A stretch of 64,000 bases of DNA from Phyllobates terribilis (taxonomy: Eukaryota), in NCBI RefSeq assembly GCF_046119375.1, contig NW_027362761.1, forward strand, positions 617,272,001 through 617,336,000, in the 5' to 3' direction. The position numbers and the translations under genes are program-made. Positions 1-64,000 of this stretch are shown in pieces (the stretch's first letter is position 1; the number at the start of each line of letters is the position of its first letter). The notes beneath the pieces were generated by a model, which made no database searches, was not told the origin of the DNA, and saw only the letters and a list, made by a program, of their open reading frames with translations.

Positions 1-208
1 TCACTCCGTGCTGTTTGACTACTTCAGTCAGTGTCTGCTGTGACGCCATCATCCTCCTGTGTGACGCCAGGGCGTCCTCTAATGTAGGGATTTCTACGGA
101 GGGAATGGTAAAACTTAAGAAGAATAATTCTCTACATGCATCTAATGAACAGGTCCGTGTTTGTTATTTAACACTTAAGGTTTTCGGTTTCCTCGAGTGA
201 TGAAGAGC

Positions 209-604
209 CTATTCAGTAGGACTATCAGCTGTTTATCCACCTGACTTCTGCACAACACAACTGATGGTCCCAACCCCATTTATAAGGCAAGAAATCCCAC
301 TTATTAAACCTGACAGGGCACACCTGTGAAGTGAAGACCATTTCCGGTGACTACCTCTTGAAGCTCATCAAGAGAATGCCAAGAGTGTGCAAAGCAGTCA
401 TCAAAGCAAATGGTGGCTACTGTGAAGAACCTAGAATATAAGACATATTTTCAGTTGTTTCACACTTTTTTGTTAAGTATATAATTCCACATGTGTTAAT
501 TCATAGTTTTGATGCCTTCAGTGTGAATGCACAATTTTCAAAGTCATGAAAGTACAGAAAGATCTTTAAATGAGAAGGTGTGTCCAAACTTTTGGTCTGT
601 ACTG
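209..604 (-). mobile_element. Tc1/mariner transposon end (long terminal inverted repeat), family A
   Basis: Ends ...GTGTCCAAACTTTTGGTCTGTACTG at 604, followed by TA (605-606). It is the reverse complement of the CAGTACAGACCAAAAGTTTGG ends at 18168 and 53718. Confidence 0.9.
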
Positions 605-606
605 TA

Positions 607-3416
607 GGTGGAGGAGGAGGTGGACTGGCGGCATAGGTGGAGGAGAAGGAGGAGGTGGACTGGCGGCATAGGAGGAGGAGGTGGACTGGCGGCATAGGAG
701 GAGGAGGTGGACTGGCGGCATAGGTGGAGGAGAAGGTGGACTGGCGGCATAGGTGGAGGAGTAGGTGAACTGGCGGCATAGGTGGAGGAGTAGGTAGACT
801 GGCGGCATAGGTGGGAGAGGTGGACTGGCGGCATTGGTGTGGGGGTGGACTGGCGGCATAGGTGGAGGAGGAGGTGGACTGGCGGCATAGGTGGAGGAGG
901 AGGTGAACTGGCGGCATAGGGGGAGGAAGAGGTGGACTGGCGGCATAGGTGGAGGAGGAGGTGGACTGGCGGCATAGGTGGAGGAGGAGGTGGACTGGCG
1001 GCATAGGTGGAGGAGGAGGAGGTGGACTGGCGGCATAGGTGGAGGAGGTGGACTGGCGGCATAGGTGGAGGAGGTGGACTGGCGGCATAGGTGGTGGATG
1101 AGGAGGAGGTGGACTGGCGGCATAGGTGGTGGATGAGGAGGAGGTGGACTGGCGGCATAGGTGGAGGAGGAGGTGGACTGGTGGCATAGGTGGAGGAGTA
1201 GGTGGACTGGCGGCATAGGTGGAGGAGTAGGTAGACTGGTGGGAGAGGTGGACTGGCGGCATTGGTGTGGGGGTGGACTGGCGGCATAGGTGGAGGATGA
1301 GATGGACTGGCGGCATAGGTGGAGGAGGAGGTAGACTGGCGGCATAGGTGGAGGAGGAGGAGGAGGTGGACTGGCGGCATAGGTGGAGGAGGAGGAGGAG
1401 GTGGACTGGCGGCATAGGTGGAGGAGGTGGACTGGCGGCATAGGTGGAGGAGGAGGTGGACTGGCGGCATAGGTGGAGGAGGAGGTGGATTCGCGGCATA
1501 GGGGAAGGAGGAGGTGGACAGGCGGCATAAGTGGAGGAGGAGGTAGACTGGCGGCATAGGTGGGAGACGTGGACTGGCGGCATAGGTGGGGGGGTGGACT
1601 GGCGGCATAGGTGGAGGAGGAGGTGGACTGGCGGCATAGGTGGAGGAGGAGGTGGACTGCCGACATAGGTGGAGAAGGAGGAGGTGGACTGGGATTATAG
1701 GTGGAGGAGGAGCAGGAGGTGGACTGGCGGCATAGGTGGAGGAGGAGGAGGTGGACTGGTGGCATAGGTGGAGGAGGAGAAGGAGGTGGACAGGCGGCAT
1801 AGTTGGAGGAGGAGGAGGTTGACTGGCGGCATAGGTGGAGGAGGTGGACTGGCGGCATATGTGGAGGCGGAGGAGGAGGAGGAGGTGGACTGGCGGCATA
1901 GGTGGAGGAGGAGGAGGTGGACTGGCTGCATAGGTGGAGGAGGAGGTGGACTGGCGGCATAGGTGGAGGAGTAGGTGGACTGGTGGCATAGGTGGAGGAG
2001 GAGGAGGTGGACTGGCGGCATAGGTGGAGGAGGAGGTGGACTGGCTGCATAGGTGCAGGAGTAGGAGATGGACTGGCGGCATAGGTGGAGGAGGAGGAGG
2101 AGGTGGACTGGCGGCATAGGTGGAGGAGGAGGTGGACTGGCGGCATAGGTGGAGGAGGAGGTGGACTTGCGGCATAGCTGGAGGAGGAGGAGCTGGACTG
2201 GTGGCATAGTTGGAGGAGGAGGAGGTGGACTGGCGGCATAGGTGGAGGAGGAGGTTCACTGGCGGCATAGGTGGAGGAGGAGGTGGACTGGCGGCAGATG
2301 GAGGAGGAGGTGGACTGGCGGCAAAGATGGAGGAGGTAGACTGGCGGCATAGGTGGATGAGGAGGTGGACTGGTGGCACAGGTGGAGGAGGAGGAGGAGC
2401 TGGACTGTGGCATAGGTGGAGGAGGAGGTGGACTGGCGGCATAGGTGGAGGAGGAGGAGGTGGACTGGCGGCATAGGTGGAGGAGGAGGTGGACTGGCGG
2501 CATAGGTGGAGGAGGTAGACTGGCGGCATAGGAGGAGGAGATGGAGGAGGTTCACTGGTGGCATAGGTGGAGGAGAAGGTGGACTGGCGGCATAGGTGGA
2601 GGAGGAGGTGGACTGGCGGCATAGGTGGAGGAGGAGTAGGTGGAAGAGGAGGAGAAGGTGGACTGGCGGCATAGGTGGAGGAGGAGGAGGTGGACTATCG
2701 GCATAGGTGGAGGAGGAGGATGAGGTGGACTGGCGGCATAGGTGGAGGAGGTGGACTTACGGCATAGGTGGAGGAGGAGGTGGTGGACTGGCGGCATAGT
2801 TGGAGGAAGAGGAGGAGGTGGACTGGTGGCATAGGTGGAGGAGGAGGTTCACTGGCGGCATAGGTGGAGGAGGAGGTGGACTGGCGGCATAGGTGAAGTA
2901 GGAGGTGGACTGGCGGCATAGGTGAGAAGGAGGAGGAGGTGGACTGGCGGCATAGGTGTAGGAGGAGGAGGAGGTGGACTGGCAGCATAGGTGGAGGAGG
3001 AGGTGGACTGGCAACATATGTGGAGGAGGAGGTGGACTGGCGGCATAGGTGGAGGAGGAGGAGGAGGTGGACTGGCGGCATAGGTGGAGGAGGAGGTGGA
3101 CTGGCGGCATAGGTGGAAGAGGAGGTGGACTGGTGGCATAGGTGGAGGAGGAGGAGGAGGTGGACTGGCGGCATAGGTGGAGGAGGAAGAGGAGGTGGAC
3201 TGGCGGCATAGGTGGAGGAGGAGGTGGACTGGTGGCATAGGTGGAGGAGGTGGACTGGCGGCATAGGTGGAGGAGGAGGAGGTCGACTGGCAGCATAGGT
3301 CTAGGAGGAGGAGGTGGACTGGCGGCATAGGTGGAGGAGAAGGAGGTGGACTGGCGGCATAGGTGGAGGAGGAGGAGGTGGTGGACTGGCGGCATAGGTG
3401 GAGGAGGAGGTGGTCG
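607..3416. repeat. G-rich minisatellite, unit ~29-35 bp GGTGGACTGGCGGCATAGGT(GGA)n
   Basis: About 2.8 kb of tandem units with a variable number of GGA triplets. It generates all the Pro/Ser-rich minus-strand ORFs. Confidence 0.97.
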
Positions 3417-3421
3417 GGGGC

Positions 3422-5029
3422 TGTCAGGGAAGTATTGAGGAATATTGAAAAATTCTTCCATATTACCCTGACCCAGATCTTTTCCATTCTTCCCCTTCTG
3501 CTCAGCACAAAAGCCACAATTAACACAGTCATGATGGAGGCCTTACACAAACAAATGCCAGCCATGAAGTGTTACAGGCTAACTAAAATGCAAATGTATT
3601 TCCTCTTAACACAGACCTGAGATAGATGACAGCTTCTCCCAGGCCAGAGTTTGGAGGAAAGAGGAAATGGTTCGTTAAGCTCAAAGGCACTCACAAACAA
3701 TTCCCGGGCCACCAGCCATAGCCAGGTCAACACCGATATGAAATATTGTGAGTTCCATACTTCCGGCAATAACGGGACCCATATTTTTAGAGGTAAAATC
3801 AGTGAGGGAATGATGGGGATATTTTTTCTGCCACTGAAAAACGCTACATAGAGCTGTAACGCAAAAACACCAGAATAGCAGACTGCAACTATGCGATGTG
3901 TGAACTCTAACTGAAGATAAAATCATAAGGGAAAAAATGGCGTAGTTTGCAAAGCTTCTGCGATCAAAAAGTGATGAGTTATCGCAGAAGTTAGCATTTT
4001 TAATAGAAATGTGCAGGCTGGAGACCGGCCCACAAGATGTCACCAAAAGGGGCATGTGGGTAACTCTCCCCTTAGGTATAAGAGAACCCATGGACATTGG
4101 AGGAGGACTCATTTCCAGGGGGTATAAGGATTATAAGCAACGGGTCGCGTTCGATAATGCTCAAATCAACTGGGTAGCCCCTCCTGCTGATTCGTCCCTA
4201 CGAACTGTATAGTGTAAGTTATCTTTTATCCTGTTTATTTTATGTAACTGCTTAAAAATACATAATGTCTCCTTTGTAACATCCTTGTATATATTTTTCC
4301 TAAACACTGCCTTCCTTTTGGATTAAGGCAGTGTGCCCACTATGCGCTTTTTAAGCGTTTTTGATGCGGAATTTCTGCAGCAGAAACGCTTGGTAATCCG
4401 TGCCCCATGATCCCCAATGAAAATTTGCATGTTCTGTGCCCATGAAAATCCGCAGCATGTCCATTATTTGTGCGTGTCTGCATGCGGATTTGAGGTCTCA
4501 ATGTACTTGAAAAACGCAAGTCAAATCCGCATGTAAAAACGCTGCAAAAACGCGTCAAAAACACATGTAAAATCCACAAGCGTTTTTGACTGCCAAGATC
4601 ATGCAGAAACGCTGCAGAAATTTTCTGCTTCATTTCTGCATCGTGGGCACATAGCCTTAATATAAAATTTAATAGTCCTGTTTCTCTTGTTCTGTAACCG
4701 TTCCCTTCCCCGCAGTCATATACGCTACCAAAACGCAGGCATCCGGCCAGGCCTGTATTATATTTCAAACTCTGCCGGTGGTGGCAGAGAATATTAATAA
4801 TCGGGCTATCGTGAAGCTGACAGTGACGGTACGGAGGGCATAAACACGTATTCCATGCATTGAAATCCAGAGGTGTAACGCCATACTCTCACTGGTCGCT
4901 TGCCGATTCCCACGTAACAAGTAGTCTGGATCGCGTGCTCACGATTCTGCACGAAATACTGACAGCGTGATGGCACGGTGAGATATTGCGTGACCTCCCC
5001 GGTGTCTTCCCTGTCTGGAATCCCTGACA
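3422..5029. mobile_element. Solo LTR (~1.27 kb without the nested MITE)
   Basis: Termini TGTCAGGGA...TCCCTGACA form a 9-bp inverted repeat. Flanked by the 5-bp direct repeat GGGGC (3417-3421 and 5030-5034). No coding signature inside. Confidence 0.85.
4327..4656. mobile_element. TTAA-target MITE (Kolobok/T2-like) nested in the solo LTR
   Basis: TTAA on both sides (4323-4326, 4657-4660). Termini GGCAGTGTGCCCAC...GTGGGCACATAGCC. Confidence 0.85.
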
Positions 5030-5347
5030 GGGGCGCGGTATAGGTGGAAGAGGCAGACGAGGTAGCGAACACAGTTTTTCTTTTGTTTTTTTGGAGAGGA
5101 GGCCAACAAATGAAACAAATGGCAAATAGAGTTGAAGACTTTCTGACTGCGGATGGTATAGTTGTGTAGTAGAGTTGAGCCAACCCTGTAGTGTTCGAGT
5201 TCGGTTCGGTTCGTCGAACACCCATATGTTCGCCGAACTGTTCGTCGAACACCGTTAAAACCAATGGCAGGCAAACAAAATCACATAGAAACACATAGAA
5301 ACACCTTCAAAGGTGTCCAAAAGCTGACAAACTGCTCCGAAGACACT

Positions 5348-7500
5348 CTCTTTAAAAAAGCCGGCTGGCAATTTAGCAGCGGCATACACCGGTACCCGAC
5401 AATTTAGAACAGAAAGAATAAAGCATCACACATAGATTAGATAGATAGAAACATGTCAGTCACATATATAAGAAGTACAGTGACAGTGTTGGTTACTGTA
5501 CTTGTCATTTAGTGTTAAAATAAAGGATTTATTAAAAAAAAAATTGGCGTGGGGTTCCCCGTAATTTTAGTCTCTAGCGGAGGTTAAGCAGACGGCTGGG
5601 GAAGATGTTTGAAGCCTGGGAAGGGGGTAATACCCACGGAGCTTCCCAGGCTACTAATATCAGCCCCCAGCTGAATACCTAGCCTTTACTAGCTATTAAA
5701 ATGGGGGACCCCCCAAAAAATGACGTGGGGTCCCCCCTATTTTAATAGCTAGCAAAGGCTAGGCAGACAGCAGGGGGCTGATATTAATAGCCCAGGAAGG
5801 GTGTCATGAATATTGGCCCCCTCCCAGGCTAGAAACACCAGCCGTCAGCCGCCCCAGAAATGGCGCATCCATAGGATGCGCCAATTCTGGCACTTAGCCT
5901 CGCTCTTCCCACTGCCCTGTAGCGGTCGCAGTGGGGTGATAGGGCTGGGGTTGATGTCAGCTTATAATGCCAGCTGACATCAAGCCCAGGTTAGTAATGG
6001 AGAGGCGTCTATAAGACACCCCCATTACTAACCCCATAGTCAAAGTTAAAAAAAACACAACACCCAGAATAAAGTCCTTTAATTGAAATAAACACACAAT
6101 CCTTTATTGTTCTAAATTAAACCATACTTACCGTCACGCCCATTCCAGCTGAAGCCAACGATCTCCTGCAATAAAAGAAAAATAATAAAGCAACATTATC
6201 CTTACCTTTCCATGGTTCCCACGACAGCTTCAGCTCTGCTACATTCACACTGAGAAGCGCAGGCATGCTTGCGCTCCTCAGTGTCTGGCTGTGACGGCAT
6301 CCAGATGAGCCGAGGTCATGTCCAATGAACTCAACTCACCTCATGCACGACACTGACAGCGTGGGAGAATTCTCCTGCGCTCAGCGCTTCAGCAGGAGAA
6401 TTCTCTCACGCTCACTGCAAGCGCAGGAGAATTTTCCCACGCTGTCAGTGATGTGCATGAGGTGAGCTGAGTTCATTGGACATGACCTCGGCTCATCTGG
6501 ATGCCGTCACAGCCAGACACTGAGGAGCGCAAGCATGCCTGCACTTCTCAGTGTCTGCGGCATGGCAAGCTGGATGGCAGCTTTCGGCTGCGATCCAGCC
6601 TGTCATGTGAATGTAGCAGAGCTGAAGCTGTTGTGGGAACCATGGAAAGGTAAGGATGAGGTTGCTTTATTATTTTTCTTTTATTGCAGGAGATCATTGG
6701 CTTCAGCTGGAATGAGCGTGATGGTAGGTATGGTTTAATTTAGAACAATAAAGAATTGTGTGTTTATTTCAATTAAAGGACTTTATTCTGGGTGTTTGTG
6801 TTTTTTTTTTTAACTTTGACTATGGGGTTAGTAATGGGGGTGTCTTATAGACGCCTCTCCATTACTACCCTGGGCTTGATGTCAGCTGGCATTATAAGCT
6901 GACATCAACCCCAGCCCTATTACTCCACTGCCACCGCTACAGGGCAGTGGGAAGAGCGAGGCTAAGTGCCAGAATTGGCGCATCCTGTGGATGCGCCATT
7001 TCTGGGGCGGCTGATGGCTGGTGTTTCTAGCCTGGAAGGGGGCCAATATTCATGGCACCCTTCCTGGGCTATTAATATCAGCCCCCTGCTGTCTGCCTAG
7101 CCTTTGCTAGCTATTAAAATAGGGGGGACCCCACGTCATTTTTTGGGGGGTCCCCCATTTTAATAGCTAGTAAAGGCTAGGTATTCAGCTGGGGGCTGAT
7201 ATTAGTAGCCTGGGAAGCTCCATGGGTATTACCCCCTTCCCAGGCTTCAAACATCTGCCCCAGCTGTCTGCTTAACCTCCGCTAGAGACTAAAATTACGG
7301 GGAACCCCACGACAATTTTTTTTTAATAAATCCTTTATTTTAACACTAAATGACAAGTACAGTAACCAACACTATCACTGTACTTCATATATATGTGACT
7401 GACATGTTTCTATCTATCTAATCTATGTGTGATTCTCTATTCCTTCTATTCTAAATTGTCGGGTACAGATGCTGAATTGCCAGCCGGCTTTTTTAAAGAG
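5348..7500. repeat. ~2.15 kb inverted repeat (foldback) with arms of ~1 kb
   Basis: CTCTTTAAAAAAGCCGGCTGGCAATT at 5348 pairs with AATTGCCAGCCGGCTTTTTTAAAGAG ending at 7500. The arms can be followed to a short spacer at ~6382-6419. Confidence 0.93.
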
Positions 7501-8173
7501 ACGGTGCATGAAAACACTAATATTTTTTTTAATAAATCCTTTAATACTAAATGACAAGTACAGTAATCAACACTGTCACTGTACTTCTTATATATGTGAC
7601 TGACATGTTTCTATCTATCTAATCTATGCAGGGGCGGACACAGACTGTAGTGGGCCCTCGTGCAAGAATTTTTGGGGGGCCCTCCCCTGCCCTTCATAGG
7701 GGGCATGAAGGCCCCCCCCCTGCATCTCTCATCCCCCCGTGTATTTCTGATTCCCCCCACTCCTAGTTAATTAATTGTATTTAAAAAAAAATAAAACTTG
7801 TTATACTTACCCCCAGGGCGGGCTCCAGGTTTTTGTGGGCCCTGGGCGGCAAAGTTTCAGTGGGCCCCTTTAACCCTAGAACGCATACCTGGGGCCTCGC
7901 AGGCCCGCCCTGTTAATTGTTTTCTATTTTCTGCAAGATTGCTTTAGTTAGAATTTTGAAACTCTAGGTATTCTTCATGTATATAGTTGTTTGTCTTTTC
8001 CAGTTGTTCATTTATTTTTACGTTACAGGCATTTTCGGTATAACAACTCTTTTTTGAAAATACCCATTTTTATGGTCATGCATTCTAGGGTTAACACATA
8101 CCATGATTCATGATGCACAGATACCACAGAGAAATATATATATATAGTACAAGGCCAAGGATTTCACTTACTA

Positions 8174-10095
8174 CATTACATGAGCGATATCTATTGTAAA
8201 TTCCACAATAGCTCAGAAACCGGTGAATCCTCACAGCGCACAGTGCAGACCGGACAGTACAGTCCTCCATACAGTATTATGGGCACCATATAATGCTCCA
8301 TACAGGATACTGACCCCCTTATAACGCTCCATACAGGATACTGACCCCCTTATAATGCTCCATACAGGATACTGACCCCCTTATAATGCTCCATACAGGA
8401 TACTGGTCCCCTTATAATGCTCCATACAGGATACTGGTCCCCATATAATGCTCCATACAGGATACTGACCCCCTTATAACGCTCCATACAGGATACTGAC
8501 CCCCTTATAATGCTCCATACAGGATACTGACCCCCTTATAATGCTCCATACAGGATACTGGTCCCCTTATAATGCTCCATACAGGATACTGATCCCCGTA
8601 TAACGCTCCATACAGGATACTGGTCCCCATATAACGCTGCATACAGAATACTGGCCCCCATATAACGCTCCATACAGAATACTGGCCCCCATATAACGCT
8701 CCATACAGAATACTGGCCCCCATATAATGCTCCATACAGAATACTGACCCCCTTATAACGCTCCATACAGGATACTGACCCCCTTATAATGCTCCATACA
8801 GGATACTGACCCCCTTATAATGCTCCATACAGGATACTGATCCCCGTATAACGCTCCATACAGGATACTGGTCCCCATATAACGCTCCATACAGGATACT
8901 GGTCCCCATATAACGCTGCATACAGAATACTGGCCCCCATATAACGCTCCATACAGAATACTGTCCCCCATATAACGCTCCATACAGAATACTGGCCCCC
9001 ATATAATGCTCCATACAGAATACTGACCCCCTTATAACGCTCCATACAGGATACTGACCCCCTTGTAATGCTCCATGCAGGATACTGATCCCCGTCTAAT
9101 GCTCCATACAGGATACTGGTCCCCATATAACGCTCCATACAGGATACTGGTCCCCATATAACGCTGCATACAGAATACTGGCCCCCATATAACGCTCCAT
9201 ACAGAATACTGGCCCCCATATAACGCTCCATACAGAATATTGGCCCCCATATAACGCTCCATGCAGGCTGTTCCCCCCTTATAATGCCCCATTACACAAG
9301 CGATATCTATTGTAAATTCTACAATAGCTCAGAAACCAGCGAATCCTCATAGCGCACAGTGCAGACCGGACAGTATAGTCCTCAATACAGTTCTATGGGC
9401 ACCATATAATGCTCCATACAGGATACTGACCCCCTTATAACGCTCCATACAGGATACTGACCCCCTTATAATGCTCCATACAGGATACTGGTCCCCATAT
9501 AACGCTCCATACAGGATACTGGTCCCCATATAACGCTCCATACAGGATACTGGTCCCCATATAACACCGCATACAGAATACTGGCCCCAATATAACGCTC
9601 CATACAGAATACTGTCCCCCATATAACGCTCCATACAGAATACTGACCCCCATATAACGCTCCATACAGAATATTGGCCCCCATATAACGCTCCATGCTG
9701 GCTGTTCCCCCTTATAATGCCCCATTACATGAGCGATATCTATTGTAAATTCTACAATAGCTCAGAAGCCGGCGAATCCCCACAGCGCACAGTGCAGACC
9801 GGACAGTATAGTCTTCCATACAGTATTATGGGCACCATATAATGCTCCATACAGGATACTGACCCCCTTATAATGCTCCATACAGGATACTGACCCCCTT
9901 ATAATGCTCCATACAGGATACTGGTCCCCATATAATGCTCCATACAGGATACTGGTCCCCATATAATGCTCCATACAGGATACTATCCCCCATATAACGC
10001 TCCATACAGAATACTGACCCCCATATAACACTCCATACAGAATATTGGCCCCTATGTAACGCTCCATGCAGGCTGTTCCCCCCTTATAATGCCCC
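8174..10095. repeat. 31-bp minisatellite (ATAACGCTCCATACAGGATACTGACCCCCTT) organised as three higher-order units
   Basis: A ~115-bp spacer CATTACATGAGCGATATCTATTG... recurs at 8174, 9290 and 9723. Each copy is followed by 31-bp variants. Confidence 0.93.
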
Positions 10096-10488
10096 ATGCA
10101 GGATGACACCCCCCTTTTAATGCCCTATGCAGGATGTCACCTCTATCCCCCATAAAATGCCCCATGCAGGATGTCACCCCCCCATATAATGCCCCATGCA
10201 GGATGTCACCTCTATCCCCCATATAATGCCCCATGCAGGATGTCACCTCTACCCCCATATAATGCCCCATGCAGGATGTCACCTCTACCCCCCATATAAT
10301 GCCCCATGCAGGATGTCACCTCTACCCCCATATAATGCCCCATGCAGGATGTCACCTCTACCCCCATATAATGCCCCATGCAGGATGTCACCCCCCCATA
10401 TAATGTCCCATGCAGGATGTCACCTCTACCTCCTATATAATGCCCCATGCAGGATGTCACCTCTCCCCCCATATAATGCCCCATGCCC
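10090..10488. repeat. ~30-33 bp minisatellite ATAATGCCCCATGCAGGATGTCACC(TCTA)CCCCCAT
   Basis: About 12 tandem units. A related array lies at 28750-29000. Confidence 0.92.
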
Positions 10489-10856
10489 CTGAATCTATGT
10501 GTGATACTCTATTCTTCCTGTTCTAAATTGTCGGGTACCGGTGTATGCCGCTGCTGAATTGCCGGCTTTTCATGTTTCACTGTGAGCACTGTTCCCATCG
10601 ATTTGGGCAACCACTGTAATGCCACAACCACCATGGCTGTGGCATTACAGTGAGTGGCAGACAATCCCTGCATGATTGGTGCTCTAAATAGCGCCAGACA
10701 TGCGGGACACGCTTTTGGTGCACGAACAGTTATCGAACATAACCTCGAACAGCCAAATTTTTTCCAAATCGTTCGGGTTCGTCGAACGACTCGAACAACA
10801 AAACAGCTCGAATTTGAGATTGGCGAACAGTTCTAGTTGAACACCGCTCATCTCTA

Positions 10857-11530
10857 TTGTGTAGTCATCCAAAGCTATGGACAAGTCCTGTGGGATCCAC
10901 GCCTGGTTCATTTTAACGAATGTTGCATTGGCTGTGGACAGGCGGATGTGTCTGTCTGTAATGACACTCCTTCCCCGTGCTAAACACATTCCAACAGAAC
11001 ACTTGCCGCAGGGCAGGCCAGCACCTACAAGGCATAAGGGCAAACTCAGGCCATGTGTCCTATTTGGAGACCCATAAGTTAAATGGGGCTGAGCCATCAC
11101 TCAGTACGTGGAGACGTGTGGACACATACCCATCCACCATGTTGTAACGCTGCCTCCTACTAATACATACTGTATTAGATGGTGGTGCCGGCTGTTGTGG
11201 CATGCTGAGAAAGTTTTGTCACACTTTGACCATGCTAACCCTGCCTTCCGAGGTGCTGCCAGTGCTCCAGCTACGTTGGTGACTTCCTTCTCCGTCTCTG
11301 CCTTGTTCCACGGAGCCCCTTCTGTCAGGTGGGAGCGCCATTACTAGCTTTCCTACCAGCGTGTATTTGTATTCCCGCATTTTGCGATCCCTCTCCAGTG
11401 ACGGATGATATGATGGTACATTGTCCTTGTAGCGGGTATCCAACAGTGTGGCCACCCAGTAATCTGCACTTGTAACAATATGTGCAATTCATCGGTCCTT
11501 CCTCAGGCACTGCAACACTTTTGGGGCTTA
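10857..11530 (-). pseudogene. hAT transposase remnant (C-terminal part including dimerisation domain)
   Basis: Minus-strand frames read DYWVATLLDTRYKDNV and YAL*VLACPAASVLLECV...VITDRHIRLSTANATFVKMNQAWIP, with stops and frameshifts. Confidence 0.85.
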
Positions 11531-11585
11531 CTAATAGCAATGAGATAACTGATGCCAATTATTGATTTCTCAGACTAATAGAAAA

Positions 11586-11872
11586 CACACAGCGCCTTAA
11601 AACGGTACACCCACAGGCGGAGGGGACAGAGAAGGCACAGTACTCCCACAGGCGGAGGAGGCAGAGTACACACAGCGGCTTAAAGGCACAGTACTCCCAC
11701 AGGCGGAGGGGGCAGAGTACACACAGCGGCTTAAAGGCACAGTACTCCCACAGGTGGAGGGGGCTGAGTACACACAGCGGCTTAAAGACACAGTACTCCC
11801 ACAGGCGGAGGGGGCAGAGTACACACAGTGGCTTAAAGGCACAGTACTCTCTCAGGCGGAGGGGGCAGAGTA
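11586..11872. repeat. 51-bp minisatellite (~5-6 units)
   Basis: Unit CACACAGCGGCTTAAAGGCACAGTACTCCCACAGGCGGAGGGGGCAGAGTA; explains the 17-aa periodicity of ORF 11597-11842. Confidence 0.92.
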
Positions 11873-12308
11873 TTCAGTATTCTACTGATTCTGGAAAAGC
11901 TTTTCCTCTGTATCACTCCATTCAAAAGTCCCCCTCTCGGTGATAAGGATGCAAATTTTACCTTCAACCAACTACTTGACGTCTACTTCAGAACGTCTAT
12001 GTGGGGCACAGCAGTCTTTACCTGTAACACAGTCGAGTCGGTCTGAAACATCAGCTGTCCAGTTCTCCAGTGACTTCGGAGTTTTTAGTGTGTGCATGCA
12101 AGAAAAATCTCATCTCAGGAGAGTACGCTCAGCCAGGCGGCAGCTGAGACCCTCTCTGTGCGTGTTTTTTTTTTTTTCCCCCTCTATGACATGGCCATGC
12201 TTTGATTGGCCAGAGCCTTGGAGGTGTAAAAGCGAACACCCATAGAGAGGTTCTGTGGTATATGCAGAGTTAGCTGAATGAAAATTAGCATCTTTAGATC
12301 ACACATCA

Positions 12309-15300
12309 GGTCCTTAAAGAATCATTTTGCCAATGCACCTATACTCAGTCAACCCGATGTTTCCCAACCCTTTATTGTGGAAGATGATGCGTTGGATGTG
12401 GGGATTGGAGCTGTGCTGTCTCAGGGTCCATCCCCTGGTAAATGGTGTCCATGCGCCTTCTTTTCTAAAAAAATTGTCTTTGGCTGAGAGAAATTAGGAC
12501 GTGTGTAATAGCCAAAAGTTCCCTATCAAATTGGCGTTCGAAGAATGGCGAAATTGGTTGGAGGGGGCTGTCCATCCTATTACTGTTATTACTGACCATG
12601 AGAACCTGTCATATCTCCAGTCAGCTAAACGTCTCAACCCTAGGGAAGGCAGATGGTCCACGTTTTTTACTAGGTTCAATTTTGTTGTCACATTTCGTCC
12701 AGGGGTCAAAAATGTCAAGGCTGATGCTTTGTCCCGAAGCTTTCCTGGTGGCGGTAACCATGAGAACCCTGCCGCGATATTACAGAAAGGGATAGTCATT
12801 TCGACATTATATCCTGAACTGGAGGGTGAGGTGTTAGAGGCTCAGGGAGATGCCCCTGCCTCCTGCCCTTCAGGAAGGTTATTTGTACCATGTAATCTGC
12901 GCCACAAAGTAATTAAGGAACATCATATCTCTGTTCTTGCTGGTCATCCAGGTGGTAAGGCGACCGCGGACCTCCTCTCTCGTCGTTTTTGGTGGCCGGG
13001 GTTGCATCGGGATGTGATTGAACACGTAGCTGCTTGTAGTATTTGCATGCTTTCTAAGGTTTTGCATACCTGTCCATCTGGTACTCTTCTTCCGCTACCT
13101 ATTCCTAGTAGGCCATGGACACACTTGTTCATGAATTTTATTACTGACCTACCGGTTTCTGCAGGCAAAATGGTGGTTTTGGTGATTGTAGAAAGAGTCA
13201 GTAAAATGGTTCACTTTGTCGCGTTACCTGCACTTCCAAATGCCAAGACACTTGCTCAGGTGTTCATAAATGAGATTGTGAAGCTTCACAGGGTCCCTCC
13301 GCTGTGGAGTCAGATCGGGGGGCCCAGTTTGTTTTCAAGTTCTGGAAGGCATTCTGTTCTCGACTGGGGGGGGGGCAGCTTCCTTATCCTCTGCCTTCCA
13401 CCCTCAGTCGAATGGACAGACCGAGCCTGTCAATAAGAATTTGGAGACCTACCTCAGGTGTTTCGTCTCCGAAAATCAGGAGGATTGGGCATCCTACTTA
13501 CCGCTGGCAGAATTTGCCATTAACCACAATCCTGGGATTTTCCGTTTTTGCATCTTCGTTTTTTGCTCCCCTTGTTCCCAGAGCCATAGCGTTTTTATTT
13601 TTTGGTCAATATGGCCGTTTGAGGGCTTATTTTTTGCAGTTGTACTTTTAAACGCCATCACTGGTTTTACCATATCGTGTACAGGAAAACGGGAAAAAAA
13701 TTCCGAGTGCGGTGAAATTGCAAAAAAAAATTGCAATACCACAGATGTGTTTTTTTTTTTTTTTACCACGTTCACTGAATGCTAAAACTGACCTACCATT
13801 ATTATTCTCCAGGTCATTACGAGTTCGTAGACACCAAACATGTATAGGTTCTTTTTTATTTAAGTGGTGAAAAAAAATTCCAAAGTTTGGTAGAAAAAAA
13901 AAGTGCCATTTTCCAACACTCGTAGCGTCTCCATTTTTCGGGATCTGGGGCCAGATGAGGGCTTATTTTTTGCGCACCGAGCTGAAGTTTTTATTGATGC
14001 CATTTTGGGGTAGATTCGATGTTTTGATCGCCCATTATTACATTTTATTGCAATGTTGCAGCGACCAAAAAACGTAATTCTGGCGTTTCAATTTTTTTTC
14101 TCGTTACGCCGTTTACCGATCGGATTATTATTTTTTTATATTGATAGATCGGGCGATTCTGAACGCGGCGATACCAAATATGTGTATGTGGGTTATTTTT
14201 TTAAATTTTATTTTGAATGGGGCGAAAGGGGGGTGATTTAAACTTTTATATTTTTTTAATTTTTTAAATATTTTTAAAAAACTTTTTTTTCACTTTTTGC
14301 TTGCTTCTATACTCTCCATAGGAGACTAGAAGCAGCACTTGTCTGATCGCCTCTGCTACATACAGATGATCAGCAGATCACCTGTATGTAGCAGAAATGC
14401 TCCTGTGCTATGAGCGCCGACCACTAGGTGGCGCTCATAGCGACCAGCTCATGACAACCACTGGAGTCTGCTGCAGACCCAGGGTTGTCATGCCCACCCA
14501 TCGGTGACCCGCGATCACGTGACGGGGTCACAGATGGGCGGGGTAAGTGACGCACTTCCGGCGTGGCGCTGTTAAATGCCGCTGTCAGAGATTGACAGCG
14601 GCATTTAACATGTTAACAGCCGCGGGTGGATCGCAATTCCACCCCCTGCTGTTGCGGGCACATGTCAGTAGTAAGAATCAGCTGACTTGCCCTGTTCAGT
14701 GCGGGCTCAGCACCGGAGCCCTCACTGTACCGGGGGATTACTGCCTGTGCGTACTAATACGGCACAGGCTGTAAATGGATTAATAATCATTGTCAAGAAT
14801 CCACTGGAAGGTCTCTGTTCTTTGGTGCATACGGTTACCATCCACAGTTTGGTACCTTTAGTGGAAGAAGAGCTTCGGGAGTTCTTGAGGAGGAACATTT
14901 TACTTCATCCCTCTCCTCGGTGTTGCGGGGGGGTTCTGAGAAATTTAAAGATCATGGGAGACAGGTATAAACGTATGGCTGACAGAAAACGCTTTCCAGG
15001 TGAGGACCTGAATGTGAATGACTTTGTGTGGTTGTCTACCAGGAATATTAGGTTGAGGTCCCTTCTTGGAAGCTGGGACCTAGGTTTATTGGTCCCTATA
15101 AAATAACCGCCGTCATTAACCCATCAGCATTTCGTCTTGAGCTTCCTCAGGCCCTTAAGGTCCACAATGTTTTTCACAGGTCCTTACTCAAGAAATATGT
15201 GGAACCTTCACCCCTACCGCCGCCCCCAATAATGGTTGATGGTAATCTGGAGATTCAGATTTCGAGGATTGTAGATTCTCGTCTCCAACATCGTTCCCTA

Positions 15301-15605
15301 CAATACTGGGTGCACTGGAAGGGTTATGGTCCAAAAGAGAGGATGTGGGTTTCAGCAGGTGAATGTTCCCAGGTTGGTTCGTTCATTTCACACCTCTTAT
15401 CCGGAGAAATCTGGTCCTGAGTGTCCGGAGGCCACTCGTAGAGGAGGGGGTACTGTCACGGGTGTGTCAGATGTGACAGACAGTCGCCCTGCAGTTGGTT
15501 GCAGGAGATCTCTTCCTTTGGCATTACAGACACCTTAGATCTGTCTCTCATTCTTGGACCCAGCAGCTACCTTCCTCCTGCTAATTAACACCCTGATCTG
15601 GGTGT
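12309..15605 (+). mobile_element. Degenerate Ty3/Gypsy chromovirus: RNase H, integrase, chromodomain, PPT and start of 3' LTR
   Basis: RNase H motifs ([36 protein letters not shown]). Integrase zinc finger (GHPG...CSIC) and core (PIPSRPWTHL). Chromodomain (IVDSRL...YWVHWKGYGP). PPT AGAGGAGGGGG at 15440-15450, then TGTCACGGG at 15454. Confidence 0.93.
13524..14779. mobile_element. TTAA-target non-autonomous DNA transposon (piggyBac-like) inserted in the Gypsy integrase
   Basis: TTAA at 13520-13523 and 14780-14783. Removing the insert restores the integrase reading AEFAINNHCQEST. Confidence 0.85.
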
Positions 15606-15609
15606 TTAA

Positions 15610-18130
15610 CCCCTTTACCCTCGAAGGTGGTCAATGACCGGGCCAATTTTTACAATTCTGACCACTGTCACTTTATGAGGTAATGACTCTGGAACACCTC
15701 AACGGATCCCCCTGATTCTGAGAAATTGCTTTTTCGTGACATATTGTACTTCATGATAGTGGTAAAATTTCTTCAATATGACTTGTGTTTATTTGTGAAA
15801 AAATCGAAAATTTTGAAAATTTCGCAATTTTCATGCCCATAAATCAGAGACATGTCACACAAAATAGTTAATAAATAACATTTCCCACATGTCTACTTTA
15901 CATCAGCACTATTTTGAAACCAACATTTTTTTTGTTAGGAAGCAATAAGGGTTAAAAGTTGACCAGCGATTTCTCATTTTTCCAACAAAATTTAAAACAT
16001 TTTTTTAGGGACCACATCACATTTGAAATGACTTTGAGGGGCCTCTATGACAGAAAATGCCCAAAATTGACACCACTTTAAAAACTGCACCCCTCAAGGT
16101 GCTCAAAACCACATTCGAGAAGTTCATTAACCCTTCAGGTTCTTCACAGGAATTTTTGGAATGTGGATGAAAACAATGAACAGTTAACTTTTTTCACAAA
16201 AATTTAACTTTAGACCCCAATTTTTTTATTTTCGAAAGGGTAACAGGAAAAAATGGACCCCCAAATTTGTTGTGCAATTTCTCCTAAGCATGCCAATACC
16301 CCATATGTGGGAGAAAACCACTGTTTGGGCACATGGCAGGGTTCGGAAGGGAAGCAGCGCCATTTTACTTTTTGAATGTAAAATTTGCTTGATTAATTAG
16401 CGGACGCCATGTTGCGTTTAGAGAGCCCCTGATGTGCCTAAACAGTGGAAACCCCTACAAGTGACACCATTTTGGAAATTAGACCCCTCAGGGAACTTAT
16501 CTAGATATGTTGTGAGCACCTTGAACCCCCAGGTGCTTCACAGAAGTTTATAATATGGAGCCGTGAAAATAAAAAAAATCTAACTTTTTCCACAAAAATG
16601 ATCTTTTAGCCCCAATTTTTTTATTTTCACAAGGGTAAGAAGTGGAAATGGACCCCAAAAACTGTTGTGAAATTTCTCCTCAGTACGCTGATACCCCTTA
16701 TATGGGGAAAATACACTGTTTGAGCTCACGGCGGGGTTCAGAAGGGAAGGAGCACTGTGTGACTTTTTGAAAGCAAAATTGCCTGGAATCGAGAGCGGAT
16801 GCCATGTCCCGATTGGAGAGCCCCTGATGCGTCTAAATAGTGGAAACCCCTCACAAGTGACCCCATTTTGGAAACTAGACCCCTCAAGGATTTTATCAAA
16901 GGGTATAGTGAATATTTTGAACCTAGAGGTACGACAGAATTTGATAACATTAGGTCATCGTATCCAATAAGTTGTCATTAGTCTTGAGCGCAAGTGCTCG
17001 CTACTTGAGTTTGCATCAAGTACTCAGGTATGCACCATGTATCGCGGGCGCTCGAGTGACATGGTCGAGTCCCCGTCCTGCATGTTTCATGTTTGTTGGA
17101 CACCCAAAAAAAAACATGCGGTGATCGCTCGTGCATGGCAGAAAATCCACCCAAAGTTTTTTTGGCCACGAAGCATATGGAGCGGAGACTCAAGCATGTC
17201 ACTCAAGCACCCGCGATACTCAATGCATACCCGAGCACCCGCGATACTCGATGCATACCCGAGCACCCGATATAAACTCAATTAATGAGCACTTGCTCTC
17301 AACACTGGTCGCCATATTGTCGTCATTTTTTTTTTTCTTTACTCTTGAAAAAAATCCCAACCCCAACACAACCATAACCCTAGAGTTAATTTTTATGCCG
17401 TTCCTCGTGCGGTATAAGTGATTAGACGACTTTATTCTTCGGGTCGGTGCGATTACAGCAATGCCAGATTCATATCGGATTTTTATGTTTGGCAGCTGTC
17501 ATACATTAAAAGACGCTTGTTTTGTGCAAAGATTAGTTTTTGCATCACCATATTTTGAGAGCTATAATTTTTCCATATTTCAGCCGACAGAGTCATGTGA
17601 TGGCTGGTTTTTTACGGGACACGTTGACGTTGTTATTGGTGCCATTTTCGGGCACGTGACATTTTCTGATCGCTTTCTATTCCAATTTTTGGGAGGCGAA
17701 AAAAACAAAAACCAACAATTCAGGAATTGTTTTTTTTTTTTTTTTTACGCCGTTCCGCTTGTGGTAAAATTGATAAGGCAGCTTTATTCTTCGGGTCAGT
17801 ACATTTACAGCGGTACCACATTTATATTGTTTTTTTTATGTTTTGGCATTTTTACACAATAAAAGCTATTTTATATAAAAAATAAATTTTTCTATCGCTT
17901 TATTCTGAGAGCTATAACTTTTCTAGTTTTCGGCTGATGGAGCTGTATGGCGGCTTGTTTTTTACGGGACAAGATGACGTTTTGAGCGGTACCATTTTTA
18001 CCATGTTTACTAAAGGGGTTAACTAGTGAAACAGTTTTATAGGTCAGGTCGTTCCTGATGCGGCGATACCCAATATGTGTACTTTTATTGGTTTGTTTGT
18101 TTTCTTCATAATAATATTTATTTATGGGTA
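15610..18130. mobile_element. piggyBac-like TTAA non-autonomous element truncating the Gypsy LTR
   Basis: Begins TTAA|CCCCTTTACC. Internal AT-rich blocks resemble those of 13524-14779. The right end was not found. Confidence 0.65.
16979..17307. mobile_element. Short hAT MITE
   Basis: Termini TAGTCTTGAGCG...CTCTCAACACTG. Degenerate 8-bp TSD GTTGTCAT / GTCGCCAT (6 of 8 match). Internal 28-bp tandem copies of ATACCCGAGCACCCGCGATACTC. Confidence 0.72.
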
Positions 18131-18167
18131 CAGTGTGTGTATGTGTGTGTGTGTGTGTGTGTATATA

Positions 18168-18410
18168 CAGTACAGACCAAAAGTTTGGACACATCTTCTC
18201 ATTTGAAGATTTTTCTGTATTTTCATGACTGTGAAAATTGTACATTAACACTGAAGGCATCAAAACTATGAATTACCACATGTGGAATTATATACTTAAC
18301 AAAAAAGTGTGAAACAACTGAAAATATGTCTTATATTCTAGGGTCTTCACAGTAGCCACCTTTTGCTTTGATGACTGCTTTGCACACTCTTGATGAGCTT
18401 CAAGAGGTAG
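18168..18410. mobile_element. Tc1 family A terminal fragment
   Basis: TA|CAGTACAGACCAAAAGTTTGGACAC..., following a (TG)n tract; truncated at a junction with L2 sequence. Confidence 0.88.
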
Positions 18411-18612
18411 ACACTGTTCTCTCCTGGTTCTCCTCCTACCTCTCTGACCGCTCCTTCTGTGTCTTTTGCCTGCTCCTCTTCCTCTCCTCTTCCCCTTATT
18501 GTCGGGGTTCCTCAAGGATCAGTCCTAGGCCCCCTTCTTTTCTCCTTATACACCGCTCCCATTGGATAAACAATCAGCAGATTCGGTTTTCAGTACCATC
18601 TCTATGCTGATG
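18411..18612 (+). mobile_element. L2 LINE reverse-transcriptase fragment
   Basis: Frames read [15 protein letters not shown]...[11 protein letters not shown]...GFQYHLYAD. Confidence 0.85.
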
Positions 18613-19262
18613 CAAACGGCATGGATTTATATAGTGTGACCCGAGAGAATGTAAAAAAATAAAAAATAAATCTATACTTACCTTCCGATGGCCCCCGCAG
18701 TCTTGCTTTGCTCGGTGCTGACTGCCGGCAGATCGCGGTACACTGAAGGACCTGCCGACGTCAGCATCGCGTGACCCATCACATGACTATGACGTCAACG
18801 CAGGTCCTTCAGTCCATTGCAATTTGCCGGCAAAAGAGGACGAGCCCACCGGGGGCCATCAGAAGGTAAGTATATATTTATTTTTTATTTTATTATTTTT
18901 CTTTTTTTTACAGTTTCTATGGTACCTGGGTCCGGAGGAGAGTCTCCTCTCCTCTAGACCTGGGTACCATCCGCACATTGAAACGCATGGAATGCTCATC
19001 TACAGATGCAGTGATGCGGATTCCATACGTTCTAATGCAAGTCAATGGCGGTGAAAACGCCGCACTTCCGCAAAATAATTGGTAGTGCTGCATTTTTTTC
19101 CGCAATGATAATCCGCAGCGGAAATTTCCGCAGCATGTGCACAGCACATGCGGATTATCATTGTGGAACATGGCAGACCTTCTACCAAGCGTTTTTTAAG
19201 CATTTCTGCAGCGTTTTTGCCACTGCAGAAACGCTTAAAAAACGCATCGTGGACACACAGCC
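18613..19262. mobile_element. Kolobok/T2-like MITE fragment
   Basis: Right end CATCGTGGACACACAGCC matches the MITE end at 4656; contains internal hairpins. Confidence 0.65.
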
Positions 19263-20104
19263 TTGCTGTAGCTCTTATTCATTCTCGTCTGGACTACGGC
19301 AACGCTCTACTTATCGGTCTGCCTCTTACTAAACTCTCACCTCTCCAATCCGTCCTTAACGCAGCAGCCAGGATCATATTCCTCTCCAACCGCTACACCG
19401 ATGCCTCTTCCCTGTGCCAGTCATTGCATTGGTTACCCATCCAATATAGAGTTCAATTTAAACTTATCACGCTTACCCACAAAGCGCTCCATGCTTCAGT
19501 ACCTCCCTACATCTCCTCCCTTGTCTCAGTCTACCACCCTACACGTGCCCTCCGTTCTGCCAATGACTTAAAACTAAAATCCTCCATAATCCGAACTTGC
19601 CACTCCCGTCTCCAAGATTTCTCACGTGCTGCGCCAATTCTTTGGAATGCACTACCCAGGACAGTTCGATTAATTCCCAATACCCACAGTTTCAAGCGAA
19701 CCCTAAAAACGAATTTCTTTAGATTGGCCTATCGCCTTAACACACTATCTGTCCATCCCAGTTGTCCATCCCAGCTTTCCCCCATATTAAAATCTTCAAT
19801 TTCAGGTTCATACCAACCATGCACATAATAGCCTCGGTCAGGACTGCACACATACTGGCAGGTGACCAGTCCATGTATTATTTATCCTATTTAGTATATC
19901 AAGGCTGCATTATACAATATATGTACATTCTACCTTTTGTGTCTCCCGCACTTCTTCATAGACTGTAAGCTCGCGAGCAGGGCCCTCACTCCTTTCGATA
20001 TGAGATATGCTTATTCTGTATTGTCTGTATAAGTCCCCCCTAAAATTTGTAAAGTGCTGCGGAATATGTTGGCGCTATAAAAATAAAGATTATTATTATT
20101 ATTA
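19262..20104 (+). mobile_element. L2 LINE 3' end (ORF2 C-terminus, 3' UTR, (ATT)n tail)
   Basis: LIHSRLDYGNALLIGLP...LHWLPIQYRVQFK...APILWNALP. Ends GGCGCTATAAAAATAAAGATTATTATTATTATTA. Confidence 0.92.
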
Positions 20105-20447
20105 CCGGTACCCACCTCGGAGCCAGCAGTGACACCGGGAGCAGAGCGGGGGCCATCGGAAGGTGAGTATAAGGTTATTTTTTATTTTTTACTTTCTAAT
20201 TCTTTGTTTTTTAACATTATGTTGGTCACACAATATAAATCCATGCCAGTTGCATGGATTTATATAGTGTGACCAACTTTCAAGCAATTTTCCAAGTGAT
20301 GCTAAAATCGCTTGGAAAATCACTTGACAAACGCTTGTCCCTGGCAGAGAAGACGCATTTAAAATCCGCATGAGTTTTTTCTGCCATGGAGATGCAGAAA
20401 CGCTCAGGAAAAATCCGGAGCATTTCTGCATCGTGGGCACATAGCCT
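20105..20447. mobile_element. Kolobok/T2-like MITE fragment
   Basis: Right end CATCGTGGGCACATAGCC. Shares GCATGGATTTATATAGTGTGACC with 18617-18640. Confidence 0.62.
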
Positions 20448-20586
20448 GACAGTTTTCAAAAAAGGGCTGGCTGATTTCCTCAATACACGTAATATTGTGG
20501 GTTACAGTTAAATTAGACAAAATGTTACAGCTACAGTAGTACATTTAATACGATAATAGTAATTACATAACTAGTATTATAATTAG

Positions 20587-20965
20587 GATGATCCAGGGTT
20601 CTAGGACTGATCGCCTTTTCTCGGTGTCGAGAAGGACTTTTTCCCCGGAATGCAAATTGGCTGAATGTATCCTGGGGTTTTTGCCTTATTCTGGATCAAC
20701 AGATTTAGGCAGAGGGATTTTGCTAATACCATTATTAGACTTACAAGAGTAATACAAAAGATAAAACCAATCAAAAAAATTATAAACGGGTTCATTTGTA
20801 ATTGCAATAGTGTAGTAATAATAAAAATGGTAATAATACATTGTGAGGCCGAGTCCCAGTAAGTTAGTAAGTTATTGTAGTGTTAGTGTAGGGAGTACAA
20901 TTGGAGGAAGAAGGTTGAACTTCATGGACCTAGGTCTTTATTCAACCTAAGTTACTATTGTTATG
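20587..20965 (+). mobile_element. CR1 LINE 3' UTR remnant
   Basis: GGATGATCCAGGG...TGGATCAAC...AGGTTGAACTTCATGGACCTAGGTCTTTATTCAACC resembles vertebrate CR1 3' ends (recalled consensus, not aligned). Confidence 0.5.
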
Positions 20966-22361
20966 GTTAATTTTAATACCTAGATATCAATTATTAAATT
21001 AGATAAAACAATCTAATTCATGAGGCCTCTGATTGAGTGTTTTAAGACATACATTGTGAAATGTCTGACTAAGATACTGGTTTCCTGTGAAGTCTCTGAG
21101 AAGATTTTACTTTGGATCAAGGGAAATGTGTTTGTTACTGATAAGCTATTTCGGTTTTTTGTTCAGTTGTATGTAACAATGAAGTTCCGCTTTTTGTCTA
21201 GCTAATAAATTGGTGAGTCTATGTTGCCACACCAGAAGACTCTACTTGCTGACAATGAATGTCACATGTATTCTGTCTCTCTTCCTTCATCGATGAAGTA
21301 CCTTAATTTGAATCTCGCTGGCAATGTGAAGACCCTTTGCTGTCTAAACAAAAGTTCTCCTTAAACCAAAGAAGGTCGCCATAACACTATGTAACATCTG
21401 TATATGAATGGTGAATGAGAACCATAGCGCCCTCTTTGTAATGCTGGGGCGACAATAGAAGCAGCACTGGGGTTTTATAATGTTAATGAGATATAATAAG
21501 GGATGGAAATTTCCTGCCGCGCCCTGTGATGCCATCCGCCATTGTGCTGGTGATGAGGTAAAGTGAAGAATCAAATGTTTTTTAGTTTATTATTTCATGA
21601 GTTTCATGGAGTCGAAAGACAAATCCTCTAAATTATACAATGATCCCAATATTGAATCTATTAGGGCCACGGCCATGGTTACCTGTTTAACGTCTGTTGA
21701 ATGCAATGTTATTATGTGACAACTAGTGTTGAGCATTCCGATACTGTAATATCGGGTATCGGCCGATATTCGCGGTATCGGAATTCCGATACTTAATTCC
21801 GATACTTTTACAATATCGGATACCGGAATCGGAAGTTCCCATAATGCCTGCGCTCTGTAGTGTCTGTGAAGGATGACAAGTTGGATGGCAACGCGATCCA
21901 GCCTGTCATCAGAATGCCATCCCAGCGGGGGAGAATTCTCCTGATTGTTTAAAAGCCGGCGGGCGGTATAAAGCCGCCGGCTTTTAAACAATCACACAGC
22001 CCCATACTGCTTCCCCGCAGCCTCCCACCCCGATCCTCCGCTCCCCTCGCCACCTCCCATCCCGATCATAAGTTAGGACCGGGCGGGGAGCGCAGCTCCA
22101 AGGAGCGGGGAGTGAAGGACCCGGGCGGGGAAGCCGGCAGTGAAAAGACTTCACCGCCGGCTTTCCCGTTCTGTGCTGCGCTTTCCCGCCGGTTATTTCA
22201 AATGAACAGCTGAGGTATCAGCTGATGCCGATCAGCTGTTCATTTGAAGTCGCCGCGGTGCCCTCGGAGGGTTCATGTGAGTTCATGCTTGACTGCATGA
22301 ACTCACATGAACTTTCCCACGGCCGCACAGGTCAGCCTCACCTCCCAGACCCGTCATGATT

Positions 22362-22533
22362 AGTGTGTGTGCGGGGTGTGTGCGCGATGTTTGTGCGGGT
22401 GTGCGCGGTGTCTGTGCGATGTGTGCGGGGTGTGTGTGTGCGATGTGTGCGGGGTGTGTGTGCGGGGTGTGTGTGCGGGGTGTGTGTGCGAGGTGTCTGT
22501 GCGATGTGTGCGGGTGTGTGCGGTGTGTGTGCG
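22362..22533. repeat. Degenerate (GT)-rich microsatellite
   Basis: GTGTGTGCGGG/GTGTGCGAT tandem units. Confidence 0.9.
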
Positions 22534-24866
22534 TGCAGGCAGACATAGGCCGATGTGACACTACTACTCCCATCGGCCTATGTCTGTCCCCCGTCCACTC
22601 CTGCCAGCAGGATCAGCTCGATGGGAGCAGTAGTTCCCATCAGCCTGATCCTGCTATTTAAATTGCCCTACTGTGTCCCCAATAAATGTTAAATACATGT
22701 CATTGGTGGCCAGTGGTTACCTAAAAGAAATTAGTTCATACATTACCTGTCCCCGCCGATCGCCACCTAAAATAAAGTAAAAAATAAAAAACTACACCTA
22801 TACTCACCTAGACACCTAATTCCCCGAAGCCATCGATCTCCTGTAATAAAATATAAAATAATAAACCACAACCTTATCCTTACCCCTCCGTAGTAGTCCA
22901 CGAGTGTCCCACGAAGATCTCCAGTTCAGAGCAGCCACATAGAATGTGACCGCTCTGAACCGCTGCCGCCGCTAGAATGACAGCATAAGCGGGTTCACCG
23001 GAGTTCAGGCAGCGCTGCTCCGGTTAGCTGCTTTACGGCCCTGCTGTATAGTGAGAAATTCCCACGGTACAGCAGTGCCGTAAAGGAGGTCTCCGGAGCT
23101 GCGCTGACTGAATGCACTCCGGTGACCTCAGTCAGTGGCTCCCGCTGCCGGGAGCGGACGTGTTCCCGGCAGCGTGAGCTTACAGCAGCCATGCACAGCT
23201 GTCACCATCTCCAGATGTGACAGCTGTGCATGGGAGATCAGCGCAGGAACGTGGACAGGTAACTATTATTTTTAGTAAACTAAGAATTAAATAAAATTGT
23301 GTGTTTTATTTCAAATAAATTATTTTTTTCTGGGTGTAGTGTGTTTTTTCTTTTTAACACTTTGTAGGTTAGTAATGGGGGTGTCTTATAGACGCCCATC
23401 ATTACTAACCTGGGCTTCATGGCAGCTGGCGCTGACATGAACCCCACCACTATTACCCCCTGCCACCGCACCAGGGCAGCGTGGAAGAGCGAGGCTAAGT
23501 GCCAGAGTTGGCGCATCCTATGGATGCGCCATTTCTGGGGCGGCTGACGACTGGTGTTTCTAGCCTGGGAGGGGGCCAATATTCATGGCACCCTTCCTGG
23601 GCTATTAATATCAGCCCCCAGCTGTCTGCCTAGCCTTTGCTAGCTATTAAAATAGGGGGGACCCCACGTCATTTTTTTGGGGGGTCCCCCATTTTAATAG
23701 CTACTAAAGGCTAGGTATTCAGCTGGGGGCTGATATTAGTAGCCTGGGAAGCTCCGTGGGTTTTACCCCCTTCCCAGGCTTCAAACATCTGCCCCAGCCG
23801 TCTGCTTAACCTCCGCTAGAGACTAAAATTATGGGGGATCCCACGCCATTTTTTTTTTTAATAAATCCATTATTTTAACACTAAATGACATTTGAGGAGT
23901 TAATAAAGATGCAGTCCCTAAATTATTATTTATTTTTTAATTAATTTTTCCCAAAACTTTTGACGTGGGCTTCGCCATATTTTTGTATGCCAGCCAGGTA
24001 CAGCATCCAGCTTCTATGAACGCGCCATTTTCCGGGGCGGCTGCGGACTGCAATTTTCAGCGGGGGGCAGAAAGCTTGGGCCTCCCTGCGCTGCAGATTC
24101 CATCCCCCAGCTGCCTAGTTGTACCTGGCTGGACACAAAAATAGGGAGAAGCTCCACGTTTTTTTTTTTTTAATTATTTCATGAAATTCATGGAATAATT
24201 AAGAAAAAAAGGGCTTCCCTATATTGTTGTGTCCAACCAGGTACAAATAGGCAGCTGGTGGTTGGGGGCAGCCCGTTCCTGCCTGCTGTACCTGGCTGGA
24301 CCCAAATATAGTGCAAAGCCCCACGTCAATTTTTTTTTAATTATTTCAGGAAATTCATGAAATAATTAAAAAAAAATTATGTGGGGCTTCGCCCTATATT
24401 TGTGTCCAGTCAGGTACAGCAGGCAGGAACGGGCTGCCCCCAACCACCAGCTGCCTATTTGTACCTAGCCGGACACAACAATATAGGGAAGCCCTTTTTT
24501 TCTTAATTATTCCATAAATTTCATGAAATAATTTAAAAAAAAAATACATGGGGCTTCGCCCTATTTTTGTGTCCAGCCAGGTACAACAAGGCAGCTGGGG
24601 GCTGGAATCCGCAGCGCAGGGAGGCCCAAGCTTTCTGGGCCCCACCCGCTGCAAATTGCAGTCCGCAGTCGCCCCGGAAAATGGCGCGTTCATAGAAGCG
24701 CCATCTTCTGGCGCTGTACCCAACTCATCCAGGGCCCTGGTGCGGTGGCTCACTGGGTAATAAAGGGGTTAAGGCCAGCTTGGCATTATCAGCTGGCCCT
24801 AAGCCCGAAATTCATGGGGTCACGCCAATATTAGACATGACCACCATGAATTTCTAGTAAAGTATT

Positions 24867-25654
24867 TAAAAAAAACACAAACACCCAGAAAAAAGTCCTT
24901 TAATTGAAATAAAGACACAATTCTTTATTGTTCTAAATTAAACCATACTTACAGTCACGCCCATTCCAGCTGAAGCCAACGATCTCCTGCAATAAAAGTA
25001 AAATAATAAACCAACCTCATCCTTACCTTTCCATGGCTCCCACGACAGCTTCAGCTCTGCTACATCGAGATGACAGGCTGGACCGCAGCAGAACGCTGCC
25101 ATCCATCCTGTCATCCCGCAGACACTGAGAAGCGCAGGCATACTTCCACTCCTCAGTGTCTGGCTGTGACGGCATCCAGATGAGCCGAGGTCATGTCCAA
25201 TGAACTCAGCTCACCTCATGTACGTCACTGACAGCGTGGGAAAATTCTCCTGCACTCAGCACTTCAGCGTGAGAATTTTCCCACGCTGTCAGTGACGTGC
25301 ATGAGGTGAGCTGAGTTCATTGGACATGAACTCGGCTCATCTGGATGACGTCACAGAGAGACACTGAGGAGCGCAAGCATGCCTGCGCTTCTCAGAGTCT
25401 GCGGGATGACAGGCTGGATGGCAGCGTTCTGCTGCGGTCCAGCCTGTCATCTCGATGTAGCAGAGCTGAAGCTGTAGTGGGAACCATGGAAAGGTAAGGA
25501 TGAGGTTGCTTTATTATTTTACTTTTATTGCAGGAGATCGTTGGCTTCAGCTGGAATGGGCGTGATGGTAAGTATGGTTTAATTTAGAACAATAAAGGAT
25601 TGTGTCTTTATTTCAATTAAAGGACTTTATTCTGGGTGTTTGTGTTTTTCTTTA
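24867..25654. repeat. Inverted repeat; second copy of the 5348-7500 foldback with the left arm truncated
   Basis: The arms meet at ~25255-25262. The right arm continues to ~26345, colinear with 6420-7500. Segment 23368-23890 is a direct copy of 25668-26190. Confidence 0.9.
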
Positions 25655-28600
25655 ACTTTGACTATGGGGTTAGTAATGGGGGTGTCTTATAGACGCCTCT
25701 CCATTACTAACCTGGGCTTGATGTCAGCTGGCATTATAAGCTGACATCAACCCCAACCCTATTACCCCACTGCCACCGCACCAGGGCAGCGTGGAAGAGC
25801 GAGGCTAAGTGCCAGAATTGGCGCATCCTATGGATGCGCCATTTCTGGGGCGGCTGACGGCTGGTGTTTCTAGCCTGGGAGGGGGCCAATATTCATGGCA
25901 CCCTTCCTGGGCTATTAATATCAGCCCCCAGCTGTCTGCCTAGCCTGTGCTAGCTATTAAATTAGGGGGGACCCCACGTTATTTTTTTTGGGGGGGTCCC
26001 CATTTTAATAGCTAGTAAAGGCTAGGTATTCAGCTGGGGGCTCATATTAGTAGCCTGGGAAGCTCCATGGGTATTACCCCCTTCCCAGGCTTCAAACATT
26101 TGCCCCAGCTGTCTGCTTAACCTCCGCTAGAGCCTAAAATTAAGGGGAACCCCACGCCAATTTTTTTTAAAATAAATCCTTTATTTTAACACTAAATGAC
26201 AAGTACAGTAATCAACACTATCACTGTACTTCATATATATGTGACTGACATGTTTCTATCTATCTAATCTATGTGTGATTCTCTATTCTTTCTATTCTAA
26301 ATTGTCGGGTACAGATGCTGAATTGCCGGCCGGCTTTTTTAAAGAGACGGTGCACGAAAACACTAATATTTTTTTTAATAAATCCTTTACACTAAATGAC
26401 AAGTACAGTAAGCAACACTGTCACTGTACTTCATATATATGTGACTGACATGTTTCTATCTATCTAATCTATGTGTGATGCTCTATTCTTTCTGTTGTAA
26501 ATTGTCGGGTACCGGTGTATGCCGCTGATGAATTGCCGGCTTTTCATGTCATTCTACATTATTCTTAGTTGTTTTACTTCATGTAGAATTAACCTACAAG
26601 GAAAGAAAGGGTTTATTTTCATTCCGATATTTGTGTCCCATTGACTTGCATTGGTTTCCGGTATCGGAATCGGCGATATCCGATACTTTTTGGGTATCGG
26701 CCCGATCCAATCCGATACGATATTTCCTGATATCGGAAGGTATCGCTCAACACTAGTGACAACCAAGATCTTAAAATTTAACAGAATTTGGATTGACGCC
26801 TGCAGAAAGCTCCACAAATAATAGTGAATACAGGGAGCGATCTTTCATATATCAGCACTGCTACCGAGTCTTCCCAGGGAAAGTCACTGCAGGAAAACGC
26901 CAGAGGTTCTAAAGCAGCTTTGCCGGCGGTTTTGTAAGTCTTCTCGTGGCTTTTCTGCCGCCGGTGTCTTTTACTCTATACTTTCACGTATAGAAAGGGG
27001 ATAGCTTCTGAGAGGATTTGGAAATGTCACTTCTTTTGACTACTTTAGGGTTTCTGAACCCTGAATTATTAATAGCCATCACACAAGATGGAATATGTCC
27101 ACAGAAATGTTGATTTGACATTACTGAGCATTATGTTCATTTTATGGGGCTTTTGCGGTAAATATTCCGAAGCATTCCGTGTACACAAACGCAATGTGAT
27201 CCCAACGTTGTTTAGTATCCAGTGTCACTTATGATAAACATACCATCACTTGTATAAATGTTGCATTGCTACCTAATAATTGAAGAAGGTTATTTATATC
27301 AAAGATCTGACAATCATATTTAAATGAATTTAGTTGGTTTAACTGGGAAACCATGAAACCTAATACAATAGCACAATTTGTTCTAAGTGAAATCATCCAT
27401 ATTATTCACATGAAACATTATTTTACAGATTTTACAATGCTAATAAATGGGTCTCTGTTAACTTTATAAATAAGAGAAAATGAAAAAAAAATGTATATTG
27501 TAAAGTTGGCCAAAATACAACATCCCTTTGTTATATTTAATATCATTAATGAAAGTATAAAATTTGCCTTGGTATATTGGGTTGGATCCTTTTTTGGGGT
27601 GAATGTCACCCCCATGGCCATACCATCAAAGTGTATAAAATATTGAAAATTATATTAAATGTGTAAGCTTTTTATAACTAATTTATGTTTATTTGCTTCA
27701 TGATCTTTAGTAATTCATGGTTTCTACATATATTAGAAATCTGCCATGTTACCTTCACATCATCATAATAATAAGCATTATAATGATTCTGAAATTGAAG
27801 TAATAATGAAATCATTCAGAGCAAAAGAAATAACGTTGCATGGAAAGAACCATCCGCATTCCTGATAATCAGTGCATGTTATCAACTCAATAGCTTAGAC
27901 CCCCGTCTGATACATAACGTAATTAACCTTCTATTTTTTATATCCATAGTCTACTCACTTGTAATTATTTTATTTTAGGGAAGATTCATTGACGTCTTAT
28001 TTGTTCTGTGGGATAGTGAAAAAAATTTTTTGGGACTTTATTTCTATCCTTATTCCTTGGCATCACAGCCAGTTTTGGCCTTTATTACAGACTGTATTTT
28101 ATACTTGTCACGTTTCATCAGCCATAACTTTCTTATTTTTTTTGGTAACATAATTGTATGAGGGCTTGTTTTTTCAGGATTAGTTGCATTTGTCAATGGA
28201 TTTATTGGGATGTGCATATAACTTAGCATATGTTCATTAGCTCTTTATTGGGAGGGACATAAATAAAAGAGAAATTTTAACATTCTTTTACATTGTATGT
28301 TTGTTATTTACTGTGCTGGAAAAATAACTCATTAACGTTTTTGAGGACGTCAGTACTAAAATGGCGTTGCCAAATTAATACAGTTTTATTTAGGATTTTT
28401 TTTGTGTTGTACAATATACACTTTAAAAGAACACTTTTTTTGTTGGTTCACAACTTTGCCATTGAACCCATATGAGGTCTTATTTTTTGCGCGGCAATGT
28501 GTCGTTTTTATTGGCAACAATTTCATATATTTGCAACTTTTTGATCCTTTTTATATCAACCTTTTGGAGGCAAAATTAACCAAAAACTTCAAATTCTGAA

Positions 28601-28708
28601 TTTTCTTTATTAATTCTTTTACACACCATTCACTGTGAGTTAGAATTATCATATTCTCTTTATTCTGTGGGTCACTATGATCTTGACAATGCCATATATA
28701 TATATATA

Positions 28709-29780
28709 CTAGATTGTTGCCCAATTCTAACGCATCGGGTATTCTAGAATATGCCCCATGCAGGATGTGACTCCCCCCCCCCCATATAATGCGCCATGCA
28801 GGATGTCACATCCCCCGTCCGTTATAATGCCCCATGCTGGATGTGACATCCCCCCTCCCTTATAATACCCCATGCAGGATGTCACATCCCCCCCATAGTG
28901 CCCCATGCACAATGTGACATCCCCTCCTCCCTTATAATGCCCCATGCAGGATGTCACATCCCCCCCATAGTGCCCCATGGAGGATGCCACATCCCCCTTC
29001 CCTTATAATGGCCCCTCCACGATGTCACACTTCCCCACCCCACCATTTAATGCCCTATGGCCCCATACAATAAAAAAAAAAAAAAAAAATCCAATACTCG
29101 CCTCACTTGTCAGCTGCTCCTCTGGACTCCAGCGTAGCCCGCATGTTCCTGCTGTGCACTGTGACCGGTCAGGAGAGAGTGCGGTGTAAAGACGTCACCA
29201 CGCCCTCTGACACGTCACACAGCGGCAGTGGAAGACACAGGAGCTGCTGCGCAAGCACGGGGAGGGGTAAGTATGGCGCCGGGTGCCGGGGTCCTGAGCG
29301 AGCGAGCGGGGGGGGAGGAGAGGGGAGGGGAGAGGAGGAGAGGGGAGGGGTAAGTATAGCGCCGGGGTCCTGAGCGAGCGGGGGGAGGGACAGGAGGAGA
29401 GGGGAGGAGAGGAGGGGAGGAGAGAGTAGGGGAGGGGAGGAGGGGAGGAGAGAGTAGAGGAGGGGAGGAGAAAGTAGAGGAGGGGAGGAGAGGGGAGGGG
29501 CGTCACTTTTACCGTCCGGAGATAAGCGACCGTAGCCGCTGATCTCCCGACAGTAGCCGCATGGGGATCAGCGGCGCCTCCGGTCGGGGGACGTATGCTG
29601 CGAGCAGCCGGCTTCATCTCCCGGCTGCATCGCCGCTCACCTCCGTGCGGCAGATCAGCCGCTAACGGCCGCCATCTTTTTTTGAAATGCCGCGTCGCTG
29701 ATTGGCCACGGCCGGACCAATCAGCGACGCGGGATTTCCTGGACAGACAGACAGACAGACGGAATAAGACAATTATATAT
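28709..29780 (-). mobile_element. Non-autonomous Helitron-like element
   Basis: The minus strand ends in the hairpin CCCGAT-GCGTTAGA-ATTGGG followed by CTAG|T. (GACA)n lies near the other end. It sits in a TA tract and is absent from the paralogous flank at ~37940. Confidence 0.62.
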
Positions 29781-30024
29781 TTATGTAGCCTTTTATGTTT
29801 TGTTACTTTTGCAAAAAGACTGACAAAAAAATGTTTTTTTGAGCTTCCCACATCTGATTTCCATAACTTTCTTTATTTTTCTGTATTGCTGTAGACAATC
29901 TCTTCATTACTAAGATGCAAGTTTTATAAATGTATTCATTTATTCGCAATATTTTTCAGGCTGCTTAATAGACATTTTTGATAAAAATATCTTATTGCAG
30001 TTTGTATGTCATAGACTCTACATG

Positions 30025-31647
30025 TCAAATCGTTTTGGGCTCTGAAGACACCTCGGCTTTCCACGGCAGGTGCAGATATTTCATAATGTCAATGGCCGAG
30101 CGTCTCTCACAGGCATTTATAGCCAGCAGCTCCCAGAACATTTCTCTGGCCTCCACTGATATATTCTTCCACTTCTCTGGAGCCTTTTCCAGATCCCTCT
30201 TCACCTGCCACCAGGCAAACCCCTTATAATCTTGGTCACGGCGCACTGCCCCATACCAAGGAAAGAGTCCAGAAAGGGCAAAATAAACAAGTACACCAAA
30301 GGCCCAGACATCGAGACTAGGATGGAGCAACAACTGTTCTCCTGGTCTTAAGCAGCAGAGCTCTGGAGCAGTGTAGGGCTTATACCAAGACACAGAAGGA
30401 ACATATGTGCCCTGGAGCCTGGTGAGGCCAAAGTCTGCCAGTTTTATCCAGTGACATTCTGCATCCATCAAAAGAATATTATTCGGCTTGATATCCCGAT
30501 GAACCATTCCTCTGTTGTGCATAAAGTCCAGAGCACTGGCGATCTGAGGAGCACAACGCTTCAACATGTCCTCCTGCATGCCGACCTAAGAAAGACAACA
30601 CAGGAGATCACACAGCTGAACAACAGACTGGAGAACATATCTAATAGAAAAGGACAGAAGACTTGTAGACATCTTCTACTAATGGATATTATTCCTGAAA
30701 TCATCAGTTCTACTCTGCTCTTCATTAGTTATATTCAGTTATGTGAGATTTCAACTAATAATTAAATATACCTCACATAGAGGATGATACCCAGCTCACA
30801 CATTCTCCTGGATGCTAAACCTGCCTAGTTATAGGGGCCCCATAGTGCTGCATACCGAAATATGAGTTTAATAACTCTGGGGAAATAGGATGATGTTTCC
30901 CATCAGATCTTTAAAAGTGGCCACCAATTTATCCAAAAATAATTTGAATAATGCTTAGAATTTGTAAAAGTGGAAAACAACTGCATGAGATCTTACTTTA
31001 GGTTTAAGGATGGACTGGAGATTTCCCGCCGGTGCCATTTCCTGAGCAAACACAAAATCCATACTGGTATGGAAGAAGATGTCGTGAGTAAGGATGATGT
31101 TCTGGTGGCAGCTGAGGGTTTGTGAAATGCAATATTCCAGGAAGAAGTTGTCTCCTGGAGTCTTCTTCTTTGCCATCATTTTTAGAGCCATGGTCTGTCC
31201 TGTTGGAAAGACATTATAATTGTTAATATGTATCACCATCATATTCCATAACACCGTCAAAACCATACAAAAAACCTGATCAATAACATTACACAGGAGT
31301 AGTCACAAGATTAGAAGATAGATGTGCAGAATACTAATCATGTGCTGTAGATAGGATAAAGCTAGAGTCATACTTAGTCATACAGTATGTCAGGGTACAA
31401 GGAGCTTTCATTTCATCTGAAACACCCTGATGGAACAAACATCATCATAGTCATCATCCATCATCATCTCACCTGAATGTTTGTGTTTTCCCATGTGTAC
31501 CTTTCCATAAGATCCAGTTCCAAGTTCTAGAAAAAGTTCAAAGTGGTCGGTCACTTCCATCATCTTCAGGTTCTTGGAAGTCTCTGATATCAGATGAAGA
31601 AGGTGTTTTGCCATGTTCTTGTTCCCTTCCTTGATGTGGGCGGCCAT
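30025..31647 (-). CDS. SBK1-like: SBK1-like Ser/Thr protein kinase, copy 1 (312 aa; coding exons 31647-31473, 31199-30997, 30585-30025)
   Basis: GT-AG introns (CAG|GTGAG phase 1, AAA|GTAAG phase 0) join an open frame with GTGSYG, ALK, alphaC Glu, HRDIKPNN, DFG, APE, DVWAFG and ERR. Intron positions and the motifs FVFAQE.APAG.L, ALDFMH and LADFG match SBK1 as recalled. This is a family-level assignment, not orthology. Confidence 0.9.
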
Positions 31648-31870
31648 TCTGAATAAAATGAAATTAGATATGCCATTGAATATAGCATGATACATCTTCC
31701 AGACCTGTAATAACATATTGTAATCCCCACGTGTAAACTGTGGCTATAAACACACAATTGTATAATAGTCTGCGGTCACTTTGTTAATATTCCAGCATTG
31801 TATAATTCCCCAGAGATCTGCAGTAATATCATCTACTATATCCTGTGCTATGTACTTATCATATATTCAC

Positions 31871-32140
31871 CTTACAGATGGAGATTGAAGATGTCTACTG
31901 CTACGGAAAGAGACGATAGTCAATGATGAACTCCTCCTGTACACCAACAAGTCTAAAACTTGCTGCTCCTCAGAGGCCAATGCTGAGTGCAAATAATTCC
32001 TGGAGTGGAGTAGATGTCACTGAGAGAAGGAGACAGGTTATATCTGGGAAGAGCAGGGAGATTGTTCATTAGTGGGACATTGTCATTGGCCAAAACTTAC
32101 TATCTCAATTTACATATGAACTGACATTGATAAGTGTTTG
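31871..32140 (-). promoter_or_regulatory. Candidate non-coding first exon and core promoter of kinase copy 1 (same in copies 2 and 3)
   Basis: Donor AAG|GTGAAT at 31871/31870, and no ATG in 32020-31871 on the minus strand. GATATAA at 32044-32038, CCAAT at 32089-32085, GATA sites at 32100-32105 and 32128-32133. The acceptor TTTCATTTTATTCAG lies 1 nt before the ATG. Confidence 0.4.
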
Positions 32141-33469
32141 GAGGGAGAATGCTGGGTGATTACATATGAATGGGGATTCCGGGTGAGGCTCAGGCACTGT
32201 ACACTATGACACTCACTATGGGAAATACCAGAAAATGTCCACCAGATCCTAAACCTTTACTATAGTTTAAGAAGCTAAAAAATTCAGTAAATTCCTGTGG
32301 TTTACCATACTATACTGTAAGAATATTGTCTATAAATTGTCAGAATAATTTGGTACAAATAGATTGGTCATATAAAATATATTTTCAGTTTCAAAATCCC
32401 CCAAAAATATATTTACAAGAGTCGGGGCCACTGACGTACCCCTTGCGGTACCAGCTGCCTGGTTATACAAGTGGCCCGCAAATTGAAAGGAACTATGTTT
32501 CAAAACAAAGCATAAGGATTGTCACCAGCTGCAATAATTCTTGCCAATAACACTAGTCCAGTATTTGTAAAAAATCTCATGTTTTTCATATATGAAGGAA
32601 TTTTCTTAACCAATGGGCAGGAAGTCCAGTCCAAATAATAAGACAGAGGCTCAGTAATTGAACTATGTTCAGCTTTTATAGGACTTCCAGATGGACTGTC
32701 TATACATTTATGGAATTTGGGAATAAAGTATCAGTATTGTTTTTTGGATATTCTACCATTAGTTTTTTAAAAAAAATTGTGTGATATTATCCACTTTCAA
32801 CTCTGTGTCTAAATAATGATCACAATCATTTTCTATGGGAATGTGTGGAATCAATTGAAAGATGTATAAGTATTTTTAGAACCTAATTTACAATTATATA
32901 TATATTATTTTTATATATAGTATACACTAGACATGACCACAATATTACCCTCCTTGTCTGCTGGCTTATAACTATAAGAAAAGTACAAAATGAGACAAGT
33001 ACTCATAGGGTATTATGGTATGATAGGTGGGTGGTGGTATGGGGTGAGGTGCTGCTTACCTGATGGAGTTGGGATTGCTCACCTCTATTATCTCCTTTTA
33101 AATTCACCAGCAATGTAATTTACATAATTGCATTACTTAATAGTCAAGCATGCAAGGCTACTACAGATAATATGAAACAAAAAGAAAAGACAACATACAA
33201 TGTATTATCACAAAGGTTGAAAGTATATTAGCATAAAGGTCATTTATTTTCAGTCACATAACACTTTTGTTTTTGAAAATATTATGATTTGTGTTGACTC
33301 ACAATTGCATGTTTTCCACCCAGTAAAAGGCACCGCTATGGGAACGGATTGAGCACCTCTTTGTGCAAATGTATTTTTGGTGTAGTGGGAGAATTTTCAT
33401 TTTTTTTATAAGGATTTGATTTTGTACACCATTGTCATTTTATTTAGGAAAGATTTATTGACGCATTTT

Positions 33470-35300
33470 TTGATCTGTTACAATGCCCATGTAAGTGTCA
33501 CGGGTGTGTCGCCACGAAGATCGTCGCGATTACACAGCCTGACTTCTCGCAGCTGACTTTTTGGTGCTTTGTGTTTTCGGCAGTGAGGGAGTTAATTCTC
33601 TCTCTCTCTGTGCTAGACGAGGTCCAGCCTCGCCCAGCTGCAATCAATGCTGCTGTAGTGAGACTCCTTCAAATGCCTGCTGGTCTGTTTGGGAAGTGTC
33701 GGTGAAAGCATTTCATGCAGACTAACAGAGCGGATCGTGGTATTTGGAGTTTCTGAGATAAGTGTATTTGGAGTGTTTTTTCCCTTCCTCGCTTTATCAT
33801 TTATCTCCTTTCCCGTTGGTCTTCCCTCTGTTGTAGTTGTGTAGTTTTTGTATGCAAGGTGGTTTTGGTTTTTCCCTTGTACTGTCTCGTTCGTCTAAGT
33901 ACTGTGTGTGGGCATATTATTACTTGTCCCCTTTTGTTGTGATCGGGGTCCTTCTCAGGACTAGATTACTTAGGTGCAGGGATCCTCAGGAGGTAGGGGT
34001 TACGCTGGCGGCCTGGACCTCTGTACCTTTAACAGTACCTCCAGGTTGAGGGATTAGTCAGGGCCCCAGCTTAGGGTCAGCTTAGGCCCCCTACCTCCAG
34101 TATACAGAGACAGCGTGACATTAAGTTACTCTATGTGGGGGAGACCACTTGGGATTTCAAAACATGAATCAATCATCATCGCTATACTATTAGGAAGAAG
34201 ACATTAGAATTGCCAGTACTGAAACATTTTGTAGAACTGAGGCATAAAGAAAAGGATCTTGGGTTTAGTATTATTGATCATGTTCCTTTGCTTAGGAGAG
34301 GAGGGAATAGGGAGAAATTATTGAAAAAGAAAGCATTAGAATGGATAAACAGATTCAATTCCCTCAAACCTAATGGTCTTAATGTAGATGTTAAATTGCA
34401 TACTTTGGTATAAGAAATTCCCTCTCTGGAAAAGATTCTCTTTTGTATAATCTGTGATATAACAAGAATTATTATTAACAAATTTTATGTTTTTATTTTT
34501 TACAGATCAAATGCACAAGAAATTTGGAATATTATGACTCAACCACCACATGACTAACGCTCTGATCTGAAATAAGTAATATGCAGTCAATTGGTTGCTC
34601 CTTAGTAGATGAATACGCATTTAGATTGAGTTATAATACTTTAATTGTCATTGGGAAGTAAACAAATTTTGATTACATTTTATGTATACTGTTTCTCTAA
34701 ATGGGTTAGTTACATATGTCAGCCCCAGTTGGGGGACTAAGAATGAGTAATTGATGTAATTTAATGCTTAAGTTGATTATATTCTGACCTTGTTATGTTT
34801 ATATTGATGTTTTGGATGTATGAAGACAGAGCAGCATTGAATGCTAGGAGAATAGTGTACAGGATTGATGTATTACATACATTGCACGTATAGACATGCG
34901 CAGAGAGGACGACTATGGCAAAATGGTGCTTCAGGCTTCAATATGTCCGTGCGTATAAGAGTGCAAATGCTGCCTCTATGTTATGTTCAATATTGACATG
35001 CGCCATGGCATTTCCGGGACATCGGTTTGCGGTGCGTATGGTCTGTTACATTGCGGTGGGGTGAGTCATAATTAATTATATTATATTTGAACTTGAATGC
35101 ACTTGAATTAAAATTTCACTATGAAATGTTGTAATTATATTAATTAATATTCTACAGTAATTGATGAACCTATATGTATATCACATGTGTATTATTGCAC
35201 TGCTTGATACATTTTCACACTTGGAATGAAATGTCGCCATCACAATGGGTCAATAAACCATTCACAGCTTTGACCTTGGAATGCTGCCTCTAATTTGTTG
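33470..35300 (+). mobile_element. 5'-truncated Penelope-like element (GIY-YIG endonuclease end plus 3' UTR), split by a solo LTR
   Basis: After removing the LTR it reads QCPCKLLYVGETTWDFKT*INHHRY...PVLKHF...RGGNREKLLKKKALEWINRFNSLKPNGLN. Confidence 0.8.
33496..34120. mobile_element. Solo LTR (625 bp), Gypsy-like
   Basis: Termini TGTCACG...CGTGACA; TSD GTAAG / TTAAG; empty site GTAAG at 49836-49840. Confidence 0.88.
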
Positions 35301-36267
35301 TATATCTTTCTATCTTTCTAACTATCTATTTCATAACAATCCATCTTTCTATCTATCTATTCTCTATCTTTTCACATTTGTAACACATAAAAATCTTTAA
35401 TTTCTAGTCTGCATTCTATACCGGTATGTGTCACACGTGCGGAAAACAGCTGTCACATGTATGTCAGCCGTGGTGTAGGAAAAAAATGAACATGTCTACT
35501 CGTGGGTCACACGGACACACGGTTCGTGTAAAAACATGGACATATGCACAACTGTATTCACAAGTACCAGACACACAGTCGTTTCAAGGGGTCCTAATTC
35601 TGCACAGATTACAAGAACTACTTCTTACAACCATGACTAAGAACAATCTCTTTGTACCCAACATATGTCCCAAAGAGTCAAGACTGCTTCAAAGCTCAAC
35701 TGTATTATTTAATACATCTTATATACGAGTGTGTAGCATCCTCCATTTACATCCTCTTAGACATCAAGTAGCAGAGTCTTTCCGTATTTTAAACAATATG
35801 AAGGGATGTACAAAATTGCATTGGGATATTGGGTTGATCCTTATTTGGGGAGAATGTCACCCCCATTGCCATCCCATCCAAGTGCATAAAATATGGAAGA
35901 ATGTAATAAATGTGTTAGCTTTTTATAACTGATAGATGTTTATTTCCTTTATAATCTTCAGTAATTCATGTTTTTTTTTTTACATCTGGTGGAAATGACT
36001 CTGCCATGTTACCTTCACCTCAGCATAGTAATAAGCATAGTAATCGGCCTGAAATTAAAGTGATAAAAAAATAATTTAAAGCAAGTGGAAAAATGTTCCA
36101 TGGAAACAAGTGTCCATATTAGCATCTCCATAGCTGGTAGCCCCAGTCTGATTCCTAATGTAACTAGCCTTCTATTCTTTTCTATTTAAATGTAATTACA
36201 GACACATCCAGTGACTTTAGACTGAGACTGGTGAAAGAACAAATATTAGATAAGGACATTTCTTTAA

Positions 36268-36747
36268 GGTACCGTCACACTTAGCGACCCTACAGCGATC
36301 CCGACAACGATACCACCTGGCAGGGATCGTTGCTGCATTGCTATGTGGTCGCTGGTGAGATGTCAAACAGTCAGATCTTCCCAACGACGCAGCAACGATG
36401 CGGCGACCCGTAGCGACCTGTATAACGATGTCGGCGGTCTTTGGGACCCTGTCACATAGCAGCTACTCTGACAATTCAGACCTCGATGAGGGACGACTTC
36501 TCAGTTCTGAGTCACCAACAAGGTCGTTGGTAAGGTGTCAAACACACCGATGCCTGCTACTCAGCGGGACCTCAACGATCAAAAAATGGTCCAGGCCATT
36601 CCGACACGACCAGCGATCTCACAGCAGGGGCCTGGTCGCTGCTACGTGTCAAGCGTAGCGAGATCGCTGCTGAGGTCGCTGTTGCGTTACAAAACTTGTG
36701 ACTCAGCAGCGATCTCGCTAGCGATCTCGCTTAGTGTGACGGGGGCT
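36268..36747. mobile_element. TTAA-target MITE (Kolobok/T2-like, 480 bp)
   Basis: TTAA|GGTACCGTCACAC...GTGTGACGGGGGCT|TTAA; empty site at ~51937-51940. Confidence 0.88.
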
Positions 36748-38178
36748 TTAAAACGTGTCTGTATCTCAGCAGAGGACACAATCAACAAGTTACTGTAAAG
36801 GATAATTGCATCAACATCTCACTATTTGGTCAAATGAAGTGATGAAATAGAGGGAAATAGATTTTTTTTTTAAATTGAGTGAAGAACATTTACCTGTAGT
36901 CACAAGAGATCTAATATAAATGTGTGCATATCATACAACAATATAAATACATCTAAATAAATTCCTTTTGTGTCACTGTTACCCTCTCCCACCCATATAC
37001 TGACTAGAGATGAGCAGATCTGATTTTTAGTCACATAACAGTTTTGTTTTAAAATATTATTGGAATTTGTGTTGACTCAAATGATTTTATTTTTAATTGC
37101 ATGTTTTCCACCAAGTAAATGGCACCGCTATGGGTACGGTTTGTGCACATGTGTCTGCAAATTTATTTTTGGTGTAATAGGAGAATTTCCATATTTTTGA
37201 TGAGCTGATTTTGTACACCAATCTTATTTTATTTTGGTGAAAGTTCATTGATTTAGTTTTATGGGACAGTGGAAAATGTTTTTTTATATGATTTTGTTTC
37301 TATCATTATATCTTGGCGTCACAGCCAGTCTTGGCCTTTAATACCAACCATTTTTATTCATGTCACATTAAATTAGTCATTCCTTTCTTGTTTTTTTGGC
37401 AATGTAATTGTATGAGGGCTTTTCTTTTCAGTATCAGTTGTATTTGTTAATTTAAACATTTTTATGTACATGTAACTTATTAGCATTCTTTTATTAGCTG
37501 TTTATGGGAGGAAAACAAATAAAATAGCAATTTTATCATTTGTTTGCATTTTAAAGTTTACGTTATCTGCTTGCTGCAAAGATAACGCATTAACTTCATT
37601 CAGTAGATCAGTACTAACATGGTGTTGATAAATTTGTAAAATTTTAATTATTTTTCTGCTTTGTACAATACACACTTGAAAAACACCTTTTTTGATGTTT
37701 CATAATTTTCTTTCAGTGGAGATGTATGAAGATTCATTTTTTGCATGACAATCTGCAGCTTTTATTGGTAACAGTTTGTTGTACGTGCAACTTTTTGATC
37801 CCTTTTTATACCAGCCTTTTAGAGGCAAAATGAACTAAAAAACTTCAAATTCTGAATTTGTTTTATTATTTTTTTAAACACCATTCACTGTGAAATATAA
37901 TTGTCATGTAATCTTTATTCTGTGGGCCACTATGATCATGACAATTCCTTATAGATTTTTATGTTTTGCTACTTTTGCGAAATGATGGACTTAAAAATTT
38001 TTTGGAGTCGTATATTCTGATACCCATAACTTATTTATTTTTTGGTTTTGCTCTAGACAAACACTCTTCATTACTAAGATACAAGTCTATTTTATTCATT
38101 TATTTATTTACAATACTTTCCAGGCTGCTTAATAGACATTATTGATTACAAAAAAAATATCATATTGCAGTTTGGATG

Positions 38179-39816
38179 TCATAGATTCTTCTCTTCAGGT
38201 TGTTTTGGGTCTGAAGACGCCTCGGCTTTCCACGGCAGGTGCAGATATTTCACAATGTCAATGGCCGAGCGTCTCTCACAGGCATTTATAGCCAGCAGCT
38301 CCCAGAACATTTCTCTGGCCTCCACTGATATATTCTTCCACTTCTCTGGAGCCTTTTCCAGATCCCTCTTCACCTGCCACCAGGCAAACCCCTTATAATC
38401 TTGGTCACGGCGCACTGCCCCATACCAAGGAAAGAGTCCAGAAAGGGCAAAATAAACAAGTACACCAAAGGCCCAGACATCGAGACTAGGATGGAGCAAC
38501 AACTGTTCTCCTGGTCTTAAGCAGCAGAGCTCTGGAGCAGTGTAGGGCTTATACCAGGACACAGAAGGAACATATGTGCCCTGGAGCCTGGTGAGGCCAA
38601 AGTCTGCCAGTTTTATCCAGTGACATTCTGCATCCATCAAAAGAATATTATTCGGCTTGATATCCCGATGAACCATTCCTCTGTTGTGCATAAAGTCCAG
38701 AGCACTGGCGATCTGAGGAGCACAACGCTTCAACATGTCCTCCTGCATGCCGACCTAAGAAAGACAACACAGGAGATCACACAGCTGAACAGCAGACTGG
38801 AGAACATATCTAATAAAAAAGGACAGAAGACTTGCAGACATCTTCTACTAATGGATATTATTCCTGAAATCATCAGTTCTACTCTGCTCTTCATTAGTTA
38901 TATTCAGTTATGTGAGATTTCAACTAATAATTAAATATACCTCACATAGAGGATGATACCCAGCTCACACATTCTCCTGGATGCTAAACCTGCCTAGTTA
39001 TAGGGGCCCCATAGTGCTGCATACCGAAATATGAGTTTAATAACTCTGGGGAAATAGGATGATGTTTCCCATCAGATCTTTAAAAGTGGCCACCAATTTA
39101 TCCAAAAATAATTTGAATAATGCTTAGAATTTGTAAAAGTGGAAAACAACTGCATGAGATCTTACTTTAGGTTTAAGGATGGACTGGAGATTTCCCGCCG
39201 GTGCCATTTCCTGAGCAAACACAAAATCCATACTGGTATGGAAGAAGATGTCGTGAGTAAGGATGATGTTCTGGTGGCAGCTGAGGGTTTGTGAAATGCA
39301 ATATTCCAGGAAGAAGTTGTCTCCTGGAGTCTTCTTCTTTGCCATCATTTTTAGAGCCATGGTCTGTCCTGTTGAAAAGACATTATAATTGTTAATATGT
39401 ATCACCATCGTATTCCATAACACCGTCAAAACCATACAAAAAACCTGATCAATAACATTACACAGGAGTAGTCACAAGATTAGAAGATAGATGTGCAGAA
39501 TACTAATCATGTGCTGTAGATAGGATAAAGCTAGAGTCATACTTAGTCATACAGTATGTCAGGGTACAAGGAGCTTTCATTTCATCTGAAACACCCTGAT
39601 GGAACAAACATCATCATAGTCATCATCCATCATCATCTCACCTGAATGTTTGTGTTTTCCCATGTGTACCTTTCCATAAGATCCAGTTCCAAGTTCTAGA
39701 AAAAGTTCAAAGTGGTCGGTCACTTCCATCATCTTCAGGTTCTTGGAAGTCTCTGATATCAGATGAAGAAGGTGTTTTGCCATGTTCTTGTTCCCTTCCT
39801 TGATGTGGGCGGCCAT
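38179..39816 (-). CDS. SBK1-like: SBK1-like Ser/Thr protein kinase, copy 2 (317 aa; coding exons 39816-39642, 39368-39166, 38754-38179)
   Basis: Same splice sites as copy 1, shifted by 8169 bp. Open frame with all catalytic motifs; C-terminus SSDPKQPEEKNL*. Confidence 0.92.
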
Positions 39817-41638
39817 TCTGAATAAAATGAAATTAGATATGCCATTGAATATAGCATGATACATCTTCCAGACCTGTAATAACATATTGTAATCCCCACG
39901 TGTAAACTGTGGCTATAAACACACAATTGTATAATAGTCTGCGGTCACTTTGTTAATATTCCAGCATTGTATAATTCCCCAGAGATCTGCAGTAATATCA
40001 TCTACTATATCCTGTGCTATGTACTTATCATATATTCACCTTACAGATGGAGATTGAAGATGTCTACTGCTACGGAAAGAGACGATAGTCAATGATGAAC
40101 TCCTCCTGTACACCAACAAGTCTAAAACTTGCTGCTCCTCAGAGGCCAATGCTGAGTGCAAATAATTCCTGGAGTGGAGTAGATGTCACTGAGAGAAGGA
40201 GACAGGTTATATCTGGGAAGAGCAGGGAGATTGTTCATTAGTGGGACATTGTCATTGGCCAAAACTTACTATCTCAATTTACATATGAACTGACATTGAT
40301 AAGTGTTTGGAGGGAGAATGCTGGGTGATTACATATGAATGGGGATTCCGGGTGAGGCTCAGGCACTGTACACTATGACACTCACTATGGGAAATACCAG
40401 AAAATGTCCACCAGATCCTAAACCTTTACTATAGTTTAAGAAGCTAAAAAATTCAGTAAATTCCTGTGGTTTACCATACTATACTGTAAGAATATTGTCT
40501 ATAAATTGTCAGAATAATTTGGTACAAATAGATTGGTCATATAAAATATATTTTCAGTTTCAAAATCCCCCAAAAATATATTTACAAGAGTCGGGGCCAC
40601 TGACGTACCCCTTGCGGTACCAGCTGCCTGGTTATACAAGTGGCCCGCAAATTGAAAGGAACTATGTTTCAAAACAAAGCATAAGGATTGTCACCAGCTG
40701 CAATAATTCTTGCCAATAACACTAGTCCAGTATTTGTAAAAAATCTCATGTTTTTCATATATGAAGGAATTTTCTTAACCAATGGGCAGGAAGTCCAGTC
40801 CAAATAATAAGACAGAGGCTCAGTAATTGAACTATGTTCAGCTTTTATAGGACTTCCAGATGGACTGTCTATACATTTATGGAATTTGGGAATAAAGTAT
40901 CAGTATTGTTTTTTGGATATTCTACCATTAGTTTTTTAAAAAAAATTGTGTGATATTATCCACTTTCAACTCTGTGTCTAAATAATGATCACAATCATTT
41001 TCTATGGGAATGTGTGGAATCAATTGAAAGATGTATAAGTATTTTTAGAACCTAATTTACAATTATATATATATTATTTTTATATATAGTATACACTAGA
41101 CATGACCACAATATTACCCTCCTTGTCTGCTGGCTTATAACTATAAGAAAAGTACAAAATGAGACAAGTACTCATAGGGTATTATGGTATGATAGGTGGG
41201 TGGTGGTATGGGGTGAGGTGCTGCTTACCTGATGGAGTTGGGATTGCTCACCTCTATTATCTCCTTTTAAATTCACCAGCAATGTAATTTACATAATTGC
41301 ATTACTTAATAGTCAAGCATGCAAGGCTACTACAGATAATATGAAACAAAAAGAAAAGACAACATACAATGTATTATCACAAAGGTTGAAAGTATATTAG
41401 CATAAAGGTCATTTATTTTCAGTCACATAACACTTTTGTTTTTGAAAATATTATGATTTGTGTTGACTCACAATTGCATGTTTTCCACCCAGTAAAAGGC
41501 ACCGCTATGGGAACGGATTGAGCACCTCTTTGTGCAAATGTATTTTTGGTGTAGTGGGAGAATTTTCATTTTTTTTATAAGGATTTGATTTTGTACACCA
41601 TTGTCATTTTATTTAGGAAAGATTTATTGACGCATTTT

Positions 41639-43469
41639 TTGATCTGTTACAATGCCCATGTAAGTGTCACGGGTGTGTCGCCACGAAGATCGTCGCGATT
41701 ACACAGCCTGACTTCTCGCAGCTGACTTTTTGGTGCTTTGTGTTTTCGGCAGTGAGGGAGTTAATTCTCTCTCTCTCTGTGCTAGACGAGGTCCAGCCTC
41801 GCCCAGCTGCAATCAATGCTGCTGTAGTGAGACTCCTTCAAATGCCTGCTGGTCTGTTTGGGAAGTGTCGGTGAAAGCATTTCATGCAGACTAACAGAGC
41901 GGATCGTGGTATTTGGAGTTTCTGAGATAAGTGTATTTGGAGTGTTTTTTCCCTTCCTCGCTTTATCATTTATCTCCTTTCCCGTTGGTCTTCCCTCTGT
42001 TGTAGTTGTGTAGTTTTTGTATGCAAGGTGGTTTTGGTTTTTCCCTTGTACTGTCTCGTTCGTCTAAGTACTGTGTGTGGGCATATTATTACTTGTCCCC
42101 TTTTGTTGTGATCGGGGTCCTTCTCAGGACTAGATTACTTAGGTGCAGGGATCCTCAGGAGGTAGGGGTTACGCTGGCGGCCTGGACCTCTGTACCTTTA
42201 ACAGTACCTCCAGGTTGAGGGATTAGTCAGGGCCCCAGCTTAGGGTCAGCTTAGGCCCCCTACCTCCAGTATACAGAGACAGCGTGACATTAAGTTACTC
42301 TATGTGGGGGAGACCACTTGGGATTTCAAAACATGAATCAATCATCATCGCTATACTATTAGGAAGAAGACATTAGAATTGCCAGTACTGAAACATTTTG
42401 TAGAACTGAGGCATAAAGAAAAGGATCTTGGGTTTAGTATTATTGATCATGTTCCTTTGCTTAGGAGAGGAGGGAATAGGGAGAAATTATTGAAAAAGAA
42501 AGCATTAGAATGGATAAACAGATTCAATTCCCTCAAACCTAATGGTCTTAATGTAGATGTTAAATTGCATACTTTGGTATAAGAAATTCCCTCTCTGGAA
42601 AAGATTCTCTTTTGTATAATCTGTGATATAACAAGAATTATTATTAACAAATTTTATGTTTTTATTTTTTACAGATCAAATGCACAAGAAATTTGGAATA
42701 TTATGACTCAACCACCACATGACTAACGCTCTGATCTGAAATAAGTAATATGCAGTCAATTGGTTGCTCCTTAGTAGATGAATACGCATTTAGATTGAGT
42801 TATAATACTTTAATTGTCATTGGGAAGTAAACAAATTTTGATTACATTTTATGTATACTGTTTCTCTAAATGGGTTAGTTACATATGTCAGCCCCAGTTG
42901 GGGGACTAAGAATGAGTAATTGATGTAATTTAATGCTTAAGTTGATTATATTCTGACCTTGTTATGTTTATATTGATGTTTTGGATGTATGAAGACAGAG
43001 CAGCATTGAATGCTAGGAGAATAGTGTACAGGATTGATGTATTACATACATTGCACGTATAGACATGCGCAGAGAGGACGACTATGGCAAAATGGTGCTT
43101 CAGGCTTCAATATGTCCGTGCGTATAAGAGTGCAAATGCTGCCTCTATGTTATGTTCAATATTGACATGCGCCATGGCATTTCCGGGACATCGGTTTGCG
43201 GTGCGTATGGTCTGTTACATTGCGGTGGGGTGAGTCATAATTAATTATATTATATTTGAACTTGAATGCACTTTAATTAAAATTTCACTATGAAATGTTG
43301 TAATTATATTAATTAATATTCTACAGTAATTGATGAACCTATATGTATATCACATGTGTATTATTGCACTGCTTGATACATTTTCACACTTGGAATGAAA
43401 TGTCGCCATCACAATGGGTCAATAAACCATTCACAGCTTTGACCTTGGAATGCTGCCTCTAATTTGTTG
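41639..43469 (+). mobile_element. Penelope-like remnant (duplicate of 33470-35300)
   Basis: Copy at +8169 bp. Confidence 0.8.
41665..42289. mobile_element. Solo LTR (duplicate of 33496-34120)
   Basis: Copy at +8169 bp with the same termini and TSD. Confidence 0.88.
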
Positions 43470-44436
43470 TATATCTTTCTATCTTTCTAACTATCTATTT
43501 CATAACAATCCATCTTTCTATCTATCTATTCTCTATCTTTTCACATTTGTAACACATAAAAATCTTTAATTTCTAGTCTGCATTCTATACCGGTATGTGT
43601 CACACGTGCGGAAAACAGCTGTCACATGTATGTCAGCCGTGGTGTAGGAAAAAAATGAACATGTCTACTCGTGGGTCACACGGACACACGGTTCGTGTAA
43701 AAACATGGACATATGCACAACTGTATTCACAAGTACCAGACACACAGTCGTTTCAAGGGGTCCTAATTCTGCACAGATTACAAGAACTACTTCTTACAAC
43801 CATGACTAAGAACAATCTCTTTGTACCCAACATATGTCCCAAAGAGTCAAGACTGCTTCAAAGCTCAACTGTATTATTTAATACATCTTATATACGAGTG
43901 TGTAGCATCCTCCATTTACATCCTCTTAGACATCAAGTAGCAGAGTCTTTCCGTATTTTAAACAATATGAAGGGATGTACAAAATTGCATTGGGATATTG
44001 GGTTGATCCTTATTTGGGGAGAATGTCACCCCCATTGCCATCCCATCCAAGTGCATAAAATATGGAAGAATGTAATAAATGTGTTAGCTTTTTATAACTG
44101 ATAGATGTTTATTTCCTTTATAATCTTCAGTAATTCATGTTTTTTTTTTTACATCTGGTGGAAATGACTCTGCCATGTTACCTTCACCTCAGCATAGTAA
44201 TAAGCATAGTAATCGGCCTGAAATTAAAGTGATAAAAAAATAATTTAAAGCAAGTGGAAAAATGTTCCATGGAAACAAGTGTCCATATTAGCATCTCCAT
44301 AGCTGGTAGCCCCAGTCTGATTCCTAATGTAACTAGCCTTCTATTCTTTTCTATTTAAATGTAATTACAGACACATCCAGTGACTTTAGACTGAGACTGG
44401 TGAAAGAACAAATATTAGATAAGGACATTTCTTTAA

Positions 44437-44916
44437 GGTACCGTCACACTTAGCGACCCTACAGCGATCCCAACAACGATACGACCTGGCAGGGATCGTT
44501 GCTGCATTGCTATGTGGTCGCTGGTGAGATGTCAAACAGTCAGATCTTCCCAACGACGCAGCAACGATGCGGCGACCCGTAGCGACCTGTATAACGATGT
44601 CGGCGGTCTTTGGGACCCTGTCACATAGCAGCTACTCTGACAATTCAGACCTCGATGAGGGACGACTTCTCAGTTCTGAGTCACCAACAAGGTCGTTGGT
44701 AAGGTGTCAAACACACCGATGCCTGCTACTCAGCGGGACCTCAACGATCAAAAAATGGTCCAGGCCATTCCGACACGACCAGCGATCTCACAGCAGGGGC
44801 CTGGTCGCTGCTACGTGTCAAACGTAGCGAGATCGCTGCTGAGGTCGCTGTTGCGTTACAAAACTTGTGACTCAGCAGCGATCTCGCTAGCGATCTCGCT
44901 TAGTGTGACGGGGGCT
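44437..44916. mobile_element. TTAA-target MITE (duplicate of 36268-36747)
   Basis: Copy at +8169 bp with TTAA flanks. Confidence 0.88.
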
Positions 44917-46347
44917 TTAAAACGTGTCTGTATCTCAGCAGAGGACACAATCAACAAGTTACTGTAAAGGATAATTGCATCAACATCTCACTATTTGGTC
45001 AAATGAAGTGATGAAATAGAGGGAAATAGATTTTTTTTTTAAATTGAGTGAAGAACATTTACCTGTAGTCACAAGAGATCTAATATAAATGTGTGCATAT
45101 CATACAACAATATAAATACATCTAAATAAATTCCTTTTGTGTCACTGTTACCCTCTCCCACCCATATACTGACTAGAGATGAGCAGATCTGATTTTTAGT
45201 CACATAACAGTTTTGTTTTAAAATATTATTGGAATTTGTGTTGACTCAAATGATTTTATTTTTAATTGCATGTTTTCCACCAAGTAAATGGCACCGCTAT
45301 GGGTACGGTTTGTGCACATGTGTCTGCAAATTTATTTTTGGTGTAATAGGAGAATTTCCATATTTTTGATGAGCTGATTTTGTACACCAATCTTATTTTA
45401 TTTTGGTGAAAGTTCATTGATTTAGTTTTATGGGACAGTGGAAAATGTTTTTTTATATGATTTTGTTTCTATCATTATATCTTGGCGTCACAGCCAGTCT
45501 TGGCCTTTAATACCAACCATTTTTATTCATGTCACATTAAATTAGTCATTCCTTTCTTGTTTTTTTGGCAATGTAATTGTATGAGGGCTTTTCTTTTCAG
45601 TATCAGTTGTATTTGTTAATTTAAACATTTTTATGTACATGTAACTTATTAGCATTCTTTTATTAGCTGTTTATGGGAGGAAAACAAATAAAATAGCAAT
45701 TTTATCATTTGTTTGCATTTTAAAGTTTACGTTATCTGCTTGCTGCAAAGATAACGCATTAACTTCATTCAGTAGATCAGTACTAACATGGTGTTGATAA
45801 ATTTGTAAAATTTTAATTATTTTTCTGCTTTGTACAATACACACTTGAAAAACACCTTTTTTGATGTTTCATAATTTTCTTTCAGTGGAGATGTATGAAG
45901 ATTCATTTTTTGCATGACAATCTGCAGCTTTTATTGGTAACAGTTTGTTGTACGTGCAACTTTTTGATCCCTTTTTATACCAGCCTTTTAGAGGCAAAAT
46001 GAACTAAAAAACTTCAAATTCTGAATTTGTTTTATTATTTTTTTAAACACCATTCACTGTGAAATATAATTGTCATGTAATCTTTATTCTGTGGGCCACT
46101 ATGATCATGACAATTCCTTATAGATTTTTATGTTTTGCTACTTTTGCGAAATGATGGACTTAAAAATTTTTTGGAGTCGTATATTCTGATACCCATAACT
46201 TATTTATTTTTTGGTTTTGCTCTAGACAAACACTCTTCATTACTAAGATACAAGTCTATTTTATTCATTTATTTATTTACAATACTTTCCAGGCTGCTTA
46301 ATAGACATTATTGATTACAAAAAAAATATCATATTGCAGTTTGGATG

Positions 46348-47991
46348 TCATAGATTCTTCTCTTCAGGTTGTTTTGGGTCTGAAGACGCCTCGGCTTTCC
46401 ACGGCAGGTGCAGATATTTCACAATGTCAATGGCCGAGCGTCTCTCACAGGCATTTATAGCCAGCAGCTCCCAGAACATTTCTCTGGCCTCCACTGATAT
46501 ATTCTTCCACTTCTCTGGAGCCTTTTCCAGATCCCTCTTCACCTGCCACCAGGCAAACCCCTTATAATCTTGGTCACGGCGCACTGCCCCATACCAAGGA
46601 AAGAGTCCAGAAAGGGCAAAATAAACAAGTACACCAAAGGCCCAGACATCGAGACTAGGATGGAGCAACAACTGTTCTCCTGGTCTTAAGCAGCAGAGCT
46701 CTGGAGCAGTGTAGGGCTTATACCAGGACACAGAAGGAACATATGTGCCCTGGAGCCTGGTGAGGCCAAAGTCTGCCAGTTTTATCCAGTGACATTCTGC
46801 ATCCATCAAAAGAATATTATTCGGCTTGATATCCCGATGAACCATTCCTCTGTTGTGCATAAAGTCCAGAGCACTGGCGATCTGAGGAGCACAACGCTTC
46901 AACATGTCCTCCTGCATGCCGACCTAAGAAAGACAACACAGGAGATCACACAGCTGAACAGCAGACTGGAGAACATATCTAATAGAAAAGGACAGAAGAC
47001 TTGCAGACATCTTCTACTAATGGATATTATTCCTGAAATCATCAGTTCTACTCTGCTCTTCATTAGTTATATTCAGTTATGTGAGATTTCAACTAATAAT
47101 TAAATATACCTCACATAGAGGATGATACCCAGCTCACACATTCTCCTGGATGCTAAACCTGCCTAGTTATAGGGGCCCCATAGTGCTGCATACCGAAATA
47201 TGAGTTTAATAACTCTGGGGAAATAGGATGATGTTTCCCATCAGATCTTTAAAAGTGGCCACCAATTTATCCAAAAATAATTTGAATAATGCTTAGAATT
47301 TGTAAAAGTGGAAAACAACTGCATGAGATCTTACTTTAGGTTTAAGGATGGACTGGAGATTTCCCGCCGGTGCCATTTCCTGAGCAAACACAAAATCCAT
47401 ACTGGTATGGAAGAAGATGTCGTGAGTAAGGATGATGTTCTGGTGGCAGCTGAGGGTTTGTGAAATGCAATATTCCAGGAAGAAGTTGTCTCCTGGAGTC
47501 TTCTTCTTTGCCATCATTTTTAGAGCCATGGTCTGTCCTGTTGAAAAGACATTATAATTGTTAATATGTATCACCATCGTATTCCATAACACCGTCAAAA
47601 CCATACAAAAAACCTGATCAATAACATTACACAGGAGTAGTCACAAGATTAGAAGATAGATGTGCAGAATACTAATCATGTGCTGTAGATAGGATAAAGC
47701 TAGAGTCATACTTAGTCATACAGTATGTCAGGGTACAAGGAGCTTTCATTTCATCTGAAACACCCTGATGGAACAAACATCATCAAGTCATCATCCATCA
47801 TCTATCATCATCTCACCTGAATGTTTGTGTTTTCCCATGTGTACCTTTCCATAAGATCCAGTTCCAAGTTCTAGAAAAAGTTCAAAGTGGTCGGTCACTT
47901 CCATCATCTTCAGGTTCTTGGAAGTCTCTGATATCAGATGAAGAAGGTGTTTTGCCATGTTCTTGTTCCCTTCCTTGATGTGGGCGGCCAT
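46348..47991 (-). CDS. SBK1-like: SBK1-like Ser/Thr protein kinase, copy 3 (317 aa; coding exons 47991-47817, 47537-47335, 46923-46348)
   Basis: Same exon structure as copy 2, with the first coding intron 6 bp longer. The ORF-track translations of the exons match copy 2. Confidence 0.92.
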
Positions 47992-49816
47992 TCTGAATAA
48001 AATGAAATTAGATATGCCATTGAATATAGCATGATACATCTTCCAGACCTGTAATAACATATTGTAATCCCCGCGTGTAAACTGTGGCTATAAACACACA
48101 ATTGTATAATAGTCTGCGGTCACTTTGTTAATATTCCAGCATTGTATAATTCCCCAGAGATCTGCAGTAATATTATCTACTATATCCTGTGCTATGTACT
48201 TATCATATATTCACCTTACAGATGGAGATTGAAGATGTCTACTGCTACGGAAAGAGACGATAGTCAATGATGAACTCCTCCTGTACACCAACAAGTCTAA
48301 AACTTGCTGCTCCTCAGAGGCCAATACTGAGTGCAAATAATTCCTGGAGTGGAGTAGATGTCACTGAGAGAAGGAGACAGGTTATATCTGGGAAGAGCAG
48401 GGAGATTGTTCATTAGTGGGACATTGTCATTGGCCAAAACTTACTATCTCAATTTACATATGAACTGACATTGATAAGTGTTTGGAGGGAGAATGCTGGG
48501 TGATTACATATGAATGGGGATTCCGGGTGAGGCTCAGGCACTGTACACTATGACACTCACTATGGGAAATACCAGAAAATGTCCACCAGATCCTAAACCT
48601 TTACTATAGTTTAAGAAGCTAAAAAATTCAGTAAATTCCTGTGGTTTACCATACTATACTGTAAGAATATTGTCTATAAATTGTCAGAATAATTTGGTAC
48701 AAATAGATTGGTCATATAAAATATATTTTCAGTTTCAAAATCCCCCAAAAATATATTTACAAGAGTCGGGGCCACTGACGTACCCCTTGCGGTACCAGCT
48801 GCCTGGTTATACAAGTGGCCCGCAAATTGAAAGGAACTATGTTTCAAAACAAAGCATAAGGATTGTCACCAGCTGCAATAATTCTTGCCAATAACACTAG
48901 TCCAGTATTTGTAAAAAATCTCATGTTTTTCATATATGAAGGAATTTTCTTAACCAATGGGCAGGAAGTCCAGTCCAAATAATAAGACAGAGGCTCAGTA
49001 ATTGAACTATGTTCAGCTTTTATAGGACTTCCAGATGGACTGTCTATACATTTATGGAATTTGGGAATAAAGTATCAGTATTGTTTTTTGGATATTCTAC
49101 CATTAGTTTTAAAAAAAAAATTGTGTGATATTATCCGCTCTCAACTCTGTGTCTAAATAATGATCACAATCATTTTCTATGGGAATGTGTGGAATCAATT
49201 GAAAGATGTATAAGTATTTTTAGAACCTAATTTACAATTATATATATATTATTTTTATATATAGTATACACTAGACATGACCACAATATTACCATCCTTG
49301 TCTGCTGGCTTATAACTATAAGAAAAGTACAAAATGAGACAAGTACTCATAGGGTATTATGGTATGATAGGTGGGTGGTGGTATGGGGTGAGGTGCTGCT
49401 TACCTGATGGAGTTGGGATTGTTCACCTCTATTATCTCCTTTTAAATTCACCAGCAATGTAATTTACATAATTGCATTACTTAACAGTCAAGCATGCAAG
49501 GCTACTACAGATAATATGAAACAAAAAGAAAAGACAACATACAATGTATTATCACAAAGGTTGAAAGTATATTAGCATAAAGGTCATTTATTTTCAGTCA
49601 CATAACACTTTTGTTTTTGAAAATATTATGATTTGTGTTGACTCACAATTGCATGTTTTCCACCCAGTAAAAGGCACCGCTATGGGAACGGACTGAGCAC
49701 CTCTTTGTGCAAATGTATTTTTGGTGTAGTGGGAGAATTTTCATTTTTTTTTATAAGGATTTGATTTTGTACACCATTGTCATTTTATTTAGGAAAGATT
49801 TATTGACGCATTTTTT

Positions 49817-51016
49817 GATCTGTTACAATGCCCATGTAAGTTACTCTATGTGGGGGAGACTACTTGGGATTTCAAAACAAGAATCAATCATCATCGCTAT
49901 ACTATTAGGAAGAAGACATTAGAATTGCCAGTACTGAAACATTTTGTATAACTGAGGCATAAAGAAAAGGATCTTGGGTTTAGTATTATTGATCATGTTA
50001 CTTTATTTAGGAGAGGAGAAAATAAGGAGAAATTATTGAAAAAGAAAGAATTAGAATGGATAAACAGATTCAATTCCCTCAAACCTAATGGTCTTAATGT
50101 AGATTTTAAATTGCATACTTTGGTATAAGAAATTCCCTCTCTGGAAAAGATTCTCTTTTGTATAATCTGTGATATAACAAGAATTATTATTAACAAATTT
50201 TAGGTTTTTATTTTTTACATATCAAATGCACAAGAAATTTGGAATATTATGACTCAACCCATCACATGACGAACGCTCTGATCTGAAATAAGTAATATAC
50301 AGTCAATTGGTTGCTCCTTAGTAGATGAATACGCATTTAGATTGCGTTATAATACTTTAATTGTCATTGGGAAGTAAACAAATTATGATTACATTTTATG
50401 TATACTGTTTCTCTGAATGGGTTAGTTACATATGTCAGCCCCAGTTGGGGGACTAAGAATGAGTAATTGATGTAATTTAATGCTTAAGTTGATTATATTT
50501 TTACCTTGTTATGTTTATATTGATGTTTTGGATGTATGAAGACAGAGCAGCATTGAATGCTAGGAGAATAGTGTACAGGATTGATGTATTACATACATTG
50601 CACGTATAGACATGCGCAGAGAGGACGACTATGGCAAAATGGCGCTTCAGGCTTCAATAGGTCCGTGCGCATAAGAGTGGAAATGCTGCCTCTATGTTAT
50701 GTTCAATATTGACATGCGCCATGGCATTTCCGGGACATAGGTTTGCGGTGCGTATGGTCTGTTACATTGCGGTGGGGTGAGTTATAATTAACTATATTAT
50801 ATTTGCACTTGAATGCACTTTTATTAAAATTTCACTATGAAATGTTGTAATTATATTAATTAATATTCTACAGTAATTGATGAACCTATATGTATATCAC
50901 ATGTGTATTATTGCACTGCTTGATACATTTTCACACTTGGAATGAAATGTCGCCATCACAATGGGTCAATAAACCATTCACAGCTTTGACCTTGGAATGC
51001 TGCCTCTAATTTGTTG
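49817..51016 (+). mobile_element. Penelope-like remnant without the LTR insertion
   Basis: Contiguous QCPCKLLYVGETTWDFKTRINHHRY...ELEWINRFNSLKPNGLNVDF. Confidence 0.8.
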
Positions 51017-53675
51017 TATATCTTTCTATCTTTCTAACTATCTATTTCATAGCAATCCATCTTTCTATCTATCTATTCTCTATCTTTTCACATTTGTAAC
51101 ACATAAAAATCTTTAATTTCTAGTCTGCATTCTATACCGGTATGTGTCACACGTGCAGAACACAGTTGTCACACGTATGTCAGTCGTGGTGTAGGAAAAA
51201 AATGAACATGTCTACTCGTGGGTCACACGGACACACCGTTCGTGTAAAAACATGGACATATGCACAACTGCATTCACAGTTACCAGCCACACAGTCGTTT
51301 GAAGGGGTCCTAACACAGATTACAAGAACTACTTATTACAACCATGACTATGAACAATCTCTTTGTACCCAACATATGTCCCAAAGAGTCAAGACTGCTT
51401 CAAAGTGCTCAACTGTATTATTTAATACATCTTAGACATCTAGTAGCAGTGTCTTTCTATATTTTAAACAATATGAATGGATGTACAAAATTGCATTGGG
51501 ACATTGGGTTGATCCTTATTTGGGGTGAATGTCACCCCCATTGCCATCCCATCCAAGTGCATAAAATATTGAAGAATGTAATAAATGTGTTAGCTTTTTA
51601 TAACTGATATATGTTTATTTCCTTTACATTCTTCAGTAATTCATGTTTTTTTTTTCATCTGGTGGAAATGACTCTGCCATGTTACCTTCACATCAGCATA
51701 GTAATAAGCATAGTAATCAGCCTGAAATTAAAGTGATGAAAAAATCATTTAAAGCAAGTGGAAAAATGTTCCATGGAAACAAGTGTCTGTATTATCATCT
51801 CCATAGCTGGTAGCCCCAGTCTGATTCCTAATGTAACTAGCCTTCTATTCTTTTCTATTTAAATGTAATTACAGACACATCCAGTGACTTTAGTCTGAGA
51901 CTGGTGAAAGAACAAATATCAGATAAGGACATTTCTTTAAAACGTGTCTGTATTTCAGCAGAGAACACAATCAACAAGTTTCTGTAAAGGATAATTGCAT
52001 CAACATCTCACTATTTGGTCAAATGCAGTGATGAAATAGAGGTAAATAGATTTTTTTTAAATTGAGTGAAGAACATTTACCTGTAGTCACAAGAGATCTA
52101 ATATAAATGTGTGCATATCATACAACAATGTAAATACATCTAAATAAATTCCTTTTGTATCACTGTTACCCTCTCCCACCCATATACTGACTAGAGATGA
52201 GCAGATCTGATTTTTAGTCACATAACAATTTTGTTTTAAAATGTTATTGGAATTTGTGTTGACTCAAATGATTTTATTGTTAATTGCATGTTTTCCACCA
52301 AGTAAATGGCACCGCTATGGGTACGGTTTGTGCACATGTGTCTGCAAATTTATTTTTGGTGTAATAGGAGAATTTCCATATTTTTGATGAGCTGATTTTG
52401 TACACCAATCTCATTTTATTTTGGTGAAAGTTCATTGATTTAGTTTTATGGGACAGTGGAAAATGTTTTTTTATATGATTTTGTTTCTATCATTATATCT
52501 TGGCGTCACAGCCAGTCTTGGCCTTTAATACCAACCATTTTTATTCATGTCACATTAAATTAGTCATTCCTTTCTTGTTTTTTTGGCAATGTAATTGTAT
52601 GAGGGCTTTTCTTTTCAGTATCAGTTGTATTTGTCAATTTAAACATTTTTATGTACATGTAACTTATTAGCATGAATAAAAAAAACAAATTCTAAATTTG
52701 TTTTAATATTCTTTTACACAACATTCACTGTCAGATATAACTGTCATGTTCTCTTTATTCAGTGGTCGATATGATCATGCCCATAATATATTTATTTGTT
52801 TTTTTATGTTTTGCTACTTTTGCAGAAAAAAAGACTTAAAAATAGAAAATCTTTATTTTTTGGTCATTGATATTCTGATAACCTTAGCTTATTTGTTTTT
52901 CTGTTTATTGTAGAAAACGTTGTGTGAGGTTTCTTTTTGCTTAGTTTATATTGTTTTAGTTACTTTTTATTTACTTTTTTGTTAGGAGGCAGAAACAAAA
53001 AGCTCCTGGAAATCACGATGTAACATCCATCTATCAGGCCTTCGGATTAGCAGGACGGTGAAACGCGTTGAGGCAATTATATGAAGGCATATCTGGATAA
53101 ATACTACACTCTACCTTAAAAATCTTATTATTATTAGTGTTGTTTTGGTGAAACTAGGGGCACATCTGGTCCTGCTAATACAAGGTTAATATTTGTAATA
53201 AATTATCTATGGTTTTTCTGTGTCAATTGAGTTGCTGACTAGGTCACTTTAGGGCATTCTAGAGACAGCGACCGAGGAACGGGGGCTCCATTTATCGTAT
53301 TCTTTGGGTGCCAACCTCCGCTGCTGGGTAGAGACCAAATCAATAGGTATTTGTTAGGGTGTGTTAGTATATTCTCAACAGTATTATTTCTTTTACAATT
53401 ATTATAAGACATATCTTGATATATACCGCAGCCCTTTAGTTATTTTATGTACAGTGTTGGGTGTAAATAGAGGGATATCAGTAATGATTTATGGATATAT
53501 CTGATGTGTATACATTGGTGCTAGTGAAGTATTGCACACCAGGGCATTTCAGGGACAGCCTCCGATGCTCGAGGGCGGCACAGTCGCCTTTCTAGGGTGC
53601 CAACCTCCTCTCTTCGGCAGAGTCTATACATTTGTCACTTTATAGAGTGAGTGGGTTATCTCCAGTATTATTATC

Positions 53676-53678
<3 letters not shown>

Positions 53679-53719
<41 letters not shown>
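53679..53719. repeat. (AT)n microsatellite at the Tc1 target site
   Basis: About 20 AT units abutting the Tc1 end. Confidence 0.9.
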
Positions 53720-53723
<4 letters not shown>

Positions 53724-54782
53724 AGACCAAAAGTTTGGACACACCTTCCCATTTAAAGATTTTTCTGTATTTTCATGACTATGAAAATTGTACATTCACA
53801 CTGAAGGCATCAAAACTATGAATTAACACATGTGGAATTATATACTTAACAAAAAAGTGTGAAACAACTGAAAATATGTCTTATATTCTAGGTTCTTCAC
53901 AGTAGCCCCCTTTTGCTTTGATGACGGCTTTGCACACTCTTGGCATTCTCTTGATGAGCTTCAAGAGGTAGTCACCGGAAATGGTCTTCCAACAATCTTG
54001 AAGGAGTTCCCAGAGATGCTTAGCACTTGTTGGCCCTTTTGCCTTCACTCTGCGGTCCAGCTCACCCCAAACCATCTCGATTGGGTTCAGGTCTGGTGAC
54101 TGTGGAGGCCAGGTCATCTGGCGTAGCACCCCATCACTCTTGTTGGTCAAATAGCCCTTACACAGCCTGGAGGTGTGTTTGGGGTCAATGTCCTGTTGGA
54201 AAATAAATGATGGTCCAAATAAACGCAAACCTGATGGAATAGCATGCCGCTGCAAGATGCTGTGGTAGCCATGCTGGTTCAGTATACCTTCAATATTGAA
54301 TAAATCCCCAACAGTGTCACCAGCAAAGCCCCTCCACACCATCACACCTCCTCCTCCATGTTTCACGGTGGGAACCAGGCATGTAGAGTCCATCCGTTCA
54401 CCTTTTCTGCGTCGCACAAAGACACGGTGGTTGGAACCAAAGATCTCAAATTTGGACCCATGAGACCAAAGCACAGATTTCCACTGGTCTAATGTCCATT
54501 CCTTGTGTTCTTTAGCCCAAACAATTCTCTTCTGCTTGTTGCCTGTCCTTAGCAGTGGTTTCCTAGCAAGCCAAGAGTGTGCAAAGCAGTCATCAAAGCA
54601 AAAGGTGGCTACTTTGAAGAACCTAGAATATAAGACATATTTTCTGTTGTTTCACACTTTTTTTGTTAAGTATATAATTCCACATGTGTTAATTCATAGT
54701 TTTGATGCCTTCAGTGTGAATGTACAATTTTCATAGTAATGAAAATACAGAAAAATCTTTAAATGAGAAGGTGTGTCCAAAC
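53718..54782 (-). mobile_element. Internally deleted Tc1 element, family A (transposase DDE C-terminal half)
   Basis: ORF 53881-54474 has TVKHGGGGVMVW, FIFQQDIDPKH and [12 protein letters not shown]. Both long TIRs are present; the right one runs into the gap. Confidence 0.93.
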
Positions 54783-54983
54783 NNNNNNNNNNNNNNNNNN
54801 NNNNNNNNNNNNNNNNNNNNNNNNNNNNNNNNNNNNNNNNNNNNNNNNNNNNNNNNNNNNNNNNNNNNNNNNNNNNNNNNNNNNNNNNNNNNNNNNNNNN
54901 NNNNNNNNNNNNNNNNNNNNNNNNNNNNNNNNNNNNNNNNNNNNNNNNNNNNNNNNNNNNNNNNNNNNNNNNNNNNNNNNNNN
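54783..54983. other. Assembly gap (~200 N)
   Basis: Run of N flanked on both sides by Tc1 termini. Confidence 0.99.
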
Positions 54984-56583
54984 ACACTCAAATAACACCT
55001 CCTAGATCTGAATGAAATCTTCTCATTGAATACTTTGTTCTGTAGAAGCTGAATGTGCTGACAACAAAATCACACAAAAATCATCAATGGAAATCAAATG
55101 TATTAACCAATGAAGGCCTGGATTTGGAGTCTCCCCCAAAATTATAGTGGAAAAATACACTACAGACTGATCCAACTTTGATGTAATGTCCTTAAAACAA
55201 GTCAAAATGAGGCTCAGTATTGTGTGTGGCCTCCACGTGCCTGTATGACCTCCCTACACTGCCTGGGCATGCTCCTGATGAGGCTGAGTATTGTGTGTGG
55301 CCTCCACGTGCCTGTATGACCTCCCTACAATGCCTGGGCATGCTCCTGATGAGGTTGCGGATGGTCTCCTGTTGGATCTCCTCCCAGACCTGGACTAAAG
55401 CATCCGCCAACTCCTGGACAGTCTGTAGTGCAATGTGACGTTGGTGGATGGAGTGAGACATGATGTCCCAGATGTGCTCAATCGGATTCAGGTCTGGGGA
55501 ACGGGCGGCCAGTCCATAGCTTCAATGCCTTCATTTTGCAGGAACTGCTGACACACTCCAGCCACATGAGGTCTGGCATTGTCCTGCATTAGGAAGAACC
55601 CAGGGCCAACTGCACCAGCATATGGTCTCACAAGGGGTCCGAGGATCTAATCTCAGTACCTAATAGGAGTCAGGCTACCTCTGGCAAGCACATGGAGGTC
55701 TGTGCGGCCCTCCAAAGAAATGCCACCCCACACCATTACTGATCATGCTGAAGGATGTTGGAGGCAGCAGATCACTCTCCACAGCGTCTCCAGACTCTGT
55801 CACGTCTGTCACATGTGCTCAGTGTGAACCTGCTTTCATCTGTGAAGAGCACAGGGCGCCAGTGGCAACTTTGCCAATCCTGGTGTTCTTTGGCAAACGC
55901 CAAGCATCCTGCACTGTGTTGGGCTGTGAGCACAACCCCCATCTGTGGACGTCAGACCCTCATACCACCTTCATTGAGTTGGTTTCATACCGTTTGTGCA
56001 GACACATGCACACTTGTGGCCTGCTGGAGGTCATTTTGCAGGGCTCTGGCAGTGCTCCTCCTGTTCCTCCTTGCACATAGGATGAGGTAGCGGTCCTGCT
56101 GCTGGGTTGTTGCCCTCCTAAGGCCCCCTCCACGTCTCCTGGTGTACTGGCCTGTCTCCTGGTAGCGCCTCCAGCCTCTGGACACTACGCTGACAGACAC
56201 AGCAAACCTTCTTGCCACAGCTTGCATTGATGTGCCATCCTGGATGAGTTGCACTACCTGAGCAACTTCTGTGGGTTGTAGAGTCCGTCTCGTGCTACCA
56301 CGAGTGTGAAAGCACAACCAGCATTCAAAAGTGACCAAAACATCAGTCAGAAAGAATTGGTACTGAGATGTGGTCTGTGGTCCCCACCTGCAGAACCACT
56401 CCTTTATTGAGGGTGTCTTGATAATTGCCAATAATTTCTATCTATTGTCTATTTCATTCACACAACAGCATGTGAAATTGATTGTCAATCAGTGTTGCTT
56501 CCTAAGTGGACAGTTTGATTTCACAGAAGTTTCATTTACTTGGAGTTATATTCTGTTGTTTAAGTGTTCCCTTTTGAGCAGTG
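54984..56583 (-). mobile_element. Degenerate Tc1 element, family B
   Basis: N-terminal HTH region ([22 protein letters not shown]...[12 protein letters not shown]) and C-terminus (LVQVWEEI..ETIRNLIRSMPRHCREVIQARGG). Ends TTTTGAGCAGTG|TA. Confidence 0.88.
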
Positions 56584-59500
56584 TATCTATATACTGTATA
56601 TATATATTTATATTTGTTAGTATGTATATATATGTTGCTAGCCTAACTTTTAATATTAATCAATAAAGCATTAATTAAAGCAGTAGGGGTCTGCATATGT
56701 TGTTCATAATATTTCGAGCCCTCTCTACTCTTTACCAAATATTTCTAATTTGGATATCCTAATTTTCTAAAGACCTAGCCACATCCTATAAGCAGCCGTG
56801 TTATAAGTCACCGGAGGGGAGGTATGTGGCCGTGACTCGTGTTAATAAAAGCAAATGCCAAATTATAATAGTTTTCAGGCCTGGGAGATACAGTTCACTG
56901 TAGTTCTGTAGCGTTACCCCTGAAAAACAAAGAGCTCTTCTCCATAAGAGTCAGATCCAATCCTGTGATATCAGGTTTAGTACATTTCTCCTGTTTATCC
57001 TTTTTATTATATATATATACATATATATATATACTATATGGTCCTGTCCATTTTGTATATTTCTAGAAATTCTGCCTACTTTTCGGATTAAATATATAAA
57101 ATTTAATAGCTTCATTCCTCTTGCTTTATAAACCACATCTCTGAAGCCATACATTATCTGTAACTGGTGTCCAATCGGCCTGTATAAATGATTGATGGTG
57201 GCTGCTAGTTTCTTTTATTATTGTGCAGTTTGGCAGTGACCTTACCAGGGTATATATATACATACTGTATACATGTATATATATTCCATGAATTGGATGT
57301 GTATATACTATACGCTCACTGTGAGAACCCCAAAAACTGGCCTAGAAGTGAAAACAGCCGCGGCCTCGTTTATCACTCATCAGTTAATTGTCCTGATGAT
57401 TGGACAACACTGTTGCTCCTTGACACCCTCCATAGTAATACTACTCTCCTTTTGTGTCTTCTACATATATATTTTTTTTTAGAATTGTCCATCACAGCGC
57501 AGGAAAGTGTAATGGACAATAACTTCAGATCAGTCAATGACTTTTGCAATGTTAATGTATCTTAATGCTGTTATGTGAGAGACTGTGTGAGAAAAGTTTC
57601 CAAGATGGCAGGTCATCTGTATAGTTTACATTTTCTTCTTCTGTATATGAATGGTGAGTGAGAACCATAGAGCCCTCTTTGTAATTCTGGGGCGACAATA
57701 GAAGCAGGACTGCGGTATTGTAATGTTAATGAGACGTAATAAGGGATAGAAACTTCCTGCCGCGCCCTGTGATGCCATCCGCCATTGTGCTGGTAACGAG
57801 GTAAAGTGAAGAATCAAATGTTTTTTAGTTTATTATTTCATGAGAATTTCATGAAGTCAGAAGACAAATCCTCTAAATTATACAATGATCCCAATATTGA
57901 ATCTATTAGGGTCACGGCCATGGTTACCTGTTTAACAGCTGCTCAATGCAATGTAATTACGTGACAACGAAGATCTTAAAATTTAGCAAAATTTTGCAAT
58001 AGCACCTGCAGAAAGCTCCACAAATAATAGTGAATACCAGGAGTGATCTTTCACATATCGGCACTGCTACCGAGTCTTCCCAGGGAAAGTCACTGCAGGA
58101 AAACGCCAGAGGTCCTAAAGCAGCTTTGCTGGTGGTTTTGTAAATCTTCTCGTGGCTGCTTTGCTGCTGTTGTCTTTTACTCTATTCTTTCAATATAGAA
58201 AGCGGATAGCTTCTGAGAGGTTTTGGAAATGTGACTTCTTTAAACTGCTTCATTATATATATGTAATGCATAATATAATATAGTGTAGGCCAAAATACAA
58301 TATTCCTTCTTTATATTTAATAACATTAATAAAAGAGTAAAAATTGCATTGGGATATTGGATTGGATCCTTCTTTGGGGTGAATGTCAACCCCATGGCCA
58401 TCCCATCAAAGAGAATAAATTATTGAAATTTCTGTTAAACAAGTTAGCTTTTTATAACTGATTGATGTTTATTCACTATATGATTCTAAATAATTTATGG
58501 TTTCTACATGTAGTAGAAATGAATCTGCCATGTTATCTTCACATCAGCATAGTATTAAGCATTATAGCCAACCTGAAATTGAGGTAATAAATAAATCATT
58601 GAGAGGAAAAGAAAGAATGTTGCATGGAAAGATCGGTTAGCATTCTCCATAATCAGTGCATGTTAGCATCTCAATAGCTGGCAGTCCCAATCTGATACCT
58701 AACGTAATTATTCTTCTTTTTTATGTCCATAGTCTATTCACATGTAATTGCAGAAATATTCAGATACTTTAGACTGAAACTGTCGAAAGAGCAAAGACTA
58801 GATAAAGAAACATCTTTAAAAGTGTCTAAATCTTACCAGAAGGCAAAATTAAGAATTTTCTGTAATAGATAAATCAGTATCTATCGATTTGGTGAAATGA
58901 ATTGATGAAATCAAGGTAAGTATTTTTTTTTTTAAATTGATTGGAAGAATAGAAAAGATTTATCTAAAAATATTGTGTGGAATTAACAGGAAAATTTGAT
59001 TTGAAGCAAAATTATTCAATGCAAATTGTATATTCCATACTATGCTCTGTGGTGCCCTCAAACCCTAGAGCATAACAAATGTAGAATATAACAAAAACCA
59101 ATATTCATCTCACCACACACCTGTCCAGCTGTTACTGTAGCTCACTGTCCGTCCTGCCAGGCCTCTTCTTTTCGCCTTCCCCTTGGTATAGATTTTCTCA
59201 CAACATAGCAGAAATTCTGGCCGCCACCAAGCCTCAGACAACACTGAGAGCTGTGCTTTAACTTGGGCGCTGCACGTTCTAATGTCCAAGGCACAGAGAA
59301 GTCAGAGGCATGGTGATTATAGAAGTCCTGGTCACCCACAACAAAAATAGTGAGTCTTTGCCCTTGTGCTCAAAATAAATTTACTGGTATCTAAAGTCTC
59401 AATGTAATCATATTCAGTCACATAACACTTTTGTTTTTAAATTATTAGAATTTGTGTTGGTTCATAATGATTTTTTTAATTGCATGTTTTACAACAAGAA

Positions 59501-61563
59501 AAAGATACCGCTATGGGTACGGTTTGTGCACTTCTTTCTGCAAATTTATTTTTGGTGTAATGGGAGAAATTTCTAAATTTATGAGAAGAGAAAAACATAA
59601 ATGGCACTCATCACCATGGCTTTATTTTCAGAGAGAAGACACACAATCTAGGCTATAGGTGTTTCGCATCTGATTATTCTTTATCTGGCCCCAACATCAC
59701 ACTTCTATGCCCTCCTTTTAACTTCACAAGTAGTCATCTACATAATAAATTACATTTTTCATCTGGTAAACATATAAGTCTACTACAGGTATTTTGAAAC
59801 AAAAAGAAAAGACAACTTGTAAAGTATTTGCTCCAGGCTTGCAGGTATACTAACATGTTTTAAAAGAGCTGAGTTCATTATAACCAATCAGACCTAATGA
59901 TTAACTGGGCTTTTTCTAAGAGTTTTTTTGTGATGATTCCCTCCATCTTGTTGTACTTGTTGCAAATATAAACGCATGCAGTTTGGATCACTTTTATGTT
60001 CCTCCCTCATATATTCAATAAGCCTGGGAGAGCCTTTCCCAGACTGTTTTGAATGAACATGTTCACTGAAACTTTTATGGAGTGAGGAAATGGTTTTTCA
60101 ATATAAAAAATGATTACAGTCACACAATCACATATGGTACATACTTATTTTTACATGTGAAAAAGTGATTAATATTTAACGTATATCCACTTAATTAAGC
60201 AAAATTGCTACAAATTTATATAGCTGCAGTAGTTGCAAAGTCTGCATTTAAAATTACCTCTAGGTGATATCTCTTTGGTACCTTTTTCCTGCGATTCTGG
60301 TGAGATATTTCCATTAAATGGTACGTTTACCATATTTAACAATTGCTTTTGGATAAATAAAAAATTGCAGGATTAAGGTTAAGTCCTAGGATTGTTTTAA
60401 AAATGAATTCTTACTACTGTTGATGCGACTTGATTACAAAAACTGACCATATGGTAAGAATTAGTTGCCGTTGGTTTTCAATATCCATATTTATGCATCT
60501 GATCCTCCACTATTTTCACTTCAACATGCAGTAATTCTATTTGGTTCTAACTCATTTTGCTTGAAAATCTCATATTAACTTCATTATGGTTTAAGAAGCT
60601 AATAAATTTAGTAAATTCCTGTGGTTTACCATACCATACTATGAGAATGTTTTCTATAAGTTATAAGAAAAATGTGATATGTGATACAAATGGATTGGAT
60701 ATATCTAGAAAAGGCGGGGCCACTGGAGTACCCATTGCGGTTCCAACTGCCTGGTTATACCAGAGTCCTGTAAATTGAAATAAATTATTTTAAAACAAAG
60801 TAAAGGATTGTTACTAGCAGCAATAATTCTTGTCAATCAAACTGGACCAGTATTTGTAAAAAATCTGGTTTCCTGTATAAACAAGGGAGTTTTCTCAACC
60901 CGTGGGCGTAACATCCAGTCCAACTAGATAGACAGAGGCTCAGTACCTGAATCCTGTTCTGCTTTAATAGGATGTCTAGATGGATTGTCTATACATTTAT
61001 GGAATTTGAGGATAAAGTACCAGTATTATTTTCAAGTATGTTCTGCCATTAGCTTTCTTTTACAAAATTATGTGATAATACCCCCCACTCAACTCTTTGT
61101 CTGTATAATGATTGCAGTTGTTCTTTATGGGAGTATGTGGAATCAACCGAAAGATATACAAGTATTTTATCTCTTAGTTGACAATGATATGCATTCTATA
61201 GATAGATAGATAGAGATATCTCTATCTAACTATCTATCTCTCTATATATAGTATGCATATGACATACCTACAACATTACTCCCTTTGTAGGCTGGCTTTA
61301 TAACTATAAGAAAAGTAAAAAAAAATGAGACAAGTGCTCAGAGGGTAATATGGTATGGTAGGTAAGGGGGTAGAGTGTGAGGTGCTACTCACCTGATGGG
61401 GGTGTGAGTGTCACACCTGTGATTGCCTTTTCAATTTACCTGTAATGCAATTTACATAATTAATGACTGTATTTAACAAGCAAGCATACAAGTCTAATAC
61501 AGATACTATTAAACAAAAAGAAAATACAACATAGAATGTATTATCATAAAGGTTGCAAGTATA

Positions 61564-63098
61564 CAATGCGGAAAATAAGTATTTGATACACTGCCGATTT
61601 TGCCAGTTTTCCCACCTACAGACAATGGAGAGGTCTGTAATTTTTATCATAGGTACACTTCAACGGTGAGAGACAGAATCTAAGAAAAAAAAACACAAGA
61701 AAATCACATTGTATAATCTTTACATAATTAATTTGCATTTTATTGCATGAAATAATTATTTGATATAATAGAAACACAAAACTTAATATTTGGTCCAGAA
61801 ACCTTTGTTTGCAATTACAGAGATCTGACGTTTCTTGTAGTTCTTGACCAAGTTTGCACACACTGCAGCAGGGATTTTGGCCCACTCCTCCATACAGATC
61901 TTTCAGGTTTTGGCGCCTTCGCTGGTCAACATTGAGTTTCAGCTCCATTCAAAGATTTTCTATTGGGTTCAGGTCTGGAGACTGGCTAGGCCTCTCCAGG
62001 ACCTTGAAATGTTCCTTATGGATCCACTTATTAGTTGCCCTGGCTGTGTGTTTCGGGACATTGTCATACTGGAAGACCCAGCCACGACCCGTCTTCAATG
62101 CTCTTACTGAGGGAAGGAGGTTGCTGGCCAAAATCTCACAATACATGACCCATTCATCCTCCCTTCAATACGGTGCAGTTGTCCTGTCCCCTTTGCAGAA
62201 GAGCACCCCCAAAGTATGATGTTTCCCCCACCATGCTTCACGGTTGGGACAGTGTTCTTGGGGTCATACTCATCCTTCTTCTTCCACCAAATATGGCGAG
62301 TACAGTTGATACCAAAAAGGTCTCATGACCTCCTCCCATGCCTCCTCTGGATCATCCAGATGTTCATTTTCAAATTTCAAACTGGCCTGGACATGTGCTG
62401 GCTTGAGCAGGGGAATCTTACGTGCCCTGCAGGATATTAATCCAGGATGGCATAGTGTGTTACGAACGGTAATGTTTGAGATAGTGGTCCTAGCTCTCTT
62501 CATTGTCCATGTCCTCCCATATAGTTTTGAGCTGATTCCTGACCATTCTCAGAATCATCCTTACCCCATGAAGCAAGATTTTTCATGGAGCCCCATACCA
62601 AGGAATATTGACAGTCATCTTGTGTTTCTTCCATTTACTAATAATTGTGCCAACAGTTGTTGCCTTTTCAACAAGCTGCTTGCCTATTGTCCTGTAGCAA
62701 ATCCCAGCCTTGTGCAGGCCAACAACTTTGTCCCTAGTGCCCTTAGACAGCTCTTTGGTCTTGGCCATGGAGGAGAGGTTGGAGTGTGATTGAGTGTGTG
62801 TACAAGTGTCTTTTATACAGGAAACGAGTTCAAATAGGTGCAATTAATACAGGTAATGAGTGCAGAGTAGGAGGGCTTCTTTAAAAAAACTAACAGGTTT
62901 GTGAGAGCAAGAATTCTTGCTGGTTGTTAGGTGATCAAATACTTATTTCATGCAATAAAATGCAATTTAATTTAAAAATCATACAATGTGATTTTCAGGT
63001 TTTTATTTTTAGGTTCTGTTTCTTACAGGTGAACTTACCTATGGTAAAAATTGCAGACCTCTCCATTCTTTGTACATGGGAAAACATGCAAAATCGGA
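61564..63098 (-). mobile_element. Degenerate Tc1 element, family C
   Basis: TA|CAATGCGGAAAATAAGTATTTGATACAC end. Fragments [35 protein letters not shown] and [11 protein letters not shown]...[13 protein letters not shown]. The opposite TIR is truncated. Confidence 0.9.
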
Positions 63099-64000
63099 AG
63101 AAAACAGTTTTGTTTTTTAAATTATGATTTCTGTTGTCTCACAATTTTAATTTCATTTACGTATTTTCATCCCAGTAAGAGGCACCGCTATGGGTACGGA
63201 TTTTGCACCTGTTTCTGAAAATTTATTTTTGGTGTTGTGGGAAAATGTTCATGTTATATTTTTTATGAGGATTTGATTTTGTACACCATTTTCATTTTAT
63301 TTTAGGGAACATTTATTGGAGTTTTTTTTTGTTCTGTGGGATAATTTTTTTCATGTGACTATTTCTATCCTTTTTCTTTGATGTCACAGCCAGTTTTGGC
63401 CTTTATTACAGACCATATTTTATACTGCTCATATTTCAGGAGCTGTAACTTTCTTACTTTTTTGGCAACATAATAGTATAAGGGTTTGCCTTTTCAGGAT
63501 TAGTTGTATTTGTCAATGGACTCATTTGGATGTACATATGACTTACTAGCATACGTTCATTAGCTCTTTATTGGGAGGAATATAAATAAAACAGCAATTT
63601 TACCATTATATGTTTTACATTATTTGCTTTGCTGGAAAAATAATGCATTAAGTTTTTTGAAGAGGTCAGTACTAAAATGGCGTTGCCAAATTGATACCGT
63701 TTTACTTACGTTTTATTGTGTTGAACAATATAGACTTGAAAAAAGACTTTTTGTTACTTGTATCAGTGGAGGTATATGAGGGCTTATTTTTTGCACAGCT
63801 ATGTGTAGTTTTTATTGGTAACAATGTTATATTTGCAACTTTTGACCCCTTTTTATACCGGCCTTGGAGGCAAAAATGAAGTAAAAAAGCCTTATAATTC
63901 TGAATTAACTTCATTATTCTTTTTTTTAAACACCATTCACTGTGAGTGATAATTGTCATGTTATCTTAATTCTGCGAGTCACTAAGATCATGACAATTTC

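What the first reader, a model, noticed from the sequence alone, without database searches (positions are those of the whole stretch)
30025..47991. Tandem, apparently expanding array of compact SBK1-like kinase genes
Seen: three intact minus-strand genes with canonical GT-AG sites and all kinase catalytic motifs, at an 8169-bp period. They are the only host genes in an otherwise TE-saturated 64 kb. Knowledge: SBK1 is a small vertebrate kinase family, usually low-copy, and these exon boundaries match it. Inference: this is a lineage-specific, birth-and-death amplified kinase cluster, possibly dosage- or tissue-specialised, and the best candidate for an undescribed system in the window.
Basis: partly seen in the sequence, partly recalled or inferred. 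Interest (0 to 1): 0.75.

Follow-up and report, generated by a model that had tools for sequence, protein, structure and literature searches.

The report
Three-copy frog SBK-like kinase array
The golden poison frog carries three head-to-tail copies of a small, fast-evolving, frog-specific protein kinase gene, the middle copy made very recently by one unequal crossover; gene catalogues already list the genes, so this is a tidy but ordinary case of tandem gene duplication.

Summary
Three intact three-exon kinase genes lie on the minus strand, 8169 bp apart. All have GT-AG introns and every catalytic motif. Copy 1 encodes 312 aa; copies 2 and 3 encode 317 aa.

- **Already annotated.** The genes are RefSeq models of Phyllobates terribilis (XP_073494787, XP_073494914, XP_073495039, "SBK1-like").
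- **Not the SBK1 ortholog.** That gene (415 aa, with a proline-rich tail) lies on another chromosome. The array genes belong to a frog-specific SBK clade with a long stem. It evolves about 30 times faster than SBK1, yet all catalytic residues are kept in 60 members.
- **Paralogs cluster by species.** Dendrobates tinctorius has at least 12 proteins of this clade on one scaffold.
- **Origin of the middle copy.** Unit 2 matches unit 3 on one side of a 205-bp interval in intron 1 and unit 1 on the other. It shows 5 differences since. This is the signature of one unequal crossover that turned two copies into three.
- **Signs of an older array.** Diverged array edges and decayed flanking relics point to an older array that has been repeatedly homogenised.
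- **Untested.** Expression and read-depth copy number could not be checked; only contigs were available.

This scan found a nine-copy SBK-like array before, 13.1 Mb upstream in the same genome. I found no paper on the family. Interest is modest.

The parts
29791..37956 (-). Tandem unit 1 (8166 bp), carrying gene copy 1
   Evidence: Self-BLAST. 99.87% identical to unit 2 from 30085 on, but about 78% identical in 29791-30084.
37957..46125 (-). Tandem unit 2 (8169 bp), a recombinant of unit 3 type (low coordinates) and unit 1 type (high coordinates)
   Evidence: 69 informative sites in 37969-39410 all match unit 3. About 1295 informative columns in 39616-45653 match unit 1, with one exception.
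46126..52673 (-). Tandem unit 3 (shorter). It lacks 622 bp (41666-42287 of unit 2), the 484-bp high-copy element, and the last 470 bp of the unit tail.
30025..31647 (-). Gene copy 1 CDS: exons 31647-31473, 31199-30997, 30585-30025; 312 aa; equals RefSeq XP_073494787.1 (P0001)
   Evidence: Pfam Pkinase scores 97.7 bits on exon 3.
38179..39816 (-). Gene copy 2 CDS: exons 39816-39642, 39368-39166, 38754-38179; 317 aa; equals P0031 (XP_073494914.1 / XP_073495039.1)
46348..47991 (-). Gene copy 3 CDS: exons 47991-47817, 47537-47335, 46923-46348; 317 aa; protein identical to copy 2
39411..39615 (.). Interval holding the unequal-crossover point, inside intron 1 of copy 2
   Evidence: the last unit-3-type site is 39410 and the first unit-1-type site is 39616.
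37457..38249 (.). Head-to-tail junction (37956|37957), identical to the unit 2/3 junction region over 793 bp
   Evidence: Bridged without differences by contigs of runs X1, X5 and X6 (table 8, records 6, 11, 21).
29791..30084 (-). Diverged 3' end and 3' flank of copy 1 (about 78% identical to the same part of units 2 and 3). It holds the 1-bp indel at 30040 that gives copy 1 its shorter C-terminus.
27532..28701 (.). Old diverged copy (74-76%) of the unit tail, left of the array. It is separated from 29791 by a 1089-bp insertion (28702-29790) that holds a minisatellite.
36262..36745 (.). 484-bp very high-copy interspersed element in the intergenic part of unit 1. The same element lies at 44431-44914 in unit 2 and is absent from unit 3.
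   Evidence: (word depth 1e4-1e5; a joint skipping 484 bp in X1).
58340..63998 (.). Old diverged pieces (73-85%) of unit parts right of the array: 58340-58949, 59410-59584, 60579-61563, 63103-63998. No kinase remnant is present. They may be relics of older units or copies of interspersed repeats.
54783..54983 (.). Assembly gap (201 N), 2.1 kb beyond the end of unit 3; not filled

Best explanation
This is a real, young, three-unit head-to-tail array of a frog-specific SBK-family serine/threonine kinase gene in Phyllobates terribilis.

Each unit carries a complete three-coding-exon gene. The product is a kinase domain with a short N-terminal helix and almost no tail. It lacks the proline-rich SH3-binding tail of SBK1. 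It is most likely an active kinase, because every catalytic residue is conserved across the clade.

The array most likely grew from two units (today's units 1 and 3) to three by a single unequal crossover between misaligned units. The exchange point lies inside intron 1, so the middle gene has exon 1 and the promoter side from unit 1, and exons 2-3 and the 3' flank from unit 3.

Earlier rounds of the same process, plus gene conversion, kept the gene bodies nearly identical while the array edges and distal spacers diverged. That would explain why paralogs cluster by species across poison frogs.

Shown here: the anatomy, the recombinant mosaic, family placement, conservation of catalytic residues, and fast protein evolution. 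Inferred: kinase activity, the time of the event (about 0.06% divergence, so recent), and concerted evolution. Unknown: expression and biological role.
For: - **Anatomy and intact models:**
- **RefSeq identity:**
- **Recombinant middle unit:** one clean switch, with 69 sites against about 1295 columns and one exception. Only 5 differences have arisen since.
- **Junction in other samples:** contigs of three samples from two studies bridge the head-to-tail junction.
- **Graded divergence between units 1 and 3:** 0.5-0.75% in the gene and proximal upstream region, 2-4% in the distal spacer, and about 22% in the 3' flank.
- **Species-wise clustering of paralogs:**
- **Tandem spacing in D. tinctorius:** same strand, 11,075 bp.
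- **Clade A:** support 100/100 with stem length 0.87. The true SBK1, a second SBK1-like gene, and SBK2-like and SBK3-like genes of P. terribilis lie elsewhere.
- **Conserved catalytic core:** G43, G45, G48, D157, K159, N162, DFG, P200, E201, D218, W220 and R287 are invariant in 60 clade members.
- **Selection:** dN/dS of 0.36-0.42 on exon 3 among three related frog contigs.
- **Fold:** AlphaFold2 pLDDT 93.3; the nearest solved fold is the CHK1 kinase domain.
Against: - No read depth or long reads were available. All runs are kept as contigs.
- The two junction regions are identical over 793 bp. The junction contigs of other individuals therefore prove at least two units, not three.
- An assembler taking one extra turn through a two-unit repeat would produce the same recombinant middle unit.
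- The private letter of unit 2 at 38816 is not seen in any contig laid. Contigs do drop minor variants.
- No spliced transcript was seen. The one small putative RNA run gave only a 256-bp unspliced contig in intron 2.
- An assembly gap lies 2.1 kb from the array.
Confidence: 0.8

Rival explanations
1. The true locus has two units (1 and 3). The middle unit is an assembly artefact: an extra turn through the repeat graph, or haplotypes laid side by side.
For: - The middle unit is exactly unit 3 on one side and unit 1 on the other, with only 5 differences. That many could be allelic.
- The junction regions are identical.
- The private letter at 38816 is not found in contigs.
- An N gap lies nearby.
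Against: - Unit 2 is neither a positional allele of unit 1 nor of unit 3. Its 3' flank is of unit 3 type, and its distal spacer is of unit 1 type, including the 484-bp and 622-bp segments that unit 3 lacks.
- The array lies inside contiguous sequence, not at the gap.
- An 8-kb unit is within reach of the long reads that I assume were used for a chromosome-scale assembly. This is my inference; the read type was not checked.
Confidence: 0.12
2. Three old copies were homogenised by two separate gene-conversion tracts (unit 3 into the left of unit 2, unit 1 into the right of unit 2), rather than one unequal crossover creating unit 2.
For: The mosaic itself cannot tell a crossover from two abutting conversion tracts. 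Graded divergence between units 1 and 3 shows that conversion-like homogenisation has acted here.
Against: - It needs two tracts that together cover the whole 8.2-kb unit, meet within 205 bp, and have the same age. Differences since are 1 in 1455 bp and 4 in 6510 bp, both about 0.06%.
- One crossover explains all of this.
Confidence: 0.06
3. The copies are silent or decaying duplicates that look intact only because they are young.
For: No spliced RNA evidence was found. Copy 2 is only about 0.06% diverged from its parents. dN/dS in the clade is raised (0.36-0.42).
Against: - Units 1 and 3 differ by 2-4% in the distal spacer and about 22% in the 3' flank, yet both genes are intact.
- All catalytic residues are invariant across 60 clade members from Ascaphus to poison frogs.
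- dN/dS is well under 1.
Confidence: 0.1

Closest known systems
SBK1 (SH3 domain-binding kinase 1), the true ortholog in P. terribilis (P0192, XP_073504374.1)
   Same: Same kinase family. Both have an N-terminal helix before the kinase domain, the IPYTAPE / LDVWAFGV / FPW motifs and an intact catalytic core.
   Different: - About 41% identity.
- The array kinase is 312-317 aa against 415 aa.
- The array kinase has no roughly 90-aa tail with PxxP motifs and no conserved C-terminus.
- SBK1 is 99.5% identical between P. terribilis and Ranitomeya imitator; the array kinase is 84.8%.
- SBK1 is single-copy on another chromosome.
- The P+1 loop reads W-Y in place of G-T, and the catalytic loop KPNN in place of KPEN.
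SBK3 / SBK2 lineages (sauropsid SBK3, amphibian clade B; amphibian clade D = SBK2-like)
   Same: The best tree joins the frog clade with SBK3 plus its amphibian relatives (91/92). Aspartate at the KPxN position is shared with SBK3-type proteins.
   Different: - A long stem (0.87 changes per site) separates the frog clade.
- P. terribilis keeps separate SBK2-like (P0288) and SBK3-like (P0294) genes together on a 324-Mb chromosome.
- The placement is not decisive (AU p 0.25 for the SBK1 alternative).
Orthologous tandem arrays of the same clade in other poison frogs (Dendrobates tinctorius, Ranitomeya imitator, R. variabilis)
   Same: 84-87% identical proteins of 311-319 aa. The gene span is 1.65 kb. 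In D. tinctorius the neighbouring copies lie on the same strand, and paralogs there are nearly identical.
   Different: - Copy number: at least 12 proteins on one D. tinctorius scaffold, four loci encoding one identical protein; 4-5 proteins in each Ranitomeya species; 3 genes here.
- Period: 11,075 bp in D. tinctorius against 8169 bp here.
- Copies cluster by species.
Nine-copy SBK-like array 13.1 Mb upstream in the same genome (scan note s1-215396)
   Same: As reported by the earlier agent, it is a tandem array of a small three-exon SBK-like kinase gene on the same sequence record.
   Different: Not verified here. No further P. terribilis protein of this clade appeared in the word searches, so its relation to this array is open.
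CHK1 kinase domain (nearest solved fold)
   Same: Canonical bilobal kinase fold; TM-score 0.85 by target, rmsd about 3 A.
   Different: Only 26% identity. This is a fold neighbour, not a family relation. No SBK structure was found among solved chains.

Membership tests
Protein kinase superfamily (Pfam PF00069 Pkinase) | Profile match above the curated cut-off | tested here: met
   Exon 3 alone scores 97.1-97.7 bits against a cut-off of 31.7 in all three copies. Exon 2 alone scores 22.9 bits, below the cut-off as expected for a piece.
Protein kinase superfamily (Pfam PF00069 Pkinase) | Catalytic residues: GxGxxG, VAIK Lys, alphaC Glu, HRD Asp, catalytic-loop Lys and Asn, DFG, APE | tested here: met
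   All are present in the three copies. They are invariant or nearly so in 60 clade members and in the 75-sequence SBK alignment.
SBK family (SBK1/2/3) | Nearest relatives and tree position inside the SBK family | tested here: met
   All hits below the frog clade are named SBK1, SBK2 or SBK3. The clade nests among them in the trees.
SBK1 proper (orthology) | Falls in the SBK1 clade and is the species' SBK1 gene | tested here: not met
   P. terribilis SBK1 is P0192 on a 418-Mb chromosome. The SBK1 clade has 100/100 support and excludes the array kinase. A sister relation of the whole frog clade to the SBK1 group is not rejected (p-AU 0.253).
SBK1 proper (orthology) | Proline-rich C-terminal tail with PxxP motifs (the SH3-binding part) | tested here: not met
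   The tail after the kinase domain is 13 aa (copy 1) or 18 aa (copies 2, 3). Copy 1 has no PxxP motif. P0192 has PPVP, PRVP and PGQP in its tail.
SBK1 proper (orthology) | Same exon boundaries as SBK1 | not tested
   No genomic DNA of an SBK1 gene could be fetched; the frog assembly files were too large for the tool.
Tandem array made by unequal crossover | Head-to-tail units on one strand with a recombinant unit showing one switch of parentage | tested here: met
Tandem array made by unequal crossover | Copy number confirmed by read depth or by long reads spanning two junctions | not testable with these tools
   All runs offered are kept as contigs. Contigs bridge one junction type only.
Concerted evolution of a multigene array | Paralogs more alike within a species than orthologs between species; array edges more diverged than cores | tested here: met
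   Species-wise clades for P. terribilis, D. tinctorius and Ranitomeya. The 3' flank of unit 1 is about 78% identical, against 99.9% for the core. Rapid turnover (birth and death) could give the same tree.
Expressed gene | Spliced transcripts across the predicted junctions | tested here: inconclusive
   One small putative RNA run held only a 256-bp unspliced contig at 38932-39181. Logan contigs of relatives are unspliced genomic-type pieces.

The most novel reading that the evidence does not exclude
Frogs (possibly frogs plus salamanders, going by one long-branch axolotl sequence) may own a fifth SBK lineage with four unusual traits. It lost the SH3-binding tail. It changed the substrate-facing P+1 loop from G-T to W-Y/F. 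Its protein evolves about 30 times faster than SBK1. It is re-amplified or homogenised in tandem separately in each species, and no pipid member was listed. That pattern is typical of genes caught in reproductive or host-pathogen conflict, so the arrays could be copy-number-variable loci under such selection rather than neutral duplications.
Probability: 0.2. Interest if true: 0.55.

Novelty: new member of a known kind. Interest (0 to 1): 0.27.

Why it matters
On its own, this is one more recent tandem gene duplication, and it is already in RefSeq. It has two modest merits.

- The locus is a very clean natural example of array growth by one unequal crossover. The exchange point is pinned to 205 bp inside an intron, and the order of events can be read from a transposon insertion and two indels.
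- It belongs to a frog-specific, fast-evolving, repeatedly amplified SBK kinase clade that I found in no paper. No member from Xenopus or other pipoid frogs was listed in the searches, so it may be missing from the Xenopus model.

If the clade proves to be expressed in a particular tissue, such as germ line, skin or immune cells, it would be a candidate for lineage-specific signalling under conflict-type selection.

Tried and rejected
- **Ordinary SBK1 ortholog:** rejected. The species' SBK1, a second SBK1-like gene, and SBK2-like and SBK3-like genes were found elsewhere.
- **Further kinase copies or pseudogene remnants in the window:** none at E up to 10.
- **Read depth for copy number:** not possible, because all runs are contigs.
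- **RNA evidence:** only one unspliced contig. Logan contigs of relatives (L001-L003) turned out to be unspliced, with intron 2 present in L002.
- **Genomic DNA of the D. tinctorius, R. imitator and P. terribilis arrays:** No cross-species dN/dS for poison frogs and no SBK1 exon-boundary check were possible.
- **AU test of the frog clade with the SBK1 group:** not rejected (p 0.253). The SBK3 affinity stays a best guess.
- **Rfam and tRNA scans of the window:** nothing.
- **Literature:** five searches and one genome paper (PMC12208295) gave nothing on frog SBK-like arrays.
- **The nine-copy array of note s1-215396:** I could not tie it to any protein cluster seen.
- **The large profile search:** not run, because the word search already settled the family.
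- **Spliced model:** no exons were ever joined. Exons were searched one by one by reference. The full-length RefSeq proteins P0001 and P0031, which match the exons piece by piece, were used instead.


Full report
**What is there**

The window is from a 1.24-Gb chromosome record of the golden poison frog, Phyllobates terribilis (assembly GCA_046119375.1). Exon 3 of copy 1 is 100% identical to a RefSeq protein of that species.

Direct repeats with 8169-bp spacing and self-BLAST define three head-to-tail units:
- Unit 1: 29791-37956.
- Unit 2: 37957-46125.
- Unit 3: 46126-52673.

A 201-N gap lies at 54783-54983 and was left alone. tblastn with the three exon peptides finds each exon exactly three times and no further kinase remnant in the 64 kb.

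**Gene models**

On the minus strand each unit carries a gene of three coding exons. All have an ATG, GT-AG introns (273 or 279 nt, and 411 nt) and a TGA stop.
- Copy 1: 31647-31473, 31199-30997, 30585-30025.
- Copy 2: 39816-39642, 39368-39166, 38754-38179.
- Copy 3: 47991-47817, 47537-47335, 46923-46348.

Exons were searched one by one by reference. Each exon's peptide and the split codon were then matched piece by piece to the database proteins P0001 (312 aa, XP_073494787.1, copy 1) and P0031 (317 aa, XP_073494914.1 and XP_073495039.1, copies 2 and 3). Those two stored proteins served for all full-length work.

The public annotation calls the same three genes with the same spacing, and calls no other gene within 10 kb either side of copies 2 and 3. 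Two corrections apply: copy 1 encodes 312 aa, not 317, and the period for exon 1 of copy 3 is 8175.

**Surroundings**

The rest of the window is repeat-rich:
- A 29-nt G-rich satellite at 605-3410.
- 31-nt arrays at 8265-10486.
- A Ty3/gypsy RNaseH-integrase fragment at 12501-13436.
- A DDE_3 transposase fragment at 53881-54474.

No Rfam family or tRNA was found.

**What the protein is**

Exon 3 alone matches Pfam Pkinase at 97 bits. Solved structures match only at the level of CAMK-like kinase domains.

AlphaFold2 with a 75-sequence alignment gives a confident kinase fold (pLDDT 93.3, pTM 0.91). An N-terminal helix spans residues 2-25. The nearest solved fold is the CHK1 kinase domain.

In 60 proteins of the same clade the following are invariant or nearly so: the three G-loop glycines, the VAIK lysine, the alphaC glutamate, HRD aspartate, catalytic-loop lysine and asparagine, DFG, APE, D218, W220 and R287. 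I therefore take it for an active kinase. That is an inference, not an assay.

Two clade-specific changes stand out, and they agree with scan note s1-234868:
- The P+1 loop reads W-Y/F where other SBK proteins have G-T (46 and 45 of 60 members).
- The catalytic loop reads KP(N/D)N instead of KPEN.

The protein ends 13 to 18 residues after the kinase domain. The species' true SBK1 continues with a tail holding PPVP, PRVP and PGQP motifs.

**Family placement**

Word searches with exon 3 and with P0001 return a graded series of 'SBK1-like' proteins:
- 84-87% identity in other poison frogs.
- 70-78% in other hyloid frogs.
- 59-65% in ranoid frogs.
- 52-56% in Pelobates, Ascaphus, Discoglossus and Bombina.

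Everything else drops to 50% or less. Cluster look-ups show that P. terribilis has its own SBK family members elsewhere:
- SBK1 (P0192, 415 aa, on a 418-Mb chromosome).
- A second conserved SBK1-like gene (P0158).
- An SBK2-like gene (P0288) and an SBK3-like gene (P0294), together on a 324-Mb chromosome.

A careful maximum-likelihood tree of 56 proteins (quick versions) gives the frog clade 100/100 support on a stem of 0.87 changes per site. It joins that clade to SBK3 plus its amphibian relatives at 91/92. An AU test does not reject the alternative of grouping it with the SBK1 group (p 0.253). The firm result is that this is a separate frog lineage of the SBK family and not the SBK1 ortholog.

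One long-branch axolotl protein grouped with the clade in the first tree. No Xenopus, Hymenochirus or Rhinophrynus protein fell in it among those listed. That hints at loss in pipoid frogs but is not proof.

**Rate and selection**

Between P. terribilis and Ranitomeya imitator, SBK1 is 99.5% identical and the array kinase 84.8%. Against Ascaphus the figures are 93.9% and 56.1%.

Exon 3 of three related frog contigs from public runs gives dN/dS of 0.36-0.42. The clade is therefore constrained, but much less than a typical kinase. Overall positive selection is not shown.

**How the array arose**

Units 1 and 2 differ at only 10 positions from 30085 to 37956. They differ at 64 positions in 29791-30084, which is the last codons and the 3' flank.

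A three-way alignment shows one clean switch in unit 2:
- From 37969 to 39410, all 69 informative sites match unit 3. There is one private change, at 38816.
- From 39616 to 45653, about 1295 informative columns match unit 1, with one exception.

The switch lies within 39411-39615, inside intron 1. A crossover between a misaligned unit 3 and unit 1 in a two-unit array predicts exactly this middle unit: the low-coordinate part from unit 3 and the high-coordinate part from unit 1. Differences since are 1 in 1455 bp and 4 in 6510 bp, both about 0.06%. This points to one recent event. At roughly 1e-9 changes per site per year, a general figure and not measured here, the event is a few hundred thousand years old. 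That is within the range of segregating variation.

The order of earlier events can also be read. Units 1 and 2 share a 484-bp very high-copy element (36262-36745 and 44431-44914; word depth 1e4-1e5) and a 622-bp segment. Unit 3 lacks both.

Units 1 and 3 show graded divergence:
- 0.5-0.75% in the gene and the first 2 kb upstream.
- 2-4% further upstream.
- About 22% in the 3' flank.

An old 74-76% copy of the unit tail lies left of the array (27532-28701). It is split from 29791 by a 1089-bp insertion. Pieces 73-85% identical to unit parts lie to the right (58340-63998), without any kinase remnant. Together with the species-wise clustering of paralogs, this fits an old array kept homogeneous in its gene-bearing core by unequal exchange and conversion, with decayed units at its borders. 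The flanking pieces could also be copies of interspersed repeats; I could not decide.

**Is the array real?**

All public runs are kept as contigs, so depth could not be used.

Contigs of the likely source sample and of two other samples from another study bridge the head-to-tail junction at 37956|37957 without a difference. Tandem repetition therefore exists outside this assembly. However, the unit 1/2 and unit 2/3 junction regions are identical over 793 bp. This proves two or more units, not three.

An extra turn through a two-unit repeat during assembly would mimic the recombinant unit. I give that about 12%, for two reasons. The array lies inside contiguous sequence. Unit 2 is also not a positional allele of either neighbour.

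**Expression**

Expression is untested. One small putative RNA run held a single unspliced 256-bp contig in intron 2. Contigs of relatives are unspliced as well.

**Comparison and novelty**

- In Dendrobates tinctorius, four loci encode one identical protein of this clade. Eight more proteins of 90% or more identity lie on the same 7.2-Mb scaffold. Neighbouring copies sit on the same strand 11,075 bp apart.
- Ranitomeya imitator and R. variabilis have five and four such proteins, on chromosomes of 1.25 and 1.17 Gb.
- Three copies in P. terribilis is therefore unremarkable, and 'expanding' is not shown beyond the last event.
- The scan had already followed up a nine-copy SBK-like array 13.1 Mb upstream in this genome (note s1-215396). 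I could not link it to any protein cluster seen here.
- Five literature searches and the P. terribilis draft-genome paper (PMC12208295) gave nothing on these genes.

**Verdict**

This is a real and well-resolved but ordinary tandem duplication of an already annotated gene. It is a new member of a known kind. The one loose end of some interest is the frog-specific, fast-evolving SBK clade itself.

Noticed in passing
window 36262-36745 and 44431-44914: A 484-bp element with extreme copy number in the genome (contig word depth 1e4-1e5 against 10-20 around it). It ends in a 45-nt near-palindrome (36648-36740) and is absent from unit 3. There is no Rfam or tRNA match, so it is probably a short non-autonomous transposon.
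   Followed up: partly
window 28702-29790: A 1089-bp insertion that splits the old diverged unit tail from the 3' flank of copy 1. It holds a 38/72-nt minisatellite (28751-29059) of the same family as the arrays at 8265-10486.
   Followed up: partly
window 605-3410: A G-rich 29-nt satellite, about 91 copies, with GC skew +0.54. Long spurious ORFs run through it.
   Followed up: no
window 12501-13436 (+) and 53881-54474 (-): A Ty3/gypsy RNaseH plus integrase zinc-domain fragment, and a DDE_3 (Tc1-like) transposase fragment.
   Followed up: partly
window 31648-31900 (minus strand, upstream of the ATG of copy 1): The ATG is preceded by a pyrimidine tract and CAG two bases upstream (TTTTATTCAG|AATG). 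A GT-type donor-like site lies about 200 nt further up (CATCTGTAAG|GTGAAT). The gene may have an untranslated first exon; no RNA was available to test this.
   Followed up: no
proteins P0001/P0031 residues 161 and 193-195 (window 38530-38670 region in copy 2): The P+1 loop W-Y-K replaces G-T-I, and the catalytic loop KPNN replaces KPEN. W and Y/F are clade-wide (46 and 45 of 60 members), while the KPxN position is split N or D, 30 each. This corroborates scan note s1-234868.
   Followed up: yes
proteins P0083/P0114, P0081/P0105, P0082/P0199, P0288/P0294: The SBK3-like and SBK2-like genes of frogs lie on the same contig in Hymenochirus, Bombina, Hyla and P. terribilis. The frog-specific clade lies on a different, very large chromosome.
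   Followed up: no
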